This document shows, piece after piece, positions 1 to 64,000 of a DNA stretch of 64,000 nt. Both the position numbers and the translations under genes were made by a program. Origin of the DNA: Dehalococcoidia bacterium (GTDB taxonomy: Bacteria; Chloroflexota; Dehalococcoidia; Lucifugimonadales; Australimonadaceae). The notes below the pieces were generated by a model that saw only the letters and a program-made list of their open reading frames with translations, was not told the origin of the DNA and did no database searches. The stretch covers positions 547,362 to 611,361 of the forward strand of contig OZ220673.1 in the NCBI GenBank assembly GCA_965116305.1, given 5' to 3'. Within the stretch, counting starts at the first letter, position 1; each line of letters begins with the position of its first letter.

Positions 1-713
1 TGCACCTGGAACGCGAGTTCCGTGGTCACGCGGTCGTCTTCGGCGGGGTAGTCGAGCATCTTCCCGCCGCGCTTGCCGGTCCGGTCGAGCTCGACGTGGA
101 TCGAGACCGGCATCTGCAGGTCGAGCGACGTGGCCCAGAAGCGGTCGTCCTCCGGCAGGGGCTTGCCGCCGCCGTTGGGGAACGTCATCAGCTGCACGCC
201 GGTCAGTCCCACGGACTTGCAGTGTTCCAGCTCGGCGACGGCGTCGTCGATGCCGGTGGCGGGGATCGCGCCGATGCCGAGCAGGCGGTCCGGCGCTTCG
301 GAGCAGTACTCCTCGCCGAGCCACGTGTTCCAGCCTCGGAAGAGCGCCCGGTGGAGGGCATCGTCCTTCACCTGCATCCAGAGACGCGGGCCGCAGACGA
401 CGGCCGGGTAGAGTATCTCCGCGTCGAGGCCGTCCTTCTGCTGCTCCTGCACACGTTGTTGCGGCGGGCCGGTGCCTGGCGTGGACTCGTAGGTCTGTCC
501 CCCGGGGTACCAGATGTCGCGCCCCTTGCCGCCGTACAGGTCCATCGGGTTCTGGGTGGGAGGCAGGTCTTCCAGCTGCGTCGCGTCCGCGCCGGTCCCG
601 AGTTTCACCGTCCTGGGTGCGCGGTCGCGGAACTCGGGGTCTATGCGGTGCGTCCACCGTTCGTTCGCCACTTCCAGGTGAGAGTCACCGGAGATGCGTT
701 TGTAGGGCGCCAT
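1..713 (-). CDS. amidohydrolase-2 family metal-dependent hydrolase (PF04909-like); 3' end runs off the window
   Basis: Absent from the ORF track because there is no stop inside the window. My reverse-strand translation from ATG at 713 (GAGGAGG about 8 nt upstream) gives MAPYKRISGDSHLEVANERW...ILYPAVV...GLTGVQLMTFPNGGG...MPVSIHVEL...KMLDYPAEDDRV. It has the N-terminal D-x-H motif and resembles the complete paralogues at 47921-49024 and 50286-51389. Confidence 0.75.
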   Translation of the reverse strand, partial: MAPYKRISGDSHLEVANERWTHRIDPEFRDRAPRTVKLGTGADATQLEDLPPTQNPMDLYGGKGRDIWYPGGQTYESTPGTGPPQQRVQEQQKDGLDAEILYPAVVCGPRLWMQVKDDALHRALFRGWNTWLGEEYCSEAPDRLLGIGAIPATGIDDAVAELEHCKSVGLTGVQLMTFPNGGGKPLPEDDRFWATSLDLQMPVSIHVELDRTGKRGGKMLDYPAEDDRVTTELAFQV

Positions 714-853
714 GGAGCGGGCCTCCTCTGCGTCACGTCGGGGTCGGGCGCAGTATAGCCGTTCGTGGTCAGGGCGGCTCATCAGTACGGGTATGTTGTA
801 GGAGCGCCGCAGACGCGTTACGCCTATCATACGGGGCATCAGGAGGAAGCCAC

Positions 854-1780
854 ATGGCAACGACGGCGGATGGTGGGATAAGGGCAGCTATCCACACGGA
901 AGGGCTGACCAAGTACTACGGCAAGAACCGTGGTATGGAGGACGTGGACCTGGACGTCAGAGAGGGCGAGGTCTTCGGATTCCTCGGGCCGAACGGGGCC
1001 GGAAAGACCACGACCATCAGGACGTTGCTGGATGAGATCAGGCCCACCGCCGGCTCAGCGACCATCCTTGGTTTGGACACGCACCGGGATGCCGTGGCGA
1101 TACGCAGGCACATCGGCTACATCCCTGGAGATCTTGCGCTGTACCCGAACCTGACGGGACGGGACACCCTGACCTACTTCGCGAACATGCGCGGCGGCGT
1201 CGACTGGTCCTACGTTGACGAGCTGGCCGAGCGACTGGCCTCCGACCTCTCTCGAAAGGTGGGCGACCTGTCGACGGGCAACCGTCAGAAGGTCGGAATC
1301 ATCCAGGCCTTCATGAACCGGCCGGACCTGCTGATCATGGACGAGCCGACAGCCGGACTCGATCCGCTGGTCCAGCGGGAGTTCCAGACGATGCTGCGCG
1401 AGGTCACGGCCCAGGGGCGCACGGTCTTCCTCTCCAGCCACACTCTCTCCGAAGTGCAGCGTGTCGCAGACCGCGTCGGCATCATCCGCGACGGCTACCT
1501 CATCACCGTCGAGTCGGTTGCGGAGCTGAGGTCGAAGGCGATGCGCCGGGTGGAGTTCGTACTCGACTCGGAGGCGGACGCCTCGGTCTTCGAGGGCGTG
1601 GCCGGCGTGCGCAACGTCGTTGCAAGCGGCGCCCACGTCGAGATGTCCTTCGACGGCGACATGGGCGAGCTCCTGAAGGCCGCAACGGACCGGTACGCCG
1701 TGGAGGACATCAGGACGAGCGAGACGGACCTCGAGGAGATATTCCTCACGTACTACCACACCGACGAGGAGGCCGGGTGA
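854..1780 (+). CDS. ABC transporter ATP-binding protein
   Basis: Walker A GPNGAGKTT, signature LSTGNRQK and Walker B LLIMDEP. ATG at 854 is preceded by AGGAGGA. The upstream part of track ORF 617-1780 is discarded. Confidence 0.93.
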   Translation: MATTADGGIRAAIHTEGLTKYYGKNRGMEDVDLDVREGEVFGFLGPNGAGKTTTIRTLLDEIRPTAGSATILGLDTHRDAVAIRRHIGYIPGDLALYPNLTGRDTLTYFANMRGGVDWSYVDELAERLASDLSRKVGDLSTGNRQKVGIIQAFMNRPDLLIMDEPTAGLDPLVQREFQTMLREVTAQGRTVFLSSHTLSEVQRVADRVGIIRDGYLITVESVAELRSKAMRRVEFVLDSEADASVFEGVAGVRNVVASGAHVEMSFDGDMGELLKAATDRYAVEDIRTSETDLEEIFLTYYHTDEEAG

Positions 1781-3441
1781 TGGCGCTGTCCAGCATATCG
1801 CTCAAGGTGGCGCGAGACCGCTGGCTCGGATGGGCGATCTCGGCAGCCAGCCTCACGCTGCTGCTCTTGTTCGGGATGGCGTCCTACAGGGAGATCGACC
1901 TCACCGTCTACACCGAGCTGCCTGAGGCGTTCCGCTCGTTGCTCGGCATCGGGGACGACGTCGACGTCGGGGGCCTGGCGATCAGCTACGTCTTCGGATC
2001 GTTCGGCGCCGTGGTGGTGGCTGTCATGGCCCTCGTCATGGGCAGCGCGGCGATCGCGGGCGAGGAGCGGAACGGCACCATGAACGTCCTGCTCGCAAAC
2101 CCCAGGAGCCGCACGCACGTCCTGCTGTCCAAGGCCGTGGCCCTCGTCGTGCTCACTGGCCTCGCCGTCGCAGCCATCTGGAGCACGGTCCACCCTATGG
2201 CCGCTCTGCTGGATGTCGAGATCGGCGGCCTGAACGTGGAGGCCCTGGCTGTCCACCTGTACGTCAACGCCGTCTTCTACGGGATGCTTGCCCTGGCCAT
2301 CGGCGCCGTTACCGGCAACCGGGATACGGCGACGGGCGCGACGTCGGGCATCCTGGTCCTCTCCTTCTTCGCGGTGGGCCTCCTTCCCCTCGTCGAGGGA
2401 CTGGAGGGCCTGCGCAAGGCGTTCCCCTGGTACTACTTCGACGGCAGCGAGCCCGTCTACAACGGCATCGCGTGGGGACACCTCGCAGTGCTGGTCCCGG
2501 CGTCTGTCGCTCTCCTGGTCGCCGCCGTTGTTGGGTTCAATCGCCGCGACCTCAGAAGCCAGTCCGTCGGCGCCTCGCTGCTGGACAGGGTCCGGGGCAA
2601 CCCGCTCCTCAACAGGATGATCGGCCGGCTCGCCGGTTCGGCCAGGGTCTCATCGATATGGGTCAAGACCGTCTCGGACTACCAGACCCTGCTCCTCGTC
2701 ACGTCGGCCGCGATGTTCCTGGTCATGGGTGTCATGCTGGGGCCGATGTATGCGTCGTTGCCGGAGGAGACGCGGATCGCTTTCCACAACTTCCCGGAGG
2801 AGCTGATCGCGCTCTTCGGTGGCGGTGACCTGGGCACGCCGGAGGGCTGGTACACGTTGGAGACGTTCGGCCTGATGGCCCCCCTGTCGGTCATCCTCGT
2901 CACGGCCGTTATGGGCGCCGGAGCGCTCGCTGGCGAGGAGTCGCGCCGCACGATGGGGCTGTTGCTGGCCAACCCCATAAGCCGTTCCAGGATCGTGATG
3001 GAGAAGGCCGTGACGATGGTGCTGTTCGGTATCGCCGTCGGGGTTGCGACGTTTGCCGGAGTGGCCCTCGGCTCGGTGCTCGGCGGTCTCGGGATGTCCA
3101 TAGGCAACATAGCCGCGACGTCCGCGCTCCAGGTGCTGGTGGGGCTGGTGTTCGGCGCTCTCGCCCTGGCCCTGAGCGCAGGCAAGGGACGAACGGGGAT
3201 CGCGGTCTTCGGCGCGGCGGGCGCGGCGCTCGCCTTCCACCTGTTGACCTCGCTGGCGAACATTACAGGCGCCGTGGCGGCCGTTGAGTGGGTATCGCCG
3301 TTCCACTACTACCTGGACAGCGACCCGCTCAACACCGGGATGGACTGGGGAAACGCCGCGGTGCTGCTCGCGCTGTCCGCGGTCCTCTTCGGCCTGTCAT
3401 TCGTGCTGTTCCAGCGGCGGGACCTCAGGCAGAGAGGGTAG
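1777..3441 (+). CDS. ABC-2 type transporter permease (duplicated or fused two-module form)
   Basis: 554 aa and very hydrophobic. The motif GEE(R/S)(N/R)(G/R)TM..LLANP.SR occurs twice (aa about 95 and about 385). The start overlaps the ATPase stop (GTGATGG), indicating translational coupling. Confidence 0.85.
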   Translation: MMALSSISLKVARDRWLGWAISAASLTLLLLFGMASYREIDLTVYTELPEAFRSLLGIGDDVDVGGLAISYVFGSFGAVVVAVMALVMGSAAIAGEERNGTMNVLLANPRSRTHVLLSKAVALVVLTGLAVAAIWSTVHPMAALLDVEIGGLNVEALAVHLYVNAVFYGMLALAIGAVTGNRDTATGATSGILVLSFFAVGLLPLVEGLEGLRKAFPWYYFDGSEPVYNGIAWGHLAVLVPASVALLVAAVVGFNRRDLRSQSVGASLLDRVRGNPLLNRMIGRLAGSARVSSIWVKTVSDYQTLLLVTSAAMFLVMGVMLGPMYASLPEETRIAFHNFPEELIALFGGGDLGTPEGWYTLETFGLMAPLSVILVTAVMGAGALAGEESRRTMGLLLANPISRSRIVMEKAVTMVLFGIAVGVATFAGVALGSVLGGLGMSIGNIAATSALQVLVGLVFGALALALSAGKGRTGIAVFGAAGAALAFHLLTSLANITGAVAAVEWVSPFHYYLDSDPLNTGMDWGNAAVLLALSAVLFGLSFVLFQRRDLRQRG

Positions 3442-3509
3442 CGTTCGTTCTTGCCGGCTCACCGCGAACGGCGTGAGCGCACTCGAAGACGACAACGGGC
3501 ATCTCAACG

Positions 3510-3764
3510 ATGGAACGGAATAGCGATCTATGGCAGAGGATACTGAGCGGACGAGCGGATGCGAATATCCGCTTCGACGACCTTCGGCGGTTTCTGCTAC
3601 GCTTGGGATTCGTAGAACGGGTGCGGGGAAGCCACCATACCTTCAGGAGAGAAGGTGTCCGCGAGCGGATCAACCTGCAGCGTGACGGAAGCCATGCGAA
3701 GCCTTACCAGGTTCGGCAGGTCCGACAGGTTGTTCTGACGAATCGTCTCGGCGGGGAGGAGTGA
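3510..3764 (+). CDS. hicA: type II toxin HicA family (mRNA interferase)
   Basis: 84 aa with ...LGFVERVRGSHHTFRREG...H.KPY, typical of HicA/YcfA. It lies immediately upstream of a HicB-like ORF. Confidence 0.85.
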   Translation: MERNSDLWQRILSGRADANIRFDDLRRFLLRLGFVERVRGSHHTFRREGVRERINLQRDGSHAKPYQVRQVRQVVLTNRLGGEE

Positions 3765-3765
3765 C

Positions 3766-3978
3766 GTGCACAAGTACGAGGTCGTCATCTACTGGAGCAA
3801 TGAAGACGGCGTCTTTGTCGCTGAAGCACCCGAACTCCCGGGATGCATGGCCCACGGTAGCACGCAAGAGGCTGCGTTGGAGCAGATCAACCAGGCCATG
3901 GACCTCTGGCTCGAAACAGCACGCGAGTTTGGCGACCCCATACCGCAACCCAAGGGGCAACGTCTGACCCCGGCGTAA
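3766..3978 (+). CDS. hicB: type II antitoxin HicB family
   Basis: 70 aa with YEVVIYWSNEDGVFVAEAPELPGCMAHGSTQEAALEQI, the HicB/UPF0150 N-terminal fold signature. GTG start lies 2 nt after the hicA stop. Confidence 0.85.
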   Translation: MHKYEVVIYWSNEDGVFVAEAPELPGCMAHGSTQEAALEQINQAMDLWLETAREFGDPIPQPKGQRLTPA

Positions 3979-4000
3979 TCGCCATCTCCCCTGCCAACGC

Positions 4001-4867
4001 TCACCCCGCGTACGTCGCGTCGAGCGCGAGCATGTCCGACAGCCCCACCGTGTCGAAGCACTCCTGGATGCTGACCATGCGGTCGGCGACGAGGTGCGCC
4101 GTCGTGCCGGTCTCGCGCAGCTCGCGCATGAGGTCGGTCATCGTCCTCAGCGCGGCGAGCATCACGCTGATGGGGAAGATCACCAGCTTGAACCCCAGTT
4201 CCTCCAGCTCGGACACGGGCAACAGGGGAGACTTCCCCGTCTCGACGAAGTTGTAGAGCACGGGCACGTCGAACCGGCCCGTCACGTCCATCGCCTGCTC
4301 CCGCGTCTGGAGCGCCTCGAGGAAGAGCACGTCCGCGCCCGCCTCCACGTATGCCTCGCAACGGCGGAGCGCGTCGTCCCAACCGGTGACGGCGAGCGCG
4401 TCGCAGCGGGCGATGACCGTGAAGTCGTCGTCCTCGCGGGCGTCGAGCGCCGCGTGGAGCTTGCGCACCATCTCCTCCTGCGGCACGACGCGCTTGTCGT
4501 CCAGGTGCCCGCAGCGCTTGGGCGACTCCTGGTCCTCGATGTGGATGCCCGCGACGCCCGCGCGCTCGTACTCGCGTACCGTGCGGCGCACCTGCAGCAC
4601 GTCGCCGTAGCCGGTGTCCGCGTCGGCGATGACGGGCACGCTCACGGTGCGGGCGATGGCCGCGGCGTTCGCGACCATCTCGCTCATCGTCGTGAGGCCG
4701 ATGTCCGGGTAGCCGGTGCGGGATATCGAAGTGCCAGCGCCGGTCATATAGACGACCGGGAAACCGGCGCGCTCGATCACGGCGGCGCTGAGGCAGTCGT
4801 AAGCGCCCGGCGCGGGGACGATGCCCGGCGACGCGAGCAGCTCTCGCAGGCGTGTGGTCGTTCTCAT
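4001..4867 (-). CDS. isocitrate lyase/PEP mutase family protein (2-methylisocitrate lyase or carboxyvinyl-carboxyphosphonate phosphorylmutase-like)
   Basis: 288 aa with motifs PGAYD, DADTGYG and KRCGH of the ICL/PEPM superfamily. Confidence 0.88.
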   Translation of the reverse strand: MRTTTRLRELLASPGIVPAPGAYDCLSAAVIERAGFPVVYMTGAGTSISRTGYPDIGLTTMSEMVANAAAIARTVSVPVIADADTGYGDVLQVRRTVREYERAGVAGIHIEDQESPKRCGHLDDKRVVPQEEMVRKLHAALDAREDDDFTVIARCDALAVTGWDDALRRCEAYVEAGADVLFLEALQTREQAMDVTGRFDVPVLYNFVETGKSPLLPVSELEELGFKLVIFPISVMLAALRTMTDLMRELRETGTTAHLVADRMVSIQECFDTVGLSDMLALDATYAG

Positions 4868-4964
4868 CGTTGGCCTCCCTTCCTTGCTCCCGGCGCCAGC
4901 GTACCGTATCCGTGGAAGAGATGGGGTAAGCTGTCGCCCACAGTTCGGTTGGTGATGTTCAACG

Positions 4965-5687
4965 ATGAGTGCGGATGCTGACTACTCTCCGGCCTTCTAC
5001 GCGCGTCACGCGCAGCGTTACGCCGAGGTAGCCCACAACTTCATCCACTCCGTCTACGACAACGCCTCCCACCCGGGGCTCAGGGATGATACCTCCCTGA
5101 TAGACCGCCTGATGGAGCTGGTGCCTGCCGGGTCGCGCGGGCTGGATGCCGGCTGCGGCGGGGGCGCCCGCGACGTCTTCCTCTACTGGCGGAAGGGGTA
5201 CGACATCTACGGCGTGGACGCCATCGAGGAGAACATCGCAGAGGCGCTCAGGCTGCATCCGGAGATCGCCGGGCGGGTGTCGGTGGCCGACCTTCGCGAG
5301 CCGCTCGGGTACCCGGACGCGTCCTTCGATTTCGTCCTGTGCAACGCCGTCATCCAGCACATCGATCCGGACACGGCCCTGAGGGTGACGCTGCCGGAGC
5401 TTGCCAGGCTGCTGAAAGACGGCGGCGTTCTCCAACTCCTGTTCAAGACAGGGAAGGGAGTGGCGACGGTCTACGACAGGCACTACGGCGAGGACAGGAC
5501 CTTCCAGCTCTATGACCCTGGCGAGGTGCTCGCCCTGTTGACGGACCTGGGCCTGGACCTGATCCCGGAGGAAGGCGCGAAGCTGGGTGGAGTCGTGTAC
5601 TTCACCGACCACAAGCCGATGGAGCATTGCGTTCTCTTCGCGCGCAGGGTCGTTTCCCCTCTCCCTCTGGGAGAGGGTGCCGCGTAG
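4965..5687 (+). CDS. class I SAM-dependent methyltransferase
   Basis: 240 aa with motif I LDAGCGGGARDV and a post-I acidic residue. The last about 10 codons (SPLPLGEGAA*) are supplied by a REP-like palindrome. Confidence 0.8.
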   Translation: MSADADYSPAFYARHAQRYAEVAHNFIHSVYDNASHPGLRDDTSLIDRLMELVPAGSRGLDAGCGGGARDVFLYWRKGYDIYGVDAIEENIAEALRLHPEIAGRVSVADLREPLGYPDASFDFVLCNAVIQHIDPDTALRVTLPELARLLKDGGVLQLLFKTGKGVATVYDRHYGEDRTFQLYDPGEVLALLTDLGLDLIPEEGAKLGGVVYFTDHKPMEHCVLFARRVVSPLPLGEGAA

Positions 5688-5702
5688 CGGCGGGTGAGGG
5701 TG
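5656..5702. repeat. REP-like palindromic unit, type C (cccctctccc-N-gggagagg ... gcgggtgagggtg)
   Basis: The same unit recurs at 6615-6658, 7927-8000, 8068-8118, 9600-9655, about 50200-50270 (inverted) and about 59120-59170 (inverted). Confidence 0.8.
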
Positions 5703-5781
5703 CCCCGTGCCGCATTGACGCACGGGTGAGCCCGCCATAGCCTACGGCGCGTCCCCGACGCCCGCTCAAAGGAGGATTGTG

Positions 5782-6423
5782 ATGCCGTACGACGCGCTCG
5801 ACCCGAAGAGGACCGGACTCGTGTTCTTCGACATGCTCAACGTCTATTTCCGGGGCTCCAGTGAGGAGAACCAGCGCAGGATGGAGCCCATCGTGGCCAA
5901 CTGCGTGAAGGTGCGCGAGGTGGCGTCGGCGCTCGGTGTCCCCTCGTTCTACCCGAAGGCGGACCACCGCGCTGACGGGATGGACTCGGCGCTCATCTAC
6001 TCCGACACGAACTACGCGCTCGAGCCCTGGCCGGACCCGGAGCAGGGCTTCACCGCGGCGTTCCGCAACGTGCACCACGGCAGCTGGACGTCCGAGGTCA
6101 TCGACGAGCTGGCGCCGACGCCGGACGACTACCTGATCCCCAAGCACCGGTGGAGCTCGTTCCACCAGACCCACCTGCAACTGAGCCTGCGCACGCGCGG
6201 CATCGACACCATTGTCCTGTTCGGCGGCGCGATCCACATCGGCGTCGCGAGCACCGCCTACTCGGCGCGCGACCTCGACTTCAACATCGTCGTCGTCAGC
6301 GACGCCTGCTCCGGCCCGGACGAGAACCTCAAACTCTTCATGGAGCGCATCTTCCCCATCTTCGCGCGCGTCCGCACGGCGGACGAGGTGGTGGAGATGT
6401 TCCGCCGCGGCGCAGCGGGTTAG
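5782..6423 (+). CDS. isochorismatase-family cysteine hydrolase
   Basis: About 213 aa with FFDMLN... and VVVSDAC (catalytic Cys context). GGAGGA lies upstream. The track ORF opens with GTG at 5779, and ATG at 5782 is equally possible. Confidence 0.85.
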   Translation: MPYDALDPKRTGLVFFDMLNVYFRGSSEENQRRMEPIVANCVKVREVASALGVPSFYPKADHRADGMDSALIYSDTNYALEPWPDPEQGFTAAFRNVHHGSWTSEVIDELAPTPDDYLIPKHRWSSFHQTHLQLSLRTRGIDTIVLFGGAIHIGVASTAYSARDLDFNIVVVSDACSGPDENLKLFMERIFPIFARVRTADEVVEMFRRGAAG

Positions 6424-7892
6424 CGAGGCCGCTTCCTCCGGTACCGCCGCCAGGCGTAGAGGAACCCAACGGCGAATCCGACCAACGCGATCGCTGCCAC
6501 GATGGGCCATGCGTCCCTGCCTGACGACATCGCGGGGAGATGCGTTCCGCCCGCAGGCTCCGGCGCCGGCTGTGGAGCGGATGCGCTCGTGGGCGTGGGC
6601 AGGGGAGTGTCTGACCCCCTCTCCCTTGAGGGGAGAGGGCTGGGGTGAGGGTGAACCGGCGGGGTAGAGCGGGGTTCTGCAGAGGTTTCTGTGGGCGCGC
6701 TCGTCCGCGTCGGCGTCGCAGGCTGCGTCGGCTGTGCTGGCGGCCCGGCGAACCTGTAGATGCCCCCGTCGAACCCCAGCACGTAGACCTCGCCCGCCTC
6801 GTCCTCGCCGAACGACGGTATCTGGAACTCCGCGCGGGCCAGCTGCGCATGCTCCGTGACGCGCTCGCCGTCATACCGCAGCCCCCAGATGCGGCCTGAG
6901 CAGTAGTCCGCGTACAGGTAGACGCCCCGCAACTCCGGCAGACGCTGCCCGCGATAGACGTAGCCGCCGGTGATCGAGCATCCCGCGTCGCGGCCGTATT
7001 CGACGACCGGCGCCTCGAAGGCGTCGGGGTCGCATGCGGGCCGGAAGCAGCGTGAGCCTTCCATCTCGTTCCAGCCGTAGTTGCCGCCCCGCCGCACGAC
7101 GTCGACCTCTTCCAGCGCGTTCTGGCCGACGTCGCCCGTCCACAGGTCGCCGGTCTCGCGGTCGAACGAGAAGCGCCACGCGTTGCGCAGCCCGTACGCC
7201 CATATCTCGCCGCGAGCGCCGCCCTTGCCCACGAACGGGTTGTCGGCGGGCACGGCGTACGGAGCGCCGCCCCCTGCCGTGACGTCGATGCGGAGGATGG
7301 TCCCGAGCAGCGTGCCGAGGTCCTGGCCGTGCCGTTGCGGGTCTCCTGCCGAGCCGCCGTCTCCCAGCGCGACGTACAGCATGCCGTCCGGTCCGAACTC
7401 GATCATGCCGCCGTTGTGGTTGCGGTACGGTTGCGGCACCTCGAGCAGCACGGACTCCGATGCGGCGTTGCCAAGGCCGTTGCCGCCGACCTCGAACCGC
7501 GACAGCACCGACCGTCGCGGCGACGCTGCGCTGTAGTAGACGTAGAAGCGTCCGTTCTCCACGAAACCGGGGTCGAAGGCCAGCCCCAGCAGCCCTTCCT
7601 CGTTCCCTCGACGGCTCACGCGGGCGCTGATGTCCAGGAACACGTCCGTCCGCTCCGGCGCGGCGGGGTCGATCCGGTGGATGACGCCGTGCTGCTCCAC
7701 GACGTACACCTGCCCCGAGCCGTCGCCCGCGTGCGTGAGCAGCACCGGCCGCTCGAACGCAAGCGCGGGAAAGACCCGCTCCAGTTCGAGCATCGGGAGT
7801 GCAGCGTTGGGGGAGGGCGCAACCCCCGCCAGTACGGTGGCCCCGACGATTAGCAGGGCAGGGATGGGGAGTAATCGGAGGAGCGGCCTCAT
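6420..7892 (-). CDS. PQQ-dependent sugar (glucose/sorbosone) dehydrogenase with signal peptide, PT-rich C-terminal linker and C-terminal TM anchor
   Basis: HNGGMIEFGPDGMLYVALGDGG and GLRNAWRFSFD are sGDH beta-propeller motifs. The MRPLLRLLPIPALLIVGATVLAG signal peptide begins at ATG 7892; the track ORF opens at GTG 7928. The C-terminus is WPIVAAIALVGFAVGFLYAWRRYRRKRPR. Confidence 0.85.
   Translation of the reverse strand: MRPLLRLLPIPALLIVGATVLAGVAPSPNAALPMLELERVFPALAFERPVLLTHAGDGSGQVYVVEQHGVIHRIDPAAPERTDVFLDISARVSRRGNEEGLLGLAFDPGFVENGRFYVYYSAASPRRSVLSRFEVGGNGLGNAASESVLLEVPQPYRNHNGGMIEFGPDGMLYVALGDGGSAGDPQRHGQDLGTLLGTILRIDVTAGGGAPYAVPADNPFVGKGGARGEIWAYGLRNAWRFSFDRETGDLWTGDVGQNALEEVDVVRRGGNYGWNEMEGSRCFRPACDPDAFEAPVVEYGRDAGCSITGGYVYRGQRLPELRGVYLYADYCSGRIWGLRYDGERVTEHAQLARAEFQIPSFGEDEAGEVYVLGFDGGIYRFAGPPAQPTQPATPTRTSAPTETSAEPRSTPPVHPHPSPLPSRERGSDTPLPTPTSASAPQPAPEPAGGTHLPAMSSGRDAWPIVAAIALVGFAVGFLYAWRRYRRKRPR
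6615..6658. repeat. REP-like unit type C embedded in the coding sequence
   Basis: ccccctctcccttgaggggagagggctggggtgagggtgaaccgg lies inside the C-terminal linker of the dehydrogenase gene and is read as ...HPHPSPLPSRERGSDTP... Confidence 0.75.
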
Positions 7893-7926
7893 GGAGGCCA
7901 GCCTACCACGAGCCCCCGGCCTGCCC

Positions 7927-8120
7927 ACCTCTCCCCCGGGAGAGAGCCTGCTCTGAGCTTGCCGAACGGGTCGACGCGCAGCGACGGGTGAGGGCGAACC
8001 GGTGTGGTGTTGGGATTGTCATTCCGAGCGAAGCGCAGCGGAGTCGAGAAATCTCTCGGGATGCCTCCCACCTCTCCCCTTGGGAGAGGTCGCCGCGCTT
8101 GCCGCGGCGGGTGAGGGCCT
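7927..8120. repeat. mosaic cluster of REP-like units (type C, type D, type C)
   Basis: Intergenic. Two type C units flank the type D unit gtcattccgagcgaagcgcagcggagtcgagaaatctctcgg. Confidence 0.8.
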
Positions 8121-8197
8121 GCGTGTCGCCCATCATGCGCTATCATGGGAGAGGCCTCGCCGCCGCGCGGGGCGACTCTCTCCCTGGAAGGCATCGC

Positions 8198-8644
8198 ATG
8201 GACTTCAGCTACACCTACAAGGTCAACACCCCGCCGGACGCGCTCTGGGCGTTCGTGACGGATATCCCCGCCGTCGGCATGTGCATCCCCGGCGCGTCTG
8301 ACGTTGCGGAGACGGACGGGTCGTACACGGGGACAGTGAAGGTGCGCGTCGGGCCGGTTGCGCTGGGACTCGTAGGCAAACTGTGGGTGGACTCGCGGGA
8401 CGACGCCGCGATGCGCGTCTCGATGACCGGCGAAGGCGCGGACCGCAAGGTGCCGGGCAACGTCCGGGTGAAGATCGACATGGCGGTCGAGGACGCGGGC
8501 GACGGCGGCAGCAACCTCGTCGTGCACTCGGACGCCAACATCATGGGCAAGCTCGGCGAGTTCGGCCAGGGCATCATCAAGCGCAAGACGGACGGCATCA
8601 TGCAGGAGTTCGGGCGCAACCTCACCAGGAAGGTCGGCGGCTGA
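8198..8644 (+). CDS. SRPBCC/CoxG family protein (carbon monoxide dehydrogenase subunit G-like)
   Basis: 148 aa: MDFSYTYKVNTPPDALWAFVTDIPAVGMCIPG...GKLGEFGQGIIKRKTDGIMQEFGRNL, typical of CoxG. The start was set by amino-acid counting within track ORF 7799-8644, whose N-terminal part reads through the REP cluster. Confidence 0.85.
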   Translation: MDFSYTYKVNTPPDALWAFVTDIPAVGMCIPGASDVAETDGSYTGTVKVRVGPVALGLVGKLWVDSRDDAAMRVSMTGEGADRKVPGNVRVKIDMAVEDAGDGGSNLVVHSDANIMGKLGEFGQGIIKRKTDGIMQEFGRNLTRKVGG

Positions 8645-8650
8645 GGGGCC

Positions 8651-9013
8651 TCACCCGGCCAGCGGGACGACCTTCGATCGCCTCATCACCTTGTCCCGCG
8701 TGAGCAGCGGGACGCCGTGTACGACGCTGGTGGCGGCGATGATCTCGTCTGCCGGGTCGCTGTCGAAGTCCAGGCGCGTCGAGGCCAGCGCAACCGCGAG
8801 GTCGATGGGCCACACGTGCAGCTGGCTCAAAACACGCACTACTTCCCGGTCGTCCAGGTCCACGTCCACGCGGCCCAGCTGAACGAGCTTGGCCAGCTCC
8901 CACAGCACGATGGACGAGACAGACCACCTGTTCCGCTCCAGCAAGCCCCGCTCGGCAGGGCGGAGCATGCCGCTGACCGCGTGAATGAGGATGTGCGTAT
9001 CAAGGTTGAGCAT
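8651..9013 (-). CDS. vapC: type II toxin, PIN-domain ribonuclease (VapC-like)
   Basis: 120 aa with conserved acidic positions LDTHILI, DPADEIIAATS and LLTRD. It overlaps the upstream antitoxin gene. Confidence 0.85.
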   Translation of the reverse strand: MLNLDTHILIHAVSGMLRPAERGLLERNRWSVSSIVLWELAKLVQLGRVDVDLDDREVVRVLSQLHVWPIDLAVALASTRLDFDSDPADEIIAATSVVHGVPLLTRDKVMRRSKVVPLAG

Positions 9014-9224
9014 CTGCGTCCCAGCGAAGGCCGGTCGAGAAGATGTCGCCCCTGACCTCGATCTTGTGCCGCAGGCTGCCGATCAGCTCGGCTTCCTGGC
9101 GGTTGTAGGGAAGCACCCGCGCGACCGGCTTGCCGCGTTTCGTGATGATCAGCCCGTCGGCGTCGAGCTGGTCCAGCAACGCAAGGCACTGCTCCTTGAA
9201 ACGCGCCGCTCCTACACTCTTCAT
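9000..9224 (-). CDS. type II antitoxin (Phd/YefM-like)
   Basis: 74 aa: MKSVGAARFKEQCLALLDQLDADGLIITKRGKPVARVLP. It overlaps vapC by 14 nt. The start was chosen at the internal Met of track ORF 9000-9317. Confidence 0.7.
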   Translation of the reverse strand: MKSVGAARFKEQCLALLDQLDADGLIITKRGKPVARVLPYNRQEAELIGSLRHKIEVRGDIFSTGLRWDADAQP

Positions 9225-9271
9225 AGCCGTACACCCTCGTTTCTCTTTACCCCGGACTCTCGGGGCGCTGC

Positions 9272-9316
9272 TGTCCATTATGGACACATTATGCGACTGG
9301 TCACTTAATATGTCCA
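9272..9316. promoter_or_regulatory. putative toxin-antitoxin operator: TGTCCA-tta-TGGACA palindrome plus a third TGTCCA
   Basis: The perfect palindrome at 9272-9286 and another TGTCCA at 9311-9316 lie 48-92 nt upstream of the antitoxin start. Confidence 0.35.
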
Positions 9317-9351
9317 TATCGCAACGGCTGGAGGGTCAGTGGGCGCTTGGC

Positions 9352-9710
9352 GCATTGTCATTCCGAGCGGAGCCGTCGACGCAGTCGGTGGCGCAGCCGG
9401 AATCTCTCGGGTGTCCTCCGCTCATGGTGAGCCTGTCGAACCACCCCGCGCTCCAGCGCGCAACCCCCGCCCCGGTCGTAGGGGCGGTTCGCGAACTGCC
9501 CTCGCCCCCGTCATTCCCGCGAAGGCGGGAATCCAGCGTGCCCGACCGGGCACACGTGCGCCGGGCAGCGCACGCGTCGGGGCAGGGGGTGGAGCTTGAT
9601 CCCCTCTCCCTCGAGGGGAGAGGTCGACGCGCTTCAGCGCGCGGTGAGAGGTGAACCGGGGCGGTGGACGGGTGTCTGGTGTAGGGGCGTCCCTTGTGGG
9701 CGCCCTCGCC
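9352..9710. repeat. large mosaic cluster of at least five different REP-like units
   Basis: In order: type D (gtcattccgagcgg...gaatctctcgg), type A (cgctcatggtgagcctgtcgaacc), ggggcggttcgcgaac, type B (gtcattcccgcgaaggcgggaatccag), type C (cccctctccctcgaggggagagg...gcggtgagaggtgaa) and gtaggggcgtcccttgtgggcgccc. Confidence 0.8.
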
Positions 9711-9735
9711 CCGTGCTTCGGACAGGTGAGAAGCG

Positions 9736-10995
9736 TCACTGAGAGAGCGGCGAAACAACCTCAAGTGAGACTCTGACCAAGAACTCCCCACTTGCGACGC
9801 CGCTTACACTCGTAGACGTAGCGGTCCATCTCGCCGTAACGGTCTTACCAGCAAGCGCGGCATCCGAGACCAAATGTACTGGACCGAGACGCACTCTCCC
9901 CCTCGGTCGAAGGTCGACGTCATCGAATTCGATGTGAGTTGGTTCAGAGTTATCGATGTATGGCCCGCTCGTTGGGCCAATCCGGCCAATGGCCGAGGGG
10001 TCAAGAAGCACTCCCAAGCCCCACTTACTGGGAGGCGTAGGCATCATTGACCGCGCGTCTTGTTCACGTCGGTACGCCCACACTTCTCCATCGATGGTTA
10101 CCTCGACACGAGCGGCTACAAAGTTGTGCTCCGTTTCGTTACTGAGCACAAGCTGCATGCCTGGCACTCGGTTGGCCAGCGCCCTGGCATGGGCCTCGTA
10201 GCGAAGAAGGGAAGCGGCCTTCTTGATGTAAGCCACTACTTCATCTCGGTATGCGCCAGGCCTCCTATACTCCCTGTCTAGCAGTCCCGAGAATACATGC
10301 TGTGGCTGCTTCTCCAGTGGCCCTAGGAGGACACTTGATTGTTGCGCGCACCAAGCCGTCACTTCATCAGAACTACATGCAACCGGCACTGCCGCCACGG
10401 GAGTAAGGGGCTCAACAGTCATGCCACTAGCTTCCTCCGCGTCCGCAGCGAAGCGCTCGACAAGCATGTCATAGTCATCCTGCTCCGCCAACTCCGTACG
10501 ACCATGGCGACGCAGGAAAACGTCACCCTTGCGAAATGTAAAGGCGCCACGCTCAGACGATGTGTAGGCCGTGAGCATCGCGGCGATCCGGCTGCCACGC
10601 TCAGGAGGCTCAACAGTGATGACTAGTATCTGTTTACCCTTGTGACCAACGTACTGGGGGCTCCATCGCGTTCGTACAAACCGTGAGATGCCCGCATCCA
10701 GGATGGCATTGTCGATGGGACTGACGCCACTTACATTTCCCGGTTCTACACCGATGACCAAGTAGGCACATCCGCCAGCGTTCTGATTGGCGACAGCGGG
10801 CTCGCGGTTGGCAAAACCCGCTATGAACTTGGCGAGTTGCGCATGCCAGCGTCGTTCAGTGAGGTCTGCCTCTCGTTTCCACTCAAGCCAATCAGGTTCC
10901 GATTCAGTTGCGGGTGCTGCAGATATCGCTTGAACAAGTTCGCCCAGTTCTCCAATGGAACGGAGCTGTCGTGAGGTGTCAATCGCGAGGGCCAT
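9736..10995 (-). CDS. AlbA_2/Schlafen-like (divergent AAA_4) DNA-binding domain protein with an uncharacterised beta-rich C-terminal domain
   Basis: N-terminus ...DWLEWKREADL...LAKFIAGFANREP...GGCAYLVIGVEPGNVSGVSP matches the AlbA_2 pattern (E-x-K ... A-F-A-N ... GG-x-hhh-GV). I recognise no family for the C-terminal about 230 aa. Start at Met-13 of the track ORF. Confidence 0.6.
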   Translation of the reverse strand: MALAIDTSRQLRSIGELGELVQAISAAPATESEPDWLEWKREADLTERRWHAQLAKFIAGFANREPAVANQNAGGCAYLVIGVEPGNVSGVSPIDNAILDAGISRFVRTRWSPQYVGHKGKQILVITVEPPERGSRIAAMLTAYTSSERGAFTFRKGDVFLRRHGRTELAEQDDYDMLVERFAADAEEASGMTVEPLTPVAAVPVACSSDEVTAWCAQQSSVLLGPLEKQPQHVFSGLLDREYRRPGAYRDEVVAYIKKAASLLRYEAHARALANRVPGMQLVLSNETEHNFVAARVEVTIDGEVWAYRREQDARSMMPTPPSKWGLGVLLDPSAIGRIGPTSGPYIDNSEPTHIEFDDVDLRPRGRVRLGPVHLVSDAALAGKTVTARWTATSTSVSGVASGEFLVRVSLEVVSPLSQ

Positions 10996-11140
10996 GGCCA
11001 CATGGTAAGGGAGAGCACCGAACCATACCAAGAGATATACCTGAGGCTTGACGCCTCCTCGTGCCCATCCTCCTCACCCACGTCGAATCTGTGACACGTG
11101 CCCGTTGCGCCCTCAACGCACCCCTTCCTACCATGGGTGC

Positions 11141-12721
11141 ATGACTACGCAACCCGCACCCGCACCCGACAACTTCATATCGCCGGACCTGCTCTCCCCT
11201 TGGGACGTCGCCTACCTCAACCGGCTCGACCGCGCCCTCCGCTGCGGCGTCCCCGGCTGCGAATGCGCAACCGGCTCCACGCTCCACTGTCCCTCCCATC
11301 GCCACGCTGAAGCCCCCACGCTCACCGTCGTCTGGGACGAGCGACGCGACCGTATCGACTTCCACTGCCCCTCGTGCATGCCCCACCGCATCTACGATGC
11401 GCTCGCAAAGCGCGGACTCTCCCCCGCAGCCGATTTCTACACGTCCGGGGGCGCGCAGGGAGCCGGGCTCCAACCCTTCCGGTTCCTCATCCAGCAACCC
11501 CCTGACTGGCTCTGGCCCAACCGCATCCCCCTCGGCAAGCTCACCCTCATCGCCGGGTACCCATCGTCCGGCAAGACCTCCATCGCCCTCGACGTCGCCG
11601 CCCGCGTCTCGCGCGGCGCGTCCGCTCCCGACCAGCCGGACTCCCCATTTCCCTCCACTCCCGTCGTCCTCGCCCTCCTCGACGACAACCCGAAGTCCGA
11701 CGTCCTCCCCATCCTCAGGCTCTTCGGCGCCGACCTGGACCGCATCTACCTCGCCGACCTCCTTTCGCCTACGCACCCCGCCGACTACTACCCCGACGAC
11801 CCGCCCAACGACGATGACGATGAAGAAGTCAACCACGACTGGGGTGCGAAGGACTGGGACGACGATGAGGAGGAGGACGAGTACGAATACGTATTCGACA
11901 ACGACGGTAATGAGCGACGCATTCGCCGCCCCAGGCCCATTGGTTTGAGAGCCCCCGTGCGGGACCCGTTCTGGCCGCCCCCGGACTCAGGCTCGAAGCT
12001 CACCGCTCCCTGGCCCGGCTTGGACAAGACCATGGGGCGACTCGCCAACTACGTCGCTGAAGGAAAGGCTGCGCTCCTCGTCGTCGATCAGGTCGAAGAC
12101 CTCGCCGCCATGCACCGCGCCCGCCTCTCGACCGTCCTCGGCATGCTCAAGGCTCTCGCCGCCCGCACCGGCGCAGCCGTGATCGCCCTCGCCCACAACC
12201 CCGCGAGGGACTACCCCCGCGCCGTCACCGCCATGCAGAACCGGCTCGCGCTCGCCTCCGTCGTCTTCACCACCGCCGTCGTCGGACCCGGCGACCGCCG
12301 CTTCCTCGTCCCCCTACGCCCCGCCATGAGCGACGACGCCCCCGCCATCCCCTTCGTCCTGCCGCCCGCTGACGCCTTCACCATCGCGTGGCGCAAACCC
12401 GTCTTCCCCGCGCACCTCGAGGCCCTCGCCCAACCCCGCCCCAACGACGGCGCGAAGACCCGCGCCGCGCAGTCTCTCCTCATGCGAGTTCTCGGCAACG
12501 GCCCCCGCCCCGCCGCCGACGTCGAGCGGGAGGCTGTTCTGATCGGCCTCTCGAAGTCCACGCTCGTCCGGGCTCGCGCGCTCTGCAACGTCAAGGCCTT
12601 CCGCGTCGGCATACCGGGGACCCACAGCGGTGCCGGCGCATGGTACTGGTCTCTTCCATCAGGAGACACTTTGCAACAGGATGAAACACCCACCGCGCCG
12701 GCAGAACTTGTGAACGGATGA
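11141..12721 (+). CDS. AAA_25/RepA-DnaB-like ATPase with N-terminal primase-type zinc-binding motif (mobile-element replication protein)
   Basis: HCPSHRH..PTLTVVWDERRDRIDFHCPSC...IYDALAKRGL is a Zn-finger pattern common in element primase/helicases. Walker A is GYPSSGKTS. An acidic low-complexity insert DDPPNDDDDEEVNHDWGAKDWDDDEEEDEYEY is present. Start at Met-32 of the track ORF. Confidence 0.7.
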   Translation: MTTQPAPAPDNFISPDLLSPWDVAYLNRLDRALRCGVPGCECATGSTLHCPSHRHAEAPTLTVVWDERRDRIDFHCPSCMPHRIYDALAKRGLSPAADFYTSGGAQGAGLQPFRFLIQQPPDWLWPNRIPLGKLTLIAGYPSSGKTSIALDVAARVSRGASAPDQPDSPFPSTPVVLALLDDNPKSDVLPILRLFGADLDRIYLADLLSPTHPADYYPDDPPNDDDDEEVNHDWGAKDWDDDEEEDEYEYVFDNDGNERRIRRPRPIGLRAPVRDPFWPPPDSGSKLTAPWPGLDKTMGRLANYVAEGKAALLVVDQVEDLAAMHRARLSTVLGMLKALAARTGAAVIALAHNPARDYPRAVTAMQNRLALASVVFTTAVVGPGDRRFLVPLRPAMSDDAPAIPFVLPPADAFTIAWRKPVFPAHLEALAQPRPNDGAKTRAAQSLLMRVLGNGPRPAADVEREAVLIGLSKSTLVRARALCNVKAFRVGIPGTHSGAGAWYWSLPSGDTLQQDETPTAPAELVNG

Positions 12722-12831
12722 GATTGTTATTCCCTTAATGCCGGGAAGCAGGCCGTGGCCTTGAAAATACCCCTCGAAGGGTGGTTAAGAATGTCAAAAC
12801 AGACCCGCGCTCCACTCCTGGAAAACCGGTT

Positions 12832-12865
12832 AAGGATGTCAACGGCGCCCCCCGTTGACATCCTT
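12832..12865. terminator. perfect 14-bp-stem hairpin between convergent genes (likely orn terminator or bidirectional)
   Basis: aaggatgtcaacgg-cgcccc-ccgttgacatcctt. On the minus strand it is followed by aaccggTTTTcc. It lies 10 nt past the orn stop. Confidence 0.6.
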
Positions 12866-12874
12866 GGCTCCGGC

Positions 12875-13414
12875 CTACTCCACGAAGACGTGCTCGCGGT
12901 AGTAGCGCAGTTCCTCGATGCTCTCGCGGATGTCGTCGAGGGCGAGGTGGGCGCGGCGCTTCCGGTGGGGCGGCAGGCCCGGGTACCAGCGCTTCACGAG
13001 CTCCTTGATGGTGCTCACGTCCACGATGCGGTAGTTCAGGTACGCCTCCAGCGCGGGCATCTCCGCCCGCAGGAAGAGCCGGTCCTGGTGCACCGAGTTG
13101 CCGCAGAGCGGCGCCTTCTTCTCGCGCACCCACTCCCGCACGAAGTCGAGCGTGAGCTTCTCCGCTTCCTCGACGCCAATAGCGGACGCCTGCACCCGCT
13201 CCAGCAGACCGGACTCCGTGTGCGTGCGCAGGCTCCAGTCGTCGATGCGGGCCATCTCGTCGTCGGTGCGCGCGACGGCGATCACCGGCCCCTCCGCCAG
13301 CACCTCCAGGTCCGCGTCGGTGATGAGCGTCGCTATCTCCAGCGTCACGTGCCGGTCCGGGTCAAGCCCGGTCATCTCCATGTCTATCCAGACGAGCCTT
13401 CCCGAGTCAGCCAT
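12875..13414 (-). CDS. orn: oligoribonuclease
   Basis: [12 protein letters not shown] (DEDDh exo motif I), GNSVHQDR and [18 protein letters not shown]. Start at the internal Met ([11 protein letters not shown]) of track ORF 12875-13450. Confidence 0.92.
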
Positions 13415-14147
13415 GCGACGCCTTTCGCGCTTCCTGCGCAGAGAGTTCACGAACGCTGCCGGACGGCAGCCTGCCGAGCCGCAGCCCGCCGACCCGCACG
13501 CGCGTCAGTCGGAGCACGCGCCGCCCGACCGCGCGCATCATCAACCGCACCTCCCGCTTCTTCCCCTCCGCCAGCTCAACGGCGTACCGCGCCTCGCCCC
13601 TGCGTACAGGTTCAACCGACAGCGCCCGCGCAAGACCGCCCTCGATCTCGACGCCGTCCAGCAGGCGCGCCTGGTCGCGCGGCCAGAGCGGCCTGTCCAG
13701 CAGGACGTCGTACTCTTTCACGACGCCGTAGCGCGGATGCGTGACGCGCTCCACGAACGCGCCGTCGTTCGACAGCAGCAGGAGGCCGGTGCTGTCGGCG
13801 TCGAGCCGCCCGACCGGCACGAGCCCGGCGACGCGCAGCGCATCCGGCACGAGGTCGAGCACGGTGGGGCGTCCACGCGAGTCGCTCACGGCGCAGAGGT
13901 AGCCCCGGGGCTTGTTGAGGAGCAGGTAGACGGTGCGCTTCTCCGCCTGCGCGAGCGGCTGCCCGTTCACGGAGACGGCGTCGGACGCGCTCACGGGGTG
14001 GTTCAGGTTCGTCGCGGGCTGTCCGTTCACGGAGACCGCACCCTCGATGATGAGCGCGGCGGCCCTGCGGCGCGACCCCGCTCCTCCGGCTACGAGTCGC
14101 TTCACCAGCGGCATGGACGGAGCGCGGGATGGGGGACTGCTGACCAT
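13407..14147 (-). CDS. RsuA/RluB-family pseudouridine synthase
   Basis: S4-like N-terminus ([31 protein letters not shown]), catalytic motif [17 protein letters not shown], and KEY...[11 protein letters not shown]. Only the C-terminal 246 aa of the 720-aa track ORF are credible. An alternative start lies at 14114. Confidence 0.88.
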
Positions 14148-14177
14148 GGCCTGAGGGTAGCACAGGGAGGGGGCGGC

Positions 14178-14186
14178 TGGTAGAAT
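14178..14186 (+). promoter_or_regulatory. extended -10 promoter element TGgTAGAAT
   Basis: Lies 37 nt upstream of the ATG at 14223, with GGAGGAGG between. The same TGnTAGAAT element occurs at 16711 and 30798. Confidence 0.4.
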
Positions 14187-14222
14187 CGCGCCTCCGGGAG
14201 GAGGCAGGGACGAGGGAATTCC

Positions 14223-15002
14223 ATGGGTAAACTCACAGACAAACTCGAACGCGCCGAGAAGGGCGCAGGCCAGCCGCTGGGGTTCGGCGGCGGCGCGAAG
14301 CGCGAGTCCATCGCGCCCCTGCTGCTGCTGGGGGCGGTCGCCGCGGGCGACGCAGCGCAGGCCGGGGTCGTGACGGCGTCGGAGATCGACGGCGCGCTGA
14401 TCGCCGGCGTGGGGAGCGCCAAGAAGACGGCCATGACCGCATCGACCAAGGCGCTCGGCAAGACGCTCTTCGGCGTGTGGACGGACGAAGGGCAGGCCGA
14501 GGAGGCCGGCGGGGCCGACTTCCAGGTGTTCTCGTCCGACGCGACGCCTGCGGGCGCGCTTTCCGGCGAGGGGCGCACGCTCGTCATGCAGGTGCAGCCG
14601 GAACTGCCGGACAGCCTGCTGCGCACGATCGACCAGTTGCCGGTGGACGGCTTCCTCGTCTCGCTGGACGCGCCGCTCACCGTGGCGCAGCTCATGCGGC
14701 TGGCCCGCGTGCGGGGAGCGACGTCGAAGCGGCTCTTCGTGCACCTGGGCGCTCTGCCCGCGAAAGCGGACGCCGAGCAGCTGCGCGACGCCGGAGCGGC
14801 GGCGCTCGTCGTGGACACGGCGGGACAGACCGCCGACGCCTTCCGCGAGACGCTCGCGATGCTGCGCGAACTGCCGCGCAAGTCGCCCCGGCAGCGCGAC
14901 GGCGAGCGCTCCGGCGCAACCGTCCCGCAGCCGTCGTTCGGCGCCGCCCGCTCGGCGCCCCCGCCTCCGCCCGACGACGATGACGACTGGGACGACGACT
15001 AG
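14223..15002 (+). CDS. hypothetical protein with Pro/Asp-rich acidic C-terminal tail
   Basis: 259 aa with GC3-rich codon usage and good SD and promoter context. It ends ...APPPPPDDDDDWDDD. I recognise no family. Confidence 0.6.
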   Translation: MGKLTDKLERAEKGAGQPLGFGGGAKRESIAPLLLLGAVAAGDAAQAGVVTASEIDGALIAGVGSAKKTAMTASTKALGKTLFGVWTDEGQAEEAGGADFQVFSSDATPAGALSGEGRTLVMQVQPELPDSLLRTIDQLPVDGFLVSLDAPLTVAQLMRLARVRGATSKRLFVHLGALPAKADAEQLRDAGAAALVVDTAGQTADAFRETLAMLRELPRKSPRQRDGERSGATVPQPSFGAARSAPPPPPDDDDDWDDD

Positions 15003-15008
15003 GGCGCG

Positions 15009-15695
15009 ATGCTGCTGGCGGGGATCACCGGCCTCTTCGACGATCCGTTCCGAGCGCTCGTGTGGTTCGTCGCCATCGCGGTCTCGCTGCTCATCGCCAT
15101 CACGTTCCACGAGGCGTCGCACGCCGTCACCGCGTTGCGGCTCGGCGACGACACGGCGTCCCGGCTCGGGCGGGTGACGCTCAACCCGAAACGGCACCTC
15201 GATCCGGCGGGCACAGTCATGCTGCTCATCGTGGGGTTCGGCTGGGGCAAGCCGGTGCCGGTGAACCCGTCCCGGCTGCGGACCGGCAGGACGGGCATGG
15301 CGATGGTCTCCGCCGCCGGCCCGATGGCGAACGTCGCCCTTGCCATTGCGTTCGCGCTGCTCTTCCGCATCGGCGTGCTCGACGGCAGCATCACGCGCGA
15401 CGAGCTGCAGTCGCTCTCCCCGATGGCATGGGCGAGCATCATCGCGTGGTACGGCGTCGCGCTGAACCTGCTGCTGGCGGTGTTCAACCTGCTGCCGCTC
15501 CCGCCGCTCGACGGCGGCGGCATCATCCAGGGCATCGCGCCCCGGAGCTGGTGGCCGGCGGTCATCCAACTGCAGCGCTTCGGGCCGATCGTGCTCATAG
15601 GGCTCGTCGCGCTGACGTTCGCAACGGACATCAACCCGCTGGGGTACGTCTTCCGCCCGGTCTATGCGATCGCGGATGCGCTCAGGGGCGTGTGA
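15009..15695 (+). CDS. site-2 protease family (peptidase M50) membrane metalloprotease
   Basis: HEASHA (HExxH) in a TM helix and NLLPLPPLDGG (NxxPxxxLDG). 228 aa. Confidence 0.9.
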   Translation: MLLAGITGLFDDPFRALVWFVAIAVSLLIAITFHEASHAVTALRLGDDTASRLGRVTLNPKRHLDPAGTVMLLIVGFGWGKPVPVNPSRLRTGRTGMAMVSAAGPMANVALAIAFALLFRIGVLDGSITRDELQSLSPMAWASIIAWYGVALNLLLAVFNLLPLPPLDGGGIIQGIAPRSWWPAVIQLQRFGPIVLIGLVALTFATDINPLGYVFRPVYAIADALRGV

Positions 15696-15704
15696 GGGCG
15701 GGGT

Positions 15705-16043
15705 TCACTCCCAGGGCAGCGACATCGTCCCGTAGACCTCTATCTCACAGCCGGGAGTGTCGAGGTGCGGATGGTCCGCGACCAGCGCCTGCGCGGCTTC
15801 CAGGTCCTCCGCTTGGAGCACGGAGTAGGTCACCACTCCCATCTCGTTCGCGGAGCTGCCCGACGCGGTCATCCTCCCGCCGGGGCTCAGCGGGGACATC
15901 TCGACCAGAGCGTCGCCGCAGCGGTCGGCCCACGCCTTCCATGCCGCCATGACGGCCTGCATATCCGGCTTGGAGTCCATCATCGCCTGCATGGCGTCCG
16001 CCGACGCGTGATAGAGCACGAGATACTTCTGCACTGGGTGCAC
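15705..16043 (-). CDS. hypothetical protein (small soluble, possibly dimeric alpha/beta-barrel-like)
   Basis: 112 aa with coding-like composition. No family confidently recognised. Confidence 0.5.
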   Translation of the reverse strand: MHPVQKYLVLYHASADAMQAMMDSKPDMQAVMAAWKAWADRCGDALVEMSPLSPGGRMTASGSSANEMGVVTYSVLQAEDLEAAQALVADHPHLDTPGCEIEVYGTMSLPWE

Positions 16044-16133
16044 CTCCTAGGATCGCCCCGGCGTTCGGGGCTGCGACAGGATAGGTGTCGGATGGGGGAT
16101 GCGGCAACGGCGGGTGTCGCAGACGTCCGGTGG

Positions 16134-16298
16134 TCAGCGCGCGGACTTGGCCGACTGGAGCTCGTCCAGCATCATCCGTTTCATGGACTCGGCGATACGG
16201 GCGAGTTCATTCGTGGTAAGTTTCGGGCCCATGAGCTCGCGCTCGTACGCAGCGATGACGTTGATCAGAGTGCGGTCGTTCGGTGTGGTAAGCGCCAT
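16134..16298 (-). CDS. small hypothetical protein (54 aa)
   Basis: MALTTPNDRTLINVIAAYERELMGPKLTTNELARIAESMKRMMLDELQSAKSAR is the C-terminal part of track ORF 16134-16688; the rest of that ORF is antisense to the DUF952 gene. Confidence 0.35.
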   Translation of the reverse strand: MALTTPNDRTLINVIAAYERELMGPKLTTNELARIAESMKRMMLDELQSAKSAR

Positions 16299-16328
16299 GA
16301 CGGAACCTCGGAACGGAGACTGCCGGAG

Positions 16329-16676
16329 ATGATAGCGCAAGGCCACATCCTGCACGTGACGACGCCGGAGGCATGGCGTCGCACATCGGACACGCCGTTC
16401 TACGAGGCGGAGTCGCTGGGCTCGGAAGGGTTCATCCACAACTGCCGTCCGGATCAGCTGCGTGGCGTGCTTGGCAGGCATTTCGCCGGCCACCGGGCGC
16501 TCGTGCTGCTGGTGATAGACCCGGTGCTGCTCACGTCGGAGGTGCGGGAGGAGGAGTCGCACGGCGAGACGTTCCCTCACGTCTACGGCCCGATCGAGCG
16601 CGCGGCGGTCGTCAGTGTGCTCCCGATCGAGACCGACAGCACTGGCCGGTTCACGCTGCCGGACGGCATCGAGTAG
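16329..16676 (+). CDS. DUF952 domain protein
   Basis: 115 aa: ILHVTTPEAWRR...YEAESLGSEGFIHNCRPDQL..V..HF......LVLLVID...L...V..E......FPHVYGPI, the classic DUF952 pattern. Start by amino-acid counting in track ORF 15765-16676. Confidence 0.85.
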   Translation: MIAQGHILHVTTPEAWRRTSDTPFYEAESLGSEGFIHNCRPDQLRGVLGRHFAGHRALVLLVIDPVLLTSEVREEESHGETFPHVYGPIERAAVVSVLPIETDSTGRFTLPDGIE

Positions 16677-16710
16677 GCGCCTATGCATTCGCGGGGCGGC
16701 TGCCTGGCGA

Positions 16711-16719
16711 TGCTAGAAT
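16711..16719 (+). promoter_or_regulatory. extended -10 promoter element TGcTAGAAT
   Basis: Lies 33 nt upstream of the aroA ATG (16752). Confidence 0.4.
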
Positions 16720-16751
16720 AGCCCCACCTTCCGGCGCAGGAGCGAGTCCCT

Positions 16752-18038
16752 ATGCAGATGACAGTGCGGCGGCCCAGGCGCTTGCGCGGCGACGTGACCC
16801 CGCCGGGCGACAAGTCGATCTCCCACCGCGCGGCCATCTTCAACGCCATCGCCGACGGCGAAGCGCGTGTCGAGAACTACGGCACCGGCGCGGACCTCGC
16901 CTCCACGCTCCGCGTGCTGCGCGGCCTCGGCACGCAGATCGAGCGGCACGACGACGGCGCGTTCACCGTGCGGGGCGGCATCCTCACCGAGCCGTCGGAC
17001 ATCCTCAACACGGGCAACAGCGGCACGACGACCCGCCTGATGGCGGGCGTGCTCGCGGGCCAGCCGTTCATGTCCGTGATGACGGGCGACCGCTCGATAC
17101 GCTCGCGCCCGATGGCGCGCATCGTGGACCCGCTGCGCCTGATGGGCGCTGAGGTGGACGGACGTGACGGGGGGAGGCTCGCACCGCTCACGTTCCGCGG
17201 CGGCAGCCTCCACGGCATCGAGTACCGCATGCCCGTCGCATCGGCGCAGGTGAAGAGCGCGCTCCTCCTCGCGGGGCTGTTCGCGGAGGGTGAGACGACG
17301 CTGGAGCAGCCCGCAGTGTCCCGCGACCACACGGAGCTGATGTTCCGCTCGATGGGCGTGGAGGTTGTCGAGGACGGGCTGACGGTGAGCGTGCGTCCCG
17401 GACGGCTGAGCGCCAAGGACGTGGCCGTCCCCGCCGACATCAGCTCGGCAGCGTACTGGCTCGTCGCGGGCGTCTGCCATCCCGATGCTGAAGTGCGCGT
17501 GCGCAACGTGGGCGTGAACCCCACGCGCACCGGTATCCTCGACGCGCTGGCGATGATGGGTGCGGACGTGAGCGTCGAGAACGAGCGCACGGAAGGCGGT
17601 GAGGCCGTTGCCGACCTCGTGGCGCGGTCGAGCAGCCTGCGCGCCGCTGAGATCGGGGGCGACCTCATCCCGCGCCTCGTGGACGAGGTGCCGGTGCTTG
17701 CGCTCGCTGCCTGCTTCGCGGAGGGGACGACCGTCATCCGCGACGCATCCGAGCTGCGTGTGAAGGAGAGCGACCGGCTGATGGCCTCCCGCGTGGAACT
17801 CTCACGGTCCGGCGCGCAGGTCGAAGAGTTGGACGACGGCCTGCGCATCACGGGCGGGCGTGCCCTCCAGGGCGCGACGCACCGGACGTACGCGGACCAT
17901 CGCATCGCGATGACGATGGGCGTCGCGGGGCTGGTCGCCTCAGGCGAAACGGCGGTCCAGTCGGCGCAGACGGCGTCCGTTTCCTACCCGACGTTCTGGG
18001 ACGACCTCGGATCGCTGGGGGAGGGCGCGCAGCCGTGA
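16752..18038 (+). CDS. aroA: 3-phosphoshikimate 1-carboxyvinyltransferase (EPSP synthase)
   Basis: 428 aa with LRGDVTPPGDKSISHRAAIF, NSGTTTRLMAGVLA, LRVKESDR and DHRIAM. Confidence 0.96.
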   Translation: MQMTVRRPRRLRGDVTPPGDKSISHRAAIFNAIADGEARVENYGTGADLASTLRVLRGLGTQIERHDDGAFTVRGGILTEPSDILNTGNSGTTTRLMAGVLAGQPFMSVMTGDRSIRSRPMARIVDPLRLMGAEVDGRDGGRLAPLTFRGGSLHGIEYRMPVASAQVKSALLLAGLFAEGETTLEQPAVSRDHTELMFRSMGVEVVEDGLTVSVRPGRLSAKDVAVPADISSAAYWLVAGVCHPDAEVRVRNVGVNPTRTGILDALAMMGADVSVENERTEGGEAVADLVARSSSLRAAEIGGDLIPRLVDEVPVLALAACFAEGTTVIRDASELRVKESDRLMASRVELSRSGAQVEELDDGLRITGGRALQGATHRTYADHRIAMTMGVAGLVASGETAVQSAQTASVSYPTFWDDLGSLGEGAQP

Positions 18039-18051
18039 GGCGCCGTTCATC

Positions 18052-18657
18052 GTGAGCGCTGCCGAACCGCATCCGCTGCTCGTCGTCGTCTCCGGTCCGT
18101 CCGGCGTCGGCAAGGACGCGATGCTGGCCCTCGTGCGGGAGCAGCGTCCGGAGGTGTTCTGGGCCATCACCGCGACGACGCGTGCGATGCGTCCGGGAGA
18201 GGAGCACGGCGTGCACCACCTCTTCCATACGCGTGACGAGTTCCTGGAACTGCTGGAGCGGGGCGAACTGCTGGAGCACGCGGAGGTGTACGGCAACCTG
18301 TACGGCGTGCCGAAGGCGCCGGTGCGCGAGGCGCTCGCCGAGGGGCGTGACGCCATCGTGCGGACAGACGTGCAGGGTGCGGCGTCGATCCGCTCGCTCG
18401 CGCCCGAAGCGCTGCTCATCTTCGTTGCGCCGCCGTCGCTGGAAGAGCTCGAACGCCGCCTGCGCAGCCGCGATACCGAGTCCGCTGAGGAGACAGCCCT
18501 GCGCGTCGAGACGTCCCGGCAGGAGATGCGCGACGCGGCGTGGTTCGACGCCGTCATCGTCAACGAGACTGGCGGACTGGAGAACGCTGCGCGCGAGGTC
18601 ATGGCTGTCATCGAGCGAGAGCGGCAGCGTGTCCCTCCGCGCATCGCGCGCCTGTAG
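18052..18657 (+). CDS. gmk: guanylate kinase
   Basis: 201 aa with P-loop GPSGVGK and YGNLYGVP. GTG start. Confidence 0.93.
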   Translation: MSAAEPHPLLVVVSGPSGVGKDAMLALVREQRPEVFWAITATTRAMRPGEEHGVHHLFHTRDEFLELLERGELLEHAEVYGNLYGVPKAPVREALAEGRDAIVRTDVQGAASIRSLAPEALLIFVAPPSLEELERRLRSRDTESAEETALRVETSRQEMRDAAWFDAVIVNETGGLENAAREVMAVIERERQRVPPRIARL

Positions 18658-18716
18658 CCCAAAACCTGCGCGCCTCTCTGGTATGCTCCGCGCTATCCCG
18701 CACGAGGCAGGTGGCA

Positions 18717-19859
18717 ATGATCACGAAGTTCTCCGTCCTCTACGTCGGCTTCACGGAACTGGACAACGTCGGGCTCGGCGGCACGCCGCCGGACGAGCGG
18801 CGCCTCTCCAACGACCAGATCGTGAAGGCGTACCAGATGTCGCTGGACGTGGCGCAGCACATGGACAAGCTCGGGTTCGACACGCTCTGGGGCGCGGAGC
18901 ACCACTTCCAGCGGGAGGGCTACGAGGTCATCCCGAACCTCATCCTGTGGGGGACGTACCTGGCGGCGCGGACGGAGCGCCTCAAATTCGGTTGCGCGTT
19001 CAACGTCAGCCCGATCTGGCATCCCATCCGGATGGCCGAGGACTTCGCGATGGCCGACATCATGACCGACGGCCGCGTGGTCTTCGGGGTGGGGCGCGGC
19101 TACCAGACTCGCGAGGTCGAAACGCTCGGCGCTCCCTTGCTGGACCAGGACGCCAACCGGGAGCTGTTCGAGGAGCAGATGGAAGTCATCATGAAGGCGT
19201 TCCACGAGGACTCGTTCAGCCATCACGGCAAGCACTACACCATCCCGGCGCCGCAGAAGTTCCGCGGCTACGAGCCGACCGAGGTGACGCTGGTGCCGCG
19301 TCCGATCCATCAGCCGGTGGAGATCTGGCAGGCGATAGCCAGCGGCCGGTCCATCCCCTTCATGGCGCAGAACGGCATCAAGGGGATGATCACGCAGAAC
19401 GGCGACCGGCTCGCGCGGCAGATCTTCCACACGTACCAGGACGAGGCCGCGAAGGCGGGCCGGAACCTGGAGCTCGGCGAGGACCTTTGCCTCGGCGTCG
19501 CGATGTCGATCGCAGCGACGCCGGAGGAGGCTGTCGAGAAGGTCCGCCCCTACCACGACGAGGCGTACAAGTGGTTCGCGCCCTTCGGGTTCGTGCGCTA
19601 TGTCGACGAAGACGGGCGTCCGTGGGGCACGCCCGGCGCACCCGCACGGGTGCCGACGATAGAGGAGGGCGTGAGGCAGCGCGCATGGCTGTGCGGCCCA
19701 CCGGAGCTGGTCATCCGCGAACTGAAGGCGTACGAGGCGGAGTTCCCCGGCCTGGACCAGGTGATGTTCCGCTGGCCGGAGGGCATGCCCGCGGAGCAGT
19801 TCAAGGAGCAACTCTCGCTCTTCGCGGAGCACGTCATGCCGGAGTTCGGGAAGGGGTAG
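18717..19859 (+). CDS. LLM-class flavin-dependent oxidoreductase (luciferase-like monooxygenase)
   Basis: GFDTLWGAEHHF, IRMAEDFAMADIMTDGRVVFGVGRGY. Start at the internal Met (MITKFSVLY) of track ORF 18540-19859. Confidence 0.88.
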   Translation: MITKFSVLYVGFTELDNVGLGGTPPDERRLSNDQIVKAYQMSLDVAQHMDKLGFDTLWGAEHHFQREGYEVIPNLILWGTYLAARTERLKFGCAFNVSPIWHPIRMAEDFAMADIMTDGRVVFGVGRGYQTREVETLGAPLLDQDANRELFEEQMEVIMKAFHEDSFSHHGKHYTIPAPQKFRGYEPTEVTLVPRPIHQPVEIWQAIASGRSIPFMAQNGIKGMITQNGDRLARQIFHTYQDEAAKAGRNLELGEDLCLGVAMSIAATPEEAVEKVRPYHDEAYKWFAPFGFVRYVDEDGRPWGTPGAPARVPTIEEGVRQRAWLCGPPELVIRELKAYEAEFPGLDQVMFRWPEGMPAEQFKEQLSLFAEHVMPEFGKG

Positions 19860-19861
19860 TC

Positions 19862-20611
19862 CTAGGACACTTCTTTGCCGCCGTTGACCGCGATGAGCTG
19901 GCCGGTGATGAAGTCCGCGTCGTCGGAGAAGAGGAACGCCACGGTGCCCGCGAGATCGCTCGGCACGCCGCGGCGTCCGAACGCCCGCGACGCTTCCTCG
20001 GTAGCCTCATCGCCGGTGAGCGAAGGGTCCTGGTCCGTGCCACCCGGCGCGAGCGTGTTGACGTTGATGTTGTGTTCACCGAGTTCGCGGCAGATGGCAC
20101 GGGTGAAGGCCATCACCGCGCCCTTGGACGCGACGTAGTGCGGGTTGCTGTCGCGCACGTTGTTGGAGGTGCGGAGCATAGTGGTGGACCCGACGTTGAC
20201 GATCCTTCCGCCGCCCTGGTCGCGCATGTAGGGGAAGACGGCGCGCACGCAGAGGAACGTCCCGCGTGCGTTCACCGAGAAGACCTTGTCCCACCAGTCC
20301 GGGTCGACATCCATAAGCGAGGGGCCGGTGATGTTCCGCATGAGGCCGGCGTTGTTGAGCAGGCCATCGATCCGTCCGAAGCGCTCGACGGTCTGGCGCG
20401 CAAGCGCCATCGTCTCTTCCTCGCTCGAGACGTCCACGTTAAGCGGGAGCACCTCGGCGCCCTCGGCCTCGCAGAGGCGCGCCGTCTCCGAGCAATCGAG
20501 CACGTCGGCGATGGTGAGCTTCGCGCCCTCCTTCGCGAGCCGTACGGCGTAGGCCTGCCCAAGATGGCGCGCCGCGCCGGTAACGATGATGACCTTGCCT
20601 TCCAGGCGCAT
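19862..20611 (-). CDS. SDR family oxidoreductase (FabG-like)
   Basis: 249 aa with TGAARHLG (TGxxxGxG-type), NNAG and the YVASKGAV catalytic YxxxK. Confidence 0.92.
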   Translation of the reverse strand: MRLEGKVIIVTGAARHLGQAYAVRLAKEGAKLTIADVLDCSETARLCEAEGAEVLPLNVDVSSEEETMALARQTVERFGRIDGLLNNAGLMRNITGPSLMDVDPDWWDKVFSVNARGTFLCVRAVFPYMRDQGGGRIVNVGSTTMLRTSNNVRDSNPHYVASKGAVMAFTRAICRELGEHNINVNTLAPGGTDQDPSLTGDEATEEASRAFGRRGVPSDLAGTVAFLFSDDADFITGQLIAVNGGKEVS

Positions 20612-20636
20612 ACGCCGCCTCCTGTGTCAGTCCCGG

Positions 20637-21389
20637 TCAGCCGAGGATGACCATGTGCACTTCGCCGGGGCCGTGGACGCCGATGGTGAGCGTCTGCTCG
20701 ATGTCCGCGGTGCGGGACGGCCCGGAGATGAAGTTGAAGTAGTTGGCAGTCCTCCCGCGCGCCTGCATTCGGTTCAGTCGAGTGATGGCGAAGAAGTCGT
20801 CCAGCGTTTCCAGCACCTGCTCCCGCTCGATGAGCAGGACGAGCCTGGGCGGCGCGAGCGAGGCGAGGCGTGCCACGCCCTTGCGCGGTGTGACGGCGCA
20901 GCTCGCCGTCTCCGCGATGGCGTACGAAACGCCCGTGACGCCCATGTCCGCCCGGAACGCCATGTCGCGCAGCGTGCTCCGGCTCCGGGACCTGCCGGAC
21001 GCGAGAATCGTGGGCGAGACGCCTACTGAGCGAAGAGCGGTGTCTATGTTCACGCGCTTGAACACGTCCTCGGCGGAGCGGACGAGGCTCTTCACTCCCG
21101 ATAGCTGCGCGATCTCCGCGACGATGCTCGCCGCTTCCTCCGCGTCGCCCGCCCTGCGGACGTTCCAGGAAGCAGCCGCGGCGGTCCGCGCGAGACGGTC
21201 CAACGCAGAGCTCTTGCGCGCCTCGTTCCTTGCAACGATGGTGCGCACCTTCTCCTGCTGGCGCATGGCGTTCGACTTGAGCGAGGGGTGGTCCGGCATG
21301 TGAACGATGGGCTCAGTGCGTCCGAGCGCCGAGCGGACGCGCAGCAGGAAAGCCGCCTTGTTCGGGTGCTCTTCCGGCGTCGGGGGCAT
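20637..21389 (-). CDS. lutC: LUD-domain protein, lactate utilisation protein C
   Basis: 250 aa. GVTGVSYAIAETASCAV ... LIEREQVLETLDD ... GPSRTADIEQTLTIGVHGPGEVHMVIL is typical of LutC/YkgG. Confidence 0.85.
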   Translation of the reverse strand: MPPTPEEHPNKAAFLLRVRSALGRTEPIVHMPDHPSLKSNAMRQQEKVRTIVARNEARKSSALDRLARTAAAASWNVRRAGDAEEAASIVAEIAQLSGVKSLVRSAEDVFKRVNIDTALRSVGVSPTILASGRSRSRSTLRDMAFRADMGVTGVSYAIAETASCAVTPRKGVARLASLAPPRLVLLIEREQVLETLDDFFAITRLNRMQARGRTANYFNFISGPSRTADIEQTLTIGVHGPGEVHMVILG

Positions 21390-21392
21390 GGC

Positions 21393-22868
21393 CTACCTCT
21401 GCTTCATCCCGTTGAGGTGAACGTTGTCGTCCGCAAGTTCCTCCCGCCAGAGCCTCGCGAACGATCTCGGGGCAGGTGCGGGGAAGTCGCGGCTCGCTGT
21501 CCAGCCGCTCACCATCGGCGCGAACGGCAGCTTGCGGACCTTGCCGCCGCGCGCGAACGGACGCGTGAGCAGCCTGCCGAGGTTCGCCTTGCCCTCCAAC
21601 GCTCTGCGGTTCCGCATCGCGCCGTGCCACTGGCCCACGAACAGCCGCTCCATCCAAGTCGTGCTCCGTTCGCCCATGGCGCCTTCCGCTACCTTGTGGC
21701 GCAGGTGCAGCAGCAGGCGGGGGATGTCTATCTTCACGGGACAGACGTCCTTGCACGTGCCGCAGAGCGTGGAGGCGTAGGGCAGGTCGCGAGCGACCTT
21801 CATGTTGGTCATCGGCGGCGTGACAACCGCGCCGATGGGACCGGAGTAGACCCAGCCGTAGGCGTGTCCGCCTATCTTGCGGTAGACGGGGCAGTGGTTC
21901 AGGCACGCGCCACAGCGGATGCAGCGCAGCGCCTCCCGCATCACCTCGTCGCGCAGCAGGTTGAGCCGCCCGTTGTCCACGAGCACGAGGTGGAACTCCT
22001 CCGGCCCATCCTCGTCGCTCGGCGCGCGGGGGCCGCCCACGAACGTGTTGTAGCTCGTGATGCGCTGTCCGGTGGCGGAGCGCGGGAGGAGGCGCAGGAA
22101 GAGCGCCAGGTCCTCGATGGCAGGGACGATCTTCTCCATGCCCGCGAGGACGACATGGATGCGTGGCGCGGACGTCGTCATGCGCCCGTTCCCCTCGTTC
22201 GTGACGAGGCAGACGGTACCGGTCTCGGCCACGACGAAGTTCGCGCCGCTGATGCCCATGTCCGCCGCAGCGAACTTCTCGCGCAGGGCGTCGCGCGCGT
22301 AGACGCAGAGGCGCTTGATGTCCTGCGTCGGCGCCGTCTTCAGCCACTCCTGGAAGAGCGTGGATACCTCCTGCCGTGTCTTGTGCATCGCCGGAGCGAT
22401 GATGTGGAACGGCGTTTCGCCCGCCAGTTGGATGATGTACTCGCCGAGGTCGGTCTCGACCGGCTCGATGCCCTCACGCTCGAGGATGTGGTTGACGCCC
22501 ATCTCCTCGGAGACCATGGACTTGCTCTTGATGACGGTCTTCACGCCGTTGCGCTTCGCGATATCGAGCACGATGGCGTTCGCTTGGGCCGCATCGTCCG
22601 CAAAGTAGACGTGGCCGCCATTCCGCCGCACGGTCTTGTCCACCATGTCGAGGTAGTAGTCGAGATGTTCCAGGGTGGACTGCTTGATCGCGGCGGCGCG
22701 GGTGCGCATCGCCTCCCAACTCTCATCGCCGAAGTCGTTCTCGATGACGCTGGCGCGCGCACCGACGAAGTGCTCCATGACGTGCTCCAGCGAGTGCTGG
22801 AGCTTCTCATCGCGCAGCGCCCTGCCGGACGCCTTCTTGAACTCGGCGCTCTTGACCTCCGCCATCAT
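21393..22868 (-). CDS. lutB: lactate utilisation iron-sulfur protein B
   Basis: 491 aa. 4Fe-4S motifs CIRCGACLNHCPVY and CGTCKDVCPVKI, plus the LutB N-terminal DUF162/LUD region. Confidence 0.9.
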   Translation of the reverse strand: MMAEVKSAEFKKASGRALRDEKLQHSLEHVMEHFVGARASVIENDFGDESWEAMRTRAAAIKQSTLEHLDYYLDMVDKTVRRNGGHVYFADDAAQANAIVLDIAKRNGVKTVIKSKSMVSEEMGVNHILEREGIEPVETDLGEYIIQLAGETPFHIIAPAMHKTRQEVSTLFQEWLKTAPTQDIKRLCVYARDALREKFAAADMGISGANFVVAETGTVCLVTNEGNGRMTTSAPRIHVVLAGMEKIVPAIEDLALFLRLLPRSATGQRITSYNTFVGGPRAPSDEDGPEEFHLVLVDNGRLNLLRDEVMREALRCIRCGACLNHCPVYRKIGGHAYGWVYSGPIGAVVTPPMTNMKVARDLPYASTLCGTCKDVCPVKIDIPRLLLHLRHKVAEGAMGERSTTWMERLFVGQWHGAMRNRRALEGKANLGRLLTRPFARGGKVRKLPFAPMVSGWTASRDFPAPAPRSFARLWREELADDNVHLNGMKQR

Positions 22869-23731
22869 GCACCGTCCTCGGCCAACAGTTCGGCGATGTG
22901 CATGGCGCGTATGTTCATACCGCGCCGCTCCATCGCCCCGCGGATGTGCATCAGGCAGCCGCAGTCGTTCGCGACCACAGTGCCCGCGCCGGACTCCGCG
23001 ATGGTCTTCAGTTTCTCATCCAGGATGGCGGTCGATATCTCCGGGAATTTCACGGAGAAGAGGCCGCCGAAGCCGCAGCAGGCGTCCGAGTTCTCCATCT
23101 CCTGCAGTTCGACGCCTCGAACACCGCCGATGAGGTCGCGCGGCGCGTCCTTGATGCGCAGTTCACGCAGCAGGTGGCAGGCGTCGTGGTACGTGACCAG
23201 TCCCTCCGAGGCCGCTCCGACGTCCGACGTGCCGACGACGTTGACGATGTAGTCGGAGAGCTCGCGCGTCTTCTCACCGACGGCCTGAGCGCGCTCCAGT
23301 GTTTCGGGATCGTTCTCGAACAGCTCGCGGTAGTAGACCTTGATCATGCTGGCGCATGAACCAGAGGGGACGACGACCTGCTCCTCGTTCTCGAAGACGT
23401 CGAGGAAGTGCTTCGCCACCTCGGCGGCGTGCGAGCGGAAGCCGCCGTTGAAGGCGATCTGTCCGCAGCAGGTCTGGTCTTCAGGGAACGAGACATCCAC
23501 TCCGAGGCGGCGCAGCACCTTGACCGCTGCGGCCCCGACCTCCGGGTAGAACTGGTCGACGAGGCAGGTGGCGCAGAGCGCGGCCCGGAACTTCGGGGAC
23601 TGTTGCCCCCGCTGCCTTCCGCCCGTCCTCGGTCTGCCGGAGGGTCGTCTGGGATATGCGGACGAACCGCGTCGTCGAGCCACGAGAGCAAGGTAGCAGA
23701 GCGCGGCAGGCGTGGCAACCGCAGTTGCCAC
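22865..23731 (-). CDS. lutA: (Fe-S)-binding CCG-domain protein, lactate utilisation protein A (start codon uncertain)
   Basis: FRAALCATCLVDQFYPEVG..A..VL..LGV.V.FP..QTCCGQ and DACCGFGG (two CCG motifs). The conserved region begins at about 23593, but there is no ATG/GTG/TTG between there and a GTG at 23680. The track ORF opens at 23731. Confidence 0.85.
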   Translation of the reverse strand: MATAVATPAALCYLALVARRRGSSAYPRRPSGRPRTGGRQRGQQSPKFRAALCATCLVDQFYPEVGAAAVKVLRRLGVDVSFPEDQTCCGQIAFNGGFRSHAAEVAKHFLDVFENEEQVVVPSGSCASMIKVYYRELFENDPETLERAQAVGEKTRELSDYIVNVVGTSDVGAASEGLVTYHDACHLLRELRIKDAPRDLIGGVRGVELQEMENSDACCGFGGLFSVKFPEISTAILDEKLKTIAESGAGTVVANDCGCLMHIRGAMERRGMNIRAMHIAELLAEDGA

Positions 23732-23746
23732 GCCACACCTGAGTCC

Positions 23747-26215
23747 TTACATGCCGGTACCGAGTATCTCCCGCCCGATCCACTCGAGGAGGGCCGGCTG
23801 CGGCCAGATAACGAACAGCACGTTGTCTGCCATCACGAACTCGAACAGAAAGACGAAGCACATCGTGATGACCGCCGCGAGCACGCGCCAGTAGAAGAGC
23901 CATTCGATGGAGGCAGGGGGCTGAAACTCCCGGACCGGGCGAGCGAAGAGGAGGAGCATCGGCGCGACGCCCGGTACCAACCGGTATACCCATCCCACGT
24001 AATCGTTCGGCCAGCCAGCCAGGAAGAGGATGGCGACGACAACCGAGAACGTCAGTGCGACGACGCCCATGACCCCCGGGATGCCCGGCAAGCCACCAAC
24101 ACCCTGAGCCCCGATCGAGAGGACGTATGCAACGGTGAGGGCTACAACGACGCCGGTGGCGATGATCTGGCCGGTGTCCGCCGTACCTATGAGTGCTGCG
24201 CCGATACCGGACAGCGCTCCGACGACGAGGCCGGCTCCGATCGCCTTGGGGAGCGGGAAGCTCGCTCGTCCGAGCAGGGTGAACGGCAGGTAGCCTGCCA
24301 GCGCCATGACGCTCCACCGCAGGCCGATGGTGCCCGTCAGCAGCGCGAACATGATGAATCCACCTGCGATGAGCAGCGCCGCCTGCTTGGCGCCCGGCAG
24401 GACGAGGCTGTGCATGCCGAGGTCCATGATCTCGGTGTGCCGGTGGCCGCGCTCCCGGAGGTGGAACATGAGTTGTACCAAGGCCAGCAGGATGATCAAC
24501 ACGACCATGAGTCGCGTGAGGAACCACGACTCGGTCGCCTCGAAGCCGAGGCTGCCCCACCAGAAGGCTATGCCGCCTCCGATGAGCAGGTAGATGGGGA
24601 AGTTCCGGACCTCGACCAGTCTCTTCATGAGGCTGGGGCGGTCCTCCTCACCGGTGCCCGATCCGCCTGCAGGCGGCTGTGCAGCCGCGCTGGAAAGCGT
24701 CTGGCTTCCCGCGGCGCGGGAAAAGAAGTACGCGGTGGCCAGCGCGATCAGGATGAGGGCAATGGTGAGGGGCCGAAGCAGCACGCCGAGCACGTCGCTG
24801 TCATGACCCCCGATCGAAACCGGGTCCACCACGTTCAAGGCGGAGAGGAAGTTCTCCTCGATGATGGGGCCGAGGATGATGCCGAGCAGGAGCGGCGGCC
24901 TCGGCCACTGGAACAGCTTCATCATGATGCCGATGCCCATGAAGACCGCCATCACCGGCAGAGCGAGCCACGTCGTCCAGTTGATGACTGCGGCGAGGAT
25001 GGAGATGGGGATGAACACGCCGCCGATGAGTGGGTAGGGGATACGGGTCAGCTTCGCCAGTTGGCCGGTCGCAACGATGCCGATCATCGTGACGATGAAG
25101 TTCCCGATGGCGAGCGTTATAACGAAGAGGATGGTGACGTCTGCCTGATCGCCGAGGAGCCGGGGTCCGGGCGTGAAGTCCAGCGCGATCATCGCGACCA
25201 GCACAAGTGCCCAGGCGAGACCGCCCGGAACGCCCAACGCGAGCGTCGGGAGCGCCTGTCCCGCCTCCTTCGAGTTCTGCGCCGATTCAGCGAAGAGCAC
25301 GCCGTCCAGCGAACCCTTCCCGAACTGGCTCTTGTCCTTGGTCCAGAAGATGCCGAAGGCGTAGGAGAGCCAGTCGATAACCGCGGCGCCGACGCCCGGT
25401 ATGGCTCCGAGCACGACACCGAATACGGACTGGCGGACCACCATCGGCGCTCGCGTGAAGCCGTGACGTGCGCCGCGCCAGACCTCCTTCGTGCTCACCA
25501 CAGAGCCTGGCGGCGCCACGGGCCGACGCGCGATGGCGAGGTCGATCATCTCGGGCAGCGCAAAGAAGCCGAGCGTTACCACGATGATCGGCAGTCCCTC
25601 CCAGAGGTTGGGCTGGTCGAATACGAACCGCACGTCGCCGGTGATGGCGTTGATGCCCACGGTGCCGAACAGTATGCCGAGCGCACCTGCGGCAAGCCCT
25701 TTCACCATCGCCCCTGCGCTCAGCGCAGACACCATCGCGATGCCGAAGAACGCCACTGCCGCAATCTCGGGGAAGCCGAAGAGCAGAATGACAGGTTTCA
25801 CTACCGGGATCAGGATCGCGAGGACGATTGCGCCCACGAGGCCGCCCATCGCCGAGACCGCATAGACAGCGCCGAGCGTGTGGGCTGCGCGGCCCTGGCG
25901 CGCCAGTTGGTGGCCTTCCAGGAACGTCACCTGGGTAGCTGCGGAAGGCTGGCCGAAGAGGACGGCCGGGATCGAGTCCAGCGTGTTGTTCACGCCGGTC
26001 ATGGAGGCGAGCATGACGAGACCGATCGCCGCCTGGTCGCCCCTGAAGAACTCGACGATGAACGGAATGGAGAGCGCCATGATGATGACGCCGGACGCGC
26101 CGGGCACCATGCCGGTGAGCCCCGCGACGAACACCGCCACAACGACCGCGATCCAGTAGAGGGGGTCGGCCAGATAACCCAGCGCCTGCCCGAGTTCGCT
26201 GTACAGTTCAGCCAA
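23747..26215 (-). CDS. tctA: tripartite tricarboxylate transporter large permease TctA with about 300-aa C-terminal multi-TM extension (probable TctA-TctB fusion)
   Basis: 822 aa. The first about 500 aa are polytopic with the TctA/DUF112 pattern. A hydrophilic linker (SSAAAQPPAGGSGTGEEDRPS) follows, then several more TM helices. There is no separate tctB ORF. Confidence 0.85.
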   Translation of the reverse strand: MAELYSELGQALGYLADPLYWIAVVVAVFVAGLTGMVPGASGVIIMALSIPFIVEFFRGDQAAIGLVMLASMTGVNNTLDSIPAVLFGQPSAATQVTFLEGHQLARQGRAAHTLGAVYAVSAMGGLVGAIVLAILIPVVKPVILLFGFPEIAAVAFFGIAMVSALSAGAMVKGLAAGALGILFGTVGINAITGDVRFVFDQPNLWEGLPIIVVTLGFFALPEMIDLAIARRPVAPPGSVVSTKEVWRGARHGFTRAPMVVRQSVFGVVLGAIPGVGAAVIDWLSYAFGIFWTKDKSQFGKGSLDGVLFAESAQNSKEAGQALPTLALGVPGGLAWALVLVAMIALDFTPGPRLLGDQADVTILFVITLAIGNFIVTMIGIVATGQLAKLTRIPYPLIGGVFIPISILAAVINWTTWLALPVMAVFMGIGIMMKLFQWPRPPLLLGIILGPIIEENFLSALNVVDPVSIGGHDSDVLGVLLRPLTIALILIALATAYFFSRAAGSQTLSSAAAQPPAGGSGTGEEDRPSLMKRLVEVRNFPIYLLIGGGIAFWWGSLGFEATESWFLTRLMVVLIILLALVQLMFHLRERGHRHTEIMDLGMHSLVLPGAKQAALLIAGGFIMFALLTGTIGLRWSVMALAGYLPFTLLGRASFPLPKAIGAGLVVGALSGIGAALIGTADTGQIIATGVVVALTVAYVLSIGAQGVGGLPGIPGVMGVVALTFSVVVAILFLAGWPNDYVGWVYRLVPGVAPMLLLFARPVREFQPPASIEWLFYWRVLAAVITMCFVFLFEFVMADNVLFVIWPQPALLEWIGREILGTGM

Positions 26216-26373
26216 AGGTTGCCTCCCTGCGCGCCGTAGCGCTGTTTACCGGCTGCGTCCTGGAACGAGAACGCCCGCCCCAACAGGGCCGAGGACGGCA
26301 CTCAGGGGCGGGCGGATTCTATGCACAGGAAGGGCGGCCTGACAACCATCAGGCCATCCTCCCCGTGTTCATC

Positions 26374-27654
26374 TTATCGGACGAACTTCGCGTGCACTTC
26401 CTCAAGTAGTTCGTCAATCGTGCCGCGGTTGGCTTCGAAACCATTCACCATGTCGATGACGATCTGCTGAGCGGTGGCCCCGTCCGTGAACAGGTTCTTG
26501 ATGCCGGTGAAGCCCTGCATGGAGGCGGCGAAATCCTCGTCCGCCATCGCCGCCGCGAGCGCGTCGCGCAGAGTCTGCGTTACCTCCGGAGCCATCCCCG
26601 GCGGGCCGATGATGTTCTTGGCGATGACAGACCGGGGCCGCATGGCGAGCCACAGTTCCAGGTCCTCGCCTTCAAGGTACGTGTCGGCAACGTTCGGGCA
26701 GTGGAAGTCGGCTTCGCCGTTATGCCCCAGGTCGAACCCGGGCACCGACAGGTCGGCGAACGGGCGGAGGAAGCCGTCCCTCGTCCATCCCGGACGTGTG
26801 ATGGGGTACTGGTCCCAGATCGTTCCTGTAACCCAGGAGTTCACGTCCCCGCGCTCAATCATCACGTACTGTTCGGCCGAGCCCGCTGCAGAGACGTTCC
26901 GGATCTCCAGCGGGATGTTGTACTTGAGAGCAAGCCAGCCGATGGAGACATTGGAACTGAGGTCGGCGGGCGTGGGAGCACTGATACCTACGGTCAGTGC
27001 GGGCCCGGGCGAGTCAAAGGCAGTATCCATGCAGTCGTAGGGCAACGTACCCCGGATAACCCAGGCGCCCTCACCGCCTGAGGTGACGCCGATCATGGTT
27101 GACTCACGCACGTCGAACTGCGCCTGAGGTGTGAACGTGTCCGCAACACCGGGCGTCGCCTCGATAGCGAGTGTCAGACCGTCCGGTTTCGAATTCCAGA
27201 CGAAGTTCCGTTCCACCACTACCGGCGTCAGGTTCCGGACGACGATGCGAGGGTTGCCGGGGATGAACTTCGGCCACGCGCGGGACATGAAGCGCGCCTG
27301 CGCGTCTGTGCCGCCGCCGGGGTTGAAGCCGACCATCAAGCTGATGGTCTTGCCCTCGAAGTATGCCTCGGCGTCGAAACCGGGGTCGACGGGCAACGGG
27401 GTTGCCGTCGGGCGTGCCGTGGGAGTCGGGGTTGCCGGCGCCGCAGTAACACCTTCCGGCAAGGGAGTCGGTGTTGCCTCTTCTGTCATCATCGCCGTCG
27501 GAGTGGGCTCCGCTTCCATCATCGCCGTCGGCGTCGGCGTCGCTGCAGGGCGGGGAGTCGCCGTAGGCTCTTCGCCGCCACAGGCAGCAAGTATCAGGGA
27601 GAGCATCAGGCCGAGGGCTCCGATGACTCCGATCTTCCCGGACATCTTCACCAT
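26374..27654 (-). CDS. TctC/Bug-family substrate-binding lipoprotein, paralogue 1
   Basis: Lipobox LILAAC, PT/Met-rich linker, then FDAEAYFEGKTISLMVGFNPGGGTDAQARFMSRAW..IPGNPRIVVRNLTP (Bug/TctC-like PGGGTD core). Confidence 0.82.
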   Translation of the reverse strand: MVKMSGKIGVIGALGLMLSLILAACGGEEPTATPRPAATPTPTAMMEAEPTPTAMMTEEATPTPLPEGVTAAPATPTPTARPTATPLPVDPGFDAEAYFEGKTISLMVGFNPGGGTDAQARFMSRAWPKFIPGNPRIVVRNLTPVVVERNFVWNSKPDGLTLAIEATPGVADTFTPQAQFDVRESTMIGVTSGGEGAWVIRGTLPYDCMDTAFDSPGPALTVGISAPTPADLSSNVSIGWLALKYNIPLEIRNVSAAGSAEQYVMIERGDVNSWVTGTIWDQYPITRPGWTRDGFLRPFADLSVPGFDLGHNGEADFHCPNVADTYLEGEDLELWLAMRPRSVIAKNIIGPPGMAPEVTQTLRDALAAAMADEDFAASMQGFTGIKNLFTDGATAQQIVIDMVNGFEANRGTIDELLEEVHAKFVR

Positions 27655-27727
27655 CCGAAACCTCCATATCGTCTGAGAACGACTATATGTAATGAGCCTC
27701 CGGGAATGCCCCGCAGGCCGATGTAAA

Positions 27728-27757
27728 ACCCTATCGGTCAGATGGGAGTGTTGTCAA
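27728..27757 (-). promoter_or_regulatory. sigma-70-type promoter TTGACA-N18-TAGGGT for paralogue 1
   Basis: Minus strand reads TTGACAacactcccatctgaccgaTAGGGT. The same architecture lies upstream of the other two paralogues. Confidence 0.45.
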
Positions 27758-27804
27758 TCGGAGGCGTCGTAGGTCCAGGGAAGTGAGCCTGGCGCAGGGA
27801 ACAG

Positions 27805-27835
27805 GAGAGGCCTGCCGCTATCCGGCAGGCCTCTC
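27805..27835 (-). terminator. hairpin downstream of paralogue 2 (12-bp GC-rich stem)
   Basis: gagaggcctgcc-gctatcc-ggcaggcctctc. No clear U-tract. Confidence 0.5.
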
Positions 27836-27859
27836 TCTCAGACGTTCTGTACGGTCGCC

Positions 27860-29146
27860 CTAGCGCACGTATTTGTCGAACACGAAGTCCGTCACTTCGT
27901 TGATCCTGTCCGAGTTAGCGATGAACGAGTTGACCGTGTCGGCTAGCTCCTGCTGCGCGACGTCGCCGTGCGTGAAAGAGTTCTTGATACCGGTGAACGC
28001 CTGCATCTTGGAAGCGAACTCCTCGTTCGCCATGGCATCAGCGAGTGCCTTGCGGAGCACCGCGGTTACCTCGTTCGGGATGCCGTTCGGTCCGATGATG
28101 TTCTTGGATGCGTATACCTGGGGCCCGCGCATAGCGACCCACAGGTCGAGGTCCTCGCCCTCCAGGTACTCGTCCGCAACGTTGGGGCAGTGGAAGTCGG
28201 CCTCTCCATTGTGGCCGAGGTCGAAGCCCGGGAAGGAGAGGTCCGCGAACGGACGGATGAAGCCGCTGCCCGTCCAGCCGGGACGTGTTCGCGGGTACTG
28301 GTCCCAGATCGTGCCGGAAACCCAGGAGTTCACGTCGCCGCGCTCGATCATCACGTACTGCTCAGCTGAGCCGGCAGCGGAGACGTTCCGGATCTCGAAC
28401 GGAACGTTCAGCTTGTCAGCGAGCCAGCCCACGGCCACCATGGAACCGAGGTCCGCAGGCGTCGGTGCGCTCGTGCCGACTGTCAGTTCCGGCTCGGTCG
28501 ACCCGAACGCGGAGTCGATGCAGTCGTATGGCAGCGTGCCGCGAATGACCCACAGCCCCTCCTTACCGGAGGTGACGCCGATCATCGTTACCTCCCGCAT
28601 GTCGAATTGGGCCTGGGGGGTGAACATGTCGAATATGCCTGCTGTCGCTTCTATCGCGAGCGTCAGGCCGTCCGGTTTGGAGTTCCAGACGAAGTTGCGC
28701 TCTACCACGACCGGCGTCAGGTTCCTGACCACGATGCGGGGGTTGCCGGGGATGAACTGCGGCCAGGCGCGGGACATGTAGCGCGCCTGCGCATCGGTGC
28801 CGCCGCCGGGGTTGAAACCAACCATCAGGCTGATGGTCTTACCCGCGAAGTAGGCCTCAGCGTCGAAGCCGGGGTCAACCGGCAACGGCGTTGCGGTGGG
28901 GCGCGGGACAGGTGTTGGGGTCGGGGCAGGGCTTGTGGTGTCGCCGGTGGGTTGCGGGGTCGGCGTGGCCTGTGCCTCCATCATCGCTGTGGGCGTTGGC
29001 TCTGCTGCCATCGCTGCCGTTGGTGTCGGGGTCGCAGCCGGACGCGGCGTGGGCGTCGGGTCTTCGCCGCCACACGCGGCGAACAGTGCGGAGAGAACGA
29101 GGGTTGCGGCCACGATCGCTCCGATTTTCCTGAACGTGTTCAGCAT
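27860..29146 (-). CDS. TctC/Bug-family substrate-binding lipoprotein, paralogue 2
   Basis: MLNTFRKIGAIVAATLVLSALFAAC lipobox with GGGGAGG SD before ATG 29146. Long stretches are identical to paralogues 1 and 3. Confidence 0.82.
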   Translation of the reverse strand: MLNTFRKIGAIVAATLVLSALFAACGGEDPTPTPRPAATPTPTAAMAAEPTPTAMMEAQATPTPQPTGDTTSPAPTPTPVPRPTATPLPVDPGFDAEAYFAGKTISLMVGFNPGGGTDAQARYMSRAWPQFIPGNPRIVVRNLTPVVVERNFVWNSKPDGLTLAIEATAGIFDMFTPQAQFDMREVTMIGVTSGKEGLWVIRGTLPYDCIDSAFGSTEPELTVGTSAPTPADLGSMVAVGWLADKLNVPFEIRNVSAAGSAEQYVMIERGDVNSWVSGTIWDQYPRTRPGWTGSGFIRPFADLSFPGFDLGHNGEADFHCPNVADEYLEGEDLDLWVAMRGPQVYASKNIIGPNGIPNEVTAVLRKALADAMANEEFASKMQAFTGIKNSFTHGDVAQQELADTVNSFIANSDRINEVTDFVFDKYVR

Positions 29147-29223
29147 CCCGATAACCTCCCCGTGGTACTGCGTACGCTGGCAACACAAACACGCCTTGTG
29201 AGCGTGTGCTCGCAGGCGTGCGC

Positions 29224-29252
29224 ACCCTATCGGCTCATTGCAGGCGTGTCAA
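29224..29252 (-). promoter_or_regulatory. sigma-70-type promoter TTGACA-N17-TAGGGT for paralogue 2
   Basis: Minus strand reads TTGACAcgcctgcaatgagccgaTAGGGT. Confidence 0.45.
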
Positions 29253-29264
29253 CGCCAATTGCAA

Positions 29265-29293
29265 GGCCCACCCCGCATATCGCGGGGTGGGCC
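29265..29293 (-). terminator. intrinsic-terminator-like hairpin downstream of paralogue 3
   Basis: ggcccaccccgc-atatc-gcggggtgggcc, followed on the minus strand by TTGCAATT. Confidence 0.55.
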
Positions 29294-29318
29294 AGCTCGT
29301 ACGCCCAGGAGTTATCGG

Positions 29319-30611
29319 TTACTTGACGTACTTCTCGAACGCGATCGCTTGGATCTCTGCGATCAGGTCGAGGTTGCTCAGGAACTGCTCAGTAGTGTCG
29401 TGGAGCTCCTGCTGAGCGGTTGCGCCGTCCGTGAAGTTGTTCGGGATGCCCGTGAACTTCGTCATGTTCGTTGCGAACTCTTCGTCGTTCATCGCCGCGG
29501 TGAGCGCGTCACGCAATGCCTGCAACGGACCGGCCGGGATGCCGGGCGGGCCGATGATGTTCTTCGAGGCGTAGGTGCGCGGACCGGTGATGGCGATCCA
29601 TTCCTGAAGCATCTCGTCCGAGTCGAAGAAGCTCTCTGCCTTGGGGCAGTCGTACGGCCCCTCTGCATTCGACCCCAACTCATAGCCGGGGAACGAGAGG
29701 TCCACGAACGGGCGCAGGAAGCCGTCCCTGATCCAGCCGGGCCGCGTGATGGGCAACTGGGCCCAGACGGTGGAGGATGTCCATGAGTTTACGTCGCCGC
29801 GCTCCAGCATGAGGTACTGCTCTGCAGACCCTGCTGCCGCAACGTTTCGTATCTCAAGCGGGATGTTGTAGTGGTCCGCGAACCATGGGATGGATACCAG
29901 CGAGCCAAGGTCAGCGGGAGTGGGAACACTGGAGCCTATGGTGAGCACCGGACCGGTCGCGTTGAATGCGGAATCGACACAGTCGTAGGGCAGGTTGCCA
30001 CGGATCATCCAGAACTGGTCCTTGCCGGAGGTCACACCGATCATGGAGACCTCCCGCATGTCGTACTGGGCCGCCGGGGTGACTTGGTCAAAGATGCCGG
30101 CTGTCGCTTCGACGGAGATCGTCAGTCCGTCCGGCTTGGCGTTCCAGACGAAGTTCCGCTGCACGACGTTCGGCGTCAGGTTTCTGACAACGATACGCGG
30201 GTTGCCGGGGATGTACTCCGACCATGCACGGGACATGAACCGTGCCTGGGCGTCGGTACCGCCGCCGGGGTTGAAGCCGACCATCATGCTGATGGTCTTG
30301 CCCGAGAAGTACGCCTCGGCGTCGAACCCGGGGTCGACCGGCAATGGCGTAGCAGTCGGGCGGGGTGCCGGCGTCGGGGTCGGGGCAGGGCCGGTGTCGC
30401 CGCTGGCGGCTGGCGTTGGGGTTGGCTCGTCAGCCATCATCGCCGGCGTTGGGGTTGGCTCGTCAGCCATCATCGCCGCCGTTGGCGTGGGCGTCGCAGC
30501 CGGGCGCGGGGTGGCCGTCGGCTCCTCTTCGCCGCCACAGGCAGCGAGGACGATCGAGAGCACCAAGCTCAACGCCGCCAAGGCCGCAAACATCTGAATC
30601 TTCTTTGCCAT
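29319..30611 (-). CDS. TctC/Bug-family substrate-binding lipoprotein, paralogue 3
   Basis: MAKKIQMFAALAALSLVLSIVLAAC lipobox with GGGAGG SD before ATG 30611. Same core as paralogues 1 and 2. Confidence 0.82.
   Translation of the reverse strand: MAKKIQMFAALAALSLVLSIVLAACGGEEEPTATPRPAATPTPTAAMMADEPTPTPAMMADEPTPTPAASGDTGPAPTPTPAPRPTATPLPVDPGFDAEAYFSGKTISMMVGFNPGGGTDAQARFMSRAWSEYIPGNPRIVVRNLTPNVVQRNFVWNAKPDGLTISVEATAGIFDQVTPAAQYDMREVSMIGVTSGKDQFWMIRGNLPYDCVDSAFNATGPVLTIGSSVPTPADLGSLVSIPWFADHYNIPLEIRNVAAAGSAEQYLMLERGDVNSWTSSTVWAQLPITRPGWIRDGFLRPFVDLSFPGYELGSNAEGPYDCPKAESFFDSDEMLQEWIAITGPRTYASKNIIGPPGIPAGPLQALRDALTAAMNDEEFATNMTKFTGIPNNFTDGATAQQELHDTTEQFLSNLDLIAEIQAIAFEKYVK
30412..30478. repeat. 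perfect 2 x 33-bp tandem repeat inside the linker-coding region of paralogue 3
   Basis: gcgttggggttggctcgtcagccatcatcgccg occurs twice back to back, verified against the frame of track ORF 30365-30679. It encodes AMMADEPTPTP twice on the minus strand. Confidence 0.9.
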
Positions 30612-30687
30612 GCGAGAAACCTCCCTGCATCTGTCGCCGTGCCTCGCTGACACGACGACTAATGACCTTTGGCAGATAGCCTGCGTA

Positions 30688-30717
30688 ACGCTATCTGTCC
30701 GGTGTAGGTGCTGTCAA
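30688..30717 (-). promoter_or_regulatory. sigma-70-type promoter TTGACA-N18-TAGCGT for paralogue 3
   Basis: Minus strand reads TTGACAgcacctacaccggacagaTAGCGT. It overlaps the inverted repeat cagatagc/gctatctg (possible operator). Confidence 0.45.
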
Positions 30718-30797
30718 TCGTTGACGCAGAATTCGCCGGCCAAGTGGGGACACTTGCTGCGAAGCGGGTTGGCGTACGTGGCGATTGTGCGCTGCGC

Positions 30798-30806
30798 TGC
30801 TAGAAT
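30798..30806 (+). promoter_or_regulatory. extended -10 element TGcTAGAAT placed for a leaderless transcript
   Basis: The -10 hexamer ends at 30806 and the ATG of the next ORF is at 30813, 7 nt downstream, so there is no room for an SD. Confidence 0.4.
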
Positions 30807-30812
30807 CGGCGC

Positions 30813-31166
30813 ATGGTCTACAGGCAGGGCATGAACCGCGCGAAGCTCCGTGAAGGCTCCGGCAAGGGCGTCGAGGTTGCCGACGAGCACTTCCATGAAG
30901 TCGCTGGTTCCAAGGACTTCTACGTCTACGTGACCCCCAACCGCAAGGCAAAGGGCTACGAGGCGTTGCGTGACTGGCTCCGTGAGCAGGGGTACGCCGT
31001 CACAGTCTCTGACGACGCTCCTCTGCTGCCTGCAAAGGGTTACAAGGCGATAAAGGTCACCACGGCCACCGGCGTGCTCTCCGACGAGGCAGTGCGGCGC
31101 GCGCACCGCTGGGCCCACCAGCGCAACTTCCTGCACAGCTTCTTCAAACCGCTGCGAGGCGCATGA
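30813..31166 (+). CDS. hypothetical protein (117 aa), translationally coupled to polA
   Basis: GC3-rich codon usage. Its stop overlaps the polA start (ATGA at 31163-31166). No family recognised. Confidence 0.55.
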   Translation: MVYRQGMNRAKLREGSGKGVEVADEHFHEVAGSKDFYVYVTPNRKAKGYEALRDWLREQGYAVTVSDDAPLLPAKGYKAIKVTTATGVLSDEAVRRAHRWAHQRNFLHSFFKPLRGA

Positions 31167-33991
31167 CCATGGTCCGCAGGTCTCCTCCGGCAGGCGCCCC
31201 CTCCCTGTTCGGCGAACCCGCGCCGGAAGCCGCATCTCCAGCCCAACGAGAAGAGCCCCTGCTGTTGTTGATGGACGGCCACGCGATGGTCTTCCGTGCG
31301 TGGTTCGCGCTCCGGCAGGCGCAACCGCTCACCATCCGCGCGACCGGCGAGGACGTGCGGGGCGTCTACTCCTTCACCACCACATTCTTCAAGACCCTTG
31401 CCGACCACAGGCCCACGCACGTCGCCATCGCGTTCGATACGCCGGAGCGCACGTTCCGCGATGAACTGTACGCGGACTACAAGGCAACCCGTCCCCCCAT
31501 CCCACCCGAACTCACGCAGAACGTCGAGCGCGTGAAGCAGGTGATGAATGCGTTTCGAATCCCCGTCCTCGAATCGCCCGGCTACGAGGCCGACGACGTG
31601 CTCGGCACGATCGCGGCCTGGAGCACCGAGCATGGCGTGGACACGCTCATCGCCACCGGCGACACCGACACACTGCAGCTCGTCTCGCCGCACGTCCGGG
31701 TCCTGCTCACTACCGGATTCGGCGATACGCGCATCTACGACGAGGATGCCGTACGCGAGCGCTACGGCGGACTCGAACCCGCCCAGCAGCGCGACGTGAA
31801 GGCACTCACCGGCGATACGTCCGACAATATCCCCGGTGTTCCCGGCATCGGGCAGAAGACGGCGGTGAAACTCATCAGCGAGTTCGGCAGTGCCGAGTCG
31901 CTCGTCGAGCGCGTGGACGAGGTGACGCCGCCCCGCATCCAGGGTCTCGTGCGCGAGCACACGGAGCAATTGCTCAAGAGCAAGCACCTCGTGACCATCG
32001 AGACCGCAGCGCCGACGGAGTTCGATTTCGACACCGCAGCGTTCGGCGGCTTCTCCCGCGACGAGGTGTTGGACGTGTTCCGTGAGCTGGAGTTCAGCAG
32101 CCTCGTCGCGCGTATACCGTCGCCCCCCGGCGAGCAGCAGCCCGCAGCAAGCGACGCTCCCGTCGAACCGCAATCGATGTTCGAGGCGGACGCGCGGGCG
32201 ACCATCGTCGATACGCCTGCAGCACTCGATGCGCTCGTTGAACGATTGCGCGACGCGGACACGCTCGTCGTCGAGGCGCATGCGGCCGTTCCTCGAGCGA
32301 TGGAATCCGAACTCGTTGGGCTGGCATTCGCCGTCGATGAGAGTGAGGGCTTCTACGTGCCCGTAGGCCATGCGGAGGGAGCACATCTGTCTGTTGACGA
32401 GGCGCTGCCCGCGCTGCTGCCGGTGCTCACGAGCAAACCCCTCTCCGGGCACAACCTCAACTTCACACTGACGCTGCTGTCCAACTACGGGCTGTCGCCG
32501 ACCGCAGTGAGCGTCGCGTTCGACACGATGCTCGCGGCGCATCTCACCGGCGAGAAGGCGCTGTCGCTCAAACCGCTCGCATTCAACCGGCTCAACGTCG
32601 AACTGCAGGCGCTGACTGACCTGACCGGCACGGGACGCAAGCAGATCACGTTCGATGCCGTCCCGGTGACAGAGGCCGGGGGGTACGCTGCGACCGCCGC
32701 TGCAGTGACGCTGCAACTGCAGCGCGCGCTCGCCGAGGACATGGAGCGCGATGGTCTCACGACCTACCACGATCAGCATGCCATGCCGCTCGTGCCTGTG
32801 CTCGCGCGTATGCAGACCCATGGCATCGCCATCGACGAGAGTGTGCTTGCCGAACTGAATGAAGAGATCGCGGGCGAGATAGAGATAGAGGAGCGCGACG
32901 CCTACGAAGCCGTGGGACACGAGTTCAACATCAACTCGCCGTCCCAACTCGGGGACCTGCTCTTCAAGGAGCTCAAACTGCCGTCGGGCCGCAGGACGCA
33001 AACGGGCTACTCGACCGACGCGTCGATCCTGGAGAACCTGCGCGACCATCACCCCGTGATCGGCCACGTCCTGCGGTACCGGGAACTGACCAAGTTGAAG
33101 TCCACCTACGTGGACACACTCCCACAGCAGGTGAACCCGCGCACGGGCCGCATCCACACGACCTACAACCAGGCAGGCTCCGCCACCGGCAGGCTCGCCA
33201 GCGCCGACCCCAACCTGCAGAACATCCCCATCCGCACGCCGCTCGGCCTGCGCGTCAGGGAGGCGTTCATCGCGGAGCAACGCCCCGAGTGGATGCTGCT
33301 CAGTGCCGACTACTCGCAGATAGACCTGCGCGTGCTTGCGCATCTCTCACAGGACCCGGCGCTCATGGCTGCGTTCGAGCGTGGGGAGGACATCCACTCA
33401 TCTACCGCGTCGCTCATCTACGGCGTACCGCTCGACGAGGTGAACAGGGACATGCGGCGCCTCGCCAAGGTGATGAACTTTGGCGTCGCCTACGGGCTGA
33501 GCGCTTTCGGCATATCCCAGCAGACCGAGCTCACCCGCGAAGAAGGCGCTGCATTCATCGAGTCGTACTTCGGCACCTACCCGACGGTGAAATCCTTCCT
33601 CGACGACACCGTCGAACGTGCGAAGGCGGATGGCTACGCGGAGACGCTCCTGGGACGCCGGCGTTACATCCCCGAGTTGCGCTCGCCGCACTACCCGGTG
33701 CGCCAGGCGGGCGAGCGCATCGCGCTCAACATGCCGGTGCAGGGCACGTCCGCCGACGTCATCAACGAGGCGATGGTCACCATCCAGCGCCGCCTCGAAG
33801 AGGACGGCTTCCGCAGCAGGATGCTGTTGCAGGTGCACGACGAGCTCTTGTTCGAGTTGCCTGTGGAGGAGGAGGAGGAGCTCGTCGCGATGTTGCAGGA
33901 CGTGATGCCGAACGCGCTGGAGATGAGCGTACCGGTGCAGATAGACGTCAAGACCGGGCCTACCTGGGCGTCGATGACCTACGCGGAGTGA
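31163..33991 (+). CDS. polA: DNA polymerase I
   Basis: 942 aa. 5'-nuclease N-terminus (LLLMDGHAMVFRAWFAL; GDTSDNIPGVPGIGQKTA), motif A DYSQIDLRVLAH, motif B RR.AK..NFG..YG and motif C LLQVHDELLFE. Confidence 0.97.
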   Translation: MTMVRRSPPAGAPSLFGEPAPEAASPAQREEPLLLLMDGHAMVFRAWFALRQAQPLTIRATGEDVRGVYSFTTTFFKTLADHRPTHVAIAFDTPERTFRDELYADYKATRPPIPPELTQNVERVKQVMNAFRIPVLESPGYEADDVLGTIAAWSTEHGVDTLIATGDTDTLQLVSPHVRVLLTTGFGDTRIYDEDAVRERYGGLEPAQQRDVKALTGDTSDNIPGVPGIGQKTAVKLISEFGSAESLVERVDEVTPPRIQGLVREHTEQLLKSKHLVTIETAAPTEFDFDTAAFGGFSRDEVLDVFRELEFSSLVARIPSPPGEQQPAASDAPVEPQSMFEADARATIVDTPAALDALVERLRDADTLVVEAHAAVPRAMESELVGLAFAVDESEGFYVPVGHAEGAHLSVDEALPALLPVLTSKPLSGHNLNFTLTLLSNYGLSPTAVSVAFDTMLAAHLTGEKALSLKPLAFNRLNVELQALTDLTGTGRKQITFDAVPVTEAGGYAATAAAVTLQLQRALAEDMERDGLTTYHDQHAMPLVPVLARMQTHGIAIDESVLAELNEEIAGEIEIEERDAYEAVGHEFNINSPSQLGDLLFKELKLPSGRRTQTGYSTDASILENLRDHHPVIGHVLRYRELTKLKSTYVDTLPQQVNPRTGRIHTTYNQAGSATGRLASADPNLQNIPIRTPLGLRVREAFIAEQRPEWMLLSADYSQIDLRVLAHLSQDPALMAAFERGEDIHSSTASLIYGVPLDEVNRDMRRLAKVMNFGVAYGLSAFGISQQTELTREEGAAFIESYFGTYPTVKSFLDDTVERAKADGYAETLLGRRRYIPELRSPHYPVRQAGERIALNMPVQGTSADVINEAMVTIQRRLEEDGFRSRMLLQVHDELLFELPVEEEEELVAMLQDVMPNALEMSVPVQIDVKTGPTWASMTYAE

Positions 33992-34006
33992 CAGGCTGCA
34001 GCAGTT

Positions 34007-34813
34007 TCAGCTGCGGAGGTCCCCCTGGGGCGGGGTCTCCTCCGCGAGAGCGGCTATCTGCTCCTCGAGGGCCTGCACGGTGGCGAAGTCCTCCTCCAGC
34101 AGTTTGTAACAGCGCTCCACGTACAGCTGTGCGAGCCGTGCTCCCGCGTCGGAGGAATCCCTTGCTGCCCGGCGCACGCGCTCGCCCCAGAAGCGCTCGG
34201 GCAGGGCTTGTCCCAATGCATGCAGCGAGACGTTGGTCTCCTCCACGAGGCCATCGTCCTGCGACTCGAGCGCGAACCGCATCGTCCCGACCAGCTTCGA
34301 TAGCTCCGCGAGGCGGTCGCGGTCGCTCATCAGTCCGTAGACCACCTGCTGCACGCTGCCGCCCGGGTCTCCCGGCTCGCTGGGCAATGAGCGTTCCGGG
34401 GCAGACGGCGCAGGTTGGGGGTTGGCATCGAGGTAGCGCTGGTAGAGCGCTTCGTATTCATGCACGGCTTCGGTGGCCTGCCGCATCGCGGCCTGCAGGT
34501 CGCCCAGCACCATGTCGCCCCCCCAGACGAAGTCGTCGCCACGCAGCTCCGCCAGGTGGCGCAGCGGTTCGATCGACTCCACCTCTTCAGGGATGGGCGG
34601 CGCAGCGAAACTGCCGCCCCCATCGCCGATCATCTCGCTCGCGAGTCCGCCCAACTGCGCCGCGAGCATGGGCGGCAGGTACTTGCTCATGTCCATCTTT
34701 ACGGGCAAGAGGACGACGTACGTCGCCAGCAACCCGGCTTGCGGGTTACCGAAGTAGAGCAGCGCATGCCCCTTCGGGCGGGACTCGTCGCCAATCTCGA
34801 ACGTAAGGGACAC
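34007..34813 (-). CDS. conserved hypothetical protein
   Basis: 268 aa from a GTG preceded by AAGGAGGA (VSLTFEIGDESRPKGHALLYFG...). The upstream part of track ORF 34007-35020 is Cys/Arg-rich and non-coding-like. Confidence 0.55.
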   Translation of the reverse strand: MSLTFEIGDESRPKGHALLYFGNPQAGLLATYVVLLPVKMDMSKYLPPMLAAQLGGLASEMIGDGGGSFAAPPIPEEVESIEPLRHLAELRGDDFVWGGDMVLGDLQAAMRQATEAVHEYEALYQRYLDANPQPAPSAPERSLPSEPGDPGGSVQQVVYGLMSDRDRLAELSKLVGTMRFALESQDDGLVEETNVSLHALGQALPERFWGERVRRAARDSSDAGARLAQLYVERCYKLLEEDFATVQALEEQIAALAEETPPQGDLRS

Positions 34814-35044
34814 TGACTTCCTCCTTGCCTGCGAGAGGTTACAGGTTCTCGCGAACCCGTGCGAACACTCCTGCGCGCCATGAGCGCATTGACCGTCCGC
34901 GCAGGAACGGCAAGAATCGCCGCCATCAAGGCTGCGGCTGAGGCGCTTTAGGCAACCTGTCTCCTTGACAGTCCTCATGCGCCGTTCGTAGCCTCCTACC
35001 CGCGTCAGGCGAGCGAACATGAGCGTAGTGCGGACCTTGGTCGA

Positions 35045-35656
35045 ATGAACAACGAACCCCCCCAGGTGGATGTCCGGCCCACCAAGCTACGCCAGACGTT
35101 CAGATGGACAGTGCAGACGCTGGCCCTCTTCGCCGTCTGGTTCGCGTTCTCCGGCCACACCGAGATCGAGTTCCTCATCATGGGCGCGGTCGCCGCAGTG
35201 GCCGGGACTGCGCTTACCCACTGGCTGTTCGCAGGCGACCAGGAAGCGCGTTTCAGGCATAAGCCATACCCGCCCTCGTGGTTCATCCCAGCCGTGTTCC
35301 GTACCGTCCTCTACGCGCCGTGGCTGCTGTGGGAGATCGCGCTCTCCAACCTGCACGTCGCCTACCTCGTGCTGCATCCCCGGCTGCCGGTGGAACCGAG
35401 CCTCGTGGAGTTCGAGACGTCTCTGCAGTCGGAAACTGCGCAGGTGCTACTTGCACAGTCCATCACTCTCACGCCCGGCACGGTAACGGTGGACGTTTCG
35501 AACGGGACGTTCATGGTGCACTGCCTCTCTGCCAAGAGCAGGCAGGGTATGGAAGAGGGAAACATCCAGCGCAAGGTGGCCGGGATATTCGCCGAGGAAG
35601 CGCCGGAGAGCGTGGCATTGACGGACGTGGTGGACGTGGAGCAGGTGCTGCCGTGA
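35045..35656 (+). CDS. mnhE: Na+/H+ antiporter subunit E (MrpE/MnhE; MbhA-like)
   Basis: 203 aa with AQSITLTPGTVTVDV, the MnhE signature. Confidence 0.85.
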   Translation: MNNEPPQVDVRPTKLRQTFRWTVQTLALFAVWFAFSGHTEIEFLIMGAVAAVAGTALTHWLFAGDQEARFRHKPYPPSWFIPAVFRTVLYAPWLLWEIALSNLHVAYLVLHPRLPVEPSLVEFETSLQSETAQVLLAQSITLTPGTVTVDVSNGTFMVHCLSAKSRQGMEEGNIQRKVAGIFAEEAPESVALTDVVDVEQVLP

Positions 35657-35958
35657 GCCTGCTGTTCACAGGCGTACTGGCCGGCGCCGTCCTCATCAAC
35701 ATCGGTCTGTTCTACAGGCTGGTGTTTGCCCCCACGGCGTTCGACCGCCTGCTGGCTGCAGGAGCGATCGGTACGAACGCAGTTGTACTACTCGTGCTCA
35801 CCGGGTTCGTGTTCGACCGGCCGGATATGTTTGTCGACCTTGCGCTGAGCTATGCACTGCTCAACTTCATCGGCACCGTTGCCGTGGGCAAGTACCTGGA
35901 GACGCGCCAGCACCAGTTGTGGTCGATGATCCGGAGCACGGAGGAAGAAGACGCATGA
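35653..35958 (+). CDS. mnhF: monovalent cation/H+ antiporter subunit F (MrpF/MnhF; MbhB-like)
   Basis: 101 aa, 3 TM, with ...APTAFDRLLAAGAIGT.... GTG start overlaps the mnhE stop (GTGA). Start by amino-acid counting in track ORF 35278-35958. Confidence 0.8.
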   Translation: MSLLFTGVLAGAVLINIGLFYRLVFAPTAFDRLLAAGAIGTNAVVLLVLTGFVFDRPDMFVDLALSYALLNFIGTVAVGKYLETRQHQLWSMIRSTEEEDA

Positions 35959-36266
35959 ACTTCCTTGACGTCCTGGACATCGCATTCATAGGTCTGGGGT
36001 TTGTCTTCATGGTGATCACGGTTCTGGGCATGCTGCGCCTGCCGGATTTCTTCGCCCGCGTGCATGCCGTCTCCAAATCGGAAACGCTGGGCATCACGCT
36101 GGTGCTCCTTGGGCTCATCATCCACCAGGGCGCCACCCTGGTGAGCCTCAAACTCGCGCTCATCCTGGTCTTCGTTGCGATAGCGAACCCCGTTGGAGCA
36201 CACCTGCTCACCCGGGCCGCGTTGCGTACAGGACAGATGCCCTGGCGGAAGGGGGACGGCGGATGA
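35955..36266 (+). CDS. mnhG: monovalent cation/H+ antiporter subunit G (MrpG/MnhG; MbhC-like)
   Basis: GMLRLPDFFARVHAVSKSETLG...ANPVGAHLL. ATGA overlap with mnhF. Confidence 0.85.
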   Translation: MNFLDVLDIAFIGLGFVFMVITVLGMLRLPDFFARVHAVSKSETLGITLVLLGLIIHQGATLVSLKLALILVFVAIANPVGAHLLTRAALRTGQMPWRKGDGG

Positions 36267-36508
36267 TCTGGTGGCTTGAGTTGTCGTTGTTCGGTCTGCT
36301 CGTGGTTGCTGCGCTGATCGCCCTCTCGGTCCGGGACATGATTGCGGCGGTAGCTACGCTGTCGGTGTACAGCTTCCTGGCCGCCGCGCTCCTCGCGCTG
36401 ATGGGTGCAGTCGACGTTGCCCTTACCGAAGCGGCGCTGGGCGCGGGCGTGACCGGCGTGTTGCTGATAGGGGCGGTCAGCGTCGTGGACAGGAGGACCC
36501 CGGATTGA
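36263..36508 (+). CDS. DUF4040/MbhD-like membrane protein (MrpB N-terminal-type fragment)
   Basis: 81 aa, 3 TM. Position and pattern match the MbhD-like subunit. Its start overlaps the mnhG stop. Confidence 0.7.
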   Translation: MIWWLELSLFGLLVVAALIALSVRDMIAAVATLSVYSFLAAALLALMGAVDVALTEAALGAGVTGVLLIGAVSVVDRRTPD

Positions 36509-36801
36509 AGCTGCTCATGCTGGCATTCCTCGCAGGGCTGGTTGCCCTGCTCATCTGGGCGTCGGCTGATCTGCCGGACCGCGCGGCCCCTGACGCACCT
36601 GCGAACGAGCGCCTCTCCCCGCAGTTGACGGAGTTGACGGAGTCCGAGGTCGTGATTCCGAACCTCGTCTCGGCCATCCTGGCCGACTTCCGGAGCTACG
36701 ACACGCTTGGAGAGACGTTCGTCATCTTCACCGCCGGCTTAGCCGTTCTCCTCGTGTTACAGCGCAGCCGCCGGGTCCCCGAGGAGGATGGGGATGAATG
36801 A
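36505..36801 (+). CDS. MbhE-like membrane protein (MnhB-related)
   Basis: 98 aa with NLVSAILADFRSYDTLGETFVIFTAGLAVLLVL, an MnhB-related motif. Confidence 0.7.
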   Translation: MKLLMLAFLAGLVALLIWASADLPDRAAPDAPANERLSPQLTELTESEVVIPNLVSAILADFRSYDTLGETFVIFTAGLAVLLVLQRSRRVPEEDGDE

Positions 36802-37249
36802 CCGTTATGACAGCGTGATACTCCACTTCATCGCGCGGGTGGTGATGACCCCGCTCATCATCGTGTTCGGCATCTACGTGCTGCTGCACGGCGAACTCAG
36901 CCCCGGCGGCGGCTTCCAGGCCGGAGCCATCGTCGCGGCTGCGCTTTTGCTGGTGCGTCTCGCTCTGGGCAACCGGCAGGCGGCCCTGCGGATACCGCAG
37001 GGGCTCCTCACTTGGCTGGCGTGCATCGGCCTCGGCATCTACATGTTCGGGGGTATCCTGCCGCTCATCCTCGGCGATAACTTCCTGGACTACGCCCAAA
37101 TCCCCGTGGAGTGGTACAACCAGTTCGCGGGCGAGGACCGCACCCATCGCGCGATGGGCATCCTCATCATCGAGATCGGTGTGTTCCTGGGCGTCGCATC
37201 TGTGCTGGTGCTCATCTACGACCTCATCGCGGGCAGTTCGCGCCAATGA
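36788..37249 (+). CDS. mnhB: Na+/H+ antiporter MnhB-domain subunit (MbhF-like)
   Basis: 153 aa with LHGELSPGGGFQAGAIVAAALLL, the MnhB signature. Confidence 0.85.
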   Translation: MGMNDRYDSVILHFIARVVMTPLIIVFGIYVLLHGELSPGGGFQAGAIVAAALLLVRLALGNRQAALRIPQGLLTWLACIGLGIYMFGGILPLILGDNFLDYAQIPVEWYNQFAGEDRTHRAMGILIIEIGVFLGVASVLVLIYDLIAGSSRQ

Positions 37250-37623
37250 TCGACGAGGTCGCAGCACGCTTCCCGTACTGGGCGACCGCGGTACTCCTCG
37301 TCGTTGGCCTCTACGGCATGATCGGCAAACGCAGCCTCGTGAAGCAGGTCATCGGCCTGAGCATCTTCCAGTCGGCCATCATCCTCTTCTTCATCAGCGG
37401 TTCCCTGCTGGAAGGGGCGACTCTCCCCATCCTCTACGACGTGCACGGGGGAGAGCATGCGAAACCGGAGGACTTCGTGAACCCGCTGCCTCACGTGCTC
37501 ATGCTCACCGCCATCGTCGTGGGGGTGGCGATCACCGGCGTGGCGCTCAGTTTCCTCGTCTCCATCTACCGTGAGTTCGGGACGCTCGACGAACGCGAGA
37601 TGCTGGACGAGATGAGGAAGTAG
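37246..37623 (+). CDS. mnhC: Na+/H+ antiporter subunit C (MrpC/NuoK-like; MbhG-like)
   Basis: 125 aa, 3 TM: LLVVGLYGMIGKRSLVKQVIGLSIFQSAIILFFI. ATGA overlap with the previous gene. Confidence 0.85.
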   Translation: MIDEVAARFPYWATAVLLVVGLYGMIGKRSLVKQVIGLSIFQSAIILFFISGSLLEGATLPILYDVHGGEHAKPEDFVNPLPHVLMLTAIVVGVAITGVALSFLVSIYREFGTLDEREMLDEMRK

Positions 37624-37625
37624 CC

Positions 37626-39194
37626 GTGGAGCAGCAACTCCCCGCCTTTATCGTCGGCGCGCCACTGCTGTTCTCAGTCGTTGTTCCCATCCTGGGGCGG
37701 AAGTGGCGGCAGAGCGCGTTCGTCATCGCGGTTGTGACTGTGGCGGTCTCAACCGTCGCGTCTGCGCTGTCCCTTGAGCGGGTGCTCCGCGACGGTGCGT
37801 TCCGTTACTGGCTCGGAGGTTGGGAGCCCGTCGGCATCAAGCAGGTGCCCATCGGCATCGAGTGGGTGATGGATGAAGTATCGGGGTTCGTCAGCCTCGT
37901 CGTCACGAGCGTGTCCCTGCTCGTCCTGGTCTCGACACGGCGTTGGGCCGAGCGCGAGGCGGGCGACCGCCCCGGCATCTTCTACGGCCTGGTGCTGCTG
38001 CTTCTGGCAGGACTGACCGGCATCGTCATCACAGGCGACCTCTTCAATCTGTTCGTCTTCCTGGAGATAGCGTCCCTCGCTGCTTACGCGCTCGTCTTCA
38101 TCGGCGGACGCAGGGCTATGCTTGCGGGTTTCCGCTACCTCATCATCGGCTCCATCGGCGGCGCGTTCTACCTGCTGGGCGTCGGATTCATCTACTTCGC
38201 GACCGGGACGCTGAACATGATTGAGGCGCGCCAGCTGCTGGAAGAGGCGGAGAGCACGAGGGCAGTGCAGGTGGGCGCGGTGTTCATCTTCACCGGCCTC
38301 GGCCTGAAGATGGCGCTTGTGCCGATGCATCTCTGGTTGCCGGACGCCTACGAGCATGCGCCCTCTTCCGTGAACTCGCTCATCGCCCCCGTGATGACGA
38401 AGGTTGCTGCCTACGCGATGCTCCGCATGTTCCTGAGCGTCTTCCCGGCCGGGTACCTCTCCGGCACCGTCCCCATCGCCGACGCGCTGCTCGTCCTCGG
38501 CCTCATCGGCATCGTGTTCGGCTCCGTCGCGGCGGCGGGGCAGACGGACATCCGGCGGATGCTGGCGTACAGCAGCATCAGCCAGCTTGCATTCATCGCC
38601 GTCGGCATCGGGCTGGGCACGCCGCTCGCGCTCGCCGCGGCGTTGCTGCACGTCGTCAACCACGCTGCCATGAAAGCGACGCTCTTCCTGGCGGCGGGTT
38701 CCGTGCGCCTCCGCGTCGGGTTGCAGCGCACCCACAACCTGGCGGGACTGGGCCCGCGCATGCCATTGACGATGGGCGCGTTCGCCGTTGGCTCCGTGGC
38801 GATGGTCGGCATCCCGCCCACGGCGGGTTTCTTCAGCAAGTGGTACATGGTGCAGGCGGGCGTCGATGGGGGCCAGTGGATCGTCGTGGCGGTGGTGCTG
38901 CTCAGCAGCCTGCTCACCGCCGTCTACCTGTTCAAGGTGCTCGAGCAGGTCTACCTGCGCCCCGCGAAACCCGAGCCCTCCGCTCACCACGACGATGAAC
39001 ACGATGCTCCTGCGGAGAGCGCGCAGCAGCCGGCCGAGCAACCGGCGATGCGTCCCGTAGTGGAGCGGGCGCGGGAGGCCCCTCTGGACGTCTGGCTTCC
39101 GCTGGTGCTGCTCGGCGCTGCGACTGTCGTCCTCGGCGTGTTCAACGTCGTCATCATGGAACACGTCCTGCTGCCGGGAGTGGAGGTGTCGTGA
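37626..39194 (+). CDS. mnhD: antiporter-like proton-translocating subunit (MrpD/NuoN-M family), copy 1
   Basis: 522 aa, polytopic, with LFVFLEIASLAAYALV, PMHLWLPDAYEHAPS and AYSSISQLAF. Confidence 0.88.
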   Translation: MEQQLPAFIVGAPLLFSVVVPILGRKWRQSAFVIAVVTVAVSTVASALSLERVLRDGAFRYWLGGWEPVGIKQVPIGIEWVMDEVSGFVSLVVTSVSLLVLVSTRRWAEREAGDRPGIFYGLVLLLLAGLTGIVITGDLFNLFVFLEIASLAAYALVFIGGRRAMLAGFRYLIIGSIGGAFYLLGVGFIYFATGTLNMIEARQLLEEAESTRAVQVGAVFIFTGLGLKMALVPMHLWLPDAYEHAPSSVNSLIAPVMTKVAAYAMLRMFLSVFPAGYLSGTVPIADALLVLGLIGIVFGSVAAAGQTDIRRMLAYSSISQLAFIAVGIGLGTPLALAAALLHVVNHAAMKATLFLAAGSVRLRVGLQRTHNLAGLGPRMPLTMGAFAVGSVAMVGIPPTAGFFSKWYMVQAGVDGGQWIVVAVVLLSSLLTAVYLFKVLEQVYLRPAKPEPSAHHDDEHDAPAESAQQPAEQPAMRPVVERAREAPLDVWLPLVLLGAATVVLGVFNVVIMEHVLLPGVEVS

Positions 39195-40708
39195 ACGAGA
39201 CCACCACATCCGCCTTACCGCTCGTCGCCGTCCTCGTTCCGGTGGGCGCCGCCTTGCTCGCGTCACTTACTACGGGACGCTGGCCGAACCTGCGCGACAT
39301 GTGGGCAACGATCGCTGGCATTGCCATGGTGGTCATCGCCGTGTTGATGCTTACCGACACGTTGGATGGCCGCATCCACCGGACGGTGCTCCTGGAGCTC
39401 TCGCCCGGCATCGACATCGCGCTGCGCGCTGACCCCGCGGGCATGATCTTCGGGCTGCTCGTCTCCGTCCTCTGGGTGCTGGCTGGGGTCTATGCGGTTG
39501 GCTACATGAGGGGGGAACACGAGCAGAAGCAGACGCGTTTCTTCGCTGCGTTCGCGTTGAGCATCGCTGCCGCCGCGGGTGTCGCGCTCGCGGAGAACCT
39601 GCTCACGTTCGTCCTCTTCTACGAACTGCTCTCGCTCTTCACGTACCCGCTGGTGACGCACCGGGAGACGGAGACCGCGCTGGTCGCCGGTCGGAAGTAC
39701 CTTGCGTACACGCTCTCCGGCGGCCTGATGCTCATCGGTGCGACGGCCTGGCTGCACGTATTGGGCGTTGATGCCACGTTCCAAGCGGGCGGGTTCCTCG
39801 ATGGCGCGGGGTTGGACGGCGTGGAGCAGTGGGGGCTGTTCGTGCTGCTCGCGGGGGGCGTGGGCGTGAAGGCCGCGGTGATGCCGCTGCACAGCTGGCT
39901 GCCGAGCGCGATGGTCGCACCGACGCCGGTATCGGCGCTGCTGCATGCCGTCGCCGTCGTCAAGGCGGGCGTGTTCGGCATGGTGCGGGTAGGGGTGTTC
40001 GTGTTTGGCGCGTCGCTGCTGGACGACATGGGCGCGTGGCTCGTGCTCGCCGTCATGTCCGCCGGAACCCTCCTCATCGCCTCGATACTCGCGCTGCGCC
40101 ACGACAACCTCAAGCGGCGGCTGGCCTACTCGACCATCAGCCACCTCTCCTACATCGTGCTTGGCGTCGCGCTCATCGGGCCGCTGGCACTCACCGGCGC
40201 GCTGCTCCATATCGTGGGGCATGGCGTCACCAAGATCACCCTCTTCTTCGTGGCGGGCGCCATACACGTGCGAACCCACAAGGAGAATGTGAGCGAACTG
40301 GACGGCATCGGACGTCAGATGCCTGTAACGATGGGCTCCTTCGCACTCGCGTCGCTCAGCATGGTCGGCATCCCGCCGTTCATCCTCTTCACGAGCAAGT
40401 TCTACCTTGGCTGGGGCGCGGTGGAGGTCGACCAGCAGATATTCCTCATCGTCTACCTCGTCAGCGGACTGATCGCCGCAGGCTATCTCTTCCCCATCGT
40501 CATCCGAGCGTTCCTGCGTTCGTCGCCTGACCACACGCGGTACGGCGAGGCAGACATACGCATGGTCGCGCCCATCGCGGTGACGGCTGTTCTGGCGCTG
40601 GTCTGGGGCGTCGCACCGGACCTGCCGCTCGGCTTCTTCGAACTCGCGTCGACCGTTGCTGATGCCGCCTTCCCGCAGTCTGTTGCGCTCGCCGGAGGGA
40701 CCCCATGA
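39191..40708 (+). CDS. mnhD: antiporter-like proton-translocating subunit (MrpD/NuoM family), copy 2
   Basis: 505 aa with FVLFYELLSLFTYPLV, PLHSWLPSAMVAPTPVSALLHAVAVVKAG and AYSTISHLSYI. Confidence 0.88.
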   Translation: MNETTTSALPLVAVLVPVGAALLASLTTGRWPNLRDMWATIAGIAMVVIAVLMLTDTLDGRIHRTVLLELSPGIDIALRADPAGMIFGLLVSVLWVLAGVYAVGYMRGEHEQKQTRFFAAFALSIAAAAGVALAENLLTFVLFYELLSLFTYPLVTHRETETALVAGRKYLAYTLSGGLMLIGATAWLHVLGVDATFQAGGFLDGAGLDGVEQWGLFVLLAGGVGVKAAVMPLHSWLPSAMVAPTPVSALLHAVAVVKAGVFGMVRVGVFVFGASLLDDMGAWLVLAVMSAGTLLIASILALRHDNLKRRLAYSTISHLSYIVLGVALIGPLALTGALLHIVGHGVTKITLFFVAGAIHVRTHKENVSELDGIGRQMPVTMGSFALASLSMVGIPPFILFTSKFYLGWGAVEVDQQIFLIVYLVSGLIAAGYLFPIVIRAFLRSSPDHTRYGEADIRMVAPIAVTAVLALVWGVAPDLPLGFFELASTVADAAFPQSVALAGGTP

Positions 40709-40968
40709 TCATCGACCGTCCTCTCCTGATCGCAATCGTCATCGGTGTCGCGCTCTCTGCCGTGCTCGAGCTGTTCTTCGTCGGCCATCGTGAGTTCCTC
40801 TTCGCAGGCAGCGACCTGCTCCTGTTCTGGGTGGGGTTCGGCCTCGTGGGCTGCATCGGCATCGTCGTCATCTCCAAGTGGATCGGCCACACCTTCCTGA
40901 TGAAGCACGACGACCCGTACACCGGCGAACATGTGGAGGCTGAGCCGGAGGAGGCAAGCCATGGCTAG
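40705..40968 (+). CDS. small membrane protein of the Mrp-like cluster (hypothetical)
   Basis: 87 aa, 2 predicted TM helices plus an acidic tail. Overlaps both neighbouring genes. Confidence 0.55.
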   Translation: MIIDRPLLIAIVIGVALSAVLELFFVGHREFLFAGSDLLLFWVGFGLVGCIGIVVISKWIGHTFLMKHDDPYTGEHVEAEPEEASHG

Positions 40969-42724
40969 CTTCCTTCCTGTCTTCCCTCCTGTCGTCATCA
41001 TGGTCGTCGCGGCGGTGCTCGTCGCGCTGAGCCCCGTGAGCATCATCCGCAAGGCCGTCGCGGTCGGCGCGCCACTGCTCGTCCTCGTCCAGTTGATATG
41101 GGGCCTCGACGCGGGCGACTCCTGGACGTTCACTTGGCTCTTCCTCGAACTCGAGCCGCTGCGCGCCGACGCCTTGAGCCTCGTGTTCGGGTACGTCTTC
41201 GCGCTCGCCGCCGCGCTCGGAGGGATCTACGCCTGGCACCTCGAGGACCGTTACCAGCAGGCTGCCGCTCTTGGCTACGCCGGTACGTCGATAGGAGTCG
41301 TCTTCGCCGGGGACCTGCTGACGCTGGTGCTCTTCTGGGAGCTGATGGCGCTCACGTCCGCCTACCTCGTCTGGGCGGGAGGCTATCCCGGCTCGCGCAG
41401 CGCGGGCACGCGCTACCTGTTCGTGCACATGGTCGGCGGCAGCACGCTGCTGGCTGGCGTCCTCTGGCACCTGGGGACCGGCGGTTCGCTCGAATTCTCG
41501 TTTTTCACAGAAGGCACGGTTGCCGGCTGGCTGGTCCTCGGAGGCTTCGCCATCAACGCTGCGATCGTTCCGCTGCACGCATGGCTGACCGATGCCTACC
41601 CGGAGGCCGGGGTCACCGGCAGCGTGTTCCTGAGCGCCTTCACCACCAAGACGGCGGTCTACGTCCTCGCGCGCGGCTTCCCCGGCTGGGAGATCCTCAT
41701 CTTCCTCGGCGTCATCATGGCCCTGTACGGCGTCGTCTTTGCGGTGCTGGAGAACGACATCCGTCGCCTGCTCGCGTACCACATCATCAGCCAGGTGGGG
41801 TACATGGTGGCCGCCGTGGGCATCGGCACCGAGATCGCCATCAACGGCGCCGTCTCCCACGCCTTCGCCCACGTCATCTACAAGGGCCTGCTGTTCATGG
41901 GTGCCGGCGCAGCGGTCTATGCCACCGGCCGCCGCACGCTTACTGCCCTTGGCGGCATATCCGACCGCATGCGGCTGGTCGTCGTGCTGTACATGGTTGG
42001 CGCTTTCGCCATCTCGGCGTTCCCGCTGTTCAGCGGCTTCGTGTCCAAGTCGCTGGTCATCTACGGGGCTGAGAAAGAGCACATCTACTGGGCTGTCGCC
42101 CTGCTTTACCTCGCGTCGGTGGGGACATTCCTGCACACCGGCCTCAAGCTCCCGTACTTCACCTGGTTCGGGCCGAGGCGGGACGACATCCACGTCGGCC
42201 CCGTGCCCCGCGGGATGATCGTGGCGATGGTCCTGGCCGCAGCCTTGTGCATCGGCATCGGCGTGTACCCCACCGCGCTGTACGACCAGCTGCCGTTCAC
42301 GAACACCTATGAGCCGTACTACGCCGACCACGTGGTGCGGACGCTCCAGATGCTCGGCTTCACGGCGGTGGGCTTCTGGCTGCTGCGAGGCAAGCTGGGC
42401 GGCGAGGCGACGATCACCATCGATACGGACTGGGTCTATCGGAAGGCCGGGCCGCTCGTACGCGTTCTGATACAGACGCCACTGGAAGCCGTATTCACCT
42501 TCTTCGAACGCCTCGTTGGAGCGCTTGCACGGCGCGCCAGCGTCCTCGCCGTTGCCCCGGCGACAGGCTGGGCCCGCCTGTTGTTGCTCAGCGCCTACGC
42601 ACGTGAACGCGGGCCGGACGATGCGCTCGCGTTCCTTGGACGTCCGCCTGTCGGTATCGCGCTTGCCGCCATCCTGTTGACGTTCGTTGCCGTGGTGCTC
42701 GCCGCGCAGGCGCTCGGCGGGTAG
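40961..42724 (+). CDS. antiporter-like proton-translocating subunit (MrpA/D, NuoL-M family), copy 3
   Basis: About 587 aa from ATG 40961 (GGAGGAGG upstream), with LFWELMALTSAYLV, PLHAWLTDAYPEAGVTGSVFLSAFTTKTAVY and AYHIISQVGYM. Confidence 0.88.
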   Translation: MASFLPVFPPVVIMVVAAVLVALSPVSIIRKAVAVGAPLLVLVQLIWGLDAGDSWTFTWLFLELEPLRADALSLVFGYVFALAAALGGIYAWHLEDRYQQAAALGYAGTSIGVVFAGDLLTLVLFWELMALTSAYLVWAGGYPGSRSAGTRYLFVHMVGGSTLLAGVLWHLGTGGSLEFSFFTEGTVAGWLVLGGFAINAAIVPLHAWLTDAYPEAGVTGSVFLSAFTTKTAVYVLARGFPGWEILIFLGVIMALYGVVFAVLENDIRRLLAYHIISQVGYMVAAVGIGTEIAINGAVSHAFAHVIYKGLLFMGAGAAVYATGRRTLTALGGISDRMRLVVVLYMVGAFAISAFPLFSGFVSKSLVIYGAEKEHIYWAVALLYLASVGTFLHTGLKLPYFTWFGPRRDDIHVGPVPRGMIVAMVLAAALCIGIGVYPTALYDQLPFTNTYEPYYADHVVRTLQMLGFTAVGFWLLRGKLGGEATITIDTDWVYRKAGPLVRVLIQTPLEAVFTFFERLVGALARRASVLAVAPATGWARLLLLSAYARERGPDDALAFLGRPPVGIALAAILLTFVAVVLAAQALGG

Positions 42725-42731
42725 GGTGGGA

Positions 42732-42737
42732 TAGAAT
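42732..42737 (+). promoter_or_regulatory. candidate -10 hexamer TAGAAT upstream of ychF
   Basis: Lies 56 nt upstream of the TTG start at 42793. There is no adjacent TGn. Confidence 0.25.
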
Positions 42738-42792
42738 CGAGAGCGGTCCCGCTGGTGGCGGGGCGCTATCTTCCCCTCGTGAGGTCCGCTCC

Positions 42793-43893
42793 TTGGCCAT
42801 CGGTATATTCGGCCTGCCGCTCTCCGGCAAGACCACCATCTTCAACGCCGTGACGCGCGGCCACGCCGAGACCGCGTCCTTCCGCAGCGGTGCGTCGCAA
42901 CCCAACATCGGCGTTGCCAAGGTGCCGGACCCTCGCCTCGACGTGCTCGCTGAGATCTCGAAACCGAAGCGCATCGTCCACGCGGAGGTCGAATACATCG
43001 ACATACCCGCCGCGCCGGAGGGCTTCGGCAAGACGAAGGGCATCGGCGGCGAGTATCTCAACCTCCTCCAGCGCTGCGATGCCCTGCTGCTCGTGGCGCG
43101 TGCTTTCGACGACCCCTCCGTGCCGCATGTGCAGGAGACGGTCGACCCCTACCGCGACGCCGCGACGCTGGAACTCGAACTCACCTTCTCCGACCTCGCC
43201 ATCCTTGAACGGAGGCAGGAGCGCATCGCCTCACAGCTGCGCTCGGCGCGGCAGGCGGAGCGCGACCTGCTGACGCGTGAGCAGCACGTCCTTGGTCTCA
43301 TCCGCGCCGGGCTGGAGAACGAGGTGCCCGTCCGTGAGCAGACCCTGCCTATTGAGGCGAAGCCCTTCCTGGACAACTTCCAACTGCTCACCGCCAAGCC
43401 GCTCATCGTGGTCTTCAACGTCGGCGAGGACACCATCGAGGATGCGGACACGATTGAGGGGGAGATGCGCGAACGGCTCGCGCGGCCGGGCGTGGGCGCC
43501 GCGGCGCTCTGCGGCAAACTGGAGGCCGATCTCGCGCAGATGGAACCGGAGGATGAGGCCGAGTTCCGTGAGTCGCTCGGCGCGGGCGAGCCGGGACTCG
43601 ACCGCATGATTAACCTCTCCTACGACCTGCTCGGCCTCATCTCGTTCCTGACGACCGGCGAGGACGAGACCCGTGCGTGGACGATCACGAAGGGCATGAG
43701 CGCGGTGGAAGCGGCGGGCAAGATACACTCGGACATCCAACGCGGCTTCATCCGCGCCGAGGTCGTTGCCTACGATGACCTCGCCCGCACGCGCAGTATC
43801 CCCGAGGCGCGCAAGCAGGCGCTCCTCCGCACCGAGGGCAAGACCTACACGATGCGCGACGGCGACGTCGTCAACTTCCTGTTCAACGTCTAG
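42793..43893 (+). CDS. ychF: redox-regulated ATPase YchF
   Basis: 366 aa with P-loop GLPLSGKTT, a TGS-like C-terminus and the typical ending DGDVVNFLFNV. TTG start. Confidence 0.93.
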   Translation: MAIGIFGLPLSGKTTIFNAVTRGHAETASFRSGASQPNIGVAKVPDPRLDVLAEISKPKRIVHAEVEYIDIPAAPEGFGKTKGIGGEYLNLLQRCDALLLVARAFDDPSVPHVQETVDPYRDAATLELELTFSDLAILERRQERIASQLRSARQAERDLLTREQHVLGLIRAGLENEVPVREQTLPIEAKPFLDNFQLLTAKPLIVVFNVGEDTIEDADTIEGEMRERLARPGVGAAALCGKLEADLAQMEPEDEAEFRESLGAGEPGLDRMINLSYDLLGLISFLTTGEDETRAWTITKGMSAVEAAGKIHSDIQRGFIRAEVVAYDDLARTRSIPEARKQALLRTEGKTYTMRDGDVVNFLFNV

Positions 43894-43908
43894 CAGGAGG
43901 GCAGGGCA

Positions 43909-45153
43909 GTGAGCGAGGCGGGAGCAACGCAGCACGGGCAACCGCCCCTGAGCGGCGGGCTCGCGCTCTACGTCCACATCCCCTTCTGCGAGTCCAAGTG
44001 TCCCTACTGCGACTTCAACACCTACGCGGGTATCGAGGCCCTCATGCCCCCCTACGTTGCGGCGCTCGCGCGCGAGATTGAGCAGTGGGGCACGTGGCTC
44101 GACAGGCCAACGCTTGCGAGCGTCTTCTTTGGCGGCGGCACGCCGTCCTACCTTCCGCCGGACGACCTCCAGCGCCTGATGGACGCGATCCGCGATGCGT
44201 TCCACCTCTCCGGCGACGCCGAGGCGACGGCGGAGGCGAACCCCGGTGACTGCACCCCTGAGCGGCTGCTCGCCATGCGCTGCGCCGGGTTCAACCGCAT
44301 CTCCATCGGCGTGCAGTCGTTCGACGATGCCGAACTCGCGATGCTCAGACGCCGCCACGACGCGGCGCGCGCTGCGGAGGCCGTGCGCGACGCCCGCAAC
44401 GCGGGCTTCGACAACGTGAGCATCGACCTCATGTTCGGCCTGCCCGATCAGCCCGTCTCCACGTGGGAGCGCTCCGTCGAGCAGGCGATCCGGCTGGACA
44501 CGGACCACCTCTCCGCCTACGCCCTCACGCTGGAGCCCGGCACGCCACTGGAGGCCGAAGTGCGTCTCGGCAGTACGCCGGAGCCTGACGCCGACCTCGC
44601 GGCGGAGATGTACCTCCGGGCGCAGACGTTGCTCGCCGGCGCAGGGCTACAGCAGTACGAGATATCCAACTGGGCGAGGCCGGGCAGGGAGAGCGAGCAC
44701 AACCTCGTCTACTGGCGCAGCCTGCCGTACCTGGGCGTCGGCCCCGGCGCGCACAGCTACCTCTACGGTGTCGGCGCGCTCGACGCGTTCGGCGTGCGCT
44801 TCGCCAACATCAACCCACCGCGCACGTACATCGGGCGCGCGAGCGCCTGGCAGGCTGACGGCCCCCTCGATACCTACACCATCGCTACTGCAGCAGCCAC
44901 CGGCCATTGCGAACCCGTAAGCCGTCGCGATGCGATGGCCGAGACGATGATGATGGGCTTGCGTCTCAACGACGGCGTTGCGGATGACGCGTTCCGCGAG
45001 CGCTTCGGCGAGGGCATCGCCGAAGCGTTTCCTACCGCGACTGCCGACTGCATCGACCTCGGCCTGCTGGAGTGGGCCGGCGGCGCACTCCGTCTCACCG
45101 AGGGCGGACGCCTTCTCGGCAACGAGGCGTTCTCCCGTTTCGTCGTGGGCTGA
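43909..45153 (+). CDS. hemW: radical SAM family heme chaperone HemW (HemN-like)
   Basis: 414 aa with YVHIPFCESKCPYCDF (CxxxCxxC), GGGTPS and the HemN C-terminal domain. Confidence 0.9.
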   Translation: MSEAGATQHGQPPLSGGLALYVHIPFCESKCPYCDFNTYAGIEALMPPYVAALAREIEQWGTWLDRPTLASVFFGGGTPSYLPPDDLQRLMDAIRDAFHLSGDAEATAEANPGDCTPERLLAMRCAGFNRISIGVQSFDDAELAMLRRRHDAARAAEAVRDARNAGFDNVSIDLMFGLPDQPVSTWERSVEQAIRLDTDHLSAYALTLEPGTPLEAEVRLGSTPEPDADLAAEMYLRAQTLLAGAGLQQYEISNWARPGRESEHNLVYWRSLPYLGVGPGAHSYLYGVGALDAFGVRFANINPPRTYIGRASAWQADGPLDTYTIATAAATGHCEPVSRRDAMAETMMMGLRLNDGVADDAFRERFGEGIAEAFPTATADCIDLGLLEWAGGALRLTEGGRLLGNEAFSRFVVG

Positions 45154-45231
45154 ACGTGTGGACTCGACGGTTGAGTGCAAAAGGCGCACAATCCGCCTAC
45201 GGGTGAGGAGACCACATCCAAGGAGGGCGCG

Positions 45232-46539
45232 ATGGTTACGACAGCAGAAGAGACCGCCAGCACCACGAAGCGAATCAACATCGGCGTCATCGGCATCGGC
45301 GTCGGAGGGCTGGAGATCCTCCGTTCGGTTGTGCAGCAGCCGGACATCGTCCACCTGGCCGCCGGATGCGACGTTGTCCCTGTCACGCGGGAACGATTCA
45401 AGGAGCGGTTCCCCGACGTCAAGGTGTACGAGAGCGCGGAGGACATCTGCAAGGACCCCGACGTGGATGCCGTCTACATCGCGTCGCCGAACCGCTTCCA
45501 TGCCGAGCACACAATCACGGCGGCCCGTCATGGGAAGCATGTGATGGTCGAGAAGCCCATGGCCATCTCGCTCAAGGAGACCGAGCAGATGGTCGAGGAG
45601 TGTGACAAGGCGGGGGTGCACCTCGTCTGCGCCCACACCGCCAGCTTCGGGCTGCCCTACCGGACGATGCGGAAGATCATCGACTCCGGCGAGATCGGTG
45701 CCGTGCGCGCCATCCACCTTATCGCCTACACGGACTGGATGCTGCGGCCACGGACGCCGGACGAACTCGACTTTGCGCAGGGCGGCGGCGTGCCGTACCG
45801 GCAGGGCCCGCATCAGATCGACACCGTCCGGCTGCTGGGTGGCGGCATGGTCAAGCGTGTCTGGGGCAAGGTCGGCCAGTGGATGCCGGAGCGGCCTATG
45901 CCCGGCTACTACACGGCCCACTTCGAGTTCGAGGACGGCACCGTCGCCACTGCCACCCACAACGGCTATGGCTACTTCACGCTGAGTGAAGTCAACGGAC
46001 CGGCCAGCGGACGCAGCTCCATAGAGAACCTCGTGCGCATCAGGAAAGAGATGCAGAGCGGTACCCGTAACGAGGAATCGGACAAGCAGGACCTGCGCAT
46101 CGGCGGGAAGATCGAGGCCCAACAGTTCGCGGATGCGCTCCGGTCCGACGGCGGTCGCGGCAACTTCGGACGACAGATCGCTCGTGAGCCGGGCGACCGT
46201 TCAGGACTCAACGACACCGGCGACCCGGGCACGATATTTGTGACCTGCGACCATGGCGACATGCGCATCGGCTCGCAGGGCGTCCTCGTCTACGACGACA
46301 ACGGCGTGCGCGAGGTCACGGGCGAATCGAACATCCACAGCCGGGGAGAGGTGCACGAGCTCTACGACGCGGTCGTCAACGGCAAGCCGGTCTACCACTC
46401 AGGCCGCTGGGGCATGGCAACTGCCGAGGCCATCTTTGCAATGGTCGAGTCGTCCCAGACGGGCAAGGTGGTCGAGCTCAGCCACCAGGTGCCTGTGCAC
46501 CCCGAGTACGATGCGGACCTGAAGGTGGTGCCGATCTAG
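45232..46539 (+). CDS. Gfo/Idh/MocA family oxidoreductase
   Basis: INIGVIGIGVGG Rossmann motif and VMVEKPMA. ATG 45232 is preceded by AAGGAGGG. Confidence 0.88.
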   Translation: MVTTAEETASTTKRINIGVIGIGVGGLEILRSVVQQPDIVHLAAGCDVVPVTRERFKERFPDVKVYESAEDICKDPDVDAVYIASPNRFHAEHTITAARHGKHVMVEKPMAISLKETEQMVEECDKAGVHLVCAHTASFGLPYRTMRKIIDSGEIGAVRAIHLIAYTDWMLRPRTPDELDFAQGGGVPYRQGPHQIDTVRLLGGGMVKRVWGKVGQWMPERPMPGYYTAHFEFEDGTVATATHNGYGYFTLSEVNGPASGRSSIENLVRIRKEMQSGTRNEESDKQDLRIGGKIEAQQFADALRSDGGRGNFGRQIAREPGDRSGLNDTGDPGTIFVTCDHGDMRIGSQGVLVYDDNGVREVTGESNIHSRGEVHELYDAVVNGKPVYHSGRWGMATAEAIFAMVESSQTGKVVELSHQVPVHPEYDADLKVVPI

Positions 46540-46565
46540 ATGCTCAGGCCCATCCAACGCGGTCG

Positions 46566-47906
46566 ATGGCCACTGTTGTTGCGCAGAGGAGGGTTCCGGT
46601 GCCTTTGAACAACAGGGAGATGGACGAGGTCTTCAAACTCGGGCCGGGTACGCCTTCGGGTGAAGTGTTCCGGAGGTACTGGCTGCCTGTGGAGACGTCG
46701 GCGAACCTCGACGGCGGCAAGGGACCGGTGCGGCCCAGCGCGAAGAATCCCGTGCGAGTGAAGGTGTTGGGGGAGAACCTCGTACTCTTCCGCGACGCCA
46801 CGGGCAAGCCGGGACTGTTGGAGGAGCACTGCTCGCACCGCGGGACGTCCCTCGTCTACGGGCGCGTGGAGGATGAGGGACTGCGGTGTCTCTACCACGG
46901 GTGGCTGTACGACCGCGACGGCAACTGCCTCGACATGCCCTGCGAGCCTCCGGGGCGGCGCTTCCGAAACTCCGTGAAGCATCCGTCCTACCCGTGCGTC
47001 GAGGTCGGCGGGTTGATCTTCGCCTACCTGGGGCCACCTGACCTGCAGCCCCCGTTCCCCCGGTACCCGGCGTTGTTCCGGCAGGACGGCATGCGCGTGG
47101 CCGGAAAGGGCAACCGCATCCAGAAGTCGAACGCGCTATTGCAGACGCTCGACAACGTGCTGGACGTCTGGCACCGCGAGGTCGCCCACGGATGGTTCAA
47201 GGGCGGCGAACCGGTACACGCGCTCCATCATGGCTACAACGGCGATCCCGCCACCCCCATCCGGTTCGAGACTACGCCCTGGGGCGCCTGCTATGTCACC
47301 CTTCAGAACACGAGGAACCCGGGCGTCTACGAGTACCACGAGACGCACGCGCTCTTCCCCTGCCAGCGTGCCCGGACCGACATCATCAACTGGGCCGTGC
47401 CCATGGACGACCACACGACAAGGTGGTTCGGCGTGAGTTTCGTGCCGTTCGGCCCGGACGGGCAGGTATCGGACGCCGCCCTCCGCAGGCTTCACGCCGA
47501 CACTCCCGCCGATGCCGGAGGCCCGTTCTACGAGGGTTGGTTCGAGGACGTTGGCTACTGGTGGAACACAGGGCACCCGCTCCGCCAGGGGCCGATCTGG
47601 GAAGACGAAGCGATCATGAGCACCCAGGGCAGGGAAGAGCGTGGCGGCCTGCCCGACTTCGAGAAGATGACGTTCGGCAGTTCCGACCGCGGCGTGCTCC
47701 TCATGCACAAGCTCTGGGACGAGCAGATAGCGCGTGTGCAGGACGGCATCGACCCGGTCGGCATCGTGCGCGGTGCCGAATCGGAGCAGATCATCCCCGT
47801 TCCGGGTCAGGTGGCCTTCGTTGACAGGGAAGAGGGCATGCGCCTCTTCAACACGCCGCTCGAAGAGCGTATCGCGACCCTGGCGGAGAAGGTGCAGGCG
47901 CGATAA
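46566..47906 (+). CDS. Rieske [2Fe-2S] domain aromatic-ring-hydroxylating oxygenase, alpha-type subunit
   Basis: 446 aa with the Rieske motif CSHRGTSLVYG...CLYHGWLYD. No adjacent reductase or ferredoxin gene. Confidence 0.88.
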   Translation: MATVVAQRRVPVPLNNREMDEVFKLGPGTPSGEVFRRYWLPVETSANLDGGKGPVRPSAKNPVRVKVLGENLVLFRDATGKPGLLEEHCSHRGTSLVYGRVEDEGLRCLYHGWLYDRDGNCLDMPCEPPGRRFRNSVKHPSYPCVEVGGLIFAYLGPPDLQPPFPRYPALFRQDGMRVAGKGNRIQKSNALLQTLDNVLDVWHREVAHGWFKGGEPVHALHHGYNGDPATPIRFETTPWGACYVTLQNTRNPGVYEYHETHALFPCQRARTDIINWAVPMDDHTTRWFGVSFVPFGPDGQVSDAALRRLHADTPADAGGPFYEGWFEDVGYWWNTGHPLRQGPIWEDEAIMSTQGREERGGLPDFEKMTFGSSDRGVLLMHKLWDEQIARVQDGIDPVGIVRGAESEQIIPVPGQVAFVDREEGMRLFNTPLEERIATLAEKVQAR

Positions 47907-47920
47907 GCGTTCGTGTACCG

Positions 47921-49024
47921 CTAGAGCCTCAGGGCGCGCGCCAGGTTCCCGCCGAGTATCTTGTCCTTGTCCTCGCCGGACAGACCGCTCCCGGTGATGT
48001 TAGTCGTGGCGTTCGGCAGGCGCTGGAACTCGGGGTGCGGGAAGTCCGTGCCGATGACGAAGTTGTCCGCGCCGTAAGCTTCCACCAACTGCTCCAGCGG
48101 CTCGATGCTCTCGATCGCGGTCATGCAGTGTTGCTTGATCAGTTCGCTGGGGCGCGTGTTCGTTCGCGCGCAGGCGCGCTCGATGTAGAACGACCGGTCG
48201 GCCCCGTGCATCGCGTAGGCCATCCACGACGCTCCGGCCTCGAAGAAGAGGAAGCGGAGATTCGGGAACCGGTCCAGCACGCCGCCAAGTGTCAGCGCCG
48301 TGCACGCGATGGTGTAGTCGACGCCGAAGCCGACGTACGTTCCGATGTGCAGACGGTGATAGCGCTCTGTGCCGACCATCGGGTACGAAGTGCGATGGTC
48401 GTAGAAGTTACCGCGATGCCCCTGCGTGAAGTTGTGGACCATGCACGCGAGGTCGAGGTCGCTCACCGCCTCCCAGAACGGGTAGAGCTCGTATGCGTCG
48501 AGGTTCCCTTCCAGGTAGCTTCCGCAGATGCTCACTGCGCGGAGCCCCATCCCTGCGGCGCGTTCCAACTCCCTGACGGACTCGTCGATGTCGTCCCAAG
48601 GGACCGTTATCTGGCAGATGAAGCGGTCCGGATAGCGGTCCTGGAGTTCCGCCGCCGCGTTGTTGTAGAGCTTCGCGAGCGCCGTGCGGAGCCACAGCGG
48701 GCTGTCCGGCGGCATCAGCAGATTGGGCATCGCCCGTTGGGTGTTGAGCACCTGCATGTCGAAGCCCAGCCTGTCCATCTCGATGAGCCGCGCCTCGATG
48801 TCGCGCTCAGGGTCGCCGGCGTGACCGTCCGGCGAGTATTCCCTACCGGCGATCGCAGCCCTGACCACATCCAGATCGACGATCTGGAGCGCGTCGCGAT
48901 ACATCATGTCCTCGATCAGGGCGCCGCCCGAACGCGGGACCATGTCACGCAGTTCCCTGTAGTCGATGGTCAGGTTGAAGTGCGTGTCGGCGTCGATCCG
49001 CTTGGTCATCACCTGCGTTGCCAT
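47921..49024 (-). CDS. amidohydrolase-2 family protein
   Basis: 367 aa with IDADTHFN (metal ligands), VHNF...H and DFPHPE, typical of PF04909. Confidence 0.85.
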   Translation of the reverse strand: MATQVMTKRIDADTHFNLTIDYRELRDMVPRSGGALIEDMMYRDALQIVDLDVVRAAIAGREYSPDGHAGDPERDIEARLIEMDRLGFDMQVLNTQRAMPNLLMPPDSPLWLRTALAKLYNNAAAELQDRYPDRFICQITVPWDDIDESVRELERAAGMGLRAVSICGSYLEGNLDAYELYPFWEAVSDLDLACMVHNFTQGHRGNFYDHRTSYPMVGTERYHRLHIGTYVGFGVDYTIACTALTLGGVLDRFPNLRFLFFEAGASWMAYAMHGADRSFYIERACARTNTRPSELIKQHCMTAIESIEPLEQLVEAYGADNFVIGTDFPHPEFQRLPNATTNITGSGLSGEDKDKILGGNLARALRL

Positions 49025-49120
49025 GACTGCCTCCTCTCGCGAACCCTTCGGCCAGACTGTCTCAATACTACTCCTCGACGCAACCGATGTTCAGTCCGGT
49101 TGTGGCCGAGCCGGGACCCG

Positions 49121-50113
49121 CTAGGAGCCGAGGAGCCTGCGGTACTTCCCGGTCTGGAGGAAGTCGATGTACTCCCGCAACCCTGCCTCCATGTCGTACT
49201 CGGGGACGAAGCCGAAGTCGCGGTTCGCGGAGGAATCGGGGTCGACGGGCCCGCCGCGCACCTCCGGCTCCGGCGCCTCGATCGAGGCGCCGGGTATGAG
49301 CCGCATGATGATCTGCGTTATCTCATACATCGTCAGCTCTTCCTTCGAATTGAGCCGGTAGAGGTTGGCGGGCAGGTCGTCCGCGAGCGTTGCCATCATC
49401 TCGCCACGGCCTGCGTCTGACGCGTACATCACCGGCACCGTGCGGATGGGCGGCGTGGGGTTGAGCTCGCGGGGTGTCGACATCGCGGCCGCGTCCCACC
49501 CGTCGAGCACCACCGGCTCTCCACGCAGCGACTTCTCGACGATGGGCTTGAGCGCGCGCCCGAAGCCCCCCGCGAAGTCGTACCCCGGCCCGAACAGCTG
49601 ACCGGGGTAGATGACGACGACGTCCATGTCATACAAGCCACGGTAGTCGTTGCAGAGCAGCTCCGTGGCTACCTTATGGCTCGTGTACGGGTCCGGCATG
49701 ATCTTCACGTTGCCGGAGCCAGCCGCCTCAGCGAACTGGCGCGCGGTCGGCACGGTCTTGCCGGTGCTCACGTGCACCACGCGCTCCACCTTCAGCGCGC
49801 GCGCCGCCTCCAGGACGTTGAGCGTGCCGATGACCATCGTCTGCGCCGCAGCGAGCGGGCGGTCGTATGCCGGGCCGGTCAGGAAACTGGCCGTGTGCAG
49901 GATGCGCCGCACGCCGTTGTCGGCGACCGCGCCGAACACCTCGGACGCGTTGGAGATGTCGCCCTTCACGAACCGCACCCGGTCCTTCACGTCGTTCAGC
50001 AGCTCGGTCTTGATGGCGATATCGAACGCGACGACGTCCTCACCTTGGTCGAGCGCGTAGCGGACCGCGAACGATCCGCCGAGACCGCATCCTCCCGTAA
50101 CCATGACTGTCAT
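49121..50113 (-). CDS. NAD-dependent epimerase/dehydratase (extended SDR)
   Basis: 330 aa with VTGGCGLGGSF (GxxGxxG) and YTSHK (YxxxK). Confidence 0.88.
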   Translation of the reverse strand: MTVMVTGGCGLGGSFAVRYALDQGEDVVAFDIAIKTELLNDVKDRVRFVKGDISNASEVFGAVADNGVRRILHTASFLTGPAYDRPLAAAQTMVIGTLNVLEAARALKVERVVHVSTGKTVPTARQFAEAAGSGNVKIMPDPYTSHKVATELLCNDYRGLYDMDVVVIYPGQLFGPGYDFAGGFGRALKPIVEKSLRGEPVVLDGWDAAAMSTPRELNPTPPIRTVPVMYASDAGRGEMMATLADDLPANLYRLNSKEELTMYEITQIIMRLIPGASIEAPEPEVRGGPVDPDSSANRDFGFVPEYDMEAGLREYIDFLQTGKYRRLLGS

Positions 50114-50119
50114 TATTCA

Positions 50120-50278
50120 CCCCCATCCTAACCTTCCCCCTCGACGGGGGAAGGGACCAGGTACTCTGCCGGTTCACCCTCGCTCTCAGGCCCTCACCCG
50201 GTACACCCTCACCCGCCGCGCAAGCGCGTCGACCTCTCCCCGAGGGCGAGGTGGACCGAACACCCTTCACTCCTCCCA
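50120..50278. repeat. REP-like cluster (type C variants in both orientations)
   Basis: ccttccccctcgacgggggaaggg and ccctcacccgccgcgcaagcgcgtcgacctctccccgagggcgagg lie between two minus-strand genes. Confidence 0.75.
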
Positions 50279-50285
50279 GTTAGTC

Positions 50286-51389
50286 CTAGTGGGCGGCGAG
50301 GCCTGCGGCGACGGGACGCCCGTAGAGAGCGCGGGCGTTCTCGGAGAGCACGCCCGTCCGCTCCTCGCCGGTAATCTTCGCGTTCCCGAATATCTCGCTG
50401 AGCTCGTGCTTGCAGATCTCCGCGTTGACCTCGTGCGGGAAGTCGGATGAGAAGACGAAGCACTTCCCGCTCGTCAGGCGCAGCGCCTCGGAGATGAGCG
50501 GCTCCGTCCCTTCGCATCCCACGAACAGGCGTCCGTCGTGGATGTGGCGCAGGATGTAGTCGCTCACGCGCTCGCCGTCGCGCAACCGCAGCAGTTCGCC
50601 GCGCGGGTCGAGGTCGACGTGGGTCTCATAGGAGCGGTCGAACCGCTCCATGCAGAGCATGAACCACGCGACGCCGCCCTCGAGGAAGCCCCAGCGCGCG
50701 TTGGGGTAGCGGTCCAGGACGCCATTGAAGACGACGCCGGCGAAGGCGGCCATGAGCCCGACTGGATGTCCCATCGCGTGGACGGGCGCGTAGACGTTCA
50801 AGTGGTCGAAGCCCATCCCGCTGTGCGAGCCGCCGTGGACGGCGAGGCAGCAGCCCAGCCGGTCGGCCTCCTCGTAGACGGGCCAGTACTCCTTAGCGCC
50901 CAAGTGGTTCGGCAGCCCGCGCGTGGGGAGCATCGCGCCCGCCATCCCAAGCTCCTCCACCGACCGGCGCAACTCCCGCGCTGCCTCCTCAGGCTCCTGC
51001 ATGGGGATGAGGGCAAGTCCGACGAACCGGGGGCTGCTCTTGACGTAGGTCTCGTACAGCCAGTCGTTGTACGCCCGGCAGACTGCGATGGCCCAGTCCC
51101 TGTTGACGATATATCCGTAGGAGAGCCCGCCTGTAGGGAAGAGCGCCGCGCAGTCGATGCCCACCTCGTCCATGAACATCAGCCACTCTTCGACCCCGAT
51201 CTTGGGGAACGATCCCGGAGGCGTGGCCACCGGTTGAGCGGCGTGGAGATGATCGATCGGCGGGAAGATGTTGCCGAGGCTGCTCCCGCCTGCGCGGTTC
51301 AGGAACTCCTGCGGCATACGGCTCGCCACCGCCGCGATGTCCGTCACGAGGTGTCCGTCTCCGTCAACGACCTGCAACCGGTCTGCCAT
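50286..51389 (-). CDS. amidohydrolase-2 family protein
   Basis: VVDGDGHLV, LAVHGGSH and SSDFPHE. ATG 51389 is preceded by GAGGAGG. The track ORF opens at 51440. Confidence 0.85.
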   Translation of the reverse strand: MADRLQVVDGDGHLVTDIAAVASRMPQEFLNRAGGSSLGNIFPPIDHLHAAQPVATPPGSFPKIGVEEWLMFMDEVGIDCAALFPTGGLSYGYIVNRDWAIAVCRAYNDWLYETYVKSSPRFVGLALIPMQEPEEAARELRRSVEELGMAGAMLPTRGLPNHLGAKEYWPVYEEADRLGCCLAVHGGSHSGMGFDHLNVYAPVHAMGHPVGLMAAFAGVVFNGVLDRYPNARWGFLEGGVAWFMLCMERFDRSYETHVDLDPRGELLRLRDGERVSDYILRHIHDGRLFVGCEGTEPLISEALRLTSGKCFVFSSDFPHEVNAEICKHELSEIFGNAKITGEERTGVLSENARALYGRPVAAGLAAH

Positions 51390-51456
51390 GGCGTCTACCT
51401 CCTCGCGTGTACGGATGCGGTATAGCACCCGCCTCCACACACGTCAAAGCGCTGCC

Positions 51457-51500
51457 CGACCAAGGGGGCCAACACCCGTGAATTCTGGCCCCCTTGGTCG
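51457..51500. repeat. perfect 14-bp inverted repeat CGACCAAGGGGGCC-N16-GGCCCCCTTGGTCG
   Basis: A third direct copy CGACCAAGGGGGC lies at 51587-51599, with degenerate copies (ggccaccttggcc, gccttggttggggg) at 51532-51558. A separate 9-bp inverted repeat pairs cccatagac (51635-51643) with gtctatggg (51679-51687). Confidence 0.85.
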
Positions 51501-51916
51501 CTGGTCCACGAGTAAACCGGCCTGTCCATTTGGCCACCTTGGCCGCCTTGGTTGGGGGCGTTTCCCAGGCCATGGCCTGCTTCCCGCGACCAAGGGGGCA
51601 AGGGGGCCATCGAAAACAAAAGTTGTCGCCCTAACCCATAGACCTCGTTGATAGGTTGGACCGCGAGCTATAGACGCAGTCTATGGGTGCTGCCGGTACG
51701 ACGGTCATGCAATCAGCGTACGCGGGCAGGGCGCAACCGCGAAAGGGGCGGGTGTCACAGCGGGGGGCATAGTTGACCCTGCTCTTCGCTCGCGTGATAC
51801 TAGCCCCGCAAACGCCAGATCGGAGAAGTCAACCCCTAGTGCAGTCAACCCACGCCCCACCACGACGAGAACGGCAGCGCAGACTCCGGCGTGCCTACTC
51901 GACAGATTTGGGGACC

Positions 51917-52780
51917 ATGTTCATCGGGACTGCCGAGCAGGCGTTCAAAAGCTCCCGGTTTGAGAAGTATCTTTCCTCCGCTCAACTGATCTTCACCTCC
52001 CCGCCGTTCCCACTCAACCGAAAGAAGGCATACGGGAATCTCACCGGTGAGGCTTATGTTGATTGGCTCGCCAGCTTCGCTTCCCAGTTCAAGAGATACC
52101 TACGCGATGACGGGTCGATCGTCATTGAGATAGGCAATGCCTGGGAACAAGGTCATCCAACCATGTCAACGCTGGCCCTAGAGGCACTATTGAGGTTTCG
52201 CAAGGATGGCGACCTGTTCCTGTGCCAGCAGTTTGTTTGCGCCAATCCGGCGCGGCTTCCGTCTCCAGCACAATGGGTCAACGTAGATCGAACCCGCCTC
52301 AAGGATGCCTTCACAAACGTTTGGTGGATGTCCCCAACGGAACGACCCAAGGCGGACAACCGTAGGGTATTGTCGCCTTATAGCTCTGCAATGCAAGGGC
52401 TTCTACGAACCCAGCACTACAATGCGGGCAAGCGTCCCTCAGAACACTCTATTGGAGCTGAGTCATTCCTAACGGACAACGGAGGAGCCATCCCTTCCAA
52501 CGTAATCACAGTTTCCAACACAAGTGCCACCGACCCGTACCAGCAATACTGCAGAGATACTGGCATTCAACCACATCCAGCGAGGATGCCATCACGGCTT
52601 GCTGAGTTCTTTATCGAGTTCCTTACAGAACCGGGGGACTTGGTGATAGACCCATTTGGGGGAAGCAACGTGACTGGCGCAGCGGCAGAGTCACTTGGCC
52701 GTCAATGGGTGACTATTGAACCGGTAGAATTATACGCGGCAGCCTCTAAGAGTCGGTTCGTTCATGCCGATGGAAAATAA
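51917..52780 (+). CDS. beta-class DNA N4-cytosine methyltransferase, M.PvuII family
   Basis: Collinear, as far as I recall the M.PvuII sequence, with: MFIG...TSPPFPLNRKKAYGN..GEAYVDW, NPARLPSPAQWVN, KDAFTNVWW, LSPYS, RPSEHSIG...DNGGAIPSN, HPARMPSRLAEFFIEFLTEPGDLVIDPFGGSNVTG. Motif IV (SPPF) precedes motif I (FGGSN.TG). The track ORF opens at TTG 51773 and GTG 51839 is also possible. ATG 51917 aligns with the internal Met start of M.PvuII. Confidence 0.9.
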   Translation: MFIGTAEQAFKSSRFEKYLSSAQLIFTSPPFPLNRKKAYGNLTGEAYVDWLASFASQFKRYLRDDGSIVIEIGNAWEQGHPTMSTLALEALLRFRKDGDLFLCQQFVCANPARLPSPAQWVNVDRTRLKDAFTNVWWMSPTERPKADNRRVLSPYSSAMQGLLRTQHYNAGKRPSEHSIGAESFLTDNGGAIPSNVITVSNTSATDPYQQYCRDTGIQPHPARMPSRLAEFFIEFLTEPGDLVIDPFGGSNVTGAAAESLGRQWVTIEPVELYAAASKSRFVHADGK

Positions 52781-52781
52781 G

Positions 52782-52811
52782 TTGACAACGATAAGTACAG
52801 GTCCATAACAT
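52782..52811 (+). promoter_or_regulatory. sigma-70-type promoter TTGACA-N18-TAACAT ahead of the GHKL gene
   Basis: TTGACAacgataagtacaggtccaTAACAT begins 2 nt after the methyltransferase stop. GGAAGGA SD precedes ATG 52844. Confidence 0.45.
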
Positions 52812-52843
52812 TCTAAGTCCCCAGAACTACTGGAAGGAACAAT

Positions 52844-55099
52844 ATGCTTACATACGGCGCAACCAAGTACTTTGACGTTGACCCTAACCAAATCATCGTC
52901 GACGCCCGTAGCTTCGCTAGCTGGCGAAATGGCTTGCCTGAGTGGATAAAGAACTCTAGCGACGCCTACGACAGAGCCGGAGCACTGAGCGCGGACCGTG
53001 TTGTCGTGGTCATACTTGCACCCGCAGGCAAAGATGGATCGCCTGTGTTGGCTTGTCTGGACTTTGTAGGTATGACCTCTGATGACCTCATCGACAAACT
53101 CGCTCGGTACGGTGACCCTGAAGCCTCAGGATCTGGGACTCATGTCGTCGGCGGTCACGGTAACGGGGGCAAGCTGTTCGCCGTCGGCGGCTTCAAGGGC
53201 GACGTGGTCTGGCGAACCATAAAGCACGGTTTCCGCAGTGAGTACGGATTGGCAGAGCCCGGTCGCCCCGCTCTAGCCTTCGTGCTGGACGACATTGGTG
53301 AGGTTAAGGATCGGCCGTGCACGGACCTACCTTCCACTCTCAATGAATGGCTCAGAGCATTGAGTCTCTCGGTTGCAGATCTCCCGGCGGCCGCCCAAGC
53401 CGCTGCTCAGAGGGCAGACGGTGTTACTCTCGTGTGTGGTGCCCGTTCCGAACAATCATTCCAAATCCATGATAGTTTGATTCTAAATACTCTGCGCAGC
53501 CACCCACAATGTAAGACGCCGTTGGAGACCACTAAGCTATTTGTCGTAGCCAATGGGAAACTGTCAAATGGAGGTGCCGCACTCACCTTAGACGAAATCA
53601 CGCCCTATGAGGGATTCTCTGAACCTCTAACTGTATCTATACCACTTAGCCTGAACGATCCTTTTGGCCAGTCTCCTGTATCGACAACAGCTGGAGGTGC
53701 GCAGGGCACTCTAGAGCTCCGTACGTCAGATAAGCAGATGCCAGGAATGAAGGCCTTGCAAGGACGCCACACCATTGACTTCAAGCAGGGTTCGCGAATA
53801 CGAGGCAGTCGTTCAGTTAGGGAACTTGTTAGCAAGGGTCCTTTCACCGACCGCATCTACGGGCAATGCCAGCTGGATGCGTTGGTAGAGTCCTATGAAT
53901 CACAGACACGTGGTCCGCTTGTGGAGAGTCCGCTTGTACGTGCACTAGAAGAATGGGTAGGGGAACAGATTCTCACCTATGCCGATAAGATTCAGCAGGC
54001 ATCCATGGTGCAGGATAAGGCAACTAAAGACGAGGAGAAGATAAGGCGCCTCACCCAGCAGATGGCGAAGTTGAATCGTTGGATCAACCGCATCGTCGAC
54101 GAGCTTAGCCCAGGTGCCGGCGATGACCCAGATTGGGGAGGTGGGGGCAAGAAAACTGGAGGGACTCGATATCCTCTTCCTCTCGCACCAGTTGGCAGAA
54201 TAGCGATAGCCATAGACGAGAAGGTTGCAGGAGCCAAAGTTCCATTGGAATTCTCAACCTCCTTCTTTGGACTCGATGATGTCACTCAGGTCAGGCCTGT
54301 CAGCGTCGTTTGGCATTCGAGCAACCCACCTATCGCCGCATATAGCAACGTTACCGACATGGTCAATACATACCAGCCAGGAACAGCTGAGATATGGTGT
54401 GAATCGTCTACGGGAGTCGTCTCAAATCGCATAGAACTTAGGGTAATCGATTGTGATCGCATCGAACTGAGTGCCGCAACTATAGACGTTCCCATAGGCC
54501 GACGTCGTCATGTCTGGGCCACAGGAATCACTGCTGCAGGCGAAAGGCATGAAGGGATTCGCGTAAACTGGACCACGGATTCCAGTGATATTCTTCGAGT
54601 GGGACTTGCGGGTGTTATCACTGGGCTCAGCGAAGGAACTGCAACCGTGACAGCCAAGGAAGGAGATGGGACAGCAGCAAGCTGCTTGGTAACGGTAGTA
54701 CCAGCGCCAGAAGGCCCAGGAGGTCCCAACAGGCCGAGATACCTCCTGTCTGAAGTACAAAAGGCCCCCTACGACGAAGAGCCGCCCGTATTCCACAAGG
54801 ATAGTGGGTTGGTCACTCAGCGACAGGTCGATATTGAGCACAACGTCTGGTGGATTAATCTGGCCAGCCCTCTTGCACGACTCGTGTATGACCAACACGG
54901 TGAAGTGTCGGAGCAATGGGCCATGTATCTCGGGGAGAGGATAGCTGACGCAGCGATAGAAGCGGCCATGCAAGGCGCCGACCGCGGCGTCGAGAGCCGA
55001 CCTGTCAACGAGGTGCTAGAGGAAGTTTCGCAGCTGCGGATGCAGATTCTAGACAGCTTTACGCAAGAATTCGGAGCAACTAAACAGCTGGTGTTGTGA
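52844..55099 (+). CDS. GHKL (Bergerat-fold, MORC/MutL-like) ATPase fused to two Big_2 Ig-like domains; novel architecture
   Basis: 751 aa. N box EWIKNSSDAYD (ExxxNxxD, aa 33-43), G1-like LDFVGMTSDDL (aa 72-82) and G2 GGHGNGGKLF (aa 103-112). Coiled-coil aa about 385-420. Big_2 #1 is VSVVWHSSNPPIAAYSNVTDMVNTYQPGTAEIWCES...IELRV (aa about 452-535). Big_2 #2 is IRVNWTTDSSDILRVGLAGVITGLSEGTATVTAKEGDGTAASCLVTVV (aa about 538-619). The helical C-terminus is unrecognised. No signal peptide or TM. Confidence 0.75.
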   Translation: MLTYGATKYFDVDPNQIIVDARSFASWRNGLPEWIKNSSDAYDRAGALSADRVVVVILAPAGKDGSPVLACLDFVGMTSDDLIDKLARYGDPEASGSGTHVVGGHGNGGKLFAVGGFKGDVVWRTIKHGFRSEYGLAEPGRPALAFVLDDIGEVKDRPCTDLPSTLNEWLRALSLSVADLPAAAQAAAQRADGVTLVCGARSEQSFQIHDSLILNTLRSHPQCKTPLETTKLFVVANGKLSNGGAALTLDEITPYEGFSEPLTVSIPLSLNDPFGQSPVSTTAGGAQGTLELRTSDKQMPGMKALQGRHTIDFKQGSRIRGSRSVRELVSKGPFTDRIYGQCQLDALVESYESQTRGPLVESPLVRALEEWVGEQILTYADKIQQASMVQDKATKDEEKIRRLTQQMAKLNRWINRIVDELSPGAGDDPDWGGGGKKTGGTRYPLPLAPVGRIAIAIDEKVAGAKVPLEFSTSFFGLDDVTQVRPVSVVWHSSNPPIAAYSNVTDMVNTYQPGTAEIWCESSTGVVSNRIELRVIDCDRIELSAATIDVPIGRRRHVWATGITAAGERHEGIRVNWTTDSSDILRVGLAGVITGLSEGTATVTAKEGDGTAASCLVTVVPAPEGPGGPNRPRYLLSEVQKAPYDEEPPVFHKDSGLVTQRQVDIEHNVWWINLASPLARLVYDQHGEVSEQWAMYLGERIADAAIEAAMQGADRGVESRPVNEVLEEVSQLRMQILDSFTQEFGATKQLVL

Positions 55100-55106
55100 G
55101 GCGCTG

Positions 55107-55787
55107 ATGATCACGAAACACGAGAAAGTACTGGTCAGTGCCTTTAGACGATGGCCAGAACAGTCGTTTAGCGCAGAGGATCTTGTAGTCGCTTGTTGGA
55201 AAGAATACCCCGAGGATTTCGGACTTCAAGGTTACGAGAACTTATACCCTGATGCTAACGTCATTTATCGATATATCATGGGTCAGAATTCTATAGTGAA
55301 GAAACATAAATGGTTGCTTCAGACGCGAAGCAAAACCTATCGGCTGTCCACACAGGGCGCCTCCCATGTGCTGGCCCTGCTTGGAGACAGCCAGTCGACT
55401 GAAGATGGTCAACGACTGAGGATAGAACGCGCTCGTGAGGCTGTGTTGGCACGCCTACTCCGCAGTCGAGCGTGGATGAAGTACCAAAGGGGTGAGGAAA
55501 TTGTGTTCCGAGAAGCCTGCATGTTTTGGGGTATCATTCCTCGTTCAGCAGGCGAGGAATATCGCTTCGCCCGCAAGGAACTAGCGGACTCACTGTCGCT
55601 AGCCGAGGAGCGCATTCATCAGGCTCAGACATCCGAACTTTGGGTTCCTGAAGCTAACCGCTCCATCGACAACGAGACCCTGAACCAGCTCCGTAGCCTT
55701 GACACTGAACTTGTCCAGACATTCGCAGATGAAGTCGCAGGCATCGTCGGAAGAGTCATTGACCGAGGTCGGCTGAAGCAGGCTTAG
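55107..55787 (+). CDS. hypothetical protein; winged-helix-like N-terminus plus helical C-terminal half
   Basis: 226 aa. The start is 7 nt after the GHKL stop, with a GAGG SD overlapping that stop. The N-terminal about 90 aa has a helix-helix-helix-hairpin pattern (KVLVSAFRRW...SAEDLVVACWKEYP...NVIYRYIMG...KHKWLLQTRSKTYRLSTQG). No catalytic motif recognised. Confidence 0.7.
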   Translation: MITKHEKVLVSAFRRWPEQSFSAEDLVVACWKEYPEDFGLQGYENLYPDANVIYRYIMGQNSIVKKHKWLLQTRSKTYRLSTQGASHVLALLGDSQSTEDGQRLRIERAREAVLARLLRSRAWMKYQRGEEIVFREACMFWGIIPRSAGEEYRFARKELADSLSLAEERIHQAQTSELWVPEANRSIDNETLNQLRSLDTELVQTFADEVAGIVGRVIDRGRLKQA

Positions 55788-55835
55788 GGTGAAGACCCCA
55801 GGCCTGTCGAATCCGCCTAAGGCAATTACGTGTGA

Positions 55836-56969
55836 GTGATGGAGGCTAAGTTGGCAATTGGCCATTCCGAATCGACCGTGCACGAAATGCTGTCCACGGC
55901 CCCGGTGGATTGGGAGTCAACTCTAGATGCAATTCTAGCTCTAAGCTCATGGCGTGGAGGATTATCAAACCAGAACCATGAGATTCTGACGCGGCGTTTC
56001 GGGCTTGTCTCAGGAGAAGTCGAGACGCTTGAGGCTATCGGTAAAGATCTAGGAATTACCCGTGAACGTGTGAGGCAGATCCAAGCTAAGGCTCTTCGCC
56101 GAATTCGACCGCGCATCGATTCGGTCAAGTCCTACGGCACACTTACTTCACTGGTACGAGAGGAGGTAGCTAGGCAGGGCGGTGCCCTCCGGAAAGAAGG
56201 CGTTCTTGCCTTGCTCGATTCAGGGAAGCAATCTCTACGCTACCGTCCAGACATGGCCATAGCTTTTATGCTGTGGATGTCACCCCTATTGATTGAGTTA
56301 CCCAAGAAGGCCAGCAATCGATGGATCGTGTATGCCTCTAAAGAAGTAGCTTCCCAACTGACGACTGTAACCAAGCGCATCCATGAGTATCTCCGAAGAA
56401 GAGGACCACTCGAACGCCTTCGCCTAGTGGGAGATATCACGAACGATGAGGAGGAAGCAGCGGCTGTATCTGCTGCGCTTGCCGTTGACGTGGCAACAAC
56501 CGAGAGTGAAGGGTATGTGTGGTTGGTCAATTCGCCGAGATGGCATTTCGTCGTGGCCAGTGTACGACAGATTGGGACTTCCGCGCACTTTATGGAAATC
56601 ACCCGCCGAGTCAACGATAAGCTAACCCCCGACAACCGAATGACAGAGCGTGCAGTGCACGCCATCCTCGGAAATTATGAGCCGACAGTCTTTAGAAGGG
56701 TTGGTCTTGGAACGTTCGGTTTGGCCGAATGGGGTCTCCCGGCGGCGAAGGATAGCGTAGACCTTGTATGCCAAATCCTTGAAGGCGAGACTGCTTGGCT
56801 CACCACTCAACAGATTGTCGTGAAGGCGCGCTCTCTCGGGTGGCGAACCAAGCCGGAGAGTATTGTTATTGCACTCGACTTGGAGGACCAACGACCCAAC
56901 CGGCGCGTACGCCGGGTAGGACCAGCCACCTCTATCAGGTATGGACTGAGTTGGTGGAACGACCCTTAG
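55836..56969 (+). CDS. sigma-70 region-4 HTH protein with two C-terminal HARE-HTH-like winged-helix domains
   Basis: 377 aa. LSNQNHEILTRRFGLVSGEVETLEAIGKDLGITRERVRQIQAKALRRIR is a textbook sigma-70 region 4.2, but regions 2 and 3 are absent. HFMEITRRVNDKL...VFRRVGLGTFGLAEWG and WLTTQQIVVKARSLG...VRRVGPATSIRYGLSWW match the HARE-HTH ending (R-h-G-x-G-x-a-x-L-x-x-W). Confidence 0.8.
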   Translation: MMEAKLAIGHSESTVHEMLSTAPVDWESTLDAILALSSWRGGLSNQNHEILTRRFGLVSGEVETLEAIGKDLGITRERVRQIQAKALRRIRPRIDSVKSYGTLTSLVREEVARQGGALRKEGVLALLDSGKQSLRYRPDMAIAFMLWMSPLLIELPKKASNRWIVYASKEVASQLTTVTKRIHEYLRRRGPLERLRLVGDITNDEEEAAAVSAALAVDVATTESEGYVWLVNSPRWHFVVASVRQIGTSAHFMEITRRVNDKLTPDNRMTERAVHAILGNYEPTVFRRVGLGTFGLAEWGLPAAKDSVDLVCQILEGETAWLTTQQIVVKARSLGWRTKPESIVIALDLEDQRPNRRVRRVGPATSIRYGLSWWNDP

Positions 56970-57149
56970 TTGAGCCCTGGCGCTCCCCACTCCACTGACA
57001 CGCGCCCCTTACGCAATCGCCCCACGACCTCGTACGCTGGTCGGTGATGGCGCGCCGCCGTCGAGGCTAGCCCCGGCTCGGGGGTCAGGGCGTGCCTAGC
57101 GCGTGCAGGAGTGGCGTGGCCCACAATGGCGCAGTTTGGCACACTTTGG

Positions 57150-57275
57150 AAGGGGTGGTTCGACAGGCTCGCCATGAGCGGGGCCATCCCGAGAGATACC
57201 TCGGCTGCGCTCGGCATGACAAGCACCCCGCGCCGCACCGCCTCTGGATTCCAGCCTGCGCTGGAATGACGGGAA
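57150..57275. repeat. REP-like cluster (types A, D inverted, B variant)
   Basis: ggtggttcgacaggctcgccatgagcgg, ccgagagatacctcggctgcgctcggcatgac and ctggattccagcctgcgctggaatgacgg. Confidence 0.75.
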
Positions 57276-57315
57276 TGGCGCAGGAACGACGAGGGCAGTG
57301 GGGGTCAGGCGTGGG

Positions 57316-58629
57316 CTAGCGCAGGGCGATGAGTGTGCCCGCTTCCTCGGAGGTGACGTAGAGGCCGTGCTCCGTTACAACGATCTGGCCGTTGACCGGG
57401 ACACCCGTCTGGATGACCTGGGCTGGCTCGCCGGTAGCCCTGTCGACGACGTGGACCTCTCCCGCATCGTTGCCGATATAAATAGAGCGGCCTGCCGCTG
57501 CCGGGGCAGCATGGATGAGCGCTCCGGTGTCGTACTCCCACAGCAAGATCCCATCGGCGACCGACAGCGCATGGAGCCTTCCATCCCTGCTGCCCGCGTA
57601 TGCGACGCCATCGAGGACCGCCGGACCGCTCAGGGCGCTGTCGCGGGCGAGGACCCGTCCCCAGACCAGCCCCTTGGGGAGCGGCGGTTCCGGCTGCAAC
57701 CCCCAGATGAAGAACTGCTGCCGCCAGGAACGGAGCGCGCGCTCGAACGGATACTCCAGCTTGCTCCAGTCGATCGTCGCCAGTCTCCCCCGGCCGGTGC
57801 CGATGAGGAAGTAGTCCCCGGTGAAGACCGGACTCTCCGCCAGGGCGTTGACGGTATCGAAGATGAGGCGCTTCCTGCCGGTTGTGAGGTCGAGCACGTA
57901 GACGAGGCCGTCGTCTGTGGCGAGCGCCATCAGGTCGCCCTGGAACGCCGGAGGCGCAACGATACTCCCGTCGGCGGCGAAGGCCCAGAGCTGCTCTCCT
58001 GTCTGAGCGTCGACGGCGTAAAGCGTGCCGTTCCACGACCCCGCGTAGACCACACCACGGTAGACGGCAGGTGACGCGAAGGATGCGCTGTCAGCCTGGA
58101 AACTCCATAGTTCCGCGCCTTCCCAACGGTCCATCGCGAGCAGACGCCCGTCGCGAACCGCTACGTAGACGGCGTCCGGCGTTACGGCAGGGGTAGTGAC
58201 CGTCACGGAAGAGAGTTGGCGTTCCCAGAGGACATCGCCGGTGGCGCTGTCCATCGCAACGAGCCGGTTGTCCCCTGTGCCGAGGAAGAGCTGTCCATCG
58301 GAGACGGCAGGCGCGGCGGGAAGCGGATGCTCCGATTCGAACCTCCAGCGCTCCTCACCTTCGAAACCGCCATGGAGCGGTGCGGCTGCCGTGTGCGCGG
58401 CGTCGCGGCCTGCCATCGCCCAGTCGCCGGCATCCGTTGGCGCGTTCGTCTGTGTCGCCGGCTGCGGCACAGGCCCGGTGAAGACGCCAGAGGCCCAGAG
58501 GCCCCAGACCAGCAGGATGGCGCCGAGGATGCCGGCAAGCGCGAGCCACCTGGTCCGGGAACGTGAACGGACTCCACGTTCAGCCGCAGTGTGCCACGTG
58601 TCCCGCTGACTGCGGAGAGGGCTGGTCAT
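57316..58629 (-). CDS. membrane-anchored PQQ-like (BamB/YVTN-type) beta-propeller repeat protein
   Basis: 437 aa with an N-terminal TM (WLALAGILGAILLVWGLWA). Repeated G-x-x-LW motifs are GDVLWERQ, GAELWSFQ, GEQLWAFA and GILLWEYD. Confidence 0.8.
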   Translation of the reverse strand: MTSPLRSQRDTWHTAAERGVRSRSRTRWLALAGILGAILLVWGLWASGVFTGPVPQPATQTNAPTDAGDWAMAGRDAAHTAAAPLHGGFEGEERWRFESEHPLPAAPAVSDGQLFLGTGDNRLVAMDSATGDVLWERQLSSVTVTTPAVTPDAVYVAVRDGRLLAMDRWEGAELWSFQADSASFASPAVYRGVVYAGSWNGTLYAVDAQTGEQLWAFAADGSIVAPPAFQGDLMALATDDGLVYVLDLTTGRKRLIFDTVNALAESPVFTGDYFLIGTGRGRLATIDWSKLEYPFERALRSWRQQFFIWGLQPEPPLPKGLVWGRVLARDSALSGPAVLDGVAYAGSRDGRLHALSVADGILLWEYDTGALIHAAPAAAGRSIYIGNDAGEVHVVDRATGEPAQVIQTGVPVNGQIVVTEHGLYVTSEEAGTLIALR

Positions 58630-58650
58630 CGCGCAAGGCCCTTCATCAGC

Positions 58651-59052
58651 CTATCCCGCGATGGGGAGGTACAGCACGAACTCGTCGGACCGGCGATAGA
58701 ACTCGATGGAAGGCCTTACGGGATCGACGCTGTGCCGCTCGCCCAGCGCCTCGAACGTGGGTGCTATGCGGGCGATGAGGGCATCGTGGTCGCCGCGCAG
58801 CCGTTGGTACGCGTAGAGCCCGCCTTCGATAGCGCCCGTGCTGAGGCCGAGACCGACGGGGTCGTCGTGCTCGTGACGCCGGACGCAGGCGCGGTAGCTT
58901 CCCGCAGCCTGATCGAAGACCCCGTAGAAGCGCCGTCCCCTTCGGCCCACGACGTCCTCCAGCTCGGTGAAGGCCTCCGCGCTGGGCTGCTCGTACTCGC
59001 GCAGGTACATGACCGCTATCGGGTCCAGCCGGATCGTGTCGCTCGGCGCCAC
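58651..59052 (-). CDS. GyrI-like small-molecule-binding domain protein
   Basis: 133 aa. The pattern IAVMYLREYEQP...FYGVFD...GGLYAYQRLRGDHDAL...IEFYRR resembles the GyrI-like/AraC effector-binding fold. Moderate confidence in the family call. Confidence 0.55.
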   Translation of the reverse strand: MAPSDTIRLDPIAVMYLREYEQPSAEAFTELEDVVGRRGRRFYGVFDQAAGSYRACVRRHEHDDPVGLGLSTGAIEGGLYAYQRLRGDHDALIARIAPTFEALGERHSVDPVRPSIEFYRRSDEFVLYLPIAG

Positions 59053-59114
59053 CGTTCGGCCTCCTGGGGTGTGTATACCGATGCTACGCGAAATTCAGCC
59101 GCGGCTGCCCACGG

Positions 59115-59345
59115 AGGAGGCCCTCACCCACGCGCTAAAGCGCGTTGCCCTCTCCCAGGGGGAGAGGGGACAATACCACCTGAGAGGATGTTGCGCGCTA
59201 AAGCGCGGGACTCCGCCTCCGGCTCCGCTCAACATGACAAGCGCACATGCCCCGCCGCACCGCCTCTGGATTCCCGCCTTCGCGAGAATGACGGGGGCTG
59301 CGCCCCGCGTCGCCCCTCACCCGCAGGGGCGGGCCTTGTGGCACA
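59115..59345. repeat. REP-like cluster (type C inverted, D-like inverted, type B and others)
   Basis: ccctcacccacgcgctaaagcgcgttgccctctcccagggggagagggg, ...gcgcgctaaagcgcggg...caacatgac and ctggattcccgccttcgcgagaatgacgg. Confidence 0.75.
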
Positions 59346-59377
59346 ATGCACCTGATACGCCACGTGGAGGATGAACG

Positions 59378-60127
59378 ATGCCCCAGGTAGTGCTCCTGCG
59401 ACACGGCGAAAGCGACTGGAACCTCTCCAACCGCTTCTCCGGCTGGACCGACGTCGACCTCACCGACACCGGACGGGAAGAGGCCGCACGCTCCGGGCGG
59501 CTGCTGCTCGAGGAGGGGTTCACCTTCGACGTCGCCTATACGTCCGTCCTCAAGCGCGCCATCCGCACGCTCTGGATCGTTCTCGATGAGATGGACCTGA
59601 TGTGGCTCCCCGTCATCCGCGACTGGCGGCTGAACGAGCGTCACTACGGCGCGTTGCAGGGGCTCAACAAGGCCGAGACCGCAGCCGAGCACGGCGAGGA
59701 GCAGGTGCTCCTCTGGCGCAGGAGCTACGACGTTCCGCCGCCCGCGCTCACGCCCGACGACGAGCGCCACCCCGGGCGCGACCCGCGCTACGCTTCCATC
59801 CCCGCGGACGAGATGCCGCTCACCGAGGCGCTCAAGGAGACGGTCGCGCGCTTCGTGCCGTACTGGGAGAGCACCATCGCGCCGGACATCCGCGCGGGCA
59901 AGCGCGTCCTCATCGTCGCGCACGGCAACAGCCTCCGCGCGCTCGTGAAGCACCTCGACAACATCTCGGACGCCGACATCATCGACCTCAACATCCCCAC
60001 CGGCGTTCCGCTCGTCTACGACCTCGCGGACGATCTCACGCCGCTCGGCAGCCGCTACCTGGGCGACCAGGCCGCGGTCGAGGCGGCGGTGGCGGCGGTC
60101 GCCGCGCAGGGCAAGGCGTCGGCGTAG
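59378..60127 (+). CDS. gpmA: 2,3-bisphosphoglycerate-dependent phosphoglycerate mutase
   Basis: 249 aa with [11 protein letters not shown] (catalytic His), [20 protein letters not shown] and [10 protein letters not shown]. Confidence 0.95.
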
Positions 60128-60141
60128 GGCGGGGCGGGCGC

Positions 60142-61431
60142 TCAGTCGGCAGGGGCCTCGGTGCGCTGGTCGTGGCGCCAGATGCCCCGCCACGTCAGTC
60201 CGGATGCCGTCGTGACGCTCAGGCAGACGAGGCCGTTGATGATGAACGCCCCGGGCACCCCGGCGAGCGATGACACCCCACCGATGACCGCCGAGCCGGT
60301 GCCGTTCCCCAGCCCGGCGAGGATCGAGGAGAAGCTGCCCACGCGGCCACGGTAGTAGTCGGGCGCCACGAGCTGGATGAGCGCCTGCCTCGCCGTGAAG
60401 CTGACGACGTCCATGAGGCCGAGGAAAGCCAGGACGGCGAGCGCGACGAAGAACCACGACGACAGCGCGAGCGCGGCGAGTCCCAGCATCGAGAGCCCGA
60501 GCGAGTAGCCCACGTTGGCGAGCACGATCATGACGCCCTTGCGTGGCGGGTCGCCCATGCGGAGGAGGATGCCGGTGCCGAGGAAGGAGCCCGCCGCGGG
60601 CGCCGCAACGAGCATCCCCAGGCCGATCGCATCCACACCGTACACGTCTTCCGCCAGCGCCGGCATGATGATGCGGAAGAACCCGAACGACATGACACCG
60701 AAGTCCATGAGGTACGCGCCCCAGAGCACCTCCTTCGTCCTCAGGTAGCGCGCTCCTTCCCATATCGCCGCGAGCGATACGCGTCGGGCCTCCCCGATCT
60801 GCTCCCCGGACGTGCGGATCGCTATCGTCGCAAAGACGGCCAGCAGGAGGAACGCGGCGTTGACCGCGAACGCCCAGCCCACGCCCACCAGCGCGATGAG
60901 CACTCCGCCGACGAGCGGCCCGCCGAACAGCGTGCCCTGGCTCAGCGCGCCGAACCAGGTGATGCCGTTCATGACGTGGCTCCTCGGCACGAGACGGGGC
61001 AGGAACGCCCGCTCCGCCGGACGCCCCAGGATGCTCATCCCGGACCAGAAACTGGCGAGCAGCCACAGGTGCCATACCTGCACGGCCCCTGTGAATATCA
61101 GCACGGGCAGCAGGGCCAATCCGGCGAAGTTGGCTGCCTGCGTGTAGATGAGGAGTTTCTTCCGGTCCACCGCGTCGGCGAGCGCCCCGCCCAGGAGGCC
61201 GAGCACGATGACCGGGAGCGTCATGAATATGCCGGTGATGCCGAGGTCCAGCGTGGAGCCGGTGAGGTCGAAGACCAGGAAGCCGAGGAGGAGTTCGCGC
61301 ATGTTCCGCGCGAGCCCCTGCAGCAGCCCCTGTGCCCAGAACAGCTGGAAGTCGCGGATCGCGAGCGCGCCCCACCTTCCCAGTGGGGCGTCCCCGGCGC
61401 TCGATTCCTCCCCGTGTCGCTCGGTCGCCAT
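60142..61431 (-). CDS. MFS transporter
   Basis: About 429 aa from the internal Met (MATERHGEE...). About 12 TM, with MFS motif A-like GGALADAVDRKKLLI. Confidence 0.85.
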   Translation of the reverse strand: MATERHGEESSAGDAPLGRWGALAIRDFQLFWAQGLLQGLARNMRELLLGFLVFDLTGSTLDLGITGIFMTLPVIVLGLLGGALADAVDRKKLLIYTQAANFAGLALLPVLIFTGAVQVWHLWLLASFWSGMSILGRPAERAFLPRLVPRSHVMNGITWFGALSQGTLFGGPLVGGVLIALVGVGWAFAVNAAFLLLAVFATIAIRTSGEQIGEARRVSLAAIWEGARYLRTKEVLWGAYLMDFGVMSFGFFRIIMPALAEDVYGVDAIGLGMLVAAPAAGSFLGTGILLRMGDPPRKGVMIVLANVGYSLGLSMLGLAALALSSWFFVALAVLAFLGLMDVVSFTARQALIQLVAPDYYRGRVGSFSSILAGLGNGTGSAVIGGVSSLAGVPGAFIINGLVCLSVTTASGLTWRGIWRHDQRTEAPAD

Positions 61432-61534
61432 CCCGCCCACTCTATCACCGAGCTTCCCACCGCGCCGTTTGCCACGCCGCCGCCCGCGCCGTATCGTTGC
61501 GGCAGCCACCCCACCACCGCACAGGAGGCCCGTC

Positions 61535-63319
61535 ATGGTAGAAGACCGCGCCATCGCAGCAGACCCCAGCTGGGGCGAACACGACGCCGACGAATGGGCG
61601 GACGCAATCACGACCGCGATGAAGCTCGGCGGGGTGGAGCACTTCTTCTTCGTCTCAGGCTCCGAGATCGGCTTCTACCAGGAGGCCGTCGCGCGCGCCG
61701 CCGCGAAGGGCTGGCCCGCGCCGCGCCTCATCACCGTGACGCACGAGGGCTCGGCGCTGAACGCCGCGCTCGGCAGCGCGATGGTGCGCGAGCAGCCGGC
61801 AGCTACAGCAGCGCACGTGGACGTGGGCACGTTCAACTACGGCGCCGGGCTCCACACCGCGTGGCGGGGGAGTTACCCGGTCCTCATCACGGCAGGCGCC
61901 GGACCGCGCGCCTACCCGGGCTCGATGCGCGGCGCGCGCGGCAACAGCGTGCAGTGGGTGCAGGAGCCGCGCGACCAGGGCGAGATCGTGCGGCAGTACA
62001 CGAAGATCGACCACCGGCTCGACCACACGGACAACCCCGGCCTCATCGTCAGCCGCCTGCTGCAGGTCGCGATGAGCGAGCCGCGCGGGCCGGTCTACAT
62101 GACGGTGCCGCAGGAGGCGGCGATGCTGCCGCTGCCGGGCAAGACGCGCTTCCCGACCCGCGACGAGCTGGGCATCGCGCGCCCCGCCTGGCCGGACCCG
62201 TCGGACGCGAAGCGGGTCGCGGAGTGGCTGGTGAAGGCGGAGAACCCGGTCGTCATCCTCGGGCAGTCGGGACGCAACAGCGGGTCGGTCGAGCCGCTCG
62301 TCCGTCTGGCGGAGCTGCTCGCGCTGCCGATGATGGACTCGGACCGCACGATGACGATGAACTTCCCGACGACGCACCCGCTCTACGGCACGGGGCCGTC
62401 AGCCGCGCAGGCGGACGTGGTGGTCGTCATCGAGACGCCGGTGCCATACACGCCGTCGAACGCGCCGCGCCCCGGCACGAAGATCGCGTGGGTGGACCCG
62501 GACCCGGTGCAGTCGCGCTACAAGACGATGGAGTTCCACGCCGACGTGTGGCTGCCGGTGCTCGCGGGGCCGTTCGCCGACGCGGTCTACGAGCAGGCCG
62601 CGGGGATGCTGTCGAAGGCAGACATGGGCCGCATCGAGGAGCGGCGCGAGCGGTTGGCGCAGCGGAAGCAGGAGATACGGAACCAGGACGAGGACGCCGC
62701 GATGCGGGTAGCGACGCGCGACCCCATCAGCCCGCGCTGGGTCGGCTACCAGATCGGGCAGATGCTGGAGGAGCAGGCCATCGTGTTGGACGACACGCTC
62801 AGCTCGACCGCCGCGTTCCGTCCGTACCACGGCCGCAGCCTGCCGGGCTCGTACTTCAAGAGCGGCGGCAGCGCGGGCGGCTGGGGCACCGGCGCCGCGT
62901 TCGGGGCGAAGACCGCCGCGCCCGACCGCGACGTGGTGCTCGTGACCGGCGACGGCTACTTCATGTTCGGCAGCCCGCTCGCGGCGTTGTGGTCGTCGGG
63001 GCACTACAAGACGCCGTTCCTGACGGTGGTGTTCGTCAACAAGTCGTACAGCACGGGCACGGCAGGCGTGGACGGCGCGTACCCCGGCGGCTACGCGGCG
63101 TCGGCGGGCTACGAGGGCGGGTTGTTCGACCCGCCGCCGGACTTCGCGAAGCTGGCGGAGGTGGCGAACGGCTACGGGGAGTCGGTGACCGACCCTGCGG
63201 AGGTCGGCCCCGCGCTGAGGCGCGGACTCACCGAGGCGCGGAACGGGTCACCCGCCGTCATCGCGGTGCAGTTGCCGACGCTGCCGGACGAGCTGCACAA
63301 GCTGGGCGGGACGCGGTAG
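61535..63319 (+). CDS. thiamine-pyrophosphate-dependent enzyme (acetolactate synthase large-subunit-like family)
   Basis: ATG 61535 is preceded by AGGAGG. The N-terminal TPP-pyrimidine domain has FFFVSGSEI...HEGSALNAALG. The TPP motif is TGDGYFMFGSP...VVFVNKSY. The first 129 aa of track ORF 61148-63319 are discarded. Confidence 0.85.
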   Translation: MVEDRAIAADPSWGEHDADEWADAITTAMKLGGVEHFFFVSGSEIGFYQEAVARAAAKGWPAPRLITVTHEGSALNAALGSAMVREQPAATAAHVDVGTFNYGAGLHTAWRGSYPVLITAGAGPRAYPGSMRGARGNSVQWVQEPRDQGEIVRQYTKIDHRLDHTDNPGLIVSRLLQVAMSEPRGPVYMTVPQEAAMLPLPGKTRFPTRDELGIARPAWPDPSDAKRVAEWLVKAENPVVILGQSGRNSGSVEPLVRLAELLALPMMDSDRTMTMNFPTTHPLYGTGPSAAQADVVVVIETPVPYTPSNAPRPGTKIAWVDPDPVQSRYKTMEFHADVWLPVLAGPFADAVYEQAAGMLSKADMGRIEERRERLAQRKQEIRNQDEDAAMRVATRDPISPRWVGYQIGQMLEEQAIVLDDTLSSTAAFRPYHGRSLPGSYFKSGGSAGGWGTGAAFGAKTAAPDRDVVLVTGDGYFMFGSPLAALWSSGHYKTPFLTVVFVNKSYSTGTAGVDGAYPGGYAASAGYEGGLFDPPPDFAKLAEVANGYGESVTDPAEVGPALRRGLTEARNGSPAVIAVQLPTLPDELHKLGGTR

Positions 63320-63322
63320 GGG

Positions 63323-64000
63323 CTAGAGGCTGAACCCCATGAGAGGCAGCACCTCGGTGGCGAGGCGGCGGGCCTGACGCTCGTGGTCGTAGAGGGGGTT
63401 GAGGGCAATGAGGCCGAGGCCGGTGTCGGCGATCCGCATGAGGCCCTCAGCGCACTGCTCAGGCGTCCCGTAGACGCCGACGCGCTCGGCGCGCTGTCCG
63501 CTGCCGGAGTGCATCGTGAACCAGGGCTGCATCCGACGCAGGGCTGTGTCGGGGTCGTCCTCCACGCCGACAAAGACGCGCTTCGACGTCGTGAACGTCG
63601 CGGGGTCGCGTCCGTGGGCGTCGAGGCAGGCCCGCATCGCCTCCTGCTCCTCCGTGAACCGGGCCGTGGACGTGGCGCCTGCGCCCATCCAGCCGTGGCC
63701 CAGCCGGGCGGCGCGGTCGAGTGCGGCGGGAGCGTGTCCGCCGAACCAGAGCGGGATGGAGGGCTGCACGGGCGTCGGGCTGATGAAGCAGTCGTCGAGC
63801 TGCCAGAAGCGGCCGTCGAAGGTGACGCGCTCGCCGGTCCAGAGTCGCTTCATCAGCACGAGCCCCTCCTCGAAGCGGGACGCCTTTCCCGCCGCCGGAG
63901 CGCCGAACGCTTCGGAGAAGGGCGCGCCGGTCGCGTTCCCCATGCCGACCCCGGCGATGAGACGTCCGTTCGAGAGGCGGTCGAGGGTCGCGAGGCTCTT
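63323..64000 (-). CDS. LLM-class (probably F420- or flavin-dependent) oxidoreductase; 5' end beyond the window
   Basis: ...LATLDRLSNGRLIAGVGMGN...RFEEGLVLMKRLWTGERVTFDGRFWQL....P.P.Q.SIPLWFGG...A..RAARLGHGWM. The reading frame stays open to position 64000. Confidence 0.85.
   Translation of the reverse strand, partial: KSLATLDRLSNGRLIAGVGMGNATGAPFSEAFGAPAAGKASRFEEGLVLMKRLWTGERVTFDGRFWQLDDCFISPTPVQPSIPLWFGGHAPAALDRAARLGHGWMGAGATSTARFTEEQEAMRACLDAHGRDPATFTTSKRVFVGVEDDPDTALRRMQPWFTMHSGSGQRAERVGVYGTPEQCAEGLMRIADTGLGLIALNPLYDHERQARRLATEVLPLMGFSL

Follow-up and report, generated by a model that had tools for sequence, protein, structure and literature searches.

A predicted GHKL ATPase with immunoglobulin-like domains in a mobile four-gene cassette linked to DNA methylation

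We analyzed a gene in a 64,000-nucleotide stretch of DNA from a Dehalococcoidia bacterium (the window). Our results make it fairly probable that this gene is the center of a four-gene, DNA methylation-linked cassette that was acquired horizontally. Its product probably represents a highly divergent cytoplasmic GHKL ATPase of the GHKL-plus-S5 class, the type found in MORC, Hsp90, MutL, and topoisomerases. This assignment rests on motifs, predicted structure, and weak profile alignments.

Results

The protein carries the motifs and predicted fold of a GHKL ATPase

The coordinates of all features are given in Table 1. The ATG start of the 751-residue protein is supported by at least 12 homologues that are 750 to 753 residues long. 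The family comprises an Ig-bearing clade (clade A) and an Ig-less sister clade (clade B), and residue conservation was counted over 74 full-length relatives from both. A previous sequence-only reading had recognized three GHKL boxes, and all three are present at the sites claimed for them. Motif I (N box, ExxxNxxD) is EWIKNSSD at residues 33 to 40 (E33-x3-N37-x2-D40); E33 and N37 are kept in 73 of the 74 relatives and K36 in 73 to 74. Motif II (G1 box) is LDFVGM at residues 72 to 77, in which D73-F-V-G76-M is one residue short of DxGxG(M). The adenine-contacting Asp is present and the first Gly of DxGxG is absent, with D73 and G76 kept in 74/74. Motif III (G2 box, the ATP lid, GxxGxG) is GGHGNGG(K) at residues 103 to 110, and G103 to K110 are kept in every relative (74/74). 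Its pattern, G-x-x-G-N-G-x-K, is one that we take to resemble MORC. G193-V-T195 is a candidate for motif IV (G/T-T) at a plausible position after the lid (T195 kept in 71/74). Since E33, K36, N37, D73, G76, and G103 to K110 are conserved in 73 to 74 of the 74 full-length relatives in both clades, the three boxes are not chance matches. The ATP-binding residues are invariant across relatives with identities down to 23 to 30% (n = 74).

The AF2 model of the protein has a mean pLDDT of 83.9. A Foldseek search with this model matched MORC2, MORC3, MORC4, Hsp90, TRAP1, GRP94, HtpG, SMCHD1, and GyrB with a probability of 1.00 and E values from 3.6e-9 to 1e-6, which upholds the Bergerat fold proposed from the motifs. 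The alignments extend over 420 to 460 columns, cover the ATPase domain together with the transducer, and include more than 30 GHKL-plus-transducer structures from four families. TM scores normalized to the target are 0.38 to 0.56 for MORC2/3/4 and SMCHD1.

No model in Pfam, NCBIfam, or PADLOC names the ATPase domain of the window protein, and scans of 64 relatives and of clade B members with these models yielded only Big_2 matches and a single sub-threshold match to HATPase_c_3. Pfam HATPase_c, HATPase_c_3, and related models gave no match at E ≤ 0.01 in the window protein and 64 relatives; one clade B relative (L060) has a sub-threshold HATPase_c_3 match (3e-4; 21.3 bits against a cut-off of 25). 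Searches of PDB sequences with phmmer and with profiles returned Big_2 matches only and no GHKL family match, and a GHKL+S5 profile returned nothing. When the GHKL+S5 profile was aligned by hhalign to single sequences of Hsp82 and MutL, both of which may contain errors, the scores were weak (E values of 0.022 and 0.1, respectively). As supporting evidence, motifs I and II are in register with Hsp90: motif I is aligned to ELISNASDA, and DF-VGM is aligned to DSGIGM with a one-residue gap, in line with the non-canonical G1 box pointed out earlier.

Table 1. Features of the cassette and of the GHKL-Ig ATPase in the window
Feature	Coordinates	Strand	Basis
44-nt imperfect inverted repeat, left arm	51714..51757	.	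77% complementary to 56996-57039; left edge of low-GC island
DNA methyltransferase, beta-class N6_N4, SPPF motif IV	51773..52780	+	Pfam N6_N4_Mtase 1.5e-29; PADLOC MTase_II 1.9e-90
GHKL-Ig ATPase ORF	52844-55099	+	ATG start, 751 aa
Predicted GHKL (Bergerat-fold) ATPase domain, residues 1-235	52844..53548	+	Conserved motifs, AF2 model, Foldseek, hhalign
S5-fold transducer domain, residues 236-362	53549..53929	+	Foldseek alignments to MORC, Hsp90, TRAP1, and GyrB run through the transducer
Long helix 363-421, then Gly-rich disordered linker 422-447	53930..54184	+	DSSP, pLDDT
Two Big_2 Ig-like domains, Ig1 448-536 and Ig2 537-620	54185..54703	+	Profiles, beta-sandwich folds in AF2 model
Conserved acidic C-terminal domain, residues 631-751, and stop codon	54734..55099	+	Conservation, both clades
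226-aa partner: basic N-terminal winged-helix-like and helical C-terminal domain	55107..55787	+	Starts 7 nt past ATPase stop
377-aa DNA-binding protein: sigma-70 region 4 HTH (42-91) and HARE-HTH-like C-terminal repeat(s)	55836..56969	+	Sigma70_r4 2.2e-12
44-nt imperfect inverted repeat, right arm	56996..57039	.	Right edge of low-GC island

A transducer, two Ig-like domains, and an acidic C-terminal domain follow in the model

In the model, a GHKL domain leads into an S5 transducer and a long helix, after which come two Big_2 Ig-like domains and a C-terminal domain of acidic character. One residue of the S5 domain, R356, is invariant (74/74) and is a candidate phosphate sensor. The coiled coil and Gly-rich linker noted earlier correspond to a single long helix assigned by DSSP and to a linker in which residues 423 to 443 have pLDDT values below 50. 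The sequence-only reading had missed four features: the S5 transducer (residues 236-362), the acidic domain at the C terminus (residues 631-751), the partners in the operon, and the island of low GC content.

The two Big_2 domains that it did report are supported by profile and fold matches. Pfam Big_2 (PF02368) scores 22.7 bits against a cut-off of 22.8 in the window protein, where it matches the C-terminal half of Ig2 only; at E ≤ 0.01, it is detected in 53 of the 64 family members (best E value, 2.9e-14). Searched against the PDB, the family profile matches a teneurin-like protein through its tandem Big_2 repeats (4.5e-25), as well as LigA, LigB, Hoc-like, and SbsC proteins, and Foldseek matches the Ig fold to LigA (3.1e-11) and SbsC. 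Domain HMMs detected Ig1 and Ig2 in every clade A member and in none of clade B. Both domains are net acidic; this argues against direct binding to the DNA backbone and is compatible with a protein ligand. Pairwise identity is 0.32 to 0.35 in the Ig domains and 0.39 in the ATPase, corresponding to about equal evolutionary rates, which is not the pattern expected of a sensor in an arms race. We regard the Ig pair as a clade-specific accessory that may act as a spacer or docking module.

Conserved residues of the C-terminal domain are P631, S636, P642, Q659, D663, W670, I671, and N672. They fit no PD-(D/E)xK, HNH, GIY-YIG, or Toprim pattern, and the domain may function in dimerization or partner docking. 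The protein has neither a transmembrane segment nor a signal peptide (maximum Kyte-Doolittle mean over 19 residues, 1.52; polar N terminus), consistent with the cytoplasmic location proposed earlier.

The ATPase gene is part of a four-gene cassette in a low-GC island

The four genes of the cassette lie on one strand with gaps of 64, 7, and 48 nt, in an island with a GC content of 0.53 to 0.55 against 0.65 to 0.72 around it. The arms of the 44-nt inverted repeat bracket the cassette. This repeat, a candidate mark of a transposon, has no counterpart at the related loci L085 or L001, and at L086 a different, 22-nt inverted repeat brackets the cassette.

The methyltransferase translation contains SPPF and the AdoMet motif FGGSNVTG, and translation probably begins at the ATG at 51917. 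From general knowledge of beta-class methyltransferases, we take the SPPF enzyme to be N4-cytosine specific, a predicted specificity. The partner has a basic net charge. Five of its family members have weak HTH_45 matches, and its AF2 model has a pLDDT of 76, with a poorly modeled N-terminal part (shallow alignment). A fold search against the PDB gave nothing significant for the partner; the best matches were PadR (0.55) and the kleisins MukF and JetA (0.8 to 1.2). A PADLOC PD-DExK match to the partner (0.014) was rejected as probably spurious, as it overlaps the apparent recognition helix and wing of the winged helix. The 377-residue protein scores below threshold for HARE-HTH (0.046), a domain that is clear in its relatives, and has a weak second match to L083.

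Searches with Pfam, NCBIfam, PADLOC, profiles, and folds identified no nuclease, helicase, or other effector domain in the four window genes. Compared with a classical Type II restriction-modification system, the methyltransferase with its catalytic and AdoMet motifs is present, whereas the cognate restriction endonuclease was not found.

The ATPase family is rare, mobile, and linked to a partner and DNA methyltransferases

With 246 clusters at 50% identity out of 1.84 billion, the ATPase family is rare. Its distribution is patchy over many phyla, on islands and plasmids, and extends to approximately 0.1% of species representatives. Linkage was counted over 85 related loci, among which 30 clade A and 23 clade B loci were well flanked (at least 3 kb on each side). 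The partner gene adjoins the ATPase gene in 76 of the 85 loci (28/30 well-flanked clade A loci and 22/23 clade B loci), and the ATPase-partner pair is nearly obligate.

Linkage to a DNA methyltransferase is found in both clades. An N6_N4 methyltransferase is present in 26 of the 30 well-flanked clade A loci, and SPPF is found in all 36 clade A-linked methyltransferases with a recognizable motif IV. In the 23 well-flanked clade B loci, a C5 methyltransferase occurs in 15, an N6_N4 enzyme in 3, and either type in 16; the clade B enzymes include Dcm-type (C5-cytosine) methyltransferases, often fused to Vsr or with Vsr next to them. Four of the 30 clade A loci and 7 of the 23 clade B loci have no methyltransferase within the fetched flank. 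The methyltransferase gene may lie upstream or downstream and on either strand, and because its position and strand vary among loci, the linkage is not inherited synteny. Clade B keeps the ATPase, C-terminal domain, partner, and methyltransferase without the Ig domains. The same four genes in the same order are found at L085 (82% identity) and L086 (71%), the latter with a clearly different flank.

Reader-type domains (HARE-HTH, Mrr_N, and MTaX1) recur in these loci. A 1,020-residue relative (P0199) carries an N-terminal MTaX1 fusion (3.9e-10), a domain described as potentially discriminating modified DNA (PMC10853773). We tested whether this N-terminal extension is a fused partner and found that it is not. 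The domains of the third gene, which encodes the sigma70-r4/HARE-HTH type of protein, are sigma70 r4, RNAP alpha-CTD, and DnaA_C. The cassette is mobile: the loci lie among integrases, transposases, and a conjugative plasmid, and one homologue is on the conjugative plasmid of the cultured strain Ensifer adhaerens CTYH.Ch1. A phage origin found no support, with no match in 50,697 phage records.

Discussion

The cassette looks like an undescribed restriction-modification-type system with no recognizable nuclease. By analogy, we lean toward a new paraMORC-like, methylation-linked system of the defense type in which the ATPase would act on DNA. GHKL+S5 ATPases (MORC and paraMORC) sit in restriction-modification operons with cytosine methylases and Vsr (PMC2292703; Iyer, Abhiman, Aravind 2008). 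Like MORC and paraMORC1-5, the window ATPase combines GHKL and S5 transducer domains with conserved ATP motifs, a family-specific C-terminal extension, and a sporadic, mobile distribution, and like paraMORC its family shows operon linkage to DNA methylases, mostly for cytosine, with Vsr in the Ig-less clade only. Unlike MORC and paraMORC, it escapes detection by HATPase_c_3 or any Pfam GHKL model. The conserved basic residue of its S5 domain (R356) is a likeness to MORC proper, whereas the MORC motif GhXhhpXXRhl in S5 (PMC2292703) was found by regular expression in 0 of 74 members. The ATPase also differs from paraMORC2-5 in having no ExxxH (paraMORC2), RecB domain (paraMORC3), TIR (paraMORC4), or HxH (paraMORC5); the paraMORC1 signature, a "distinct C-terminal extension," is known here by description. 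In contrast to paraMORC operons, the window cassette contains neither an SF2 helicase nor an endonuclease, and its Ig-domain insert and obligate winged-helix partner are not described in PMC2292703. In the literature that we searched, no paper describes a GHKL ATPase with Big_2 domains, which agrees with the suggestion that this combination was undescribed. Neither the ATPase nor the partner is covered by a PADLOC model.

In the system that we favor, the methyltransferase would mark host DNA, and the partner and the reader-type HTH protein would recruit the ATPase to DNA depending on how that DNA is modified. On binding ATP, the GHKL dimer would close as a clamp and trap or loop the DNA, like MORC, MutL, and topoisomerase ATPases, and unmodified foreign DNA would be blocked or passed to a nuclease encoded elsewhere. 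ATPase activity and dimer clamping are both predictions from the sequence. The Ig pair would form an arm that is particular to one clade and set between the ATPase and C-terminal domains, a spacer or protein-docking module rather than the core of the machine. Such a system may discriminate self from non-self and serve in defense. A stronger version, which we consider rather improbable, is an immune or epigenetic system free of nucleases, in which winged-helix and HARE-HTH proteins would read cytosine methylation and direct a MORC-like GHKL clamp that traps and silences unmethylated incoming DNA. In that event, eukaryotic MORC silencing would have a counterpart in prokaryotes, perhaps its forerunner, with the Ig pair as a second, protein-sensing input.

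The sequence-only reading had suggested a sensor for a protein or glycan ligand, such as a structural protein of a phage, and not for DNA alone. In this case, the Ig domains would bind a phage protein or glycan, for example a capsid or tail component, and the GHKL ATPase would be a switch to an immune output, with DNA secondary. Big_2 domains typically occur in structural and decoration proteins of phages, acidic Ig domains are unlikely to bind the DNA backbone, and for PglZ and DndH it has been proposed that their cytoplasmic beta-sandwich/Ig-like domains bind proteins of the invader (PMC12839542). However, variability in the Ig domains does not exceed that in the ATPase, the Ig-less sister clade retains the rest of the machinery and its methyltransferase linkage, no effector domain for an output was identified, and each recurrent neighbor is a DNA-modifying or DNA-binding protein, among them a dedicated methyltransferase lineage. 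We therefore consider this proposal unlikely.

The cassette might also serve the housekeeping of mobile elements rather than immunity. The ATPase could be a MutL-like helper that deals with lesions or mismatches caused by the cytosine methyltransferase of the element itself, in the style of very-short-patch repair, or the cassette could be an epigenetic regulator or addiction module that acts on transcription through the sigma70-r4/HARE-HTH protein. The pairing of clade B ATPases with Dcm-type methyltransferases and Vsr points in this direction, and MutL reportedly stimulates Vsr in Escherichia coli. The transcription-factor domains that make up the third gene (sigma70-r4/HARE-HTH type) and the lack of a nuclease in the window cassette are also consistent with such a role. 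On the other hand, clade A, including the window, has N4-type methyltransferases and no Vsr, and m4C, unlike m5C, deaminates to no normal base mismatch. The patchy spread on islands and plasmids over many phyla resembles defense cargo, and Mrr_N, MTaX1, and HARE-HTH are domains characteristic of restriction systems. Taken together, a housekeeping role appears improbable.

It is very doubtful that the protein is a GHKL-like scaffold without catalytic activity, or that the GHKL call is an artefact of motif reading and structure prediction. The lack of a GHKL family match in Pfam, NCBIfam, and PDB sequences and the shortened G1 box would fit this. The ATP-binding residues are nevertheless invariant in 74 divergent sequences, Foldseek matches structures from four GHKL-plus-transducer families, motifs I and II are in register with Hsp90, and one relative has a sub-threshold HATPase_c_3 match. 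The Big_2 domains and the NCBI label of one homologue ("Ig-like domain-containing protein") might suggest an adhesin for secretion or a structural or decoration protein of a phage, which is hardly credible for a protein with no signal peptide or transmembrane segment, no match among the phage records, an N-terminal ATPase, and an operon with methyltransferase and HTH proteins.

The paraMORC-like system that we favor can be compared with other known systems. Eukaryotic MORC2/MORC3/MORC4 and SMCHD1 (PDB 9cdh, 5ix2, 6o1e, 7k7t, and 6mw7) are among the top structural matches (E values of 3.6e-9 to 5e-7), and, like them, the window cassette is tied to an epigenetic mark. Unlike in these proteins, with which identity is 11 to 15%, there are no CW, chromo, or hinge domains, the readers are on separate proteins, and the helix follows S5 instead of being inserted in the GHKL domain. 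As in the anti-phage system MZA, which combines the sigma-70-like MzaA with a MutL-like GHKL protein (MzaB) and with Z1 and AIPR proteins, a GHKL ATPase travels with a sigma-70 region 4 protein, and the 377-residue protein matches MzaA there (1.1e-9 in PADLOC and 3.1e-12 in NCBIfam). However, only about 50 to 60 residues match MzaA, scoring 46 bits where the equivalog cut-off is 800; the cassette contains no Z1 or AIPR gene, and the window ATPase matches no PADLOC model. VcSduA (PMC12137116), the GHKL-Shedu of Vibrio cholerae, consists of one protein that ends in a DUF4263 PD-(D/E)xK nuclease, whereas the window ATPase bears Ig domains, lacks a nuclease, and shares its operon with a methyltransferase. 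BREX/Dnd-type systems (PglZ and DndH; PMC12839542) share self-marking by DNA modification, the lack of a classical restriction endonuclease, and an Ig-like beta-sandwich on a cytoplasmic component that is proposed as an invader sensor. They differ in that the window cassette is much smaller, its ATPase is of the GHKL and not the P-loop type, and homologues of PglZ, BrxC, BrxL, and PglX are absent.

GHKL+S5 ATPases were predicted in 2008 to act in restriction-modification systems, and we found little experimental work on bacterial MORC-type proteins in the literature searched. The cassette provides a compact, testable set of writer, clamp, adaptor, and reader, with the Ig-less sister clade as a built-in control. 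Even as an ordinary restriction-modification accessory, it would give defense-system finders a GHKL family that is not yet annotated, together with a new family of partners. If it restricts DNA with no nuclease, the system would reveal how clamps of the MORC type make use of methylation marks and would tie bacterial immunity to eukaryotic MORC silencing.

A four-gene cassette in a low-GC stretch

The GC content of the window falls from 0.65-0.72 to 0.53-0.55 at about 51.5 to 57 kb, and four genes on the same strand occupy this stretch. They encode an N6_N4 methyltransferase, the GHKL-Ig ATPase, a 226-aa partner and a 377-aa protein. The ATPase reading frame proposed in the sequence-only reading proved real, its start and end being backed by more than 12 homologs of 750 to 753 aa; the closest homolog (97% identity), found in a Chloroflexi MAG, is annotated as hypothetical. 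The methyltransferase displays the catalytic motif SPPF and the AdoMet motif FGGSNVTG. Ordinary genes, for an amidohydrolase and a PQQ-like beta-propeller protein, flank the cassette, and family, profile, fold and motif searches found no nuclease, helicase or other effector within it.

Features of the cassette (nucleotide positions in the window) and of the ATPase (residues)
Feature	Position	Strand	Evidence or remark
Beta-class N6_N4 methyltransferase	51773-52780	+	Pfam 1.5e-29; PADLOC MTase_II 1.9e-90
GHKL-Ig ATPase, 751 aa	52844-55099	+	
226-aa partner	55107-55787	+	first codon 7 nt past ATPase stop
377-aa protein	55836-56969	+	sigma-70 region 4, 2.2e-12; HARE-HTH faint, 0.046
Imperfect inverted repeat, 44 nt, 77% complementary	51714-51757 and 56996-57039		exactly both edges of the low-GC cassette
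Bergerat box EWIKNSSD	residues 33-40		
Bergerat box LDFVGM	residues 72-77		
Bergerat box GGHGNGGK	residues 103-110		
S5-type transducer domain	residues 236-362		
Single helix, 59 residues	residues 363-421		AF2 model
Disordered Gly-rich linker	residues 423-443		AF2 model
Two beta-sandwich domains	residues ~448-536 and 537-620		AF2 model
Conserved alpha/beta C-terminal domain (CTD)	residues 631-751		AF2 model

The 44-nt repeats may mark the two ends of a mobile cassette lacking its own transposase. They are not kept in the related loci L085 and L001, and a different inverted repeat (22 nt, 86%) brackets the cassette of a third relative, L086. Upstream of the cassette, the intergenic stretch 51457-51602 contains a perfect 15-nt palindrome (CGACCAAGGGGGCCA / TGGCCCCCTTGGTCG, with a 14-nt loop), and about 90 nt beyond it the GACCAAGGGGGC core occurs a third time; the palindrome may function as a terminator, or it may be a REP/MITE-like element located where the cassette inserted. 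Away from the cassette, GC dips to 0.61 with a GC skew of -0.17 to -0.22 at 10000-13000, and AT skew is about -0.2 throughout 35000-43000.

A Bergerat fold with an S5-type transducer

The three Bergerat boxes lie where the sequence-only reading had placed them. Conservation was assessed in an alignment of 64 sequences (A1) and a second of 74 sequences spanning two clades, with identities down to 23-30%. In the two-clade alignment, E33, K36, N37, D73, G76 and G103-K110 are kept in 73 to 74 of the 74 sequences, and T195 and R356 are likewise conserved.

Neither the window protein nor any of its 64 relatives has a GHKL match in Pfam, NCBIfam or PADLOC, and profile searches of PDB sequences with the ATPase family returned no GHKL match. 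The AlphaFold2 model derived from A1 reaches a mean pLDDT of 83.9. Its Foldseek matches to MORC2, MORC3, MORC4, Hsp90, TRAP1, GRP94, HtpG, SMCHD1 and GyrB take in the first 420-460 residues, each match spanning ATPase and transducer (probability 1.00, E values of 3.6e-9 to 1e-6). A relative without Ig domains, on L060, matches HATPase_c_3 at 3e-4, below threshold. In hhalign, comparison with an approximate yeast Hsp82 sequence gave a weak match (E = 0.022) that places motif I on ELISNASDA and motif II, with a one-residue gap, on DSGIGM. Together, the model, the Foldseek matches, L060 and the hhalign result support a Bergerat fold for the predicted structure. The G1 box had been flagged as non-canonical, and it does carry a one-residue deletion relative to DSGIGM, with its invariant Asp retained. 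By its S5-type transducer, which had been missed, the protein belongs with the ATPases of the superfamily (gyrase, Hsp90, MutL, MORC) rather than with its kinases.

Two clades of related loci

We fetched 88 related loci and analyzed 84 of them together with the window (85 in all) by ORF calling, HMMs made from the window's four proteins and clustering of neighbors. They fall into clade A (50 loci, including the window), with the order GHKL-S5-helix-Ig-Ig-CTD, and clade B (35 loci), which keeps the GHKL, S5, helix and C-terminal domains and in place of the Ig pair has a spacer, either about 55 or about 140 residues long.

Thirty clade A loci have 3 kb or more of flank on each side. In 28 of them the partner directly follows the ATPase, and 26 have an N6_N4 methyltransferase, which may lie on either strand, upstream or downstream. 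Every one of the 36 enzymes of this methyltransferase lineage that show a recognizable motif IV has SPPF, which in beta-class enzymes we take to indicate N4-cytosine specificity. In the window's sub-clade the four genes travel together as one cassette, their order being unchanged in L085 (82% identity) and in L086 (71%), the latter in a clearly different flank. In other clade A variants, an upstream Mrr_N protein or 209-aa unknown protein replaces the sigma70-r4/HARE-HTH gene. The 1020-aa relative P0199 (L089:1996-5058) is a fusion in which an MTaX1 (methylase-associated X1) domain precedes the GHKL-Ig protein at the N terminus (3.9e-10); the 10-kb contig that carries it has no methyltransferase. 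According to a published description, MTaX1 is a potential discriminator of modified DNA in restriction-modification (R-M) systems (PMC10853773). PIN-domain ORFs of about 130 aa lie directly upstream of the ATPase in several clade A loci (L007, at 2.7e-19, L013, L023, L032, L034 and L046), and their products may be toxin-antitoxin neighbors or an RNase component of those variants.

The partner directly precedes the ATPase in 22 of the 23 clade B loci with flanks of that length. C5-cytosine methyltransferases, often fused to Vsr or followed by it, occur in 15 of the 23, and large proteins with RNAP alpha-CTD, sigma70 r4 and HARE-HTH domains in 18. These large proteins (L059, L061, L075, L083, L084 and others), which adjoin the C5-cytosine methyltransferases with Vsr, are assemblies of core-machinery DNA-binding domains: the RNAP alpha-CTD is often present in two copies, and the DnaA C-terminal HTH and the GyrA C-terminal beta-pinwheel repeats occur in single cases.

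The 226-aa partner

The partner has no family match in Pfam, NCBIfam or PADLOC. The N-terminal part of its family alignment (A2) shows a helix, a recognition helix after a conserved YPDSN and a wing, KKGxLxKxGxKxYxLT, a pattern that reads as a winged helix; five family members weakly match HTH_45. The AF2 model has a pLDDT of 76, with a poor N-terminal part, and nothing significant was found among PDB folds (best, PadR at 0.55, and the MukF and JetA kleisins at 0.8-1.2). Both halves of the partner are basic (mean charge +3.3 and +2.4) and the CTD of the ATPase is strongly acidic (mean -7.1). This suggests that the partner is a DNA-binding subunit that docks on the CTD.

The Ig-like domains

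The two Big_2 domains that had been called from the sequence are clear at the family level, where 53 of 64 members match Big_2 and the family profile retrieves tandem Big_2 repeats from the PDB at 4.5e-25, although the window protein itself falls just under the Pfam threshold (22.7 versus 22.8 bits). Foldseek matches of the window protein include LigA and SbsC. The protein has no hydrophobic segment (maximum 19-residue Kyte-Doolittle mean, 1.52) and a polar N terminus; therefore, consistent with the earlier claim that signal peptide and transmembrane segment are absent, it is predicted from its sequence to be cytoplasmic. PglZ and DndH are known to carry Ig-like beta-sandwich domains in the cytoplasm, proposed to sense invaders (PMC12839542), so that such a domain in a system of this kind is not unprecedented.

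The Ig domains are no more variable than the ATPase: their identities are 0.35 and 0.32 versus 0.39 over all pairs, and 0.65 and 0.63 versus 0.60 among close relatives. They are net acidic (Ig2 mean, -3.7, positive in 3% of members), and, since clade B does without them, the core machine does not need them. These properties best match a spacer or arm, or else a site where another subunit docks. To the sequence-only reading the domains suggested a sensor of a protein or glycan ligand, for example a phage structural protein; of this idea, a conserved protein ligand, foreign or host, is possible. Taken together, the properties fit neither a fast-evolving receptor for phage proteins nor a binder of the DNA backbone.

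Distribution and mobility

The ATPase family is rare yet widely spread, with 179 relatives in many phyla among 185,579 species representatives and 246 clusters at 50% identity among 1.84 billion representatives; 50,697 phage records gave no match. The surroundings are often those of mobile DNA: integrases, transposases and a conjugative plasmid. In L087, whose ATPase is 50% identical, a DDE_Tnp_1 transposase (IS) lies between ATPase and partner (8415-10049), with a second IS and a Mu-like transposase immediately downstream; this copy of the cassette is being broken up.

A cultured example of the pair on a conjugative plasmid is L088, from Ensifer adhaerens CTYH.Ch1 plasmid pCTYH.Ch1_3 (NZ_CP118613.1, 59460-62548). 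Its two proteins, WP_275028150.1 (800 aa) and WP_127664459.1 (229 aa), are both annotated as hypothetical and adjoin a trio, also found in L001, of an N6_N4 methyltransferase, a 410-aa unknown protein and a 583-aa AAA_5 ATPase.

Discussion

Prokaryotic MORCs and paraMORC1 to paraMORC5 are GHKL-S5 ATPases encoded in R-M operons, in many cases beside cytosine methylases and Vsr, and the paper describing them makes no mention of Ig or Big domains (PMC2292703). The window family resembles them in architecture and context but differs in family-specific features: the MORC S5 motif is present in none of 74 sequences, the signatures of paraMORC2 to paraMORC5 are absent from the window protein, HATPase_c_3 does not detect the window protein or its 64 relatives, and the helicase and nuclease neighbors of paraMORC operons are missing from the cassette. 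GHKL-Shedu, unlike the window cassette, has a nuclease domain (PMC12137116), and what MZA has in common with the cassette is limited to sigma-70 region 4 of MzaA. Literature searches retrieved no description of this ATPase family or its architecture.

The sequence-only reading is borne out in what it observed, and its interpretation is supported in part. Our results establish the fold, the invariant ATP-site residues, the architecture, an obligate partner, a dedicated methyltransferase lineage and the recurrence of reader-type domains, and they show that the cassette is mobile. A defense-type, DNA-directed GHKL system linked to methylation is, in our judgment, the probable general reading. By analogy with structural relatives, ATP binding would cause the ATPase to dimerize through its GHKL domain. 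The partner, with HARE-HTH, Mrr_N or MTaX1 modules, would steer it to DNA according to cytosine methylation, and unmodified DNA would be the target of its action. As no effector was found in the cassette, the output would be either blocking of the DNA by clamping or compaction or the use of a nuclease encoded elsewhere; we give any specific output step far less weight than the general reading. MORC-type silencing in bacteria, free of a nuclease and guided by methylation, seems unlikely. Encoded in a compact, methylation-linked cassette with no recognizable nuclease, these ATPases form, in our reading, a sixth, paraMORC-like GHKL family, set apart by its Ig insert and by an obligate partner that is new.
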